Shown in pieces: positions 1-64,000 of a stretch of 64,000 nt of DNA (position 1 is its first letter; every line of letters starts with the position of its first letter). The notes beneath the pieces were generated by a model. It was not told the origin of the DNA, did no database searches, and worked only from the letters and a program-made list of their open reading frames with translations. The stretch is from contig JALDZX010000047.1 of assembly GCA_022813865.1 (NCBI GenBank), positions 62,001 to 126,000 of the forward strand. The letters are read 5' to 3'. Position numbers and translations under genes: made by a program. The stretch comes from Xylographa opegraphella (taxonomy: Eukaryota).

Positions 1-68
1 CGTTCCCACAGCACCTCTATTATTGTCAGTTTAGAGCACCACAAGCACCGATAAGCTTGGCCCGAACA

Positions 69-934
69 TTAGGATATGTATATATTGCCAAGTTGGCGTA
101 GATAGCACTGGTAGATCATTGACGGAGGTATAGACGCAATAGAAACTTCGTCGTTAGTTGTCCACGTTGCTCCAGTCCATTTGATATCACGAGGGTCCGA
201 CCAAGGATTTCTGGCTCGTACTTCCTAGCTCCGGGCTGTTCGCGCATGGTGTGGTCTTCGGTGTAACGAGAATCAAAGACTCAAGTGCGAATAGTCACTA
301 ATTACCACATGCATCACAGTAGAAGCATGACTATAGTGTCTTCATGGAAAGCAGAGATGACAGGAAGCCAGTCAATTGTGTTAAATTCAATGTTTATCTC
401 CGTAGAGGGAGACAAATTAAGAGAAGTAGCTTACACAGAAAGAGGTTCCCAGTCGACCAACAAGTTAGCTATTGTCCTCTGCCGACCATGAATGTCAAAC
501 CTGAGCGCAAATCCAAGTGTTCCTGCGCGGCGGCTACTGACACACCCAAACCGTTGTTGGCTCTGCTGCCTTGTTGAGCTCGTCGCGACACCAACAAGAA
601 AGGCATATCTCTGTTGCCAAAGGTTGGAATGTGCGGATCGAGCATTCTCCATCTGCTCCCCTGTAGACCTCCGAGGGTCTATGCGATAATATCCTCGATC
701 ACAGGATAGGTCCAGTATAAATCGGACATACTTCCGTACAGATGTGAAGTCAGATGTCACAAACTGCTCACGAACACCCGGTGCTGTGCCATCTTGTTCA
801 GCCACAGCGTGCTGGGGCAGCTGCAAGGCAGAAGGAGGTCGGCCGGGAACCAACCATTTCTGGGCATTGCGGTTTCTCCCCGTGGTGGGAGTTTCAGCTA
901 TGTTTAGTCGCACGCGCTCCAACTCATCTGGCAC
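69..934 (-). pseudogene. Possible degenerate or poorly resolved gene with weak ADP-ribosyltransferase-like motif order
   Basis: ORF 431..934 contains YYRIDPR, AHSNLW and FGCVSSR and ends at a GTAAGC donor. A separate open segment at 69..224 reads EVRARNPWS...NDEVSIASIPPSMIY. I could not build a clean full model. Confidence 0.2.
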
Positions 935-1606
935 AAAAGCTTCTGTTATATTTCCGTGGTGGTGCAGAATTGATTAGAAATAACGACGCGTAACTCTCCA
1001 GCAGTATTGTATCTCATTACAGATCAGGTACTCCGTCTGCGAATATACCTTACGTACCGATGAATTTGCGGTAAACTAACGCATAATTTATATAACTGGA
1101 TGAATGCACAGGATAAAAATGACGTCGAACATATCTCCAGCCTCGGGCCGTGTGGCGCTGCAGAGCGGTGCATTTCGGCAGGGGGCAGGTACGGGGACGG
1201 AAGCTGATTGGTTCTTTCTCGAATTGGCGTACGTCAGCCACCTTCTCCCATGTGGCCCCCTTTGTTCCTGCAACAGGTCGAACCTCCCCAGCTAGGATTT
1301 CATGGCCACCCGTTCTGATTCGTGCAAAGCACGTCCTTTTGTCCCCAGTGTTGTGCTATGCTCGTTAGCGTCACGCTTGAGGAGTCCGCGTCAGCCTTTT
1401 GCCGGTCGGCCTTGAATCCTCCGTTGTTGGAGTAGTACTTGTTAAATACTCTCCAACACCCTGAATCCTTTGTTTATTATCTTGCTGACTGTTTGCTCGT
1501 CACCCGTTACTGTTTCTTGCATCTCTTTGACATCACATCGACGACCTCGTCAAACTTGTCAAACTCGTCTTCCATTCTCTTGTTCTTGAACTGCACCAGA
1601 TTCGAG

Positions 1607-3160
1607 ATGCGTGGAACTACGCTCGCCGCTTTGACGGCCGGTCTCTTGACCACTGGCTCAACCGCCATCGAGCTCTTCAAGCGTGATGGACCCGCCGCAG
1701 TCATCCCGATGTCAATACAACGAAAGTCCGTGGAGTGGGTAGGAAGCAGATACGAGTTCGACCAGCTGCGCAAACGACAGAAGACTGTTACGGAGACGCT
1801 TGACAACTTCGAGGTTGGTGCTCCAGACTTTCTATTTCCTCTGGAACCGCAAGCTAACAGTCCTCAGCAAGGGAGTTTATATTTCGCGAACGTGACCATT
1901 GGGACACCACCACAAAACTTCCGCTTCCACATCGATACCGGCAGCAGTGATCTATGGACAAACGCGGCATCATCACCTCTTTGCCAACAGGGAAACAACG
2001 TTGCTAATGGCGACATTCCATGTTCAGTTTCCGGGACATACAACGCAAACAAATCGTCGACTTATAAATATATTGATAGTGACTTTCAGATTATGTATGC
2101 AGACACTACTGGCGCGGCTGGCGACTATGTCGAGGATACTCTTCACATTGGTGGCAAGGACGTGACCGGCTTGCAATTCGGCGTTGGCTACAATTCAAAC
2201 TCCTCTGAAGGTGTCATGGGAATCGGATATCCTTCGCTCGAGGCGCAGGTGCAAAATAGTGGCCAGAAGAGCTACCCTAACATCCCCCAAGTGATGACAA
2301 GTCAGGGTCTGATATCATCCCCTGCTTATAGCTTGTGGTTGGATGATCTGGAATCGGCAACCGGGTCTATTCTTTTTGGTGGAGTGGATACTGCCAAGTT
2401 CACAGGAAGCCTTCAAACGCTCCCAATCATCGCAGAACAGGGCCAATATGTCGAGATGATTGTTGCCCTGAGTGGCATCAACCTCATTGCGAACAACACA
2501 AACACCACCGTATCTCAATCGACAACAGCTGTACTCCTCGACTCCGGTAGCACACTCTCCTATCTTCCAGTGGATGTCTCGAGCGCCATCTACGATGCTC
2601 TAGGCGTCGTGTTTGACGAACAACAAGACCAGCCGTTCTGCAAGTGCTCTCTTGCAAATACCACTGATACTATTGAGTTCGTGTTTTCCGGGCAAGTCAT
2701 CTCTGTTCCCATCGGCGAGATGGTCCTGCAAGGTGGGGGAGGCGTGCAGACCAAAAGTGGAGACATCCTGGATTGTGCATTCGGTATCGTCGCACAGCCG
2801 CCCCAAAGCGGCCCCGGAACTGCCTACACTCTCGGAGACACTTTCATTCGAAGCGCCTACGTCGTGTACGACCTCGCTAACAACCAAATCTCGCTCGCGC
2901 AGACCGATTTCGGCGCCACAGAGTCCAACGTCTTGGAAATCGGTACGGGCAAAAATTCTGTGCCAAGTGCTTCAGGAGTAGGCAATCCTGCCTCTGCTAC
3001 TGTCACTGGCACCGCTGTTATCGGTGGTGTTACCGGCACCAGTACCGCCACTGGGTCCAGTGTCAACGGCACCCCATCGTCGGCAGCCGAGCCTGTTTCC
3101 CAGGCTCATCTGGGAGCCTGGGCTGGTGTTGCAGCCGCCGGATTATTTTTCGCCTTGTGA
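1607..3160 (+). CDS. GPI-anchored aspartic endopeptidase (yapsin/OpsB-like, peptidase A1)
   Basis: Signal peptide MRGTTLAALTAGLL; KR pro-sites; catalytic IDTGSSDLW and LLDSGSTLSY; LGDTFIRSAYVVYDL; Ser/Thr tail and hydrophobic C-terminus. In-frame 54-nt intron 1814..1867 (GT...GCTAAC...CAG). Confidence 0.93.
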   Translation: MRGTTLAALTAGLLTTGSTAIELFKRDGPAAVIPMSIQRKSVEWVGSRYEFDQLRKRQKTVTETLDNFEVGAPDFLFPLEPQANSPQQGSLYFANVTIGTPPQNFRFHIDTGSSDLWTNAASSPLCQQGNNVANGDIPCSVSGTYNANKSSTYKYIDSDFQIMYADTTGAAGDYVEDTLHIGGKDVTGLQFGVGYNSNSSEGVMGIGYPSLEAQVQNSGQKSYPNIPQVMTSQGLISSPAYSLWLDDLESATGSILFGGVDTAKFTGSLQTLPIIAEQGQYVEMIVALSGINLIANNTNTTVSQSTTAVLLDSGSTLSYLPVDVSSAIYDALGVVFDEQQDQPFCKCSLANTTDTIEFVFSGQVISVPIGEMVLQGGGGVQTKSGDILDCAFGIVAQPPQSGPGTAYTLGDTFIRSAYVVYDLANNQISLAQTDFGATESNVLEIGTGKNSVPSASGVGNPASATVTGTAVIGGVTGTSTATGSSVNGTPSSAAEPVSQAHLGAWAGVAAAGLFFAL

Positions 3161-3633
3161 GGAATATTCTTCGACCAGCGTGTAATTAGTTACGACAAGA
3201 AGCATTGCATTGGCGCGGCGGGATTAGCATATTATTTGGGTAGACGGCTTTGGATCCGTCAAAGCATTGCGAGTGGAGACTTGGTGCTTGATCAGCTTGA
3301 CAAGCCAGCGTGCGGTGGATGAGCTTCCTTGTACATAGCTGGCATAATGTTTTGTTTGTCAAGCATACCATTTGCAGGCCGTCCTCCTTTCTAAGATTAA
3401 CGCACCAAAACGGCCTAGGCTATCGCGGTTGTGTCCGAATAAGTCTTGGCATGACCCGGGATCGAATGGCGTCAGCGCCTCTCCCCACTTGGCTTTCGGG
3501 CGAAGAGGTTTGCAAGCCCTAGGTAACCATCTGCGTTGTTCAAAAACTATCAACACCCTCCAACTTACCTTACCCATCCTCTCAACCAGGCACCCTAAAT
3601 CCTCCCAGCACCCACTTACCACCACCACCAAAA

Positions 3634-4287
3634 ATGAAAGCCTACTACTACGACGACATCCCCGTACGCACCCCTCCTCCCCCTCCTCCTCCCTCCCAAT
3701 CACTAACCTCCCCCCTCAACCTCCAGGGCGATCCCCGCCTCCCCCACCACTCCACCACCTCCCCGCCCATCCCCGCCTCACACCTCACCCTCCTCGGCCT
3801 CCACCACCAACACATCCCCCTCCCGCTCCCCTCCCCCTCCACCCCCGCCCCCACCGCCCCGGCCCTCGACGCCCTCGCCACCGCGCGCGGCTACCAGCAC
3901 CGCGACACCATCACCATCTCCCCCCACACCCTCGGCGCCGCCTACGACGCCAAGATCGCCGCCTTCTTCGCCGAGCACATGCACGAGGACGAGGAGATCC
4001 GCTACGTGCTCGACGGCGCCGGCTACTTCGACGTCCGCGAGGTCGGCGACGAGCGCTGGATCAGGCTGCGCCTTGAGAGGGGCGATCTCCTGGTGCTGCC
4101 GGCGGGGATATATCATCGCTTTACGACTGATGAGGGGGATTTTGTGCATGCCATGAGGTTGTTTCGTGAGGGGCCGAGCTGGACGCCGGTGGGGAGGGGG
4201 GGGGAGGCGGAGAGGAGTGTGTGGCGGAGGGGGTATGTGAGGGAGAGGGAGAGGATGGTGAGGGAGGCGGGGGGGGTGGTGGTTTGA
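3634..4287 (+). CDS. ADI1: Acireductone dioxygenase (methionine salvage)
   Basis: Cupin motifs FFAEHMHEDEEIRY, GYFDVR, WIR and LPAGIYHRFT. 63-nt intron 3664..3726 (GTACGC...CTAAC...CAG). Confidence 0.93.
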   Translation: MKAYYYDDIPVRTPPPPPPPSQSLTSPLNLQGDPRLPHHSTTSPPIPASHLTLLGLHHQHIPLPLPSPSTPAPTAPALDALATARGYQHRDTITISPHTLGAAYDAKIAAFFAEHMHEDEEIRYVLDGAGYFDVREVGDERWIRLRLERGDLLVLPAGIYHRFTTDEGDFVHAMRLFREGPSWTPVGRGGEAERSVWRRGYVRERERMVREAGGVVV

Positions 4288-4895
4288 GAGATGGGAGGGG
4301 GGGAGGGAGAAGGGATGAGGGGGATGGGGTGATGGATTGACTGGCTCTGTTATTGTGTGGCGAGGCAGAATATAGCTTTGTGGTATGATTGTGGTGGATG
4401 GCACCAATACGACTCGGGTCTTACAATCGTTGGGATCTATGGTTCACGGCCAGAAATATCACCTCGCTGTGTTCGGCTACCTTGGCTGAAGGACCCGTCT
4501 TACATTGTGCCCTATGTAGTAGTCTGGCAGCCCACTGGGCACTGTATTTGCTTTGTTCTTGCTCCACGTTGTGGCCTCTGACTTCCCAATAATTCCATCT
4601 TGACCAGTATAGGAATGACGATCATCCTTCACAAGACTCTGGCATGGCTCTCCTGCTACTGCACGCAAGAACAGTAGCTCCTGAGCGCAGACCAATCCCC
4701 TCAACAGTCTGCGTACATATTCATCAGCCGAGACAGCGTCTACATGCAGAAGCTTGCCATCCACACAAGGTAGTACTCCGCAAGAATCCTAAACGCCGAC
4801 GCGATGCAGCAGTATACTCGCTCGTGCGTCGCGTACCAGTTCGCATAACATGCAACTCCTCGTTCACTGATCCCCGGTCCCGTTGGAAGAGAATA

Positions 4896-6322
4896 TCACG
4901 GCACCTTGAACAGCTCCGGCTTCATATTAACCTTACAGAGTTTAGCCAGACAGCCTCCCAACTGCCCCAAGCCACCGACGCCCTCGAGAATCCTCATATG
5001 GCAGAACCCGATTTCTCTGATGAACTCCAGCCTCGAATGCTCGCTCACGCCGGGGATGCTCTTCGTCACCCGAAACATCGTGCTGATGATATCGTGACTG
5101 CTGTATCCCAGTCCCCACAGCTCCTGCAATATCTCCAGAGCGGCCTCCACTTTGGTCTCCCAGCACGCTTTGATCATCGCTTGTACCTTGATCGGATGAG
5201 GCGAATCCACCACCTTGAACACGTTGTCCCCGCTCACGAAGCCGAAGCCGGCGAATGTGGATTGCAGGTTGTTGATGGCCTGCCGCATGTCCCCCTCGGC
5301 GGAGAACACTAGGGCGGCTAAGCCGTCGTCGGAATGTTGAACATGTTCCGCGGCGCAGATGGAGAGGAGACGGGAGAGGAGTTGCGCATCTGTCAGTCGA
5401 GCGTAGCGCAGAATCGCGCAGCGGGATTGGAGAGGTTCGATGATTTTGTTGGATTGATTGCAGGCGAAAGCGAAGCGGGTGGTGGAGGAGTGGATTTCCA
5501 TGGTACGGCGAAGAGCTTGTTGGGCGCCAGAGGTCATGCTGGACGATGTTAGGCTGAGACTTGGATGTATGGCTAAAATCGGTGGGGAGAGAGCAGGCGG
5601 AAGGGAAGTCGAAGTGTATTTGAAAGGGTAATACCTATCTGCTTCGTCCAGAATAACGAGTTTGTGCCGCCCAGGAGGTAAAGTAACCTTCTTTTGCGCG
5701 AATCCTTTTATTCGATTCCGCACAACGTCAATTCCTATAGCAATTTGATCAGCGCTTAGATAGGCATGGATTCTGCTTCTGTAAATCCCACTCATGTTGC
5801 CCATCGGATATGTAATGACCAATTGAGACGTTGCCGAGCGATACAATTGCGTGAAACAATCTTCCAGGATATCTGCTCACCTCTCTCGTCACTGGCATTC
5901 AATTCCAGCACAGCTTCCTTATACGCTGAGCCAAGCATCTGTCTAGCCAAGCATAATATACTCGTTGTCTTCCCAATCCCTGGCATGCCAGAGATGATCA
6001 CATGGGGCATATTTCCATCCTTGGCAATTATCTTCAGGCGCTCGATCGTTTCCGTATTACCAACGACATCGTCGAGGTAGACCGGGCGGTATTTCTCCAC
6101 CCTGCATTTATTAGTATGATTCTGTGGCAAGAGCTAGCATGCTCGAAAATATAGAAAAATCTGTTAGAGAATGGCATAATGAACAAGATGTATTGGGGGT
6201 ACAGGGTTGCATAAAAGTTGGGGACAGCCATACCAGGGAAGTTCATAAATCGTGCCAGCGCCATTGGTATTGGCTTTGATTCCATTCCCAGCGGCAGAAG
6301 AGGAAGATTCGCCTTGAGCCAT
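4896..6322 (-). CDS. RFC4: Replication factor C small subunit (yeast Rfc4 type)
   Basis: [26 protein letters not shown] (Walker A), [21 protein letters not shown]. Exons about 6322-6234, 6101-5881, 5734-5635 and 5538-4896, with GT-AG introns. Confidence 0.95.
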
Positions 6323-6368
6323 GACGATGGGCACCGCTCAGAGTGTGTTCCTCGAGAACGACTCAAAG

Positions 6369-6388
6369 ACGCGGAGCACTTTACGCGT
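6369..6388. promoter_or_regulatory. MCB-like elements (ACGCGG, ACGCGT) upstream of RFC4
   Basis: ACGCGT at 6383-6388 and an ACGCG core at 6369, about 50-65 nt upstream of the RFC4 ATG. Confidence 0.5.
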
Positions 6389-7009
6389 AAAACCAATACG
6401 GAATAGCGCTCAAAAGGTCGTGATCACTTGGCGGGTATCAGGCCCTTTTTGGCAAGTCTTGCAATTGCTTCATAAGCTCAAGATTTCTGTGTAGAGAAGG
6501 CTTCAAGAAAAATTCAAGTATAGAAGATTCAATTGCCTGTCTGATATTCTGCATAAAGTGTACAACTATTCAGCTTTATCATGCCAAAGGTCAACTTCAA
6601 TGCCCAATCCGAAGGAAGCGGATTCTGTGCTAAGCGATAGGCGAGGGCTCGATCTGTAACAGGGAAGATGTCACCACTGCAATGGAATTGGTCATTAATA
6701 TGAGTTTATTCATAGCAATTTGTGTAGTGCTTCAGCGCTTGCGGTCATCAGCTATAATCGTGTTCGTCTCCTGCACACTTTGTTTCGGAGAATCCAAGGG
6801 CAAAATCAGCATCAAAATATGTACCATCGCCACCATTGCTTTTATCGATACGTAAAACCTTTGCAATTTCCGTGTCTCCCAACTCCCGCACCGAGCTCAT
6901 TCGCCAGTGCTTCACACGTGTCATCGGAAGACTACCATTCCCCGTCATCAGTATCGCTCAACTGACGATTGATTTGCCAACTACTGCCTCCTTTCCCCCG
7001 CATATTCCA

Positions 7010-7920
7010 CTAGGTACCCTTCGCAAACCACTTATTGAACCAGTCAATCGCTTGGACCTCAGCTTGCCTGCCATGCTCGATGGCTTTCTCCTCGTACGGG
7101 TTTCCCCTGACCGCAAAGCCGTGTGTTGCGCCTGGGATTATAACGACCTCGTGCTTTGCCCCTTCATCCGCGTTCTTCTTCTCCAGTATCTCTTTCATCT
7201 GATTCACTTGCGCCACCGGCATCACAAAGTCAACATCACCTATAGACACACTACACGGTAACTTCACCCCTTCGGCATCCGCGGGGATGACCAGGTTGCT
7301 CGGATGCGCCGTGAAGCCGCATTCAATCAGACTTTTACCGTCCGCCGTTTTTTCCGCGTCGTGGCAGAGAAGGAAGACGTATTTCCCGCCCCAGCAGAAG
7401 CCGGCGGCGCCGACGGGGAGAGAAGTGCCTTCGTGAGCACGAAGTGCATGCGTCCATTTGGTAATCGTGGGCCATGCTACCGATTGTCGGTTTTTAATCA
7501 GGAAGGGAATGAATTGAACCACAACCTGGAAGAAAGCGGGACTCGGTTCAACAGTTAGCATGGCTTAGATCGGTATTACAGAGTGGATATAGATACTCAC
7601 ACTTTCATCATGGTATTTGTCCATGTGCTTTTGGTAAGAAGGGTGTCCATCGCCGGAAATAACTCCTGCCCCAAGGCCGATCCATTCATAAAGTCTGGTA
7701 GGTAGACGCGGGAGTTGGTGCCTTTGGCATACTTGTCTGCCAGTAACCGGTTGTTGACGAAGTCCCAGCCAACTGCATCCGGGATGAATATGATGATTCC
7801 CTTCGGCGCCTGGCCGGACGGCGGTTCGGTGATGTAGGTGGGGAGACCATGAATGGTCTCAACTCGACCGGTGGGTGTTCCTTCGTGTAAGGACCCCGTG
7901 ATGCATTCTCGGCACGCCAT
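7010..7920 (-). CDS. Dienelactone hydrolase family alpha/beta hydrolase
   Basis: MACRECITGSLHEGTPTG N-terminus, nucleophile motif GFCWGG, TAHPS and GATHGFAVRG. One intron begins near 7600 (GTGAGT) and joins ORFs 7597..7920 and 7010..7561. Confidence 0.9.
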
Positions 7921-8236
7921 CGAGGAAGTGATTGAGTTGAAGATTCGAGTCGCTAGTCAGATTTTTTGGTGCGATTGTATGAACATGTATGCACGAAATG
8001 AACATAGGCAATTCACAGAAGCTCGTACAATTCCTAGGGCCCGTTGAAAACTCTTTTAAAGCACTAGACAGGCATATAAGGTATCTTCGGAAAACGGCAC
8101 GCCGCGCACAATGCCTCATCGTAGTTGTCACTCCAGTAAAATACCCATTCGGTAGAGTACTTAACTAGTTTGGCTATTTATTACGACCACCCATAGTAAT
8201 TTATTGCTACAAAACGCTCTCTCTCGATCACTCCTC

Positions 8237-8872
8237 TTAGCACTGCCCTCCTCCAGTACTTACTGCGTTGTGAACCGCCTCCATAACGCCCGCACATGCC
8301 TTCTTCGTCATATCCGCCGTGATGGAATTGGTGATAGCAATGGCAGCTGCACCTCCAGCGCCCCCGCCTGCGCTCACCGCGCCCATACCTTCCGGGTTCA
8401 CACCGGGGTTGAGCTCCAAAGTCCTCCTGCATGTGTCGAATTTGGATTTGTCGACTCCAAGCGGAGCGACGATGTCGTTGTACGCACACGGCTTGCCGTC
8501 CGCTCCCTTCTTATCTTTGCAGAACTTACACGCTAGTGAGTTGTTACTCACGGACGCGCCGCCTCTCCCTTTAGATTTCGCGCCTCCTCCGCCTCCGCCT
8601 CTCGCTGTCCTCGCTTCAATGATGTAGGGAGAAAGACTTTTGGAGCGTCGTAGAGGGCGAGCGTCTTCGTAACTGTTGATATCGCGCGCAAATGCTCGCC
8701 GGTGCGAAATAACTTCCCGCATCAGTAACATCCGGTCTTCTATGGCACGTGCGGCGAGGCCGTCCGACTCAGCGTTGATGGCGCGCTGAGCATGCTGTAG
8801 CTCGGCAAAGCTGTAGGCAAGAGAATTGGCGACTGCGAGGACGAGAACGAGAGTTGTTTGAATATATAGCAT
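8237..8872 (-). CDS. Small secreted protein with Arg-punctuated propeptide and 6-Cys C-terminal domain
   Basis: Single-exon 211-aa ORF; hydrophobic signal peptide; RR/AR/EAR sites; Gly linker; six Cys in the C-terminal half. Confidence 0.75.
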   Translation of the reverse strand: MLYIQTTLVLVLAVANSLAYSFAELQHAQRAINAESDGLAARAIEDRMLLMREVISHRRAFARDINSYEDARPLRRSKSLSPYIIEARTARGGGGGGAKSKGRGGASVSNNSLACKFCKDKKGADGKPCAYNDIVAPLGVDKSKFDTCRRTLELNPGVNPEGMGAVSAGGGAGGAAAIAITNSITADMTKKACAGVMEAVHNAVSTGGGQC

Positions 8873-10707
8873 AGTGCAAACTGGAGCGATGCAGATAGTG
8901 TTGGGTACGAGTTTGGGAGAAAGTATAAAGCGAAAAATATAGATACCACAAACTCAGTGTACGATAAAACATGCAGCTGAACATGCGGTGAAAGTTGGAA
9001 ACTGCTGTGCATAGCTGGCTGCTATCAGTGCTTCATATATATTGCTGAACCCGCACAACGATGTCATCCAGCTGAGAAGTGTCGATTGTTGCAAGCAAGC
9101 TGAAAGCAGGGCGAGATTTGAGTTGGACAGTCAATTGCACTTACGATAGTCAGCCCAACGAGAGCTGAAGACCTGTTATGGTGAATCCTCACTCAGAAAG
9201 AATTTCGCCGACTGTGCCATGTTGTTTTGCGAGAGTAGATTGAATCGAGGCACAAAGGTTGGGATGAAAATTTTGCCTGTGATTCGTCTCCGGAATTCAA
9301 GCCGATAGCTGGGGAAGTAGAGTAGGAAGAAAAGACACCAGCGTGTTCAAGGCGTACATCTCGCTTCTTTTGTCAAGTAATCTTGATGGTACAAATGTTG
9401 GTGGCACGGTGAGTAGCTTGAGCAAAGACTGCAACCTAATGAAGAGGTTTATGGGTTAGGGAGGATCCCAAAGGTAGACCAACACCCAACGTTGATCCAG
9501 CTCACCGCTCTACAGTACAGTCTGCGGCCGGATGGCACGCTGAAAGCACCGAGCTACCTGCTACGGCCGCCTCTTCGGTCTGCAGATATCTACAATGTTC
9601 ATGAGGGAGAGGTTGACGCTGAAACTCTCTCTTAGCCAGTATCCTCCAGGATCACGCTAATTCGCACACAGAGGTGAAGAGGCATGTTCGTCGCTGCACG
9701 TCTCCTGTTCTGAGAACTACAAGAGTGTATTCGCGGAGCTGGCTCTGATGCTGTTGCTCGCTAAATGCCCACTGTACTTCAATTCTATCAACATAAGGTG
9801 TATTTGGAAGTTCTGCCACTCGGCTTCACGTACTAAGTTCTGGTTCAGGCTTTGCTGACGTATTATTGCTAAGGCTTCCACTTATAATCCAAAAGAATTA
9901 GCACGGAACTCACCGACCATACTACTTCAGAAGCTTCGTGACCTATTACAATTCTTGTTAATATGTAGCAATATGCAAAAGCCCATCGGAGCCGTGAGTG
10001 TACGCTCCTCTGCCTCCGTGCCTCATGTCACCAAACCCCCGTGCACAATTGCGTCCTCTTTATGCCCTTTTCACGCGTAACACTCAATAAGGCAGGGTTC
10101 TCGAGGAAAAGCAACCAAGATGTGACTATCGAGACGGTTGTCGCGTATTATCCTGAAGGCCCCTGCGAAGCTAGAAAAAAGCCACGTGAAGATACTCCAC
10201 TGATGCGCAACAACGTCTATTTTCCGGACATACTGACAACGCGTTGTGTCGGGACGCTGCAAGTACGATGATTGGGACTGGATGAGGACCGGAGCAATGC
10301 CCACCAGATGTCAAAAGCGTTTTCGTGACGGTGTCTCAAATTTAGGTGCACGGGGCTGCGCGAATGAACATTTTCCTGATTACTGAATGCCACCTTGCAC
10401 CTATGTGATGTGTTCACAATATAACCCAGTTAATTAATCCTGTCGGTATTACTGTCAGCCATATTCCCGCTTGGTATTGCGTGTCTTGGATTCAGAAAGA
10501 CCCTCAAGACGATGAACTACCGCTTTTTGTTTCATAAGCTGGCTTACATTGAGAATCGTTGAGACACCCTTGACTTCTGTGATTGCACCGTCCAAGTCAC
10601 GCTCTGCCTCGAGCATTTTCTTCATATAGTTGAGCAATATATCCTGTGTTTCTGCCTGCCTACCTATATCAGTCCACAACATCGCCGACTCAGCGTTTCT
10701 TTCGCAT

Positions 10708-11616
10708 ATGGCTATGAAGCTCCTACCATGTCTTTGCTTCTTGTTTCTAAGCATCTCAGCTTCCCCTTCTGCACTGAGGGTCGGAAATGCTTCCTATGAC
10801 CATGAGCAGCAACATTCGTTTCCGTTGAGAGTACGCATGCCACCAAGCGAAACAGATGCAGCATACCACGAGTACCTGGCTAGGGGACGGCTACTGTGGC
10901 AGAAATTATCGAGGGAGCTCATTACAGATTCTCCTGACGCGCCCATGGATTCCGAGCGGATATTCGAGACATGGGAACTCAACTCTACGCCGTTCCGTCC
11001 TCCACCAGCCAAACTGATCGGACCGCTACGAAGCCTTCATTTGCCGTTCGGTAATGATTATACGAGGGTTAAGGCAAGAACTCCCAAAGCGATGCCGTAC
11101 ACCACCATTACAAACTTCCAAAGCCTCTACAACGTTGAGAACGGAGTCATCATCACAGAAGAGATGTTCAGAAAGGAAGAAGGTATAAACGCTGTCAGAG
11201 ACCAGGCCTTGCTCGGCAAACAACACTGGTCGCAAGTCACAGTCGAATGCTGGAGGCGACTATGCCGTGCCGTAGCGTCACTCCCAGGTATTACTATTGC
11301 TCCGGCATCTGAGTTATTCACCAACCTCCGCTACATTTTCATGGTGATGATAACATCCGACAAGACCGAAGCCGTCATCAACGAGAGGCTGATGTTACAC
11401 CAACCAAGCTACAATGGACCCCCAACGACATTCCTGCCCAATAATATCGCGTTTTATGTTCTGCTGGGATCTCCGAACGGGCAGGGTGTCGCATACATGC
11501 TTGCGCAGAACAAGAACGCCTTCAAACGCAAGACCATCAAAAGCGTCACTCTGCAGAGCATCACACCCGCAGACTATCCAGGCATATGGTGGCACCTGTG
11601 GTGGGAGATCGGATGA
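10708..11616 (+). CDS. Uncharacterised secreted fungal protein (LLGSPNGxGVAYML family)
   Basis: Uninterrupted ORF with signal peptide MAMKLLPCLCFLFLSISA. The C-terminal FYVLLGSPNGQGVAYMLAQNK...KTIKSV resembles a motif I recall from fungal hypothetical proteins. Confidence 0.72.
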   Translation: MAMKLLPCLCFLFLSISASPSALRVGNASYDHEQQHSFPLRVRMPPSETDAAYHEYLARGRLLWQKLSRELITDSPDAPMDSERIFETWELNSTPFRPPPAKLIGPLRSLHLPFGNDYTRVKARTPKAMPYTTITNFQSLYNVENGVIITEEMFRKEEGINAVRDQALLGKQHWSQVTVECWRRLCRAVASLPGITIAPASELFTNLRYIFMVMITSDKTEAVINERLMLHQPSYNGPPTTFLPNNIAFYVLLGSPNGQGVAYMLAQNKNAFKRKTIKSVTLQSITPADYPGIWWHLWWEIG

Positions 11617-13145
11617 AAATGTCCCACAAGAGTCACCTGGCGTTCCGGCGCTTCGCCCAAATCCTGGAAGCGTGGGGGACATCGTCAAATCCCTGCAGTC
11701 CCACGAAGTCCCTATGCAAACCCAAAGTTTCACTTGTTCTCAAATCCTTGCGCGCCGGTTTCCTATCCGATATATCAACTTTCTCGGACGTATACCATTT
11801 CTTCCCTTTCACTGGCCCCCTAGAAATCGTTCCTGCACGGGTCAAAGTCTAGGTACCGTCCGCTCATGAGATAAAAACTCTTCTAGGGTGGAACAACACT
11901 GCTTCAAGTAAGGGCCATATGTGCCAATTGATAAGTTATCAATTCGTAAGAATACTTATTGGTCAAGGCAGGCCAGAGCGCTTCGCAAGGAATGATCTTA
12001 ACACCCAGTGGACTTTGAATCTTCTTGAGGCGAAGACGTTGCACATCGCAGATCGGCGTCGAGGCTGTTGTTTTCCCTTTATGTCGGCCCTACATTTCGG
12101 ATGACAGACTGGCAGCGACGGTGCCGCGTGTACGTGAATGGTACAGAGGAAATATGTATGCTGCAAGAAGAAACGCGAGATGGAAACTTCTGAATCTTTT
12201 TTCCACAAAGACATAAGCAATTAGTCAGATCGGGAATGAGTCGTCCCAAGTGGAGCCCATTTCGTGATTTTTCATTTAAAAGAGAATGTAGCCAACCCTG
12301 TACCAAAAGTAGTCTACAGATTATAGATATAAGTCCAGCAGCGTACCGCAATCACAGATCCTCTGCGGGTTTGCATTGTTCATATGTAAAAGTCACGAAC
12401 GCCCCTATTGCGGCTGTTGGCGCAGATGGAAAAAAAGACCTTTCGACGTTAGATACATTGCCGGCACAATTTCCGTGAATACGAAAAATCCTACTACACG
12501 TCGGTCCACTTGGGAGGCGATCCTTGATGGGTTTGCCATCGGTTGCAATTGGAAAACATCAAAACGTGAGCGCGAGAAAAACAAGTGAAGAAAATGAATC
12601 ATGTGAAGCGCGGTCCTTGTGCAGAATTATAATACATCCACGGCCGCTATGCCAGCCTCACTTAGCGAGGGGACAGTACATACAGATCGACGAACATACA
12701 GCAAATATACAGCAAACATATTCTCGATGGCCACCTCCCATCTTCACCCTTCACACACCATTCCGCCCCGCCAAGCCCGGCGCAGCCCTACAAAATACCC
12801 GCTTCACGCCCTTCCTTCGTCCGGACCGCAGTGATCCTTCGCGCCCCCATCAATCGCCTCTGGCTCACGATTGCACTCAGCGCAGCAAGAGGCACGTCCG
12901 CAGAGCATGCGGCGGGCGCTCATGCACGCTGCGGATGGGGTGCGGAGCACGGGCTGAGGGCTTGGGGGGAGCTCACATAAGAGGACTGGAGCTGCGCTGC
13001 TCTTGAGATCGACCGTTCTGCGCTTCACGGGATCGCGAAACGGAATCTATCTTCGAAGCGGCGTTTGGGGTCTTTTTGGGGAACCTTGGTTTTCTGCTGG
13101 CGCTTCTTCGAGTGCACATCCCCCCCTTGCCCGTCGCACTCCACG

Positions 13146-13847
13146 ATGCCTGCACCAGCCAGCGGCCAGGCCACCTTCCACAACCTCCACCTCACCGGCA
13201 CGGTCGCCCTCTACACGCCCCTCCGCTTCCAGAGCACGGTGTTTACCTTCCTCGGCATCGTCCTCCTCCTCGTCGGCAGGGCCAAGCTCGACTGGTACAA
13301 CAGCACCGGCAGCGGCATTATCACCTTCCCTCTGATCTTCCTCTCCCTCTCACTCTTCACCCACATCGTTGCCGCTGCGCACTACACGTTCACGGAACTC
13401 GCCGGCGTCGAATGGGCGCCGTCGGATCTGCGGATGCGCCCCGACTCGCTGTGGCGTATAGCGGAGCGGCTGGAGGATGTCAAGCGGCCGGACGCGCGGG
13501 TGCTCAGAGTGGCGTGTGGAGGAGCGGGACTGGGAATGGCGTCCGGGGCGCTGCTGGTGGCGCGCTTTCCGATGTGCAATAAGTTGATGATCGCAGGGGT
13601 CGTGATGACGTTCTTGACGGCGTGAGTGCCTGAGTGCGTTGTGGGACAGGCACGGAAGGGGCTTGCTGATACCCAGGATAGGGCGATACATATCCTGCTT
13701 GCTGTCTTGCCCGAGAATGAGTATCGCTGGACGCTGACGCTCGGGGATGAAGACCGGGAGAGGCAACTCAGGGGTGGGCATGTGCGGTTGGTGGACGAAG
13801 AACCCGATGAAGAGTTCATCGGTTTGAGGTCGATGTCGATGGTATAG
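13146..13847 (+). CDS. Hypothetical multi-pass membrane protein
   Basis: ATG at 13146; strong codon bias; about 4 hydrophobic segments. A GTGAGT donor at 13622 can splice to a TAG near 13681 and continue AIHILLAVLPENEYRW to the stop at 13847. Confidence 0.55.
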
Positions 13848-14843
13848 GGGCACACCCCACGATATGCCGAGAGCAGCGAAGGTTACGATACCCAGGGCGA
13901 GTATATAGAAATCGCCTATTGTGTACAATCCTCTCTGTCGGTGTTTATTGCAGACGAAAATTTGTCGCTGGGGCCGTCGGCTACACATTCGCACCCACCG
14001 TAAGGTTTTATTCAGGTTGATGCTAGTTGACAAAGCTGTATATATCGGACCGTACTCATATCCGGTGACTACTTCCAAACGCGGAGGTCTTTGCAGCCAA
14101 CGAGAAGCAAGTTGCATAGCTCTGCGCGAAACGAGAACCAAGATTCCATGAAAGTCCGCACCTGATCCATGCTCTTCGTACACAATCGCAGAGCGCATGC
14201 GCATGCTTTTCCTTCTTGTCTCTCCCAAGGGGAAAACCGCCTTTTGAGCGCGGTTGACTACTTTACAATGCTAGACCCACCACAAAGGACCATCTCGAGG
14301 TCTTGCGATGATGGCCTCCTAGCATTGACTCTCTTCACGAACGAAGGCGCAAGCTTCTATAATCCGCCGGTATCCTGCCCAGCAAAACGACCGGTTCGTG
14401 CTTCGTTCGTGCTTCATAAGCTACCAGGGAGCCCGATGACTAAGCCTTGTATGGAGCTCGCAACTCACTGTCTTCTCACAGATCCAGACGAAGTCCTTAA
14501 TGCTTAAAATAAGGCTCGGACAAGTCTTCTCAATATGGTCGGCCGCTCCAATGAACATTATGTTTGCGTAATGGCAGTAACCCTCGTCGATGGGATATGT
14601 TGGAGAATCGAGAATAATTTCATCGAGCGCACATCCATCCAGGGAAAGCCAAGTCCGTATTTGAGGCTGACTGTGTGGCAGAGTTTGCGGTAGGCTGGCC
14701 TCTCTGATCAGTCTATTGAAGCTGTACGAGGTCGCCCCCTTTTTTCTTCCTGGAGCCTCCATCTCGTGGAGGTAGAAACTTTCGGACAACAGATATGTCG
14801 CAATGCATATCATACCGGAAGTTTTCATACTCGGCAGAGTCCT

Positions 14844-16055
14844 TCAATCAGCGGTCATATCCAGGACCTCGATCTTGACGACTTTCCGACGCTTATATTC
14901 CCGCTCATTCTCTTTGGCGTCTCGCTCACGCTTCACTGTCGTCCCGGTACTTGCGTGGCTCGTGGGTATGATGGGTTCGGCCCTGATAGCTAAGCTGCGC
15001 TCAAGGAGTGCAATCGAGCCTGGCAATAGATCAGTCAGAACATTGGTGGACAACTGAATTGGGTCAATATACTCGGAGTTCCTTTATCTCTTCAGCCGGG
15101 TCAGGGGTAGCTACAACAGGTGGTGTAGCCGGTGAAGCATTTGAGAGCCGGCTAGTGCTGACGACGTTTCTGATCAATGGTTGTGGTGATGGTGTTCTGG
15201 GAATGTAACCCAGCATCTGAAGTGCCTCTGATGTCGGTCAACCACTGCAACTTTGCCATGGGGCAGATCCCACCTACTTCGAGACCTGTAAAGAATGTGA
15301 AACTTAATGGGCAGTCCTGGTTGTCCAGGAAGGGATGCGAAACACCAGGGGTTCTCAAGAGGGGCTGCACAACTAGGTCCTGCAACAGACCTACGAGGAG
15401 TATAAGTACGATAGCAGATCGATTGAATATAGGACATACTTGATGGTGTTTGATATGGCTTTGCCCTTAAGCAGCGTCTCGGATACCTGGTCAAGTCCCC
15501 CTGACTGCTGCGTATAGTTTTCCGGACAAGTAAAGACCCGTCTATCTCTCTTGACACGTTTCACAGTAACTTCTATCGACCCCAGCTTCTTGACCGTTTC
15601 CGCAAGTAAAGGTGTAGTAGATGTAGAATCTTCTGTTGACCCCAGTCGTCAGCATCTCATAAGTTTGTAACGGAAGGCCGCCACCCACGCAAGTGTAAGT
15701 CCTGGAAGATGAACTCGGGATGTTTCCACTGTTGGCTCTGTATGTCGTATTGCGGGTACTCTCCGAAGTCAAATGAGTGATTCCGGTGGCAGAGGAAAAA
15801 GTATTCCTGTTGACAGAAGACAACCCGGGGCTCTCCACCGTCATATGCTAGGTGGACCTCAACCCCGTCACCGTCACACATCAGAAAACGATCGGTCAAG
15901 GTTACTTTGACCGAGAATCTAACGCCAGTCACTGCTTCCACATAAGCATGCCTCTCGCATTGGATCGCGGAGTTGTCCGGTGCTGGATCTGTATATATCG
16001 GCAGACATTTCCCTTGCGAAATAATCTCAACCCGAACACCTTTCCGATGCACCAT
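14844..16055 (-). CDS. DUF7918-like protein, tandem copy A (probable 1-nt frameshift in last exon)
   Basis: YVEAVTGVRFSV, LGSIEVTVKR, SETLLKGKAISNTI, ILYRSR, LQMLGYIPRTPSP; 5 exons. The last exon reads ARLHSLSAA* after the phase-0 splice, while the homologous IALLE...VKRER...IEVLDMTAD lies in a shifted frame. Confidence 0.75.
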
Positions 16056-16737
16056 TCTCGTAGTGCCAGTCTGACAAATGGCGGGTATATGTATGAGCTT
16101 CTTTCTGGTTTTATGTGCGGGTACGTGGGTACGCAATAGGGGTACAAGTTGCAATCGACTTCGCAGACAGCAAAAAAGCCAAGTACACCAGCTATTGCAC
16201 AAAAGACAATTTTTTCAACTGTAGAATTGATTGCTGTTCGATCGAGCGTAGGTAGGAAGCTCTTCGCGTCCTGTAGAAGCTGTGCGATTCGTGAGGCTTT
16301 GCGTGGAGGTAATGTTGCGCGATGCAATTGTGACGAAACTGAGACACGAGTGCCGGTTTCACGCTATCACGTGAATCTTCTAACCCTTGATTACCTAGCG
16401 TAGCTACTGCATGTGCGTCTCTCCTCTGATAGGCACTCCGTACCACCTTGATATGTTGAGTGATACTTCCGATCATAGATTATTCGTTCTCTGCGCGAGC
16501 TTTCCAGCGCGAAGGAATTTCGGCAGCTTTTGAGATCTCCCACTGGTTGAATATATACAAAATTGCCGAACCCATCGCTGATTATTTACCAACCGGAAAC
16601 ACCTGCTATATACAAAATAATATGGTGTGGCGGGTGGTAGGAGTTCCGAAAGTGCCGGTCGATACACTGTGAGGCTTTTGCTCCCCGCAGCAAGGACTAC
16701 ACCAATGCAAGCGGTAGCCAATTCTGAGGGGATGAGT

Positions 16738-17958
16738 TCAGTCCGCCGCAAGATCCAAGACCTCTATAGCTCCTTCAAACTTCCGTCGCTTCTGCGCAGA
16801 ATCGTCGTCGATGTGAAGGTACTCGCGCTCGCGCTTGACGTGCCCGAGAGCACTTTGGCATAATATTGTATCCACAGGCTTCGAGTTGACGTTGAGATCA
16901 GGTTCGAGAAGAGCGAGGGGAGCCTGACGAGGTTAGCGAAATTTTCTAGAAGTGCAGAGACATGGAACGTACGCGATCATCCTTGATTTCTGGAGATGGG
17001 CTTGGAGAGATGTCGGAGAGGGTTGATTCCGCAGCGCCACTAGGGTGTACTCCAGAAGCGCTTGAAACGTCGATCCGTTTCACAAGTCGTATTGGCTCAA
17101 CTGACGGGATGCAGTCAAGCATCTGAAGAATCTCTATAGTCGACTCTTAGTATGTACTACACATGATTGACATTCCACTGACTTTTGGATCGGTAAAATA
17201 TCTCGATCTCAACCGGAACATGTGCAGAATCAGTTATCTCTTCATATTCGTACTCGCCAGCTCGTGGCGGCATGACATGATGTCCGGCAACGGTTCTGAA
17301 GAAAGACGTCAATTTGTGAAAATGGAAACACAAGTACCATGAAGACACACTTGATTGTATTCGAGAGAGCCCTCCCCTTTAATGCTTTCTCCGAAACTTC
17401 CCCTATGCTTTTCATTGCTCTGGGCTTTGAAAATCCCGAACGGTTACGCAGCATTTTCACCACATAGACCGCTCTGATCATGATCGACCCTAATTGGTCG
17501 ATCAATGCTGAAGAGGCTCCAGTATCGATGGATTCCTCTACCAAATAGTTAGATAGTGAAAAGACACCGACAGTAGATATACGTACTGATTTTCAGGTCG
17601 CCAAATTGGAAATAGCCCATTCTCCACTGTCTAGTTTCGGGGTCGCGCTGCCTTGAACCATTCACCATTTGGGAAGGATGCTTGCATTCTTCATACCATG
17701 TTGAATTAGAGCAGTTCCTCATGCCAGCCCATCTTCCGTCCAGCCAATATTCGATATTAAGACATCATCGCAGTCACCCCACGAGAAGTCCTCATCTAAG
17801 GTAGTTCGGATTACAAACTGTGCATCTGCAATGGCCTCAACGTAGAATCTCGGTGCCGTTGAGTTGCCCAACCCTTCTTCAGGGTCGTTGAATACTGGCA
17901 AACGTTGCCCCTTGACATATAAATCAGCAGTAAAGCCGTGTGACCGTGCCCTGTTCAT
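16738..17958 (-). pseudogene. DUF7918-like protein, tandem copy B (frameshift in exon 1)
   Basis: FYVEAIADAQFVI...DDV is followed by 5 nt (TTAAT, 17760-17756), then IEYWLDG...QWRMGYFQFGDLKI in another frame. Later exons carry SEKALKGRALSNTI, IFYRSK, LQMLDCIP and VKRERE...IEVLDLAAD*. Confidence 0.7.
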
Positions 17959-18840
17959 GTTGTGACCCAGACCACTTCCCACCGACCCTCTTCGTGTTTG
18001 CTTGTCTTTGCTAAACCCAAGAAAAACTGGCAGTATTAACAAAGTACTTGAGTTTGCATTGACTTTGCTTTATGGATCTTTTGTGGAAGATTGGAGGATT
18101 AGAAGTTGATATAGTCCAAATAATACCAACAAGGTAACCATCCTCTGTCAACTATCAACCGGATGCTACAAAGTGTCACCATCCAATGCGTTTGGAAGTC
18201 AAAAGCTCGGACCTCCGTCTGTGCTGGTACCTGCATTAGCGCAACGCGTCCCAAAAAATTAGTAGCGTGCCCCAGAAATTGCTGACACGTCCCACACAGC
18301 TGCAATATGCGCTAATAATGCTGCTAAAAACTCGATAAGCCGAATTATACGCTCAGCACTGCGAAAGCTCAAAGAGAAGCGGAGATGGAAACATATGATA
18401 CCATAAGAATAGTAACATTGGAGGACTTTTTCAGCACCCAGTATCCCATTCTGAACCAGCAAAAGCTCTGTCTGATGAGCATTATATTCCCAATATATTT
18501 CCAAGGGTAGATACATGACCGACTTGCATATCCCGAATGTATGTAGTGAATGCGCATCCCCACAAAAAACTGTTGCAGCATATGCCTCGACATATTGGAC
18601 ATGCACATAACTGATTGTGCCCAAAATGAATATCATCCGAGACACCGCCTGCGCCCATGTAAAAGACCTGGTACAACCTGCTTCTGATAGGAAGCCGAAG
18701 CAAATGAATCGCTCTGAAATGTAAAACGTGGACAAAGTACCAGCGGTGAGAACCAGAACCTGACCGAGTCCAGGCCTCCGAATACAGCATCGAACCAGAC
18801 GCAGAGCCATCCGGATATCAAAGATGCGCAGCCAACTACG

Positions 18841-20052
18841 TCAGTCATCTGTCAAATCCACTACCTCAATAGGACCTGATTTTCTTGGTCGCTTGCGTTC
18901 CCATACTATCTCAATGTCGGTTCCTTCACGCTTCACTCTTCTGGCAGGAGTAGACGAGTCTCCGCATGGATGTAGGGGTTCTGACTTGATATTCCTGTTC
19001 TGTTCCAATATGGCAAGTCGGGCCTATAGAATCTGTCAACTATACAAATTCACAGCGGAGAACGACAATAAGATCTCACGCGGAGGTTGCGAATCTCCTG
19101 GTCCGAATCAGTGGTGACTGCAGGTGTACCCCTAGCGGAAGAGAAACCTTGCTCGGACCGAGTCGTCGGCTCCAAGGAGGTCCCAGGTGATGGCGTTCTC
19201 GGGATACAGCCAAGCATTTGCAAGACATCTATAGTACATGTCAGTTCATGCGTCAGTCCTACGACTGGATGGCTAACGTCTGGATCGGTACAGGATATCA
19301 ATGCAGATATGTCGGCCATCAGGACCTGTTAGTGGTGCGTGGTCTTGTTTCTTGATGTTGCTCTCGATGAGATCACCGACGACCATACTGAAGTCTCGTT
19401 AATTGCGCAGGGTTTGGGGGGTGTTGAAAATACAATGTACCCAACAGTGTTGGTCACAGCTTTCCCCTTCAGTGCTTTCTCCGGCATGGAGCTCACTCGT
19501 TCACCAATCTCATCCTTTCTGAAGTTAGTCCAGGATTTCGAGGGGAGCAGTTTCGCGCGCTGGATGTCGACTCGAATCGTGCCAAGTTGGTCGATGTGGG
19601 GTGGCATTACATTCACTTCATCCGACTCTTCTGCGATAATTATCAGAGGATCCGAGCTTCTAGAAAACAGGAGGCTCACGCAACTCCAGGTGACCGAAGA
19701 TGAATTCCGCCTTTCTGAACAGCTTCTTCTCGGGATCATATCGACGGACATAGTACAAGACTTTAGATGATGATTTTCCGTTGCGCAGCCATTGCTCCTG
19801 GCGGAACATCCAGTAGTACTTCTTCCCGCCATCGAAACCGAGTCCAAGATTCGCACCTGTCCCAGAGAGCCATTCGAAGTCTTCGGTCAGGGTGATTCGA
19901 ATGTAGAATTTCGCATTCGTAATAGCTTCGATGTAGAAGCATCGCTTCTCGGTCAAGTCAAGTACATCATGCACTATGTCCGGATTCTGGTAGAATGGTA
20001 ATGTACGGCCGTCTGAAATCACTTCCAGCTTCACACCCTGCACCAACGCCAT
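18841..20052 (-). CDS. DUF7918-like protein, tandem copy C (intact)
   Basis: FYIEAITNAKFYI, LGTIRVDIQR, PEKALKGKAVTNTV, ILYRSR, LQMLGCIPRTPSP, ARLAILE, VKRE...RKRPRK...IEVVDLTDD*. Four GT-AG introns, all phases compatible. Confidence 0.85.
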
Positions 20053-21444
20053 TTCAAGGAGCTCCCTGTTTGCAAGGTCGAGATTCAAGAGGAGCGGACC
20101 GTCGCGGTTCAGTTATGCGGAGTTTTCTGTTGAGAACTTGTTGTCGGCTCACAGCCTCACTGGTGACATTCGAGATAAATATAGATCGGTCGTCCGCCTC
20201 GGCTACCTACCTTGCCTCCACTAGCGCAGCACGTCTGACGAAGAACGGCTACCCGGGCATGCTTCCACGGATTCGGCCTTGTCATGAATGGCCTTCAAAA
20301 CTCCAACTTAACCACATATCGAACGTTAGTCATACTAAGAATTTCGTACGGTAGATCTACCGTACCCAAACAAAAAGTGCCGGCCCTCAATGCCCAGCGT
20401 GACCACAAACCCTCGACTGAGGTTGCCATGGAGAGCTGGTGGACAGGCATTTGCACCCCGGCGTAGCGAGTTCAGAGCTATCTTATGCGGCGCGAAGAAG
20501 CTGCGTGTAGATTCCATGGTAAGCCAATACCATACCTAGACAGCAACTCCGATCTGCACAGCTGTCAAAACTTACTGCAAACTCCGTCGCGGAAAGTCCT
20601 CGTTGTATTCCCGCTAAAGGAAGGCCCCACGCTAGCTGACGCCCCGGAAGCGTTCCCGCATTAGGGTCGCACGTGCCACATCCACACTTCCTTGGGGTCC
20701 GTGCTTTAGCTTTTGCGGGAGAGGGTTCGTGCACGGCGGGTTCATCGCATTGGGGGGAGGGTTACATTCGCGTGTCAGATCTCTGCTCTGCGTAGGGAGG
20801 AGTACTATTTTCGGGAACCTCTGCCTTGCGCCAGACATATGGCCACTGGTCGGCGATGACGGCTTCTATGCTGCAAGTTGTGGAGGCTACATACAGAGCG
20901 TATGGTAAGGTATCCACTGGTTTCACATCAGGGGACAGGGCGCATCACCATCTTCATAAAACAAGTCACCATATGGAGCGAGACGACTCCTGTTTCCAGA
21001 AGTCAAAGGGCCAAAGGGGCTTTGCCTCCTCTACTGCGACATACATCAGAACCTCACTCAAATTCTATCCAAAACCCCATCTCATTCAAAATTCAAAAGC
21101 TCCCTCCTGTTTCAAAACTCAAGTTCGCACGACATGTGCTACGTTTTGAAAACGAACAAGGGACGCCACGCTTCAGATAATGGGGGATCGTCAAACATCG
21201 TGCTCGCATCTCATGAGCCATGAGAGAAATCTTTTTTGTGCAAACGTGAGGGGGCATTGATATTAGGCATGCGTGGTCAGAAGGGTATAATATATAGCGG
21301 AGAGAATAATTGGACACAGAAAGGGAGAGAGAACGGGGATTGTGGTTCGTAGATCGAGGACATTAAAGATCGCTGCGGGAGCAGGTGTGGTCGTGATTAC
21401 ATGTAAATTAGTTATGTCGTAAATGGGTGGGAGTGTTGTGGCAT

Positions 21445-23690
21445 CTAGGCGCTTCTGCGGCTTCCGACGACAGCGAGGATGATCTGAGAGTCGGTTAGCA
21501 ACGATATTTTGTGTCGTGTGAGAACAGTGGACGTACGATGGCAACGATTATGAGGATCCCGATGACGGACATGAAGCGGTTCATGATCCGCCAGTATCTG
21601 GCGTTCTCATAACGTGCTTGGTCGAACGGCCCCAGCGCCTTCTCGATGTCGTGCGCGATATTAGGCCCATTAGGCGAGGCGGGTGGTGTAGCTTGCGGGG
21701 GACGTGGAAGTGGGAGGAAAGCAGCGATCATCCAGGCTAATGATTGTTAGATAGCGGTTAGAAGGGAGTCACGAGCAGACCAACCAGGTGCGAAGATGAA
21801 ACCCAAAACGAAGAGCCAGATCTGCACATTGCGACGCGTCAACGCTGCTCCCTCGGCGGATTCGTCCAGACTTGGGGCTATGAATATTGTTCTCCGGTCA
21901 GCGGCGCTTCGACGATCGTGCCATAGATGAGGCGACCATGATGGGCTGATTTTCCTCCGTGGTGAACCGTGGATTTCGACCACCACCTCGGGATTCGGAA
22001 TCGACGTGATGCCCATGGAGTCGCGGTTCGAGCTTGCGGTGTTGATCTCCCGAGGTCGAGTGCGAGATCTGAAAATGCCGTAAGGGAAGGAATTTTGCGA
22101 TTCGTGAGTCGGAGGCCGACTACTCTCCGTTGGTTCTGACGCTGTGACCGGCCGGAGGTTTCGGCCCTCTTGCGCGTAGTAAATCCTTTGATTAGAGTCA
22201 GTGTTTGCGTTATCATACATGTTTAGGGCCCGCTGCCGGTTCCCGTGACGGTGGAAGTACCTCGCCCAAGCTGGAATGCTGTCTCTGAGAAAACTTCCCC
22301 TCGATCCTGCACCAGTCCGTGTCATACTATAGTGACTGTTCCGGCTTTGTGTTCTTTCTGCGGAAGGTAAATTGAAGAAACTTGATGTTTGACCTCCAAG
22401 GACGGGTGATGGCAGATCTGAAATATTGTCTCCTTCTTCGTTCACGACTCGAATTGTCGAGTTGGTCACGTCCCTAGACCTTGTGAATGCTACCAGAGGT
22501 GGCACAGGAGGGTAATAGGAGGAGATTGAGGATCCGTCGACCGCCAAGGATGAAGTGACACTGGTTACTCGCTGCTGACGGGCTTCATCACTACCGCTAC
22601 TCCTCTCGTCTGTTCCTTCTGAATGTATAGTCGACAGGTGTGAGTTTCGTTGTTCCTCCGCAGAACGTTCACTCATGCCAACAGGACGCCTTGGTATCTT
22701 GTAGCTGGATCCCGCGTAAGACCTAGACGCCGTAGGGGCGCGGATCACTGGGTACTGAAGAGCGGGTGGGCTGTGGCCGATCACAGTACTCGACGGTGCA
22801 TAGGTGGGAGACTCATAGACACGCTGTGGCGGGGTGGGAAAGTCGATCGAGCTCGGCGAGAGTGGCGACACTGGTGACGTTGGGGACGTCGACGACACCG
22901 GGGATAGTGAAACCCGCTTGGCATCTGGCTCGGGCTCTGGCTCTAGGAGCCGCGGTGGTGTGGGCAGAGATCGTGTGGATCTAGATGAACCGGGTCTGCT
23001 CTGTCCAGGAAATAAAGCATAAGATCCTCGAGGAGGCGGGCCCCGGACCGATCTCCTCACAACAGTGTCACTAGACCCCGCCGAGTCAAGCGACAATTGC
23101 GAAGCCACCGATGCTATCGCTCGGAGACTGGCTCGATGGTCGTTGCTGGGGGTATTCGGGATTGACGTGAGGCTTCGATCCCTGCCATCTCTGCTCCCAT
23201 ACACGCTTGGGAGCTGCACAATTTCATCTGAGGCTCGTTCGTCATGCACTATGTCTCCATCCATGTCCAGGCGATCCACGCCTACGTTGGATGGAGACTC
23301 AAAGGTTTGTGGCGGTTCCTTCTCGAAATGCGACGAAGGCGATTCAGTAGCGGTCTGCGGTAGTTCCGAATCGGATCCATTATGTGCAGAACTTTGTCGC
23401 CGGCCGTGGTCCGGCCGACTTATAGGATCCGATGTTCTGGGAGCCTGAGGTGTTGCGGCAGTTGGCTGACTCGCGGATGAAACACTAACATCATGCTCAA
23501 ACAGCTTCCGGCCCCGAGGCGAGAGAATCTGGGACTCGTGTGTCGGGAACGGAGTACTCGCATAGATTTTGGCGTCTGAGTCTCCGACGACTCGCAAGCT
23601 CGGTGCCGTGACCTCGTTCGCATGAGAGTCACTCCTCTCATGGAGGGCTCGACGTTTGGGCGATCGTCTTAGGCGAGGAGGAGAGCTCAT
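21445..23690 (-). CDS. Conserved fungal serine-rich protein with C-terminal transmembrane segments
   Basis: RRALHERS N-terminus; IPAWAR/IYY; WSPHLWHDRR; VQIWLFVLGFIFAP-AWMIAAFLPLP; YENARYWRIMNRFMSVIG. Introns at 22186..22260, about 21740-21785 and about 21484-21536. Confidence 0.85.
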
Positions 23691-24621
23691 CCTTTGCGCA
23701 ATGTTCCTTGCATAACGTCGTGGCGTTCATGCAGAGGGTTAATTTCGGGACTGGATATCGCCGAGGCCTGATCAAAGGATCATGCTGATGCGATACCGAG
23801 ATGTCGCGGAACGGGTGGTTTATTGCTAATGTTCGTGAGAAAGCCTGTTGAGGAGTGTTGGTAGAATGAGTGTGAGCTGTCCTGAGGACTGCAAAAACGA
23901 GAAAAGTGCGATTACAAAAGATTGTAAAAGAATGTGCCGAAAGAGAAAATGAGATTGGAAAGGAGTGTGAATGATTGCGAGGGAAAGAAGGTGAGAATTA
24001 AGTAAATGCGATAAACGATTGTCACGAATAATGCGCCGCTGCCACGGTGGTGGGATGTATGCTTAAGGGGGCGGTCGGCGGTGAAGTTAGTTAGCTGCCA
24101 ACCCCCTGCCCGGAGATTTCGACTTTTCGTGGGAGGCGGGCTGCTGATTCGACGTGGCTGCAGATACTCCCTAATACATCAGGTAAAGTGCTTGTTGGGA
24201 GAGAGCCAACCTGCTGGACTTGTTCCTGCGATGCGGTAGAGACTCGTTTTGTACTCCGTAGAAAAAGAATGAGGCACAAAATATGACAGCTGCTCGTCCA
24301 TATCGATGAGGGGCATTTCTCTTATCGACACGGTCCCGTTATCCAGACGCGTCCGTATCCATCGGACATTCGCGTGCAAATATTAATAGATTGGAAATGA
24401 AATGGCCTGGTGGGAGCCGTGCTTCGCTGTCGTGAGCCCCGCCTTAGCGGCAGCAACGTTGAGGCCAATGACCAGAGCCGCCACAACTCAATCTCCTACA
24501 AGGGGGGCTTTTTGGTCTGTGTCTCCTGTCTCCTTGACTGTTCAACCATCTTTGTCTGGCTGACTGGCTCTCAATGCGGACGCTTCACTTTTATCATTCG
24601 CGCCTAGACTGACGGCTGGCC

Positions 24622-26158
24622 ATGGCACCAATGGTTTTGGGTCTCAGGCTGTGGCAGTCCCTTGCTCGAACTGAAGGTAGGTTCGCAGCCGCGTTAACTG
24701 GCTCAATGCTGGATCAACGGACTCCTATCGGCCTATCCGCTCCCTTTATCGATTGTCGATAATTCATCCGCCTCTGTCCCGTGTGGACCATGTGCATTCG
24801 AGAATCGCTGCTGATACATGCTCTTCAGACCAACCAATCATTTCCGCAAGAACCGCCGCAGCGCTCTCGGTTAGTCCCGTTGTTTGATTTCGTCGCTGTC
24901 CACTGTGCCACTGTAAAACAACGAGTTGTTTCTCCTCTTATTCTCATGTTTCTCTACACTCCCAAACGTTTTCGAGGACGTCATTGTGTCGCCTGAAACT
25001 TCAATGGCTGTCTCCGACCTGCTGAGATCACCTGACTCGGCAACTCTACTAACCAATCTCAGATAACATATACGGCTCTATATGTTCTGCCCTTCTACCT
25101 CTCCTCCCTCACACGACCTTCGCCCGACCTTCCTCGGGACTCTCCCTCCGTCATCCGTGCGCGCGTGCGCTTGGTGACGCTTTCGTGTACTATTTGCAGT
25201 GTGATCACCATCTGCATTCTCTCATTCCACGCCCATGTTCCGCGGTTGCGGATCCTCAAGCTTTTGGGATGGTACCCAATCGATATCGCAGGCACTGCCA
25301 AACCACTGCTTCTGACGGCCCTTCTATTCGCCGGTCCCCTGTTCGAAAAGGGTGTTGTGGAGGGAAGATGGAAGGAGTGGATGCGCGGACGGAGACTGTA
25401 CGAATGTCTAAATAGCTGGATCGGCTGGCGGAATTACGTCGCTGTACGCCCGGACTTCCCCTTCGACTTCCATGCTCCAACGACCCTTCACCAGCATCAG
25501 CAGCTAACCCATGCCCCTTGTTATGTGTTAGGGTCCCTTCACCGAAGAACTCCTCTTCCGCTCCCTCCTGCTCCCCGTCGCCTTCCTCGGCCAACCCAAC
25601 CCGTCGGCGAGCAAACTCCGCCTCATCCTCCTCACCCCGCTCTACTTCGGCATCGCGCACATCCACCACTTCTATGAGTTCAAACTCACCCACCCCCGCA
25701 CCCCGCTGCTGCCGACCCTCCTCATGACTCTGTTCCAGTTCGCCTACACCACCGTCTTCGGCTGGTACGCCGCCTTCGTCTTCCTGAGGACCGGCAGCCT
25801 CTGGAGCGTCGTCCTCTGCCACGCCTTCTGCAACTGGATGGGACTGCCGCGCCTCTGGGGGAAGGTGGGCCGCACCGCAGCGCGCGAGCTCGGCGGCAGC
25901 CGCCGGGCAGATCAGCTGATGGACGCCACCGTCCTCGCCGAGCGAAGCGGAGATCAGGGAGCCGTGTCGGGGCGCTCCCAACCTCGCCGCAATGGAAATC
26001 TGCCGCAGCCGCGGGGCGCAGACAGGCACTGGAGGTGGGAAGTCGCTTGGACGGCAGCGTACTACACCGTCCTCCTCAGCGGCGTGCTGGCGTTCTGGAA
26101 GGGCTTCTGGGCGCTCACGAGATCCGAAGCGGGGCTGGTGGACTGGGATGGGAGGTGA
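24622..26158 (+). CDS. RCE1: CAAX prenyl protease 2 (Rce1)
   Basis: LYVLPFYLS...SVIRAR, WRNYVA/GPFTEELLFRS, FGIAHIHHFYE, FGWYAAFVFLRTG, HAFCNWMGLP. Two short 5' exons inferred (24622-24676 and about 24829-24869); intron 25444..25531. Confidence 0.92.
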
Positions 26159-26839
26159 TGCGGTGCAGGATCCGGAGCGCAGCTCTGCGAAGACTCAGAT
26201 AGCCCATAAGCCACTGAACGGAGCAGTAACTCGCATTGGATTTAAAGCTCTGGTAAAGCATGCTTTATCATTCAAGATAGATGGGGCGTTCCCATAATTC
26301 GTGCTTAAGCAAGCGCCCTACCGGCTGCATACAATTCTCGTTTACAGACCCCAACGATAGAGACCCCGTGCAGCAGTAATGGCACATGGCAACAACTAAA
26401 GAGCGGAAGATTCTTCTCAGACCCATTGTACATTATAACATATCGTAGCCGAACGGATACATAACCGCCAGTGAAGAAAAGGAGCCACAACACCCACAGT
26501 GCCATTCCCAGCCGAGCGAGAAAAGAGCCCATATTATTACAACGACGCTCTACTCTATCGTACCACCACCGCTGCCTCTCTACCCAACTATATATACACA
26601 CACACTGCGTCCAGCTAAAAAAGTACAAGAAGAACCCCCAATACAGACACAGCCATCTCCAGCCCGACATCGAAAGCTAGCATCCACCGTCCTTTGCCAG
26701 CATCTTCCCCCTCCGCCTCCGTTTCAAACCCGCCTCCCACCTCTCTATAGTCACCAGACGCCCTACTTCACTCCCCAACATCTCCACTGCTTCTTCCTGC
26801 CGCCGGCCGGCCCACCCTTCCTCAGCTGCCCCACGCCTC

Positions 26840-29800
26840 TCACTTCGCCATCACATCCACATAACCCCTCCCCTTCTTCTTGCCCTTGACCGTGCCACCC
26901 TTCCGCGCTGCCGGAGCGCCAATCAGATCGTCGATACTGCTCGCATTGCTCGTCCCGGTCGCCGGCCGCGACGGCGGCGCCGAGGGCGGCCCCACACCGG
27001 TAGCCGAAGCAGGCATCAGGCCCCCACTCTTGTTAGGTTCGGCCGCAGACTCACCGGGCGCAGGCGACCGGCTGCCTATAGGCGGCGACGCCACAGCGTC
27101 GGAGCCCGGGGCTGCCGGGGTCGTCGGGCTCGCCGCGCCTCGGAGGCTGGGGCTCGCGTTCCGGCTCGGACCTTGCGACGGAGGCACGCTCCCTGGGCTC
27201 AGCGTTCCTCCCAGCGCGGCGCCTGTGGACATTGGCATGGGGGGCGGCTTGCTCGGGGGTGGCTGGCCCCCAGCTGCGCTGACGGCTCTGCTGGGCGGAC
27301 CTTTGGGTGGAGGCGGGGTTGGCGCCGAAGCGGCAGGGGCTTCCGCGCCGGCCTTTTTGTTGACCCACTTCTTGAGGTTGGCGTCGTAGACGAAGGAAGA
27401 CTCTTCGCCGAGACGGGCGCGGATGGGCCCGCGCGAGGAGCTGCCAGAGGCGGCAGCAGGGTCTTTGGATTTGCTGCCGGCGGCGAGCCAGCCGAACCAG
27501 CCGGATTTGGTAGCAGTGCCTTTAGAGTCCTTTTGAGCTGCAAGATGTCAGTGGGGATATTCGGGCGGCGACATGAAAGAGTTTAGGCTTACCGTCGGCT
27601 TCAGCTGCCTTCCGGAAGGCTTCGTCCGCCTCGCGGTCCTTCTTGGCCTTTTCGGCTTTCTTCAGAGCTGCAGCTTTGGCAACGAGGTCATCGTCATCGT
27701 CATCATCATCGAGGTAAGATCTGCTCTTCCCCTTTTCTTGCACTGGTGACGTATCGCCAGTTTGGGTTTCGGGATCGTAACTCGGCGGATCGTACGAGCT
27801 CGAGGGAGGCTCATATCCGTATGACGAATGCGCTTCCAAAGATGCGGATTGAGGCTCAAGAGGCGCAGACAGAGGCTCATAAGACGGGGGATCATAAGAA
27901 GAAGTGAAAGGCTCGTAAGATTGCTGAGGCTCATATGAAGTAGGTGGGGAATATGGAGCTGGCGGGAGAGGCTTGTCAGATACAGGTGAGGGTTGGTAGG
28001 AGCGTGGTTCGTAAGAGGCAGATCGAGGCTCGTAAGACGCTGAATGCTGCCTATCAGACACCGGAGAAGGCACGGGCTGATCAGAGCCGGAGCGAGGTCC
28101 GTACGGCGATAATTGATTTGACATGGACTTAGGCGGCGAATGCAGGGCTGATTGTGGCCCATGAGTTACACCTGACATCGAATTGTTCGATCCGTGATCT
28201 TGTTGTGGATACGTGTCTTGTTGTCGAGGAACGTAGAGGCCATGATTCAGAAGTTCCGGCGAATGACTGGATCGAGAGGAAGGCGCAGGAGCATAATTCT
28301 CATGCTCGGGAGGTAACGTAGCGGATGACGGTCGGACAGATTGCTGGTGTTGATCAAGTTGTTGTTTCTTATAGAGATCAGGGTACAGAGTCGGCAAGGA
28401 AGTATACGAGGATTGCCTTTGGATGTCGGCACGTTTGAGAGCCTCTAAATGACCCACTCGTTGTGACTCTGGCATTTGCTGCGATAACCGATCTGGAATT
28501 GGGTGCGGAGTATATTGTCCACCAGGCGCATAACGAGCGTTGGCTGGAGGTTGTGGCATTGAAGTTGAACCTGCCACATAGTTTCCTCTATTTGCATAGG
28601 ATCCATATAGATCAGGCGATTGGGCACGACTGATAGAAGGAGTATCGCCTGCCACTCCAGCGAATGGACCAGCCTCTGATTCAATGCCTTTGCCCGATCC
28701 GGTTGATGTGGCATCGCTGTCATCTCCCGTGATAAATTGGTTGAGTCGATTCCACACCGAGCCCGATACTTTATCCATACTAGGTCTTGGAATCCATGAA
28801 GAGGACCCGTCCTTTGGTGCTTGGCGCAGGCGATTGGCCAGATCATCAAGAGAGCTGAACAGCTGAGCATGATAATAAGGCGAAGGTTTCGTAGTTGCTT
28901 TCAAGACATTCATGACGGCGTCGCAATATTGCTGAGCCTCGTCCCGATACCCGTACTCCGCCAAAAGCAGTGCGTGGTTGAGTTTGTGAGCCTGCAAATG
29001 AGGAGCGACGGTTGGGGCTGATGATGGCGCAAGCACAGCAAAAGCGTATTCGTAGATCTCAGTGAGCAGTATACTGTCAATATCCCTGTAGTAGTCAAAC
29101 GGTTGCTTTACATGATCCGCGCCGAGTAATGCGATACTGGCTTGAGGGTCATCCGGTCCTCCAAAAAGTCCTGATGCTTTGGAGAATATATAGCAGATGT
29201 GCGCTGCTTCTATCCGTCCATAATTTGCGAGGAGTCTTCCCAGGGCTAGTAATGCGTTACTATCATCAGCACTTCTATTGCTGAGTATGAGACTCAAAGT
29301 TTCGCGCCATCGATCCAGACCATCAAGGGCATTCTTAACAGGTCCGGAGGCCGATGTTTTGCTGATCATTTGTAAGCCTGCCCGAGCGGATGGTGGTACT
29401 AATTTATCAACGCTTTCTTCCCAGCTGCCAGTTAACACATCGTAAAGTGCTGCAAGAGATTCTGCATTGTCACCCACTGGCTTCACCTCTGACCGTATAA
29501 ATTCTTGGGTTGCTTGTTTCCAGAGATCTTTCGGTAGAGTCGATGCAAGAAGCAGTGCATGGCCCCATAATTTCTTGTCTACAGCATGCCAGACCGCTTT
29601 CTCCCGCCCGCCTTGGATTAGAAGCTTACGTAAAGTCTCGACATCCTCCAGAGTTGTAGAGTCTGGGGTGCTTTGTGTGATACTAGACCTTGAGATGGCT
29701 CTTGAATGTACTTGAGACTCATACAAAATCTGCTCATTTGCTCCACTATTCAACATTTCCGGCGATAAAATATCTCTTACAGCTTTGACCGCGTTCATGT

Positions 29801-32800
29801 TTGCCTCCAATACTCCATCATATTCTATCAGAACATGCAACACTTTCCACAAAAGTATTCGCTCTTCATGGCGCTTGAGTGGGTCAACTTGATTTTGATT
29901 GGAATTGATCTGGAATTGCTGGTGTCCCAGTTTTTCGATTCCTTTTTCGAGCCACAGGAGTACGTCCTTCTTTTTGCCCTTCGACCTAAGTGGTCCCGGA
30001 AAGTCCGCAATATGCTCTTCAAGAGGTATGATCTTTCCACTGCGCACGTGAACTTCCCCAGGTCCACACTTGATCATAGGAACGAGTTGCCCTGAAGCAT
30101 ATCGAGGTATTCGAGACGGAAAGCTGGTCACGACGTGACCCCCGAACCCGAAATTGAAAACAGGACACCCTTTCCATCTCTCCAACGGATCGTGTTCGCT
30201 GCTATCAGACGGTACCATGAAGTTCGGTCCAGCAAGTGAACTCCGACGGGGCCCTAATCTTTCATTGAGAGATGATGGTTGCTGTATAGATCGTGAATTT
30301 AACGTCTTAGGCGAGATCTGACGGTCGAGGGAGCCCTCTCTTGAATTCTGAGACCGGTTATTCCAGGAATCGTTGCCATCAGAATACGGTATAGTAGATC
30401 CACCATATCGGGCTTCCAGATTTTGTGAAGGGGGAGCACGATGATCAGGAGACATTAGTTGAGACTGTTGTAAAGGATGATTGTATGAAGGTGCTCTAGC
30501 TGGACCATTCATATCTGATGCGTGTGTTGTAGTGTCGGGATGCCCGTCCAGCATGTTTGATGAGGGCGAATACTCTGTCTGCGCTGTTCGAAGGGATGGT
30601 CGCCTCGAACCTGTGGGGAAGAGCTCATTTGATGAGCTAATGTCTTCTGGTTGCGCACGTGGAAGATATTGCTGCGTGACCGACGCACTTCTAGCCAAGG
30701 GACTTGAGGTACGAGGCTGGTGAGGAAATATGTGTGAGACTGATGGCGGACGTTGTGGGACCACGGGGGGAGTAGCGTAGCGATTCCGGGCAAGCGGTAA
30801 GTTAAGCTGTGCTTGCGGAGCCGGTGAATATCTAGCATTAGGATTAGTTTGTTGCTGTGGGGTTGCACCCACTGGTAAATTAGATGAGGCATATGGTAAA
30901 ACTCGTTCGGGAGCAAGGAGTTGATACGGCTGAGGAGTTGATGTAGAAGGTAAGGACTGCTGAAGTTGATGAGTGGTCTGATCCACCTGACCACGCTGCG
31001 GAGGAATCTGCGTTGGCGGTGGAGGGACATGCTGGTATGTTGGAGCACTAAATTTTCCAGCACTACTCAAAGGTCGAGCCTTTGAAGTGATTGGTAATTC
31101 CTCGAAGAAGCTTCCAGTACTAGACTTATGCTGGGACGGTGATGCGATAAGGTCTGCTGTGGATGGTACCTGGTTAGTCATCGCGGGTGACATAGTAGGG
31201 GTCGATGTTAAAGTGGGAGAATTCTGGTAGACGGTCTGGCCATAGGGTGACATGGCAGATGACTGAATACTGCTGCTCCGTGGTGGTGGTGGAGGCGGTT
31301 TGTTTGTGGCATTTCGATTGTTGATATTCTGTAGCTGCTGAGGGCCAACCCGCTTCCTAGATCTACTGACCTCTATTGGAAGATCATAAGGAGAAGTATA
31401 ACCACCTTTGGATTTATCGGCAAAGCTCTGACTCTTTTCTGGCATCAATGGCCTTTGCAATACACTCTGATTCGTCAGCGCTGACTGTTGCGTAATATCA
31501 GAAGACCCTGTGGGTACTTTTGGGGCATTGGCGAAACCGCTTTGGGTATACGGAGGTTGTACGGAGGGGTCTTTCCACCCTCCTGAGGAGGAAGTTGGCT
31601 GGCCGTATAATGGTGGCGGAATTCGAGTCTGCACAGGAGTCCCGCTCGAGGTTAGCTGAGATCCAGCAGTGCTAATATTACTGAAACCTTGGATCTGGCC
31701 GTCCATATCAACAACAGGATGTGGAATCGATGGGGAAAAATAATTTGGAGGAAAATCTGCAGCACTGTCTTCATTGAGAAACCCTTCTCCATCCTCATCA
31801 AAGAAGGACGAGGGATCTACAGATGATTCTTCTATCAAAAACTCATCATCCGTCAAAGCAGCTTGCCACAACGCTGCTAAGTCATCTTCCTTGGGTACCG
31901 CAACATCTGCAGAGCTATCATTCCGTTCTGGGGTATCAAAGTCTGTGTGATCCACAAGCACCTGCGACGTAATCGTGCTTGCTGAGACGGCAATACCTCC
32001 CCCCGTCAAGTTTCCGAAAGTGGGGGATTCCTCGTCAGCGACGTAATTCTGATGAACCTCGTCTCGAGACGGATATTGGATGGATGACAGAACCTGCATA
32101 GTTGTCTTACGGTCTGGCTGTGGAGGCTTGGAAAATGAGCCATCATTGTGCAAGTCGGCTGAGACATTGGCAAAGAAGTCCTCGTCAGCGGTTTCCTGTG
32201 ATTGCGCTTTCGAATCGAAGTAGTCCGGTAGCGAAACATCTTGGAGCGCTTCTTGAGACTGACGACTTGGAAATTCAGATGGTAGTAAAGGTACCCCTTC
32301 CTCGAATCTCGCTTCTTCGTTCAGCGGTGTAAGTGGAGTCCTTGTCTCAACCTCATTCAGACTTTGAAAAGGTATACCATTCAAGAAGGGTTGGTCGTGA
32401 GTATGATGATCTTTCACATCTAGTCCGAAACTATATCCACTATCCGCATGTTCCTCCTCTGCATCAACCTCAGCTATCCCTTCCATAATGTCTTCGACCT
32501 GAGAATGAGGAAGCGGTGGGAATCCTGGAAGTCCTGAGCCGCCTTGCAATGGCGGTACATTTGGGAAAGAATTCGTATGATTTAGCTTTCGTTGAATGTT
32601 TGGGTGTGGTATCTCTGGGTCTACTTCCCACGTAGAATTCGCATGGTTATCATTCTCCCAGTCAACATTAAGAGGCACATCCGCGTCTGGGTTGGAGAAG
32701 TTATACGATTGTGACGTGCCATCCTCGTGTACTTTGCTTCCTTGTATCCCATTGCTTATTACCACCTCATTAATAGTCGACTGGCGAATTTGGAGTGTTG

Positions 32801-33158
32801 CCTCTCCACTACTTGAGCCTTGCCCCGGCACAATATTGATACCCAGCCCTGTTTCCGGATCTCTGTTTATGCTCTGAGAAGTCGCTTGCGCTGGATACTT
32901 GGACCGACCTGAATAAGCGTCTTCCGGATGAGCTGAACCTGGCGACGAAGTTGCATGATCACCACTTTGGGAATCTGCTTTGTCGCTATGTCTGTCCCCA
33001 GCTGTCGCTCTTGGGAGATCTTGTCTAGCTGTGCGTTTATCATCCGTAACAGCGTTACCTTCATTATTGGACAAATGAGTTTGTGTGTCGGGTCTCCAGG
33101 CTGGATGCCATGAACCAGGACTCTCATGGCTGACGCTAGAGCTTTGTAACGGTTCCAT
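26840..33158 (-). CDS. SEC16: COPII coat assembly protein Sec16
   Basis: About 2100 aa; DPLERWKGCPVFNFGFGG, FPGPL, LWGHALLLAS, WRETLSLIL, AAHICYIF. C-terminal LGEESSFVYD..LKKWVNKK and RGYVDVMAK. Intron 27538..27592. Confidence 0.93.
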
Positions 33159-33627
33159 CTCCACAATATGAACAGCAAATAGATCAGACCCCCATTAACT
33201 AAGAGCCATAAGCATTGTGTCGTACCCGAGATGGAGTGCAAGATCATGCGCCTCCTTTTGGCACTTGCGGGAAAAGCACTTACAACTTGCGGTCAGCAAG
33301 AAATCAGAATTCCCGAACTGGTATCATCGCATAGAAAATCCACAATTTGCGCCTGCGGAATGCTGAAGAACTGTTTTACTTTCGACTTGTCCGTTATTGC
33401 AAGCACCAGCAAGTATTACGGAATCGACCAGCTGTCTCCCCGGATTCGGCCTCGGCTAAACGAATAAGTCCGTGTGTAGACACATACCCTTGATGGTACG
33501 TGTATAAGCTGCACTTCGTCTACTAAGCTTCGCAACCTGCTCACCCGCTTGTTTCCTGGACGCAATGCGACTTCTTCAGATTGTATGATACTTCCTGATC
33601 CCCCTGTACAACCGCATCCATGAAAGA
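33159..33627. promoter_or_regulatory. Putative bidirectional promoter between SEC16 and NEO1
   Basis: Head-to-head start codons about 470 bp apart. Confidence 0.5.
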
Positions 33628-36600
33628 ATGTCGAGGGCCCATCAGTACCATCAACCCAACGCACCCAACAGCTACCCTGACGATCCCGACTCTGATATCG
33701 AAATCGATTTGCAAGAGCTGGGGCCGCGTGCGGATCATGAAGGCGGACAGCTTGCCCACCAGTCACAAGGGAGAAATAATAATGGACGAGGGGATCATGA
33801 CGGCCCCATACCTCTGCGAAATCTACGTTCTGGAGTCTACCGAAGCGCTGGGCGGCGCACACGGAGATTTGAGACAAACAGTACGGATACAAATACGGAG
33901 GCCGCTGCAGACTTCCATCAAGAAGCTGGAAGAGAAGATTCATCGGAGAGCTACAATGTCGGCGATGCGACACCTCTTCTAAACGATGACACACAAGTCC
34001 AGACACCGCGAGGTCGTTCAGGATGGTTCGGCCGTCGCTTCCTTCTGCCCAGCTATTTCTCGAAGAGGTCTGGTTATGTGAACATAGATGCAAACGATGG
34101 CAGTTTAGAGGAGAAACAGAAGCTTGGCGTCCCACGAAGCATCAGTGTTGGCCAATACCCGCCACCACGATTCCCTCCAAATGCCGTGTCTAATGCAAAA
34201 TATACGCCCTGGGGCTTCCTACCGCGTACACTTTACAATGAATTCTCCTTCTTTATCAATATGTACTTTCTGCTAGTTTCCTTGTCTCAAGTGATACCCC
34301 AACTGCGCATCGGAGTCTTGTGGTCTTATATCGTTCCATTGGCATTAGTCTTGACACTTACCTTAGGAAAAGAGGCGTATGATGATATCGCACGGCGTCG
34401 AAGAGATGGAGAGGCGAACAAGGAGCCTTATACAATATTGCGACTGAGAGATAATTCTAAAGATCCAAGACCTAGGAAAAATGGGCGAGCAAAAGCAATG
34501 AAGTCCAGAAAAAAACTTGTCAATACTAGCCATCACCGCCTGGACGCAATCGTGGAGGAGGAAGAGGATGTTGGTCAGAATGACGTTGTGCTGTCGAACA
34601 TTGAAGTGGACGAGATTCGAATCAGGTCCAGGGATCTCAAGGTAGGGGATGTGGTGAAACTGGGCAAAGGACAGCGCGTCCCCGCCGATCTTGTTATCTT
34701 ACAGAGCCATACTACAGAATCAGCGACGTCGATCGTTGCTTCTGTGGGTAAGGATATTGCAAGAAGTATGTCTGCATCTTCACTCGGCGAGCTGAAGGTG
34801 GAAACCAGCACATCAACTTCAATTACTGCATCAGAACAGGTAGCGATGCCTGAGAATCTGCAGCCAGTGAGTGATGGTTCAGTTATCGGAGAAACATTCA
34901 TTCGAACCGATCAGCTTGATGGAGAGACTGATTGGAAGCTGCGTTTGGCTTCTCCCTTGACACAAACTTTGGATCCTCGGGAGTTTACCCGACTCACAAT
35001 CATCGCTGGGAAACCTGCCAGAGCAGTCAATGAATTCTTAGGAAAGGTTGAGCTTAGTCCACGAACGGCTACTCATTTCGACCAAGGCACGGCTCTTGAT
35101 CAGGGTCAGATACCGGTCTCTACTACGACACTGACAGCGCCGTTGACTATCGATAATACTGCCTGGGCGAACACAGTCGTGGCATCGAGCACAACAATAT
35201 TGGCAGTAGTGGTGTACACTGGCGCTCAGACGCGACAAGCTCTCTCGACATCATCTTCACGGTCAAAGGTGGGATTGCTGGAACTCGAGATCAACAATTT
35301 GACCAAGATTTTGTGCATCTTGACACTAACTCTTTCTGCTGTTCTTGTTGGAATACAGAGCTTCTACACAAAGCCTGATAGGAAATGGTATGTATCCGTT
35401 ACGCGTTTTTTGATTCTCTTCTCGACCATTATTCCTCTCAGCTTGCGCGTCAATCTCGATCTTGCCAAATCTGTCTATGCGTGGTTTATCGAGCGGGACC
35501 ACCAAATGCCTGGAGCCGTAGTGAGGACTAGCACGATCCCTGAAGACTTGGGCAGGATTGAATATCTTCTCAGTGACAAAACAGGGACACTAACGCAGAA
35601 CGGTAAATACTTCTCGCGAAGCTGAGATAATTTTGCTGACTATCCCAAATAGAGATGGATCTACGAAAAATCCACGTTGGAACAGTATCGTACGCGAATG
35701 AGGCAATGGAGGAAGTGGCCTCATATGTGCGCCAGGGGTTTTCAAATCCCCCTTCAATAGATAGCCAGCAAGCAATGCTCGTCACACCGTCATCTTTGCT
35801 CAATACCACTTCTGCCGCTGGTACGACAACAAGAACAAGAAGGGAGATTGGATCACGTGTTCGCGACGTTGTCCTGGCTCTAGCTTTGTGTCACAATGTT
35901 ACGCCTACATCGGAAGAGGAAAATGGCCATACTATCACAACCTACCAAGCCTCATCGCCCGACGAGATTGCCATCGTACGATGGACAGAGAGCGTCGGTT
36001 TGAGGGTAATACATCGTGACAGGCACAGTATCGCTCTTCAGTCGGTTGATTCGGGCCGTATTGCTGTTCGAGTTCGTATACTAGACGTGTTTCCATTCAC
36101 GTCTGATGGCAAGCGAATGGGTATCATTGTCCAATTCTTACAAGGAGCCGAATCTTCCGCATCCGCGTCGACTGAGCTTGGCGAGATCTGGTTCTACCAA
36201 AAGGGTGCAGATACAGTCATGACAACGATCGTGGCAGCGAACGACTGGCTTGACGAGGAGACAGCCAATATGGCAAGGGAAGGTCTACGGACCCTTGTTG
36301 TAGGCCGCCGTAAGCTTTCAGCACTCCAATATGCGGATTTTACATCGAGTTACAAAGAAGCATCAATGACGCTCCAATCTCGTGACGCGAATATGGCCCA
36401 GATTATCAAGAGCCACCTCGAAAACAATCTTGAACTCCTTGGGGTCACTGGGGTTGAAGATAAGCTCCAGGATAATGTTAAATCTTCGCTTGAATTACTC
36501 CGAAATGCTGGGATAAAGATTTGGATGCTTACGGGTGACAAGGTCGAGACAGCTCGCTGTGTTGCCATATCCTCGAAACTGGTTTCGCGAGCCCAGCATA

Positions 36601-37670
36601 TTCACACCATCACCTCTCTCCACACTGCCTCCCGGGCATCACCCACGGCCGCGTCTGACACCCTTTCGCTCCTTGCTGCCAACCCGGATTCCACAGCTCT
36701 TCTCATCGATGGTGACTCTCTCTCATATCTCCTGACCAATTATCGCCATGCCTTCATATCACTCGCTGTTCTTCTGCCTGCCGTTATTGCCTGTCGCTGC
36801 TCACCAACTCAGAAAGCAGATGTGGCGCTACTTATCCGCAGCCACACTAAGAAGCGGATCGCATGTGTCGGCGATGGTGGTAACGATGTGTCTATGATCC
36901 AGGCTGCTGACGTTGGGGTCGGCATCGTTGGTAAAGAAGGTCGCCAGGCCTCCCTTGCTGCCGATTTCTCGATTACACAATTCCACCACCTCACGAAGCT
37001 TCTTCTATGGCATGGCCGAAACTCGTACAAGCGCAGTGCCAAGCTTGCGCAGTTTGTCATTCATCGCGGCCTACTTATCTCGGTCTGCCAGACTGTTTAC
37101 AGTATCGCCACTCACTACGAGCCGAACGCCCTCTTCCGGGACTGGTTGCTGATTGGCTATTCAACTGTATACACCCAATTCTCGGTCTTCAGCCTCGTCC
37201 TCGATCGTGATGTGGATGAGGCACTCGCAAACCTGTACCCGGAGCTTTACAAGGAGCTCACACCAGGCACCTCGCTGAGCTACCGAACCTTCTTTGTCTG
37301 GTTGTTCGTCTCAATCTACCAAGGGACACTCATCCAATATCTGTCGGAATATCTGGTTGGCAGTGCCACCGATGGTCGGCTGTTGGCTGTTTCCTTCAGC
37401 GCACTGGTGATCAACGAGCTGGTGATGGTCGCAATGTCGGTGACGACGTGGCACTGGATCATGATAGCTAGCATTCTGGGCACGGCTGCCCTGTACGTGG
37501 GGACCGTGCCGTTCCTTGGGAGTTACTTCGATCTGGCGTTCGTCTGGACTTGGGGCTTTGTTTGGCGAGTTGCAGCCATTCTAGCGGTGAGTTTGATCCC
37601 GCCGTATGTCATCCGAGTTGTGGGCAGGACTCTGCGGCCGCCGAGTTACCGCAAAGTCAGAGGTGTGTGA
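33628..37670 (+). CDS. NEO1: P4-ATPase phospholipid flippase, Neo1/ATP9 class
   Basis: RTDQLDGETDWKLR, IPLSLRVNLD, SDKTGTLTQN phosphorylation motif, YQASSPDE, MLTGDKVETA, GDGGNDVSMIQ. Intron 35603..35652. Confidence 0.96.
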
Positions 37671-38768
37671 ATAGATTGGGATGTTGCGAAACGACTTCAC
37701 GGTCGAATGGAATATCTGGACAGGGCTTTACAAGGTGCTTTCCTCAGACATGTCGTACCTACAAAGGCAAGCTTTGTTGCTTCGTCGGCCGTACCGTATC
37801 TGGATACGACTCCACGTGAATACATGTAGCCGTAAAAGAAAAGTTGTTCGTCGAGACAAAGCAAAGCTCTGTCTCAGAGGTCGAGATCATTCCGAGTCCA
37901 TCGAGTGTGCTCCCGCTCTCAGTCCATGCGAAGTTGGCCAGGCATTCAAAGTCTTGCATGAATGAAGGTGCAGATAGTCACATAGTGCTGTACACGGCTC
38001 ATCAACGAAGGCGAAGTTACTATCATGCACGCCTATTAAGTCCAGCTGAAGAGTGCGTGCATAATTTATGTGCTGCAGAGGGGTTGCAACTCGCCAGTGC
38101 ATAAATCGCAAACGCCCATCATGCCAGAGCTCAGGAGAGCGGACCCTGTCACGACAAGCCACAGTCAGGCCCAAATGGGCCGCCCAACTGCTTACGCGCC
38201 AGTGCAACGAACGGTGGGTGGGCCTTGACAGGGCTGGGTGCGTGAGCGATGATTTCTATTGGCGGGATGTTTTGACAAGTGCTTTCTTTTCTCCTCCGCG
38301 CTAGACCGGATACGCACCTCGTAATTTGTTTCCTGACGGTTCGGCTGCTGAATTGATTTTAGCGCCTGCAAGCCCTCCTCCTCTTCGCAGACGCCCAACT
38401 CTCACAACTCCGTTCTACTTCCCACTTCTCTCTCTCACCAAACGCTCCCTCCTCTTCTCAACCCCTTCCGTCCCCCGTGCGAGAAGCAGCTTCACTCTTT
38501 CAGCTGCTTTCTCTGCTATCCGTTCTTTTACCTGCAATCCCGACCTCGACCCAATTTCTGGTTTTTGCATAAAGGCGGCCGCGTACCATTTCCAGACCAA
38601 AGTGTAAATACTCCGAGAGCAAAGCCAATCCCGAGTCAATGACGGTACTGATGGTTCGATCGCAGCATAGCACTGTCCAGTGTCATCCCTCACTTCCGCG
38701 ACACTCTTTCTCGATCGTTGAACGCAGTCATCCATCTGTCTGGAAAAATCAACCACATTCTTTCAACC

Positions 38769-39332
38769 ATGAATTCACTATACATGCTCGTCCGACGCGA
38801 CGATTCCACTTCTCAGACCACTCTGACGCCAATTGTGGTGAATCTTCTCATCGCTCTCCTGGTCCTCGTCCTCGTAGGAATATGTCTGATCATTACATTG
38901 TTTGTGCTTCGTACCCATCGTCGCAAGCGACAACAGCAATCCGAGCTTCCGTACCACAACCCATCGCAAAGTTCAAAGAAATCAAACCATCGCCGCCTCA
39001 CGATCACGGCCTCTCCCTATGGCCGCAAGACCGAAAGCATTTATGTCTACAACGAGAAGCAAGCCTTCATCGACCAGTCATCGTCCCCACCAACAAGTCC
39101 AGTTCCGGAAATCCGCATCACCTTCCCAGAAGAGGTGGACACTTCTGGAAAGCGGCAATCCAGTCGTGTCATGGTGGTCCGCATCAGTGAAAACGGAGGT
39201 GTGGGCCTCGAACCTTACCAAGAAGAATCTCTACCCCCCTACCAGTCTGGCGAGTCCGACCGATTCCAATCTCTTGATCTCGAGAGGATGGGTGGGCTCC
39301 GGGAGAAGGAGCACCCGAAACAATGGTCGTGA
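38769..39332 (+). CDS. Conserved fungal single-pass membrane protein with PY-like motifs
   Basis: One TM helix followed by a basic stretch (RTHRRKR); VPEIRITFPEE, GGVGLEP, LPPY and FQSLDLERMGGL. Confidence 0.8.
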   Translation: MNSLYMLVRRDDSTSQTTLTPIVVNLLIALLVLVLVGICLIITLFVLRTHRRKRQQQSELPYHNPSQSSKKSNHRRLTITASPYGRKTESIYVYNEKQAFIDQSSSPPTSPVPEIRITFPEEVDTSGKRQSSRVMVVRISENGGVGLEPYQEESLPPYQSGESDRFQSLDLERMGGLREKEHPKQWS

Positions 39333-41422
39333 GCGACGGCATCGCTGAGAGCGCTTTGCTCGAAGCTCTCCCCGCACCTACTATTCGTCGCTGGTATGGG
39401 TTCTCGGACCGCCGACCATAGCATACTTCTTCATTGGACAACTGCAACACGATCGATTGGACACATGCACGATGGCGTATTATATTCATGGGGCGGCTCT
39501 AGCGCCGGCCTTTACCTTGAGAGGTGGGAGTGTCCCAGGTGTTCGACACGGCAGAAGTTATACTTGCTCTGACCTGCAGGCCAGGGCGACTGCACTCTTC
39601 TGCTTTATGTTAACCTTGTCTGTTGGTTGATCAGTGTCACGCTGTGCAAGGTTCGTTTGGCGTAGGCTCACGCCAGGTGGTCTTCGGCCCTCTGTGGGGC
39701 AGACCCGCGGCTTATACAGTGTCTATCTGTGTTCTTAATGTATTCTAAATAATTGCAAGTCGGTTCTAAAAGCGCGCAGAAATGAAATGTCCTGTGTTCT
39801 CCCCGGCAGTGTTGACGAGGCCGAACAATGCCACGCACAATGAATGCAACGTACCTCGGACGTACACCCACGGGCCGGTCATGGTCAGGTAGCTCGCTCT
39901 CTGTTGTACGAGAGCTGTCAGACGCAATGCAACCACCCGCAGGTCCCTTGCCATTTCCCCTCTGCCCCAGAGTCGATTGCCACAACGCGTGAGTAAGAGG
40001 AATTGGATAGGTACGCAGGACGGAAAGAACCAATGGCGACCGGATTGCTCATTCGAGTCGTTGACGCACATTGATTGGCCGTGGATCAGTCCGCCGCTAT
40101 GCAACGGGTGAGAGGGGGGGAGGGAGTGTTACGGTAGTCCCCATTAGCTGCAGAGCAATCGGAAGCGTTCCAGTATTCTAATTTGTCGGCCCCCCCAACT
40201 GTAAGGCTGATCTACGGGCAGTCTGACTGGCGCTGCTGACGGATGAGCTGAGCCCTCGTTGCCTGCTGCGGCAGCACGGTGAGTGTCGCACCACCAAGTT
40301 CAGTAAGCTAAAGAAGAACTTTATGCTTGAGATCTCGTCACGCATATGTGCCTCTGGGAGGAGAACGGACAGAATGCTTCTCGAATGGGCGTGGTGCCTC
40401 ATGCGTCAGTGTCCTAATAGGGTCGACGATCCACTCCCACCATTAAAAGATAGGCTCTCCCTTAGCCGGCTCTGGGGGGATGGACGCCGGACTAAAGAGG
40501 GACAAGCAGCGGGCAAGCCAGTTAGAGGCCAGCCCTCCCGGACGCCCTGCGCTCCCAAGCAAAAAAGGCTGTGACGCCAGAGTGCGAATAGCCAAAACCC
40601 CCGAATATCAAATATCTGAATCTTGTTCGGCTCATAATCGCATCTTCAAATGTGCTTCTTGCGCTGTCGCCTCCTGTCGTTTTCGTGATACCTTTCCCCC
40701 CCCTCCTCCCCCCCAATAATTCCCCACCCAACCCCCGAATCAGTATTCCGCCATTGTGGTATTGGTGACACGTTAAAACTACGCCCCAATTCTTTGGACC
40801 ATCTACCGGCGTGGAAAACTGCAAGCAAACAGAACAGCATTCCTCCACCAACCTCGCACCCTGCCTCCATCCCTTGCGTCCTCTTCCACTGACGACGCCC
40901 ATCACGCCGATTCTCATCCCCCATATGAGGCAAATCGGCGGTGAGACTTGGCCTACTGCGGGGAGATAGACATTATCTTTCCGTCGATATCCAATCACTC
41001 CACGGGTGCCTGCTGAGAGATTGCACAACCCATTTCGCTGCACAAACGAAGGGTCGCGCGTTACCTCCCCACCTTGCACTCTTTCATCAATCGTTCCATA
41101 TATCCCTCGATTCCCGTATCTGCTTCCCCCGTCCGTCCTCACCGTCTACCTGGTACATGGACTGAACGGTGCGGCGCCGTTCACCGTGAAAAGCGAGCAT
41201 CCTTCTGTACAGGTTCGTGCAGTCGCTGCCTCACAATCTGAGCTTCCGAAGACGCTAACATACTCTCAATCGCTCTAGATTTCTTACCTCGTCTATCGTT
41301 CAGACAAGCTTTGAGACAGTCAGGCGCTCGCCAAGTGAGCGTTGGGGGAGCGCAGTCCCTAGCTCCAGCCGCACACCCATCCAGCTTTGGAGGAACCACG
41401 GTTCAATATAATAAAAGTCATC

Positions 41423-44400
41423 ATGGCGTCTACTGTAAGACATTCCCCAGACAGATGGTATAGATCGGTGCGAAGAAAAGCTGCTCACGTGCCTGCGATA
41501 GACCAGGAATCGATTTGGGGATTATGGGTCGGCAAGCGGTCTGAACAACGGAGAACAGCCGCGGACATTCAAAGGATCATCGATTGGGCCAGGATTTCCA
41601 AATCCTCCGGCGTGGAATAGCGGAATCTGGGGGATGGCCATCGGAAGTGGGCTGAAAACCGGTGCTGGCGATTCAAGCCGGACCCAAGGCATGTTGACGA
41701 TACTTCCTATCCCGTGGGCAGCGTTCTGACCTCCTCGCAGAAACAGATCTAGTGGTGCCAGGGACATCCGATGTGAAGACTGGGTCAGGATCCCTGCTAT
41801 CTTCGTCTGAATCAGAAAGCTGGAGCCGCCATTCAAACAGTCAGTGGCCGTCCGTCAGCAACATTTCGCCAGGGTTGGGAAGCGGACGCAACGTTCAAGC
41901 AAGTACTTCACCTGTGCATCATCGGAGCAACAATGCGGCCGCTAGGAGCAGCTCGCCGTACTTTTCGGCTGCACAGCCGACTGCGATTGGGCAAGGGATA
42001 GGCAGCAAGGCGCCGAGCTCAACACAAAGTTTCCTTGATCCAACCTCGGGGAGCTTCAAATCATCTGCTGTCTTTGATACTTACGGGCACGGTCAATCAT
42101 CCCGACAGGTGGCCGATGAAGTAAATCGCAGGCCTCTGGATTCAATCGTCTTCGGGAGCAATGACATCGGAGCATCAGGCTACTCAGGAGCTGGCCGGAC
42201 TGCTTCCAACGCAGGTATGGTTTATTCCGGGTACAATAGTAGTGCGGCTTCACGTAGTGGCAGCCTTCCACCGTCACGTCACGGGACAGATCCACCGGCT
42301 CAATTTGGTATGGAGCATTCTACGAACTTACAACACCTTCAGTTTGGTGCCTCCGATGGACTCTCCCATCGCCCTAATCAACTGTCACGTAACTCAGCAT
42401 ACTCGGTCAACAGCAGCAACAAGTATGTGGATCACGCTTCAACCATGCACTACGACGATCTGCATACGAACTTCAGCAAGTTGGACTTGAGCAAGGAAAA
42501 CCAAGACCCGCTCTATACATACTATGACTATACTCAGCACGGTGGCCTTCATGGTGCGAACACGGGATATGGAAGCAATTCACAGACTATGCGAAGTACA
42601 CAACCCACGTTTGAGCCCAACGGTCGTTCGGGATCATCGCTGAATCCTCCATACTCTCAATACAGACAACAGCTTAGCGATCGAAGCTCTTACTCACCAA
42701 GCACCAGCGACCTCCGCCGAAATCACGATAGTCCTCTATATTCACATACAGGCACTCCGCCACTACCAGACCACCATAGGGCACCATCCAATTCGAGTCT
42801 ACAGAGAAGCAGCGCTGGCGGAGGGCAAGCGGCTCTACTCGAGCGTAAGCTTAGAGGCTTGCAACAAGAACAACAGAGTTACATGACTACTCAACGGAAT
42901 CCTTTACAGTATCAAACGCCTTATCATCCTTACGACTATAACCAGCAGAATCTCTTACGTGTAAATCCCCTGACGCCATATTACTCTCTCCCACCACAGC
43001 AAGGATACCAATCGGATCCCCAGACCTTTGGGCTCAATCGAAATATCTCTCAAACACCAACAGCTGACAGCAACGCCGGGGACAGCCTTCGAAGTACGTT
43101 GTTGGAGGAGTTCAGATCGAACAACAAAGGAACCAAACGATATGAGCTCAAGGTGATGCAGACTTCATGATTCGGCTTTACTTCATACTAACCTTTACAG
43201 GACATCTACGAGCACGTCGTAGAATTCAGCGGCGACCAGCATGGCTCACGTTTTATCCAGCAAAAACTGGAAAGCGCCAACAGCGATGAGAAGGAACAAA
43301 TCTTCCGAGAGATTCTCCCAAATTCCTTGCAATTAATGACTGACGTTTTCGGCAACTATGTTATTCAAAAGTTCTTCGAGCATGGAAATCAATCTCAAAA
43401 GAAGGTCCTGGCAAATCAGATGAAGGGTCACATTCTGGACCTGTCGTTGCAGATGTATGGCTGTAGGGTTGTGCAGAAGGTACAGGAGAAGACGATCTCG
43501 AGAAACAAGGCCTCGCTAACGCTCTTAGGCTTTTGAGCATATCTTGACTGACCAGCAAGCCTCACTTGTCAAAGAGCTTGAGCACCAGGTATTGAAGTGT
43601 GTGAAAGATCAAAACGGAAACCACGTGGTGCAGAAGGCCATCGAAAGGATACCGGCCGAGCATATCCATTTCATCATCAGTGCATTCACGGGTCAAGTGT
43701 ATGGTCTTGCAACGCATCCGTACGGTTGTCGAGTTGTCCAGCGCATGCTTGAACACTGCCGCGATCCCTCCAGAAAACAACTACTCGAGGAACTTCATGC
43801 ATGCGCACCCAGTCTGATTGTCGACCAGTATGGAAACTATGTCACTCAGCATGTCATCGAGCATGGAGATACACAAGATCGACTCAGAATCATCAACCTC
43901 ATTACCGCTCAACTGATAGTGTTTTCAAAGCACAAGTTTGCCAGTAACGTGGTGGAGAAGAGCATTCAGTGCAGTGACGACGAGCAACGCCACAAGATCG
44001 TTAGCATGCTGACGACGCTCGACGAGAGAGGAGAATCTCCACTGGTCCACTTGATCAAGGACCAGTATGGCAATTATGTGATCCGTACGCATCGCATTCG
44101 CTGCATTGAAGTTGGCGTGCTAATACATCGGCAGAGAAAATCCTCCTGCAATTGCGCGGCAGTGAATACGACAACTTTGTCGATCAGGTCAGACCTCAGC
44201 TTCAGCTCGTCAAGCGATTCTCTTATGGTAAGCAAGTTGGAGCGATCGAGAAGCTTGTCTACGGTCATCCAGTCCCCAGTCTCCATATCCCGAGCGGCCC
44301 CCATGCACCTTCCCACCTCGACGCGTCCGCAGCCCCTACGCCGCCGCTGGTGAGCGAAGATGCACAGTCGCCTCAGAGCAGCTCTGTACCTAGCACGAAT

Positions 44401-44484
44401 ACAAGCACGGTCGACGGTCCCATCGGGGACCGCAAAGACGACGCGACCGCTCCGGTCGAAGTGGCGGCCACGAATCCTGTGTAA
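41423..44484 (+). CDS. PUF3: Pumilio-family mRNA-binding protein (Puf3 type)
   Basis: PUF repeats [71 protein letters not shown]. Introns at about 41435-41501, 41689-41740 (GC-AG), 43153-43200, 43480-43528 and 44085-44134. Confidence 0.93.
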
Positions 44485-45025
44485 AGGCGATGTAGACGGA
44501 CATGTTGACGACGAACCGGCGTTCTTTTAACAAAATCTATGGGTCGGCGACATGCACAGCCAACTAAAATTTCTCAGACATCTTGCACAGCTTCGGTGTA
44601 ATCTTCCTTTTCCCGGTGCACCTGTCTCTCTCGGGACGCATCCCTACGGCTTTTCTAATGTTGCATCTCTTCTTGTTGATTTTGTTTACCCATTTTTCCT
44701 GCTCGACACGGACTCCTTTGTTTATTTTTCTCCCTGGTTAGCTATTGGTCGGATAGGGATAGGGATATGCAAGAGCGATTTGGAATGCAAGCTAGGGACG
44801 GGAGGTGGAGCAAAGGGTTGCAACGGCATTCCAGACGGGGAGCACGGCGACCACACCGGGTCCATAGGGCAGGGCTGCCGTTTCTTGTTAATCGGCGCGC
44901 CAGCGACCTCGGGTCTCTTTTCGTCCGATGGCTTTCGCTGGGTTTCAGGTAAACTCCCCCATTAAAGTAGTGCTCGTGCAGACCCGGTTTCAAGGGCAGG
45001 CAGGGGGGAGGACATGGGAACTGGC

Positions 45026-45397
45026 TTAGAGGGGGATTGTTGATGAGACCAACGACATACATTTAGATAGCTGGTACATAGCGAGGTCATTCTGGATCTC
45101 GGACAATATCATATTCCTTGCATCGGTGGGAGAGTGCGGCTTTGTAAGGTAGACTCTGCGATGTCCAGCTCGTGGTGATGTCGGTTTCTCGAGGTCTCTC
45201 CGTGTTCCAACGGTCGGTGGCTGCGCTAGGGTCGTGTTGGGTCTAGTGCGAGATCGCGATCTTAGATACCGTTGGAAGTAGAGTACCTGATCGATCTCTT
45301 CTGCTGAGGGCTCGCCTGGCCGGTGGAGAAGTCGCTCTATCTGTAGGTGGAGCTGCCTTGTGGTGATTATTTGATGTGGTTTCTCGCTCTGATGCAT
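45026..45397 (-). CDS. Possible small orphan gene
   Basis: 123-aa ATG-initiated ORF with a GTATGT donor-like site near its 3' end; no recognisable motif. Confidence 0.25.
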   Translation of the reverse strand: MHQSEKPHQIITTRQLHLQIERLLHRPGEPSAEEIDQVLYFQRYLRSRSRTRPNTTLAQPPTVGTRRDLEKPTSPRAGHRRVYLTKPHSPTDARNMILSEIQNDLAMYQLSKCMSLVSSTIPL

Positions 45398-45997
45398 ATA
45401 AGCTTGTATGCATTATTGTAGTCGCTCCGGTGTTGATTTAGGTTGCCTGTGTTGAAGTGTTGCGACATATACGCTACTTATTGTCGTTCTATCGCAAGAA
45501 ATCATCTACCAGTCAGAGCTTTGCACCAATTGAGTTCCTCTTGAACAGCTGACGTCATTTTAAAGAAGTTTTAGGGTTAATAGTTAGGGTTTAGTTTGGC
45601 GGCCGAAACGAGCTTCCTATGCGGGAAGGTCGTTGTTTATCAACCCCGCCAAATTGCTGGGCATACCGTACCGCCGTCATCAGTGCTTCTCGTCGCCAAT
45701 GCCTGATTTGAGCATTGCTATTGTTGTGGATTCCAGCTATTCTTGGAGTTGTATGTCCTCTGTACCGATATGAAAGAGGCTAAGCGTCCACCAGCAGAGA
45801 TGTCACTCCTACCCCGCCTGCCAGGACCTTTCGCTCGAGCAGATATGCTAGAGCTGTACAGGCAGTTATCTGTGGCCTGCCAAGATCGTCGTGCAGCTAT
45901 ATAGAGAACCCACAGCGTTTCTCTGTTCTATAAAGTACCATCGATAAATCCTGATTGTTCAACCCAAAGCCGTTTGGAATCGCTCGCATCTTCCACA

Positions 45998-47586
45998 ATG
46001 CTCGGCCCTGTTACCCTTCTGTTCTCACTGCTAGCACTTGCGTCCGCGCAATCATGGACGACACTGCCCGGGAGCCTGTACTGCTCGTCAGAAGCATGGG
46101 GCAGCTGCGCTTCTGCCGACTGGCCTCAATCCAACGTTGGGTCGCCGCTTAAGCTGCAAACTCCGGATGCTGAGTTGCAGGCAATGCTTGCAGAGGTCGA
46201 CCCCAAGCGTGTGCAAGATATCATCACGACTCTCACCAATTTCGGCACGCGCCATACGCTCTCGAACCAGACCGACCCGGTGCGTGGCATTGGCGCTGCG
46301 CGAGATTGGATCTTGAAGGAGATGCAGTCATTTGCACAGGCCTCGAATGGCAATATGGGAGTGGAACTCAATAGCTACATTCAGCCTGTGACGAGTACCA
46401 TCTTGTTTCCCACCAATATCAGCAACGTGGTCGCGACACTGAAGGGCTCGTCCGATGCGAACAGGACCTATGTAGTCACAGGGCATTACGATAGCAGGAG
46501 GATTGACATTATGGATTACACGAACGATGCACCGGGCTCAGATGATGACGCTTCAGGTGTTGCTGGTAAGCAAGCTTCCTTTCCTTTCGAGCATACGGCT
46601 GGTCTACATCGTACAAAATCTAAGCCACTGTGACCACAGTTGTCATGGAGTTGGCTCGTATCTGCGCAACAAAACGACCAGCAGCAACGATGATATTCGC
46701 TGCCACGGCAGGAGAAGAGCAGGATCTGTACGGTTCCAACCACCTGGCGCAGACACTTAAGAATGCTTCAGTGAACGTCGAAGGGAACTGGAACAACGAT
46801 ATTGTCGGAACCGGCTCTTCATCACCGTTCTTCCCTGTCAATAATTACACCATCCGGCTTTTCGGAGCCAGCTACGCCTACCCGGCTCCAAATACCCTGA
46901 ATTCTACCCAGCTTGCAGGTGAACTGCAAGAGATCGGGATCATCGGTGGCGAGAACGACTCGCCCGCTCGTAACCTCGGACGTTTCATCGCCGAGATCGC
47001 AGCCGGCGCCTCCAAAGAGGTAAACATGCAAGTGGCGCTCATCTACCGACCGGACCGCTACCTCCGCGGTGGCGACCACGAGTCCTTCCTCGCGCAAGGC
47101 TTCCCGGCCGTCCGCTTCACGGAAGCGATCGAAGACTTTGCCCACCAGCACCAGGACCCGCGCGTGCAGAACGGCACCGTGTACGGCGACCTGCTCGAGT
47201 TCGTCGATTTCGAGTACACGGCGCGTGTCGCCAGAGTCAACCTGGCCAGCATGTGGAGCGCGGCCAACGCACCGGCCATGCCCGTGAACGTGTCCATCAG
47301 CACCGTCGTCGGCTTCCCGGCAGCCAGCGAGAGCACGCCCCTGTACGAGCTGAGCAACGACTCGCAGTTCGCGTGGAACACGGGTAACGATCCGCTGGTG
47401 GCGTCGTATGAGCTGCTGTGGAGGCCGGCTGGTGCCCTTCAGTGGACGCATGCGCTGAACGTGGGGAACGTCGGCACCGCGACGGTTAATCTGAGTAAGG
47501 ATGATGTGCAGTTTGGGGTCCGGGCGGTGGGCAAGAATGGGATGAAGAGTCCGGCGGTGTTTCCGCTGCCGAATGGGGAGGTGTAG
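45998..47586 (+). CDS. Secreted M28 family zinc peptidase
   Basis: Signal peptide; GHYDS, PGSDDDASG, AGEEQ, NNDIVG, GGDHESF and HQHQD motifs. Intron 46566..46639. Confidence 0.92.
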
Positions 47587-48396
47587 AGGGAAAGGGGCAT
47601 GGGTCTGGGTGAATGGGGGAGGGGCAGCTTATGTATATACGAAAACACATTCTTCTCGGCTGATTGAAAGAAGGCCCAAAAACGGAGTTGGTTGAATATT
47701 CATGTTTGCTACCCTACCCTCGAGGCCGTCAATCCAAGAGCTTCGTCGAAGTGGATGCCAGTGCACAAGTTCCTCGCTTGGCAACTTTCGAAACCGAGAC
47801 GGTGCATGCAGACGGCTTTGGGATCTCGGCGATCAGCCCTCAACAATCGAAATAACTTGTCCTCTCCCGTCGGAACCGTCACCAAGGATGCATAGCAAAG
47901 ACCTCAGGCCTCATAATAATGGCAAAGGCCGTGGAACGAGGCAAGCCGGACCATGGCGCACGGATACAACTTTTCACGCTAAGGGTTTACCAGCAACGCG
48001 TACAGCAGACTGAGACTAACAAATGCATATGTTTCCCCCCGCGGTTTCGACTCTGAGAACAATGCCTTAATCTCTCGGGCCTCCTCCTCGCTATACACCA
48101 TATCTGCAATGCGAGCCTGCAACAGTGTGGAGAAGCGCTTGCGGCTGTACGGGGTGCCCCGGTTGTGGCAAAGTTTCATGCTGACCTGGTGCTCATACCA
48201 CGCATATTCTTCACACACAGCCGCGGTCGTATGGCGCGAATATCTGGATTTTCCTGAATCATCATCATTCTCATGCGGTGGCCAATCTTCATATAGCCAA
48301 AGAGCCCCAACAGCTTCTCTTTGCCCATAGATCTCCCATTCCGCTCGCTCCTCTCCAAGACCCAGCACTGCTGTGCACTTCTCGAACCGCACAAGC

Positions 48397-48957
48397 ATGC
48401 CCCCCTCGAACCACAGAGGCTTCTTCTCCCTCCTCCTCCTCCTCCTCCTCCTCCTCCTCTCCTTCCTCCTCTACACAACCACCGCCTCCCTCACCCTCAC
48501 CCCCTCCTCCCCCCCTCCCGCCCCCCCCTCCCTCTCCCCCCGCGCCACCACCTCGACGCCCATCTCCACCTGCACAGCCGGCTACATCGGCTGGACGTTC
48601 CAGCAATCTTTCTGCCAGCGCGCGTACCCGCGCAGCGTGCGCGCCTGGCGCATGCAGTGCCACCGGCCCGGCGCGCGCTCCATGCTCGAGGGCCCCGTGC
48701 CCTGGTGGCAGATGGGCTCCGTCACCGGCGAGTGTCTGCCGTCGCAGCTGTGCGTCGACGGGCCCTACACCCCGCCCAACGAGGCCATGATGCGTCAGCA
48801 CTGGTGGTATAAGCAGTATGGGACGGCGTATTGTGTCGAGATCGAGTATTTGGTGGGGTTGGGGACGGCGGGGTTGGAGGTTATGGCGGCGCAGGTGGGG
48901 AAGGTGGGGGAGGGGGGGATATATCCGCCCGGGAAGGGGGAGGGGATTTTTGCGTAG
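48397..48957 (+). CDS. Small secreted cysteine-containing protein
   Basis: Poly-Leu signal peptide; pro-region ending LSPR; 6 Cys including GECLPSQLCVDG and TAYCV; strong codon bias. Confidence 0.7.
   Translation: MPPSNHRGFFSLLLLLLLLLLSFLLYTTTASLTLTPSSPPPAPPSLSPRATTSTPISTCTAGYIGWTFQQSFCQRAYPRSVRAWRMQCHRPGARSMLEGPVPWWQMGSVTGECLPSQLCVDGPYTPPNEAMMRQHWWYKQYGTAYCVEIEYLVGLGTAGLEVMAAQVGKVGEGGIYPPGKGEGIFA
48430..48459 (+). repeat. (CTC)10 microsatellite encoding the Leu10 core of the signal peptide
   Basis: Ten perfect CTC units in frame. Confidence 0.9.
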
Positions 48958-49062
48958 GTGGTGGGAGGTGGGGAGATGGGGGGTTTGGGCGGGGAGCTGG
49001 ACCCCGCTATTTCCGTGAAGGGCCTGTCTTGGGGGGGAGGTTTTCCCATCCCGCCTTTCCGA

Positions 49063-49073
49063 ACGCGACGCGG
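49063..49073. promoter_or_regulatory. MCB-like tandem ACGCG cores upstream of HUS1
   Basis: ACGCGACGCGG about 50 nt upstream of the HUS1 ATG. Confidence 0.45.
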
Positions 49074-49118
49074 CTTTTCCCACTTCCTTCTCAACCACCG
49101 CACCACCCACAATCAGCC

Positions 49119-50559
49119 ATGAGGTTCAAGTCCTCGATCCGGAACGTCGGCACCTTCACCAGTAGGTTTCTTCTTGAAGCAACACCGTCCCGTCGCTGCT
49201 CACTCACTCACCCTCCCTCCTTCGCGCCGCAGAGCTTACCGCGTCCCTGAACTCCCTCGGCAAGGTGGCATGGATCCGGCTCGACAACGAGCAGATGCGC
49301 TGCACCGTCATCCCCGAGCAGGGCTCGCAGGTATGGGCGTACGTTAGGAACCCCCCCGGTACATCAAAAGCGTATTTGCATTGGACTGATGCCTCGTCAG
49401 GGTTTTGTCCGTTGTACGTGACCCGACTTCTTCATTCCTTACGAGCGCGCTCGTTCCACCCCACCCCCCCTCCCCCCCCGGCTCACATCCTCCCCCCTTC
49501 CCCCCCGATCTAGGAAACCATCTTCGACGACTACGCCATCCAATCCGCCGCCGCCAACAACACGATCGACCTCGAAGTGCCCCTCGCCTCACTCCAGCGC
49601 GCCCTGCGCTCCGCCCAAGCCGCGTCCGCGGCCTCCATCCGCCTCACCAAGAAAGACGGCCGGCCCCTCCTCTCCCTCACCATCCTCACCCACGGCCCCA
49701 CCACCTCCAGCCGCAGCGGCGGCTCCGGTCTCGACAACCACCCCACCCCACCAAACGCCCTCCCCCTCCCCTCCCACGACACCACCATCACGCAAGACAT
49801 CCCCATCCGCGTCCTCTCCGCCGCCCAAGTCGCCGGCATCCACGAGCCCCGCTGCCGCGACCCGGACGTGCACATCCTGCTCCCGCCGCTGCACCAACTG
49901 AAATCCATCTCGGAGCGCTTCACGCGCATCGGGCTCTCCTCGTGCGCGGGGCGCAGCAGCAGCAGCAGCAGCGCTGCGCGGCTGGAGATCGCGGCCACGA
50001 TGCACGGCGCGCTGCGCGTCGGTCTGCGCACGGAGGCGCTGCGTATCCAGAGCCGCTGGGAGGGGCTCGCGAACCCGGAGTTGGACGCGGCGAATGTGGA
50101 AGGCGGGGAGGAGGGCGTGAGGGCGCATCCGAGTACAAGGATGAAGGCGCTGAGCGGGGAAGAGGCGTGGGCAGTGGTGAGGGTTGAGGGGAGGGATTGG
50201 GGAAGGGTGTTGGGCGTGGGGAGGTTGGGCGGGAGGGTTATTGCTTGTGAGTACCCGGCGCGTGGTGTGGTGTGGTGTGGTTCTGATGGAGGCCGGGTGC
50301 GAGTGGCTGGGTTGGGGAATGCGACTGCTGACGTCTTGCCTGCGTCTGCGTCTGCGCTGGGGTTTAGGTTTCTGCCACGACCATGCGCTCATCCTCTACG
50401 TCTACCTGCCGAACGACGATGCGGAGGACTCGGTCTTGACGGTGAGTTCTGTTTCTTCCTCGCCGCTCGGGGGGTTGGGGTCGGGCGTTCATATTGCTGA
50501 TATCGTGCGCGTGCGCGTGTGTGGGGGGGCAGTATTATATCAAGTCGTACAGTGCTTGA
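49119..50559 (+). CDS. HUS1: 9-1-1 checkpoint clamp subunit Hus1
   Basis: MRFKSSI..., SQVWAVLSV/ETIFDDY.IQSA, LQRALRSA, IRLTKK, ITQDIPIRVL, DPDVHILLPPL, CHDHALILYVY, YYIKSYSA*. Six exons including a 13-nt micro-exon at 49401-49413. Confidence 0.92.
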
Positions 50560-51102
50560 GCGCTACGAACGGGTCTGTTTGGTGGAGATGGGGGCTTTTT
50601 CGTCGGCTTGCGGCGTTATTATAGATATGTCTCACGGAAAGGGAATCGGGGGTTTCGGAAATAGAACCTGAGTTGCGAAGTTTGGCCGAGAGAAGAAGGA
50701 GAAGAAGAGGAAGAAGAAGTGGTCTTATATGTCGAGATACATCTCGCGTGGCTGGCTGCTTGATACTATGCTGCTGTGATGTTCACCTCCAGGTAGCCAA
50801 TTCACAGTCTTCCATCTACCCAGTCACGTCTCCCCATCCGTCCGCTTATCGACACCTCCTCTCCGATTTTCCTCATGGCAGCAGCTTTAGGAAAGCAGCA
50901 CGAAAAACCCAACGTCCCTTATCCACTCCGCTTGTACTGCTTCTCTCAAAGCTCGACTTGACGCCTCACCGCGCCCCACGAAGCCACTTCCGCTTCCCGC
51001 ACACAGAGTACCCATAAACCCCCTCCGAGCACCCTTCAACGCTTCCCACCCTTCTTCTCACTTCCCGCCCCCACTCCTCTCACCACCAACCTCCCCCAGC
51101 CC

Positions 51103-54057
51103 TCAAACCCTCCTCCCCCCAGAATGTACATGCTCCCCCGTCCACGGATCAAAATGCGACGAATTGACCTCCTTCCAAGCCAACCGATCCCCCGCCTCCC
51201 CAGCGCCCGCTGGGCTCGGCTTCGGCACCGGCCTCAGAGGCGGGATGTCAAATTTCCCCGCGCGGGGGTCGCGGTACGGTGCGTTGGGCACGGCGGGCTT
51301 GAGGCCTGTGCGGGGGTTGGGAGCGGGGCATGCGGAGGGGGAGGTGTCGGGATGGCGGATGGGGTTATCGGTTAGGGGGTTGAAGGTAGTGGTGCCTTTG
51401 AGAATGGAGGTTGTTGAGGTATTGGAGGAGGGGTACTCGAGTGGTTGAGGGGGAGGCGGGCGAGGTGGGTACAGGTTCGGGGGCGCTGGTTTGGGTGATT
51501 CAGGGGTGGGAGGTTGGGGGTGTGTTCCTGCGTGGTCTGGGTCGGCTGGGTTGGGCCTGACGGATTGTGGAGGATACGTGAACGAGTTGATGTCGAATGG
51601 GAGTGCGGGGAGTGAGAAGAGGTGAAGTAGCGGTGGTTCGGGCAGAGGAAGGACGTCGGCTTGTGCGGGTTCGGGCGGGGGTTCCGGTTCAAAGAGCTCA
51701 GCTTCCGCCAGATCAGGTTGCCGAGATTCTTGGTCAGGAACAAACTCCGCAGGAGACTCTGGAAGCGGGTGATTTGAAGCCGAATATACTTGAGATGGAC
51801 ATTCTGATAGTGGAGTATGCTCGGGGAGCGGAATGGCCTCTGGAAGTAAAGCATCACATGGAAGTCTAACATCCTTCGGAAGTGAATTGTTTTTCGAGCA
51901 CGGATGACCCGGAGCCGAGAAGGTTTGCAGATATGGAGATGTTAGGCGTGGCCTATCCTCTGAAGGTGGAATTTTCGTTGGAAACGGTAGACATAGAGAT
52001 GACAATCGATCCGGGAATGAAGATTCTAGTAGTGATATATTATTCGGAAGTGGTATGTCTTGAACTGGAATATCCCCTGGAATGGCTAGACATGGAGATT
52101 GTAGTCTTTGACGAAATGGTGATTCTGGTATTGAAATATTCTCCGGTAGTGAAATATTCTCTGGCAGTGAAATATTCTCCGGTAGTGAAATATTCTCTGG
52201 CAGGGAAATATNNNNNNNNNNNNNNNNNNNNNNNNNNNNNNNNNNNNNNNNNNNNNNNNNNATATTCTCTGGCAGGGAAATATTTTCTGGCAGTGAAATA
52301 TTCTCTGGCAGTGAAATATTCTCTGACAGTGAAATATTCTCTGGCAGTGAAATATTCTCTGGCAGTGAAATATTCTCTGGAAATGGAATATCATGTGCGA
52401 ACCGAATGTCCTCTAGATATGTCAGACTCAGAGATGACAAGCTTTGCGAGGACGGAAGTTCTGGTTGTGGAATATGCTCGGACAGCGGAAGCTTTTTTGC
52501 AGACGGAAATAGCGAGCTGCTGTTAGTCGTTCCGGGATGTGTATTCAACCCGGTAGCATTGACGGTGGCCGACTTCGGTAAAGGATATTCCTCGCAGGAC
52601 GGAGAAGAGGGTACAGCAGAAGGTAAAGAATTTTCTGCCTGAGCGGTGGATACAGGCAGTGTGGTTTCCTCAGAAATTGGAGCTGCGAAGAGCGACACGA
52701 TCCCAGGAGCTGGACTTTCAGAATCTTGTTCGCTTGAGATCGTGCATTGCTGTACTGTATTCTGCGGAAGATAGCTAGTGCAAAATGTCGAACTGGTAAA
52801 GGGGCCGAAGCCAGTACTGGACCAGGGGACTATCGATGATATTATTGCTGATGCTTCGATACTGATAGGCTTGGGCCTAGGACTTCTCAATGTCGTACAC
52901 GTCACCGCGGTGGCTGAGGTCTGATTAAGAGACGTTGTAGCTGGAGTCAAGCCATTCAGACTGATTGTGTTGTTACCTCCGGAAGTCGGACGTAGTCCTG
53001 TAGACGCAGAATTCGAAGTACCCAGAGTGATGATGGTACTGTTAGAATAATATGTGGAGTACCATACTCCTGAAGATGAGTTTGTGTTATGAAAGTTCGG
53101 TGGCGGGGGAGTACGCAAAGGTCTGCCATATATTGAAACAACTTCTGCGTTCGGTTGGAGTTTTTCCAAGGATATATCTTGCAAAGGGTCGGTAAATACT
53201 ATGCTGGTATTCATAATATGTTTCTTATCAATTCTGATTGTAGAGGGCGTAGGCGTGATAGTCGAAGCTGTAATACTCAGTACATCAAATACATGCTCCA
53301 CTGCTCCTAAGTTTTCCATAACGTGCGTTTCTGATGAATATTGCTGCATCGTGGCGCAGACCTCTGCCTCAATCCTTGTTACCCCAGCGATCGTTTCTGC
53401 ACTGAGGGAGGTACAAGGTGACTGATCATTCGAACTCCATATGTTCATGTTTGTCTCTGCGGCTTGCCTTGCCACCTTCTCTGTACATAGATTTTGTACC
53501 CTTCCAGCCTCTTGTTCAGAGCCACTAATCATTATTGGACGCTCATCTACATCAAATGGTAGCCAGCCAGTTTGAGGATCAGTAGCGAGCTCATTAAGGT
53601 GGACATGATCGCTGATCGTATCCCTGGTGAGGATCTTACGACTTTCAGGAACTGTATCATCAACGTAGATATCGGATGAGATCTGCCGAATATGACAGAG
53701 ATTGCTACTATAGCCAGACCCTGCATCTGGGACGATGGGAGTCTTGGCTCGTAGGTCATCCACATTTCCACCCGCAGGGATTGCTCTTGTGCCTGTCGGT
53801 CTGTTATTTGCTGACGATATTGACGCTTCCGTCACCCCTCTGGGTAGCTTTGATAATCCATGTACCAAGGCCGCAGTTACACCGTCAGTATTGATGTCTT
53901 GTGCTGCATAGTAACCATTTCTAACAGCGGAATTGGCGCTTTCAGAACTCATTACTTCCGGAGCTGGTCCTAGTCGGAGAGGTAGGCTGAGCCCGTACTC
54001 AACGCAGTAGGAGCAGAGAACAAGGCAGAACCACATCACCGAACGTGAAGATACCAT
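51103..54057 (-). CDS. Large orphan, probably secreted, Ser/Thr/Pro-rich protein with ENISLP repeats
   Basis: About 985-codon ORF with an N-terminal hydrophobic segment, a Ser/Thr-rich middle, the repeat block and a Pro-rich C-terminus. Frame continuity across the N-gap is assumed. Confidence 0.65.
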   Translation of the reverse strand: MVSSRSVMWFCLVLCSYCVEYGLSLPLRLGPAPEVMSSESANSAVRNGYYAAQDINTDGVTAALVHGLSKLPRGVTEASISSANNRPTGTRAIPAGGNVDDLRAKTPIVPDAGSGYSSNLCHIRQISSDIYVDDTVPESRKILTRDTISDHVHLNELATDPQTGWLPFDVDERPIMISGSEQEAGRVQNLCTEKVARQAAETNMNIWSSNDQSPCTSLSAETIAGVTRIEAEVCATMQQYSSETHVMENLGAVEHVFDVLSITASTITPTPSTIRIDKKHIMNTSIVFTDPLQDISLEKLQPNAEVVSIYGRPLRTPPPPNFHNTNSSSGVWYSTYYSNSTIITLGTSNSASTGLRPTSGGNNTISLNGLTPATTSLNQTSATAVTCTTLRSPRPKPISIEASAIISSIVPWSSTGFGPFTSSTFCTSYLPQNTVQQCTISSEQDSESPAPGIVSLFAAPISEETTLPVSTAQAENSLPSAVPSSPSCEEYPLPKSATVNATGLNTHPGTTNSSSLFPSAKKLPLSEHIPQPELPSSQSLSSLSLTYLEDIRFAHDIPFPENISLPENISLPENISLSENISLPENISLPENISLPENXXXXXXXXXXXXXXXXXXISLPENISLPENISLPENISLPENISIPESPFRQRLQSPCLAIPGDIPVQDIPLPNNISLLESSFPDRLSSLCLPFPTKIPPSEDRPRLTSPYLQTFSAPGHPCSKNNSLPKDVRLPCDALLPEAIPLPEHTPLSECPSQVYSASNHPLPESPAEFVPDQESRQPDLAEAELFEPEPPPEPAQADVLPLPEPPLLHLFSLPALPFDINSFTYPPQSVRPNPADPDHAGTHPQPPTPESPKPAPPNLYPPRPPPPQPLEYPSSNTSTTSILKGTTTFNPLTDNPIRHPDTSPSACPAPNPRTGLKPAVPNAPYRDPRAGKFDIPPLRPVPKPSPAGAGEAGDRLAWKEVNSSHFDPWTGEHVHSGGRRV
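52126..52377 (-). repeat. 18-bp tandem repeat (GAGAATATTTCACTGCCA) encoding ENISLP
   Basis: About 11 units visible on the two sides of the gap. Confidence 0.95.
52212..52261. other. Assembly gap (50 N) inside the tandem repeat
   Basis: Run of 50 N flanked by repeat units. Confidence 0.99.
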
Positions 54058-57000
54058 GGCTTTTACCCCAGCCAAAATCCAAAGCACTGAGGGACGCTTC
54101 GGGTCTTGGTGACAAGTCTAGACAATCGGATCTCAATCCGCATTGCATGGTAATGTGCGAAACGTTTGTATCATCCAAACAAAAAGGAGTCAACTCAAGC
54201 TTTAGAAAACACAGCTCTGCAAATGCAAACCATCACTGCAAAATGATTGGCGACCGCGTATCGTGGCTGCAGAAGTGGACCTACAATTGCCACTATGCGT
54301 ACATACGTCAAGTCCGAGCTTAACGGTGAGAAGGTTTGCATCTTGGCCAAAGAAGAATCGGTTCCACGTTTTCGAAAGGCTTATCCTGTCTATGGCTCAC
54401 CGGTAAAGCGGGGTGGTAAGTCCTTATCTGTTCGAGGAAACTCCAGTATATATCTGTAGCTAGTCTTTGATTTCTTTTCAAACCTGTTTGCATCCTCCCA
54501 AGCCATACATGGTAGGGTTCAAGATTGAAAATTTTCGAGATCTGTGCACAATAGCGCATTCGCCATTCACAGCAACATATGATTGAAGCCATGTATAGCT
54601 GTAGCCGTACAAAAGATCCACGACGAGCACTCGGTCAATTTTCTCTACGCTCCGAACATCTGGAGTTGCCGGCCAGAAGTGTCTGCCCTGGTTGTATATC
54701 ATGTGCGACAATTAACGGAAACCTAGGAATAGCGGCGAGGTACTGTCTCTCATTTGGAATCGCCGAATTACCTAGGATCTGCAGGTGATACAGACGACAA
54801 GCTCTAACATGCCCAATGTTGTCGACTTCTTGCTCCAACTCACTCGGTAGAAAGACTCGCTAGGCACGATTGGTGCGCTACAGATTTCACGATGAACAGT
54901 GTGCGAATCTGGAGGTACTCGAAGCTTGGTCTGTTTGTGGCAGATCTGTTGTTAGCGATTAATCTTATCTCTTGCTTGATGCCCAAACGTATGATCCTAA
55001 TAGAAAATGTAGGCATCTTTTCATGTTATCTCACTGCCGAATAGTAGTCATGTTTGCTGAAAGATAGCCGAACTCCAACTACGCATAGTTCGGCGGATTA
55101 GTCCAAGGTATTCTTGAAAAAAATATAAGCCAAAAATGTCCCAGCACTGATACCAATTTGGTCACAAACCAGTCAGCCAAAGTTGACACATCTGTTACAC
55201 AATTATAAGGCCGCTCGTAGCTATGTATTAACTCACGAGCACCGGTCCCGTCGTCACATTAACGTGTCTTTATGAGGCAGTTGGTCAGAAAACGCATCTC
55301 AATTTGTGAGTGCTTTTTTCCAGTCCTCTTTCTTGTCTCTGCTGGCTCGGTAAAGTCAACAAGTATAGAGGCCACTTCAGGCTATTATGTCATGAGCTCT
55401 GTGCTGAATATTATGTATATTCAAGCCTACGAATTGGTAGGCGGACCTCATGGATCTAAGACTCTTGATAGGATGGCTGCATATCCTGAGAATCCACGCT
55501 GTGTTGGTAAGTCGAACCACGATCCTGAGCCCTGTGTGGGGATCGTGAGATGAATGCTGATTCTCTCATAGCCCGAGAGCCTGCATGCAAGCACTCGGAG
55601 TATAATGCATATGACATTGTTTCTATTTAGCAAGACAAGAACCTCACGAACGGGGTATGGGACGGCTATCTGTTAGACTGCCTTGTTAAATATCAATACA
55701 AGAAATCCGACGGCTATTTGTGGCATAATTGGAAAGGACTCAAGGGTAGTTGAGCAAGTGTATAAATGGACAATGTGTAACTATTAGACGCGTTGCGTAA
55801 ACAGTAACAGATGTGCTAAATTGCATGGAAAGTTATATCAACAAGCAGCTCAACGACTATAATACCTGACGCAGTCATATATGTAGCTATAATGGTGAAC
55901 GTGCTTATGTGCCCAAATGACCGCAATGTCGCAAAATAGCTCGGAAGGTATCCGCAAAGCGCGTCAACCACAGTCCGTAACTACTGGTAGACCGGTAGAG
56001 CTCGACGTTCCCGAAGAGTCAGATGAGCCATATCCCCAGGTAAGGAGGAGCGATGTAGCCCGTACTTGATAAGCTACTCACGAGCGTTGGCACTAGGTAA
56101 TCCAAGAAGGCTATGCCATTCCTTTCTCATGCTATTGAGATAGCTATCTTACCATTGAGATGTCTAAGACGTAACTGAGGTTTTCTTAATATACTCTCCG
56201 GGGCTGAGAAGAGTAATAGAGAGGAGCGTAAGTGCAATCGGACGACAAAAGTACAGAATATGCGGTCGTGATACAGATGCAGGGATATACAGTTAAGCGA
56301 ACGAGGCCAGCCAGGCGGAGAGTCTGATTGGTTGCCGAAACCCTCTCGCCTTCTTTGAGTCCTCATCTATAGTGCTGATTCGGAAGAGGTGTCATCCAGT
56401 GTACCTTTCGTGCAGATACATATACCTAGCAGAGAGATCATGCCTGAATGCCTCATATCCCAGCAGTTTTGTCACCAATGAGTCTCTAAACCTTGCTGAT
56501 CCACGTCTAGGAATCGTGCCCGCTACGTGGGAGTATACCTGATGAAGTTCGGATTGTTCGAGCCTCGCTTTCGCCGAGGAATGATCATGAACACTGACGA
56601 AACTCCTATTGTTGAAGTTATCGTCATATCATCACTGCAGTGAATAGGAACTGTTGCCCTCACCATCAGTGTCAACAGGAGTAATACTGAGGCCTGGGGC
56701 TGAATCGCTTTCTTTGAGAAGTAGCGGAGTGTGAGGCGTGGTGGTGATATGCTATTAAGCACTTAACCCTACCCTTACTCCATTTATAAACCCTGGCTTA
56801 ATTTTTGACATAATTATACCAGACAGATCATGGAATAAGTGTATAAGTGCTGCGTACAACCACACGAGCCAGCCGACAGTCTGCTGTTATTCCATCGTGA
56901 CGAAACGTTCAATGTTGTGCTGCTGTAACTGCGGCATTGTTCCTGAGCCGTCTCAGTAATTCATGGCTGTTGGTGGCGTTGCCGAGATAGATGTAGAATG

Positions 57001-57605
57001 AATATCTGGGATTAAGTTTGATTGCTTTCATTGATTTATTTAATCAGCCGGCAATCAAATTTTATTGCTTCGCTGTTGTAAATCCGAGATACGGTGCAAG
57101 TGAAGAGTATTGAGACTTTCATCCTAGTTCCAACCTGTTGGGAGAGATCTCGATATCTGCTTTCGCCGGCGGTTGGGATTGATACCTGTGATGTAGAGGC
57201 CCAGATGATAAGTTCTCGTCGCCGACAAACTTCAAGACTACTCGCGCTCATATTCACGCTACCATTTAAACCCCGACAGGTTTGAAAGTGTTTGAATCTA
57301 AGAAGCAGCGAGATGTACAAAAAAGAGTAGAGACAGCCAAGTGCTTCCTGATATATAGTGTTGTACCTCGACCAACCTATATTTAGGAATCGTATAACAG
57401 GACGGAGGACTTCCGCAGCCGGCGCGCCAAACACCATCCCTATCCCTTGTCAAAGTCCCTCCATTTTGTGTACATATAGCCCCGTACATAAGAATCGTAA
57501 AATCCAGCGCAAAAGAAACCGCCTGTGGGACCCTCCAACATTAATGGACAATACCTGTGTAACGTAAAGGTATTTTGGATAGGACGCATAAGAATAGGTA
57601 CAAGG

Positions 57606-59409
57606 TTATGCTTGCTTTTTCTTCTGTTTGTACCGCACGCCGTGCGAGATGAGGAGATACTTCTTGAAGAAATCCTCGGCGAAGTCGTCAAAGGCTTCGT
57701 AGTCGGCACCAATGCGGTAGGCGGCGGCAATGCCAGAGACGCAGGCGAGTTCGTGCATATTCTATGAGAGGTCAGCTATGGTTTACTTGCAGAGCGAGAT
57801 GGCTTTGGAGGAGGGCAAGGTTGGGGGGCTTACAACAAGTGTCCACGAGCCGGCATACCAAGTGTGGTTCCTGCCGTTTATGAACATCATGCCCGGTACA
57901 ACCCGAAGATAATGCTGCCACCGATGGCCTAATTGATGCCACCACTTCTTTTCGATGATTTTGCTCTCATCGATCTGGTTCATGGTCCACAGGTGCTGGT
58001 TTGTCTTGTCGAGGAAGATGGACTGGAAGACGTGGCTGTCGTACGGCAAAGGTGCTTTGGTGCCGTCTTCATCCATACGGAACTGATGCTGATAGTTTGT
58101 GCAGTCGAAGGACATCTCGATCTTTTTGGGATCCTCGGGATAGCTGTGAGTGAAATACATGGGTTTGTACCCAGTGGGCTCTCCTCCTGGACCGGGGGTG
58201 TCGTTTTTTGCAAAGCTAATCTGGTCTTCTTGCGCTGTAGACTTAGGTCGAGCGGCAAGGTCTGGATCGAACTGCGTCTCGTAGATTTTCTGAAAGTAAT
58301 TGATGTCGGAGTGTGTCACCGTGATATCATCGTAAAATCTCGCGCCTCCAAGGACAAACTTCTCCCTCCAAGTTGCTGTTTTGCCAAGCAGTCTCTTGGC
58401 GTCGTCCGCCAGGATAGCAAGGACCATCTCATCGAATGTCTCAGTAGTCGCAGCTGGTCCGGTATGGTCACCCGCTCGGTTCCGCAAGTCGGCATCGAAC
58501 GGTCGTGTCCGAAGTACCACCCCTCTTTTACTTCGTTCTACAATAGCTGTAACATCGGTGGCGAGGCGGATGTCTACGCCTTTGGAACGTAGATCAGTAC
58601 ACCAGTCCCTGTAAAATTGGTCAAGGTTTGGAAATGTCACCATAGTCGGAAGGTTTGGGAGTAGAGTGTCCGGGTCATAGTCCCAGAGCTTCATATTAGG
58701 ATCATCGAATAGTCTCTCGAGAATAGCGCAAGACACATTCGCGGTCTGGTTCCCTATGTCAAGTCAACGATCTTGATGAAGTGATTTCGGGCTGAAGAGG
58801 CGCACCAGTACCAAGAAACAGCGCAATCAGCGGAAAAACCATCTTGTCTCCAAAATCCTTACTGAAGAAGAACATGCGAAGCATAGTCTTGATCGGGACA
58901 ATTCCAAGTACCGGCATGGTGTACTTGATGATCTTCAGCACCTTTCCGAACTTCTTGATGTCGGCCGAGTGCTGCTCGACCAGGTGGCTCGGAAAGACGT
59001 TCGTCCAGAAACCATCGGCACCTTTGCCGAATGCAACCTGAAGCTTGACTTCGTGTGGCTCGTGCCCGTAACGACGGAAGAAGTTGAAGGTATGTCGGAA
59101 AATGGGTGAGCCGCCCTGGACGCCATCGTTGAGCCAAGAGGCTCCGTATTTCTTCTTATCCAAACTTATAGAAGTCGCTTGGCCACCGCAGACGCCCATA
59201 CGCTCGATAATCGTGACTCTGAATTTGTCCGGATGCTGTGCCAGGGTTGCAGCGCATGACTGCACACGGCGGTCAGTCGCGATGAAACACTGCAAAATTG
59301 ATCGCAGAAGATGGGAGATACTGACCATGCCTGCAGCGCCTGCACCCACAATGACGACATGCTTCTTCCTTCCATTGCTGAGCAACGCGTCGGAGGAGAC
59401 GCTCGACAT
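57606..59409 (-). CDS. FAD/NAD(P)-binding oxidoreductase (amine oxidase-like fold)
   Basis: Rossmann motif VVIVGAGAAGMS, ER...CGGQATS, WLNDGVQGG, ALFLGTG/NQT, YAGSWTLV/NMHELACVSGIAAAY. Three introns, the first at 59260..59325. Confidence 0.9.
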
Positions 59410-59695
59410 CAGATGAAGCGTTCAGGTGGCGAGAAGCTTGAGGAACGCAGATGCCAGAAGGGAAGTCGCATTTCGAGCTATTTTGTAGCTCCAAGCCGCC
59501 CAGCACACCCCTCCATGCTGCTTCCGACTGCACTTGACCAAGCGTGAAGTGCACAACGGATGGGACCCTGGAAGACCCCTTCCCCTCACAGCCAATCGCG
59601 GTCCTCCAAGTGCGGATATTGACGTCGACGGCCGATTAGCGAAGGCTTTCCGAGATCTGAAATCTACAGCTTAGCCCGGAAACAGGCTAGCCTTG

Positions 59696-59709
59696 ACGCG
59701 ACAACGCGT
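59696..59709. promoter_or_regulatory. MCB-like elements (ACGCGA, ACGCGT) in the divergent oxidoreductase/TDP1 promoter
   Basis: ACGCGACAACGCGT with nearby CCAAT boxes at about 59592, 59719 (reverse) and 59786. Confidence 0.45.
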
Positions 59710-59888
59710 GAACCTTCGATTGGCCTCGATCCCGTTATCGGAGCCGCTTCCGAATGAAATCGGCCTCACCATTAGGTTTCCTTCACCAATCACAGAATCG
59801 AGCTCTAGTGGGACAGTCTAGGGCAAATCGTCGTTAAAAGTTCTTAAGCTCTTAAGCGATTCGCTTTCAGATTCGGCACAACCCTCAT

Positions 59889-61802
59889 ATGAGTGTATGT
59901 AATTAATCTAGTCTTTGTATCCATCCGCTGATTGTGTGTTGTGTTAGAATAAGTACCGTGGGGGATGCTGTTGATATTGACAGTGGAGACGATGAATTGA
60001 AGCTTGCTATTGCGTTGTCGATGCAGGATCAAGCTGCAGTAGCACCGCCAACCAACGGAAATCTGACGAGAGACATTGTTGATATCATGGAGGACCTTAA
60101 GGGTGCATCCGACCAGAAACACGACACAATCGCCTCACACGTTGTGCCTACACATTATGGTATTCCTGGCCTCAATCGAAAAGCAATGGAAGAGGAGAGG
60201 CTGGCTCGCAAGAGAAAAGCACCCATCTCGCCGCCTCTGCGTGCTAAGAATCGGAAGACTACCGATGGCAGTGCACTGCAAACCCGTGATCGTCCGAGCT
60301 CTACTGCAACAGTAACAGCTACTAGTACCGAAGCAGGACCGCACGAACAGTCAGAGAACAGGAAAACTACATTGCAATTTCCTGCCGCTACGGTGAAGAA
60401 GACTTGGGCATTTGGCTTTCCACGCACCGGTGAAGACATTAAGTTAGAAGAGGTTTTGCAGCGTGAGGACTTGACCTTGGCAGTCCTGAGCTCATTTCAA
60501 TGGGAGGTCGAGTGGGTTCTTCGAAAGGTTGATACAGCGACCACGAAACTCATCATGGTTATGCAAGCCAAGGATGAAGCTACCAAGCAACAGTATGCTC
60601 GAGAAACCGCAGATATGACGAATCTGAGGCTTTGCTTCCCCTCTATGGAAGGACAGGTCAACTGTATGCACTCCAAGCTTATGCTTCTCGCTCATCCTAA
60701 TTACCTTCGCATTGTTGTGTCCACGGCAAATCTTGTGCCTTATGACTGGGGCGAAGGCGGTGTGATGGAAAACACACTGTTCCTCATCGATCTTCCACGG
60801 CATCTCAAGGGCTGCAGGACTTCTCCAGACGATCTCACATTCTTTGGTAAAGAGCTGATCTACTTCTGCCAAGCCATGGGACTTCAAACCGACGTTGTCA
60901 ACAGTATGTACGACTTCGATTTCTCTGCCACAAAGGATGTCGCCTTTGTCCACACTATAGGCGGTACTCATAGAGGAGAATCCGAGCCGTGGCGCAGGAC
61001 TGGATATTGCGGTTTAGGAAGAGCGGTACAGCACTTAGGCTTGGGTACAGCACAAGCTCTTCGGATTGACTTCATTGCATCTTCGGTAGGTGCTGTGAAC
61101 ATTGATTTCCTGATAATGCTTTACCTTGCCGCTCAAGGCAATGACGGCCTAAGAGAATACCAATGGCGGACCACTGCAGCTACGAAAGCTGCGCGTAAGC
61201 GAGATCACTCATGGCGCGATGAACTCATCGAGAATATCAAAAACAATTTCCGGCTTTACTTTCCATCTCGAGATACCGTCGTGCTGTCTCGAGGAGGCAT
61301 TGCGTGTGGAGGCCCAATATGTTTGCAACGCAAATGGTACAAGTCCTCAACGATCCTGCAACACATATTGCGTGACTGCAAGAGCACGAGGAAGGGTCTA
61401 CTGATGCATAACAAGGTGAGAGTGAACCAAGCTAATATATCTAATATGAACGAATGATCTAAATTCCGACAGCTTTTATATGTTCGACCGCAACCGCATT
61501 GCGGACGAGGAGCATCGTCTGGCAACTGTTCCGCTTGGGCATATATCGGTTCTGCAAATTGCTCGGAAAGTGCTTGGGGCAAACTCGTGCAAGACAAGGA
61601 TACGAAGGCGCCGAAACTGAATTGCCGCAACTGGGAGTGCGGCGTGATCATGCCAGCACGAGCTCTTGAGCAGGCCCCACGGAGCGATCATGGGCCTCCG
61701 ATGGACAATCTAAGTGTTTTCGCAGGCAGAGTCCCGATACCGATACAGTATCCTGGAGAAGAAATGAAGGACCGCACACCATGGTACTATGCAGAACAAT
61801 GA
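59889..61802 (+). CDS. TDP1: Tyrosyl-DNA phosphodiesterase 1 family protein with N-terminal UIM (start uncertain)
   Basis: CMHSKLMLL...STANL..YDW and LMHNK/LLYV...GSANCSESAWG...NWECGV (two HxK motifs); UIM-like DDELKLAIALSMQD; intron 61416..61472. Confidence 0.88.
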
Positions 61803-64000
61803 TGGCCCTTCTCGAAGACGGGTCAGCACGCTACCTTGAGCGGCACGACACACTTATTCATCAGGTAAGCTGGCGATCGAGTGTTAGGAAGACATCTACT
61901 AGCACACATCAACGCTTGCCGTCCCGTCTATCGAACATGGTTACCACGGCACGAAGCACCATTCATGGACACCCATGATTTCGACATCTGTCGATGAATC
62001 TGGCTGACCTTTGCCATTCATACGTAGACTTCCGCGTCATTATTATTTTTGCCAGACGAGAAGGGTCTATGTCATCGGCGTGCAAGCGAGATGGGTCCGC
62101 CAAGAGCCGAGCGCAAGGTACCACCTATCTCCAACGGTGATCTACACGCCCGCTTAAGCATAACCATCATAAAGTGGGCTGGAAGTCACCACTGGTCCAC
62201 CACTACTGTAGTACTGAGGTCAAGGGAAGGTAGCTCAGGTGCGGGAAAGTAATTGAGTACCTAGCTGAAGGCCACTGTCGTTCATATATTTAGCCTCAAG
62301 TGGTGGGTGGTCAATAGTGCTGACAGGCTGGGTTCCTAATCTACCTTGGGCTTGTGCATCGCACAGACCTTCAACTTGCACTCCGAATTGACTTCGTCGG
62401 CGACAGTCACTCCGTGCCAACCTTAGGCATGCACATCACTCACTAGCCGTTGGGAAGCTTTGGCAATCGGCCGGTCCATCCACACGGGCCATCGGAATCA
62501 CTTCTGAAGCTTCATGCCTGTGCCACGTAGAAATGCTCCTTCACCCTGGAAAGCGGACAAGGCACAGTGGGAGAGGGGGCTGGGCGTGCCAAGGGAGATA
62601 AGATAGTGTACCACGACTTGACTGCCTCAGTACCTTGCTTTAGCTCGTCTCAACAGTATTTTGTACGACCACCATGATGGCAAGGTAAGCTACGTAGTCT
62701 AGCAGTGGTGGACCATGTAGTGGCCGACCACTCTCTCTCATGTGATCCATCCGAAGCGTGATGGGGAGTAATCATTCGAAATCGTGACTACCTTACCTTA
62801 GTGAGGGCCGTAAGCCGAGCGTGAGGCACGTCAGGAGGACCTCAAATCCGACGGTGGCTTGGTGTAGCCAGTGCCCGCCTGGTGGTTGGAAAAAGCTATG
62901 TTGGGCTATGTTATCGCAAGGGCCAGATATCTGATGGAGGATCTCGGATGGGCAGAATTGCACGGCGTCCTGTCGATGGCACGCCAATTTCATTACAAGT
63001 AGTCTACCATCCAGCCAATATACGCTTGTTGGCGATCCTGTGCGCCTCACGAAGGAGGGGGGTGGGTGGGCAGTGGTTGCACTCCTTGGATCGAGGCGAG
63101 AACCTGCCGGCTGCAGGAGAGGATGGACCCTGAATACTGGCCCGGGCAACGTGGTGGCTTTTTTCCCCCGTGGCCAAGGGGCTCGCTTCCTTTTAGGCGG
63201 AAGGGGGAGCGTTGGTGCTTGTGTGGACTATTATTGCGCAGCTTTTGTGCGCCGTCGTGTTCGACTAGTTTCAGCCACGAGGGATGCTTCTTGCGGACCA
63301 CATGGACGACTTGCCCAGGAGCTGCGGGCATCGGCAATCAAAAAAGAGCCCAGGGCTGCCAACGAGCTTCCTCCCATCCCCCCATCCTTCGTGCTCCGTC
63401 TCTGTTGCGCGGGGGGCGCGTGCCCAGGCCTGGGGGACGGCTGACTGGCTCACCACCTTTATCACCGTCTTGAGGAGGGGGAAACGCGTCTCTAGCAGAT
63501 GAAGCGGCGACGTTCACATGTCATGAGAGTTAGTGAGGAGTGAAAGGCATGATGAGTTTGATGGAAGTATTGCCCGCCTGACAAGCACCGCCGGGCCATG
63601 GTTGTCATCCACCGCTAACTTTTAAAACGAAAGCCCCTAAAGTGCCTCCCAGCGTCCCTGCTGTAGTCTATTATGTACAGGCCTACGGAGTATCAGCTAA
63701 GAAGCTACGGCTCAGCGACCAGTCAGTAATCCGTCCAACATGCCTCTAATAATTCACCCGCAAGAGGCCTCCATCTCGAACCCAGCAGGCAGACAGACCG
63801 AGACGGACTAGATGGTCCTTCTCGTTTTTGTCACACTTGTCCAGCCTCTCCAGCCAGACTGAAGCAAGATCCAGACGCGCCTCCACCCGACGCTCTCGAT
63901 GACGTTGATAATCACAATGGCGGCCAGGGCGACGACCACCTCGTCTACCGAATGGACCATCATCATCCGAAGGGCGTGCTAGGAAGACGAGAGCGCGTCG

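What the first reader, a model, noticed from the sequence alone, without database searches (positions are those of the whole stretch)
14844..20052. Tandem triplet of highly diverged DUF7918-like genes with shared exon structure and a SUMO-site/NLS/SIM-like tail
Seen: three same-strand paralogues, each with 5 exons and introns at equivalent positions. They share YxEA..F, LG.I, E..LKG.A..NT, YRS, LQML..IP and a short helical A.lAlLE segment. Each ends in VKRE, a basic KRRK/RKRPRK stretch and IEV(L/V)D(L/M)..D*. Established: psi-K-x-E is the SUMO acceptor consensus, V/I-x-D-L-T is a SUMO-interacting motif, and basic clusters act as NLS. Inference: an old, fast-evolving cluster of nuclear SUMO-linked proteins of unknown function, possibly in chromatin or genome defence. 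This is the best candidate here for an undescribed system. The DUF7918 name is from memory.
Basis: partly seen in the sequence, partly recalled or inferred. Interest (0 to 1): 0.7.

Follow-up and report, generated by a model that had tools for sequence, protein, structure and literature searches.

The report
Decaying fungal DUF7918 triplet, SUMO tail
Three neighbouring copies of an unstudied fungal gene family sit here, only one clearly intact, and the family's conserved tail strongly suggests nuclear proteins that are both modified by and bind the small protein tag SUMO.

Summary
The three minus-strand paralogues are real: five exons each, intron phases 1/2/1/0, 30-35% identity, all Pfam DUF7918 (PF25534). 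B is one base short in exon 1 (stop at codon 80). A is one base short at the start of exon 5, so its tail is out of frame unless a non-ancestral intron is used. A fourth copy elsewhere has an in-frame stop. The tail is not special to this cluster but family-wide in Pezizomycotina: [VI]KxE 97 sites against 5 shuffled, [VI]RxE none, terminal VIDLT-type motif in 47 of 67 tails. The core is an Ig-like beta-sandwich without a close solved relative. Best reading: an ordinary birth-and-death cluster of a known DUF whose intact member is a nuclear, SUMO-modified, SUMO-binding adaptor; the SUMO link is inferred from motifs only, and chromatin or genome defence has no support. No held paper names the family. 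The scan had not noted this fungal family before, only bacterial lipoproteins likened to DUF7918.

The parts
18841..20052 (-). Copy C, intact DUF7918 gene, 5 exons (20052-19680, 19630-19441, 19387-19278, 19228-19080, 19023-18841), 334 aa
   Evidence: Spliced translation identical to P0001; PF25534 129.4 bits, residues 6-236, profile 1-228/228; intact orthologues P0002, P0003, P0156
16738..17958 (-). Copy B, DUF7918 gene with a -1 frameshift in exon 1; exons 17958-17587, 17537-17351, 17295-17183, 17133-16973, 16923-16738; probable pseudogene
   Evidence: 1019 nt, stop at codon 80; both sides of the break are DUF7918; public model P0035 starts at an internal ATG, 17668; helix interrupted by prolines
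14844..16055 (-). Copy A, DUF7918 gene with a complete domain but a -1 frameshift at the start of exon 5; exons 16055-15689, 15632-15440, 15390-15278, 15227-15073, 15019-14844
   Evidence: 1004 nt, stop at codon 286; orthologues P0020 and P0026 have the tail in frame after an intact ELRARLALLE helix; public model P0158 uses another intron
17720..17767 (-). Interval that holds the one-base frame break of copy B
   Evidence: All single-base read-throughs that open the frame fall at CDS nt 192-239
14991..15094 (-). Interval (end of exon 4 to start of exon 5) that holds the one-base frame break of copy A; homology places it just after the acceptor at 15020
   Evidence: Open read-throughs at CDS nt 807-857; exon 4 end matches orthologue P0020 in frame
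15054..15114 (-). Alternative 61-nt intron (GTAGCT..TTGAC..CAG) that would restore the tail of A while removing the first half of the helix
   Evidence: Model with it equals P0158; no RNA evidence either way
19194..20037 (-). DUF7918 domain of C: Ig/FN3-like beta-sandwich with closing helix, no conserved Cys or His
18997..19106 (-). Amphipathic helix 266-283 (EIRNLRARLAILE), split by intron 4; likely coiled-coil segment (inference)
   Evidence: AlphaFold helix H266-283; E269, L273, R276 conserved in 64-79% of 67 rows
18979..18990 (-). C: first psiKxE site (IKSE, K287)
   Evidence: K conserved in 71% of 67 rows; A has IRAE here, B lacks it
18925..18936 (-). C: second psiKxE site (VKRE, K305)
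   Evidence: K305/R306/E307 in 83-86% of 67 rows
18883..18897 (-). C: basic cluster RKRPR(K), monopartite-NLS-like
   Evidence: K(K/R)x(K/R)-type motif in last 40 aa of 51 of 67 tails against 7.3 shuffled
18844..18870 (-). C: terminal SIM-b-like motif IEVVDLTDD
   Evidence: same core as PIAS VIDLT and RNF4 VDLT (PMC3901395 passages); only C matched the terminal pattern in G000
16741..16839 (-). B tail: VKRE (16839-16828), KRRK (16791-16780), IEVLDLAAD (16767-16741)
   Evidence: SIM core departs from the family's [VI]DL[TS]
14847..14936 (-). A tail: VKRE (14936-14925), KRRK (14894-14883), IEVLDMTAD (14873-14847); out of frame with the ancestral intron

Best explanation
The region is an old tandem cluster of three DUF7918 genes in a lichen-forming fungus (Xylographa opegraphella or a very close relative) that is evolving by birth and death: C is the working copy, B is a pseudogene, and A has lost or damaged its tail. 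The working protein is a nuclear adaptor: an Ig-like beta-sandwich without catalytic residues binds an unknown partner, a short amphipathic helix probably oligomerises it, and a disordered tail is imported by its basic cluster, SUMOylated by Ubc9 at one or two psiKxE lysines, and docks on SUMO through a terminal VIDLT-type motif. It would thus be both a client and a reader of SUMO and would join SUMO-SIM protein networks in the nucleus. Shown here: gene structure, frame breaks, family, fold class, conservation and specificity of the tail motifs, presence of SUMO and a Siz-type E3 in the genome. Inferred: SUMOylation, SUMO binding, nuclear location, oligomerisation, adaptor role.
For: Frames and breaks. 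No frameshift in 18 ORFs (23,916 nt) of 12 conserved genes of the window, against about 16 expected at the cluster's rate; 5 of 5 junctions tested, plus two in the Puf gene, are introns. Damage in other species' models of A and B: P0026 is a chimera of B exon 1 and A exons 2-5 with changes at near-invariant sites, P0020 starts at the equivalent of M59, P0162 ends at residue 92. C intact in four Xylographa species. Copy D on C195 has an in-frame TAA at codon 104. Tail: [VI]KxE 97 sites against 5.1 shuffled (max 12), [VI]RxE 0 against 8.4, psiKxD 1 against 6.6, psiKxE in 62 of 67 tails, SIM-b-like motif in the last 12 residues of 47 of 67 (shuffled 0.7), basic motif 51 of 67; in 28 rows found through the core alone: 32 sites against 1.9, 0 against 3.4, SIM-b 14 of 28. 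Fold: pLDDT 84, all-beta core, helix 266-283, unstructured tail; best structural matches are Ig/FN3-type sandwiches. SUMO gene on C157 and PINIT on C56. Consensus definitions: PMC11986368 and PMC3901395 (passages).
Against: No experiment on any family member was found; motif conservation shows selection on the motifs, not SUMO conjugation. 20 of 67 tails lack the terminal SIM-b motif and 5 lack psiKxE, and half of the core-only rows lack the strict SIM; some may be mis-modelled ends. The rows are related by descent, so shuffles measure conservation, not independent origins. The frame breaks rest on the assembly alone: no reads were available, the long-ORF comparison is biased towards unbroken genes, and the public models P0001/P0035/P0158 match the window letter for letter, so they are not independent. 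A still scores nearly as well as C against a family profile (248 against 272 bits) and is 78-81% identical to its orthologue, so it was under selection until recently and may still make a tail-bearing product through the alternative intron. The DNA pattern for [VIM][VIM]D[LF]T alone is common in the genome (189 against 138 for the control).
Confidence: 0.6

Rival explanations
1. All three copies are functional and form a co-evolved set of nuclear SUMO-linked proteins; the two missing bases are assembly errors or are bypassed (A by the alternative intron, B by an internal start).
For: Sequence downstream of both breaks is well conserved; A has a usable alternative intron with a branch site that restores the tail; B has in-frame ATGs after the break; adjacent locus tags in X. 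pallens show the cluster is shared.
Against: No frameshift in 23.9 kb of conserved ORFs in the same window; an internally started B lacks the first strands of the sandwich; A has K-to-R at the first SUMO site where its orthologues have IKAE and where the family shows no [VI]RxE; A/B models of other species look broken too.
Confidence: 0.12
2. The family is nuclear and its tail motifs matter, but mainly as a SUMO-dependent turnover or import signal (SUMOylation, then removal by an Slx5/Slx8-type ligase), while the job is done by the beta-sandwich as a nucleic-acid- or lipid-binding module rather than a protein adaptor.
For: The conserved core residues include basic and aromatic positions (R149, K176, K179, Y221, R222, R235); weak fold matches include RhoGDI and other ligand-binding sandwiches (Z 5.9 and below); STUbL recognition of SUMOylated proteins is established (PMC11986368 passages).
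Against: A terminal SIM beside two acceptor sites fits a reader better than a mere substrate; all structural matches are in the range of a common arrangement.
Confidence: 0.18
3. The family acts in genome defence or chromatin silencing (for example against transposons or mycoviruses), which would explain fast divergence and copy turnover.
For: Orthologues of C are only 47-61% identical within one genus; 3 of 4 same-type copies in G000 are broken; SUMO-SIM hubs serve intrinsic defence in animals (general knowledge; PMC4907222 seen as a listing only).
Against: No nuclease, helicase, PIWI, chromo or other defence domain; neighbours are housekeeping genes; no RIP signature in the cluster; dN/dS could not be computed. 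Fast change and turnover also follow from weak constraint.
Confidence: 0.1

Closest known systems
Pfam DUF7918 (PF25534), fungal domain of unknown function
   Same: Whole domain in A and C, both halves in B, all above the curated cut-off; nearest ESM Atlas clusters are DUF7918, one with 4188 members; relatives in Lecanoro-, Eurotio-, Dothideo-, Sordario-, Leotio-, Pezizo- and Geoglossomycetes (class assignment of the named genera from my own knowledge).
   Different: The Pfam model ends at residue 236 and does not cover the helix and the SUMO-type tail; here two of three copies are frameshifted.
SIM type b of PIAS1/PIAS2 (VIDLT) and RNF4 (VDLT)
   Same: Same hydrophobic core with acidic flanks in a disordered segment (PMC3901395, PMC9071424 passages); family consensus E-[VT]-[IV]-D-L-T-D-D-stop.
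   Different: A single motif at the very C-terminus, about 25 residues after a psiKxE site; no RING or SP-RING, so not a ligase of either kind.
SUMO-modified SIM-bearing nuclear scaffolds and clients such as PML, Daxx, Sp100 (recalled, not from a call)
   Same: Combination of acceptor lysines, NLS, a SIM and a possible oligomerising helix; Daxx also ends in a SIM (recalled).
   Different: No sequence or domain relation found; folded part is an Ig-like sandwich; fungal only in the hits seen.
Ig/FN3-like beta-sandwiches (RhoGDI, FN3 repeats, AGS-C domain)
   Same: Core aligns over 80-118 residues at Z 4.7-5.9, rmsd 2.4-5.5.
   Different: No match stands out; Foldseek none at E<=0.001; no sequence relative among solved chains except an unrelated fused gene model.

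Membership tests
DUF7918 (PF25534) | Score above the curated cut-off (27 bits) | tested here: met
   C 129.4, A 142, B piece 88.7 bits; 6 of 6 exon pieces 36.5-56.3 bits
DUF7918 (PF25534) | Whole 228-position domain in one reading frame | tested here: met
   Met for C and A (1-228/228); B covers 1-61 and 91-226 only in separate frames, so B fails this
SUMO substrate (psiKxE consensus) | psiKxE in a disordered segment, lysine not replaceable by arginine | tested here: met
   Two sites in C, tail unstructured in the model; 97 [VI]KxE against 0 [VI]RxE in 67 tails
SUMO substrate (psiKxE consensus) | Covalent SUMO conjugate in cells | not testable with these tools
   Needs experiment; published fungal SUMO target lists could not be mapped to this family
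SIM type b | [VI]-[VI]-D-L-T core with acidic flanks | tested here: met
   C has EVVDLTDD; A (VLDMT) and B (VLDLA) depart from it; strict core in 28 of 67, looser in 47 of 67 tails
SIM type b | Non-covalent binding to the SUMO groove | not testable with these tools
   No experiment; no complex prediction with SUMO was made
STUbL (Slx5/Slx8, RNF4) or PIAS/Siz SUMO ligases | RING or SP-RING zinc-binding domain | tested here: not met
   Only PF25534 hits the proteins; no Cys or His conserved in 60% or more of 67 rows
Duc1/DUF1769 (PF08588) | Profile similarity to the Duc1 domain | tested here: not met
   Atlas lead at 0.76 only; family profile against the main exon of the genome's own Duc1 gene: probability 0.05%, a one-sequence comparison of limited reach
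Any solved fold family | A structural match that stands above the common Ig-like background | tested here: inconclusive
   Best Z 5.9 among 48,161 chains; Foldseek no match at E<=0.001
Pseudogene (copies A, B) | Disabling change confirmed by reads and absence of a functional transcript | tested here: inconclusive
   Breaks in the assembly, clean neighbours; no sequencing run was listed, so reads were not seen

The most novel reading that the evidence does not exclude
DUF7918 proteins are an unrecognised, Pezizomycotina-wide class of SUMO-hub scaffolds: oligomerised through the short helix, each chain shows two SUMO acceptor sites and a terminal SIM, so the proteins could polymerise through SUMO-SIM contacts into nuclear bodies (a fungal functional analogue of PML/Daxx bodies), with a fast-evolving Ig-like head choosing the cargo and with paralogue turnover like that of a defence family.
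Probability: 0.15. Interest if true: 0.7.

Novelty: new member of a known kind. Interest (0 to 1): 0.33.

Why it matters
The cluster itself is ordinary: catalogued genes of a catalogued domain, two of them broken. The useful result is family-level. DUF7918 has thousands of fungal members and no paper in the held library names it, yet its members carry, outside the Pfam model, a tail with two SUMO consensus sites, a basic cluster and a terminal SIM conserved at 25-35% core identity. That gives a large orphan family a cheap, specific first hypothesis (K-to-R and SIM mutants in Aspergillus or Neurospora orthologues). If the proteins scaffold SUMO-dependent nuclear bodies, this would be a new piece of fungal nuclear organisation.

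Tried and rejected
Related loci in JGI metagenomes with the alignment of four C orthologues: 262 pattern matches, none confirmed; scans with the 73-row alignment could not be run, so no DNA of other species, no synteny beyond locus tags and no dN/dS. Solved structures: Foldseek no match at E<=0.001; VIA-align best Z 5.9; absence of a match does not show a new fold. The one sequence hit in the PDB (7zm7 chain 9) is a 785-residue model named NDUFS5 that includes a DUF7918-like stretch; taken as a fused gene model, not as a function. Duc1 lead rejected. RIP as cause of decay rejected: TpA/ApT 0.57-0.78 in the genes, like the window (0.66), and almost no DNA similarity remains between copies. An intron to explain B's break was looked for among donors and branch-acceptor sites: none short enough to keep the conserved strands. 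Tree: only the quick search finished; A, B and C lie in one group of 11 rows with Trapelia and Schaereria proteins at SH-aLRT 87 (not firm), D lies in the other subfamily (99); monophyly of the triplet was not tested. Literature: 'DUF7918' 0 papers, 'PF25534' 0, four-term SUMO/fungus/SIM/DLT search 0; some searches gave listings with nothing on this family in titles or abstract starts. Supplementary SUMO target lists of Aspergillus or Magnaporthe were not read, since none of the 30 proteins looked up was from those models; they may bear on the SUMO claim. Earlier scan notes: none on this genome or sequence.
Full report
Observation. The window is fungal DNA with short spliceosomal introns. On the minus strand between 20052 and 14844 lie three homologous genes, called C (20052-18841), B (17958-16738) and A (16055-14844). 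Each has four GT..AG introns of 49-56 nt at equivalent codons, in phases 1, 2, 1, 0. The three proteins are 30-35% identical over nearly their full length, E 1e-40 to 1e-52, and hardly any DNA similarity is left between them. Six of six exon pieces tested score above the Pfam cut-off for DUF7918, PF25534; full models give 129 bits (C) and 142 bits (A) over the whole profile.

Only C gives an open frame: 1005 nt, 334 residues, identical to P0001, which NCBI names a hypothetical protein of Xylographa opegraphella. With introns at the equivalent positions, B is 1019 nt and stops at codon 80, and A is 1004 nt and stops at codon 286, before its tail. In each a single added base opens the whole frame; the break lies at 17767-17720 in B and at 15094-14991 in A. 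The public models reflect this: B is annotated from an internal ATG at 17668 (P0035, 242 aa, lacking profile positions 1-90), and A with a different fourth intron, 15114-15054, which restores the tail but removes the first half of a conserved helix (P0158). Orthologues of A in X. soralifera (P0020, 78%) and X. pallens (P0026) have the ancestral helix and tail in frame, so the break in A is recent. Which intron A uses cannot be told without RNA; both donors are off-consensus at +5.

Are the breaks real? No reads could be seen. Indirect evidence favours real decay. Eighteen ORFs of twelve conserved genes in the window (23,916 nt, among them 5,673 nt of Sec16) have no frameshift, against about 16 expected at the cluster's rate; three of five junctions resolved as introns by script and the other two, plus two in the Puf gene, by eye. 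This set is biased towards long frames, so the nominal probability is too low. A fourth copy of the same architecture on contig C195 has the same four intron phases and the same tail but an in-frame TAA at codon 104. Models from other species look damaged at A and B too: P0026 joins the start of B to exons 2-5 of A, skips a conserved strand and has changes at near-invariant sites; P0020 starts at the equivalent of residue 59; P0162 ends at residue 92. These are inferences from protein models without DNA. C is whole in four Xylographa species (P0001, P0002, P0003, P0156). A also has IRAE where its orthologues have IKAE, and B's helix is broken by prolines. Against this, A still scores 248 bits against 272 for C on a profile of 66 other family members. 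A fifth DUF7918 match on C176 is a longer, acidic subtype. Counts in G000 are lower bounds.

Age. Adjacent locus tags in X. pallens (004276, 004277) show the cluster is shared within the genus. In a quick tree of 74 cores, A, B and C fall in a group of 11 rows with Trapelia and Schaereria proteins (SH-aLRT 87, not firm), A next to Trapelia (91), and D in the other subfamily (99). The duplications are therefore old, perhaps older than the genus; this is not proven.

The tail is a family trait. A full HMMER search found 203 representatives at E<=0.001, of which 150 were listed. I aligned 73 of the 155 proteins then held, chosen as near full length. After dropping three redundant rows (P0002, P0006, P0026) and three with tails under 40 residues (P0036, P0116, P0138), 62 of 67 tails hold psiKxE, mostly twice; [VI]KxE occurs 97 times against 5.1 in shuffles (maximum 12), [VI]RxE never against 8.4, psiKxD once against 6.6. 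A motif [hydrophobic/T][VILF][DE]L[TS] lies in the last 12 residues of 47 of 67 (shuffles 0.7), with consensus E-[VT]-[IV]-D-L-T-D-D-stop, typically 25 residues after the last psiKxE; a K(K/R)x(K/R)-type cluster lies in the last 40 residues of 51 of 67 (shuffles 7.3). Because hits may have been found through the tail, I repeated this on 28 of 31 rows whose match ended at or before residue 271: [VI]KxE 32 against 1.9, [VI]RxE 0 against 3.4, SIM-like motif 14 of 28, basic cluster 22 of 28. An independent cut gave all three motifs in 37 of 52 proteins. The named members span lichen fungi, black yeasts, Dothideo-, Sordario-, Leotio-, Pezizo- and Geoglossomycetes (classes from my own knowledge), and the Atlas holds a 4188-member DUF7918 cluster. 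The strict preference for lysine over arginine in an otherwise arginine-rich tail is what a SUMO acceptor site predicts and what a mere basic or helical pattern does not. The psiKx[DE] consensus is given in PMC11986368 (passages); VIDLT as the SIM-b core of PIAS1 and VDLT in RNF4 in PMC3901395 (passages); the PIAS2 peptide VDVIDLT in PMC9071424 (passages). G000 encodes SUMO on C157 and a PINIT-domain protein on C56. The core motif alone is common in the genome (189 against 138), but the pattern with the stop codon matched only gene C (control 2).

Structure. AlphaFold2 on the 73-row alignment gives mean pLDDT 84, pTM 0.72: an all-beta core (1-222) closed by a short helix, a linker, a helix at 266-283 and an unstructured tail. 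Foldseek finds nothing at E<=0.001; VIA-align gives Ig/FN3-type sandwiches with best Z 5.9 (RhoGDI, rmsd 3.9 over 118 residues), within the background of a common arrangement. Conserved positions are hydrophobic, glycine, proline and the charged E175, K176, K179, R149, R222, R235; no Cys or His reaches 60%. An enzyme is therefore less likely than a binding module (inference). Oligomerisation could not be predicted.

How it most likely works. The intact protein is imported through the basic cluster, modified by Ubc9 at K287 and/or K305, and binds SUMO on partners or on its own kind through the terminal motif, while the sandwich binds an unknown partner and the helix may dimerise it: a SUMO-regulated nuclear adaptor. 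All functional steps are inferred from motifs. I put 0.6 on this reading together with decay of A and B. Rivals: three working copies (0.12); a SUMO-dependent turnover signal on a ligand-binding domain (0.18); a role in genome defence (0.10), for which there is only fast divergence (47-61% between orthologues of C) and copy turnover, with housekeeping neighbours and no defence domain and no RIP signature.

Comparison and novelty. A and C are members of DUF7918 by score and coverage; B is a broken member. They are not STUbLs or PIAS/Siz ligases (no RING-type domain), and the Duc1 lead failed. In motif make-up they resemble SIM-bearing SUMO substrates of animal nuclear bodies (recalled), without homology. 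The genes are already annotated as hypothetical proteins. Searches for DUF7918 and PF25534 found no paper in the held library (subscription papers are mostly missing), and the scan's earlier notes name DUF7918 only as the nearest family of an enterobacterial lipoprotein (not checked here). So the cluster is a new instance of a known kind and is not a three-part system; the family-wide SUMO signature seems unreported in what I could search and is the part worth following. Interest 0.33; the nuclear-body scaffold reading has probability about 0.15 and would deserve 0.7.

Noticed in passing
L013:4173-2967 (-), G000 contig C195: Fourth DUF7918 copy of the other subfamily, same four intron phases and tail (IKPE, IKRE, KKAR, IEVIDLVDD*), with an in-frame TAA at codon 104; intron 3 holds a short direct repeat of about 23 nt, three copies by eye.
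   Followed up: partly
L014:about 4300-2870 (-), G000 contig C176: Long, acidic DUF7918 subtype with large insertions and few introns; no terminal VDLT seen in the part read.
   Followed up: no
window 51103-54117 (-): 1004-codon open frame with many copies of a six-residue unit (ENISLP) and an assembly gap of Ns inside the repeat; the opposite strand reads as IFSGSE repeats.
   Followed up: no
window 59907-61457 (+): Tdp1 gene whose N-terminus has a SIM-like segment (AVDIDSGDD) followed by a UIM-like LAIALS stretch (motif names recalled). Tdp1, Hus1 (49514-50500) and an RFC small subunit (4896-5876) are DNA repair or replication genes in the window, none adjacent to the cluster.
   Followed up: no
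window 10630-11616 (+), 8237-8953 (-), 48331-48957 (+): Three ORFs that look like secreted proteins by their hydrophobic N-termini and have no Pfam match at E<=0.01.
   Followed up: no
window 12981-13625 (+) and 21747-23726 (-): The cluster's flanking genes, a small membrane protein and a long Ser/Pro-rich protein with C-terminal hydrophobic segments, have no Pfam match.
   Followed up: no
PDB 7zm7 chain 9 (not in the window): The 785-residue sequence deposited as complex I subunit NDUFS5 contains a DUF7918-like region (E 2.9e-6), probably a fused gene model; an Atlas cluster is named after it.
   Followed up: partly
L024 (G000:C157 about 61.7-62.1 kb, -); L020 (C198); L027 (C56): SUMO gene with one intron ending QEQIGGS*; a gene ending in a SUMO-like domain, probably Rad60/Esc2 (name recalled); a PINIT-domain gene.
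   Followed up: partly
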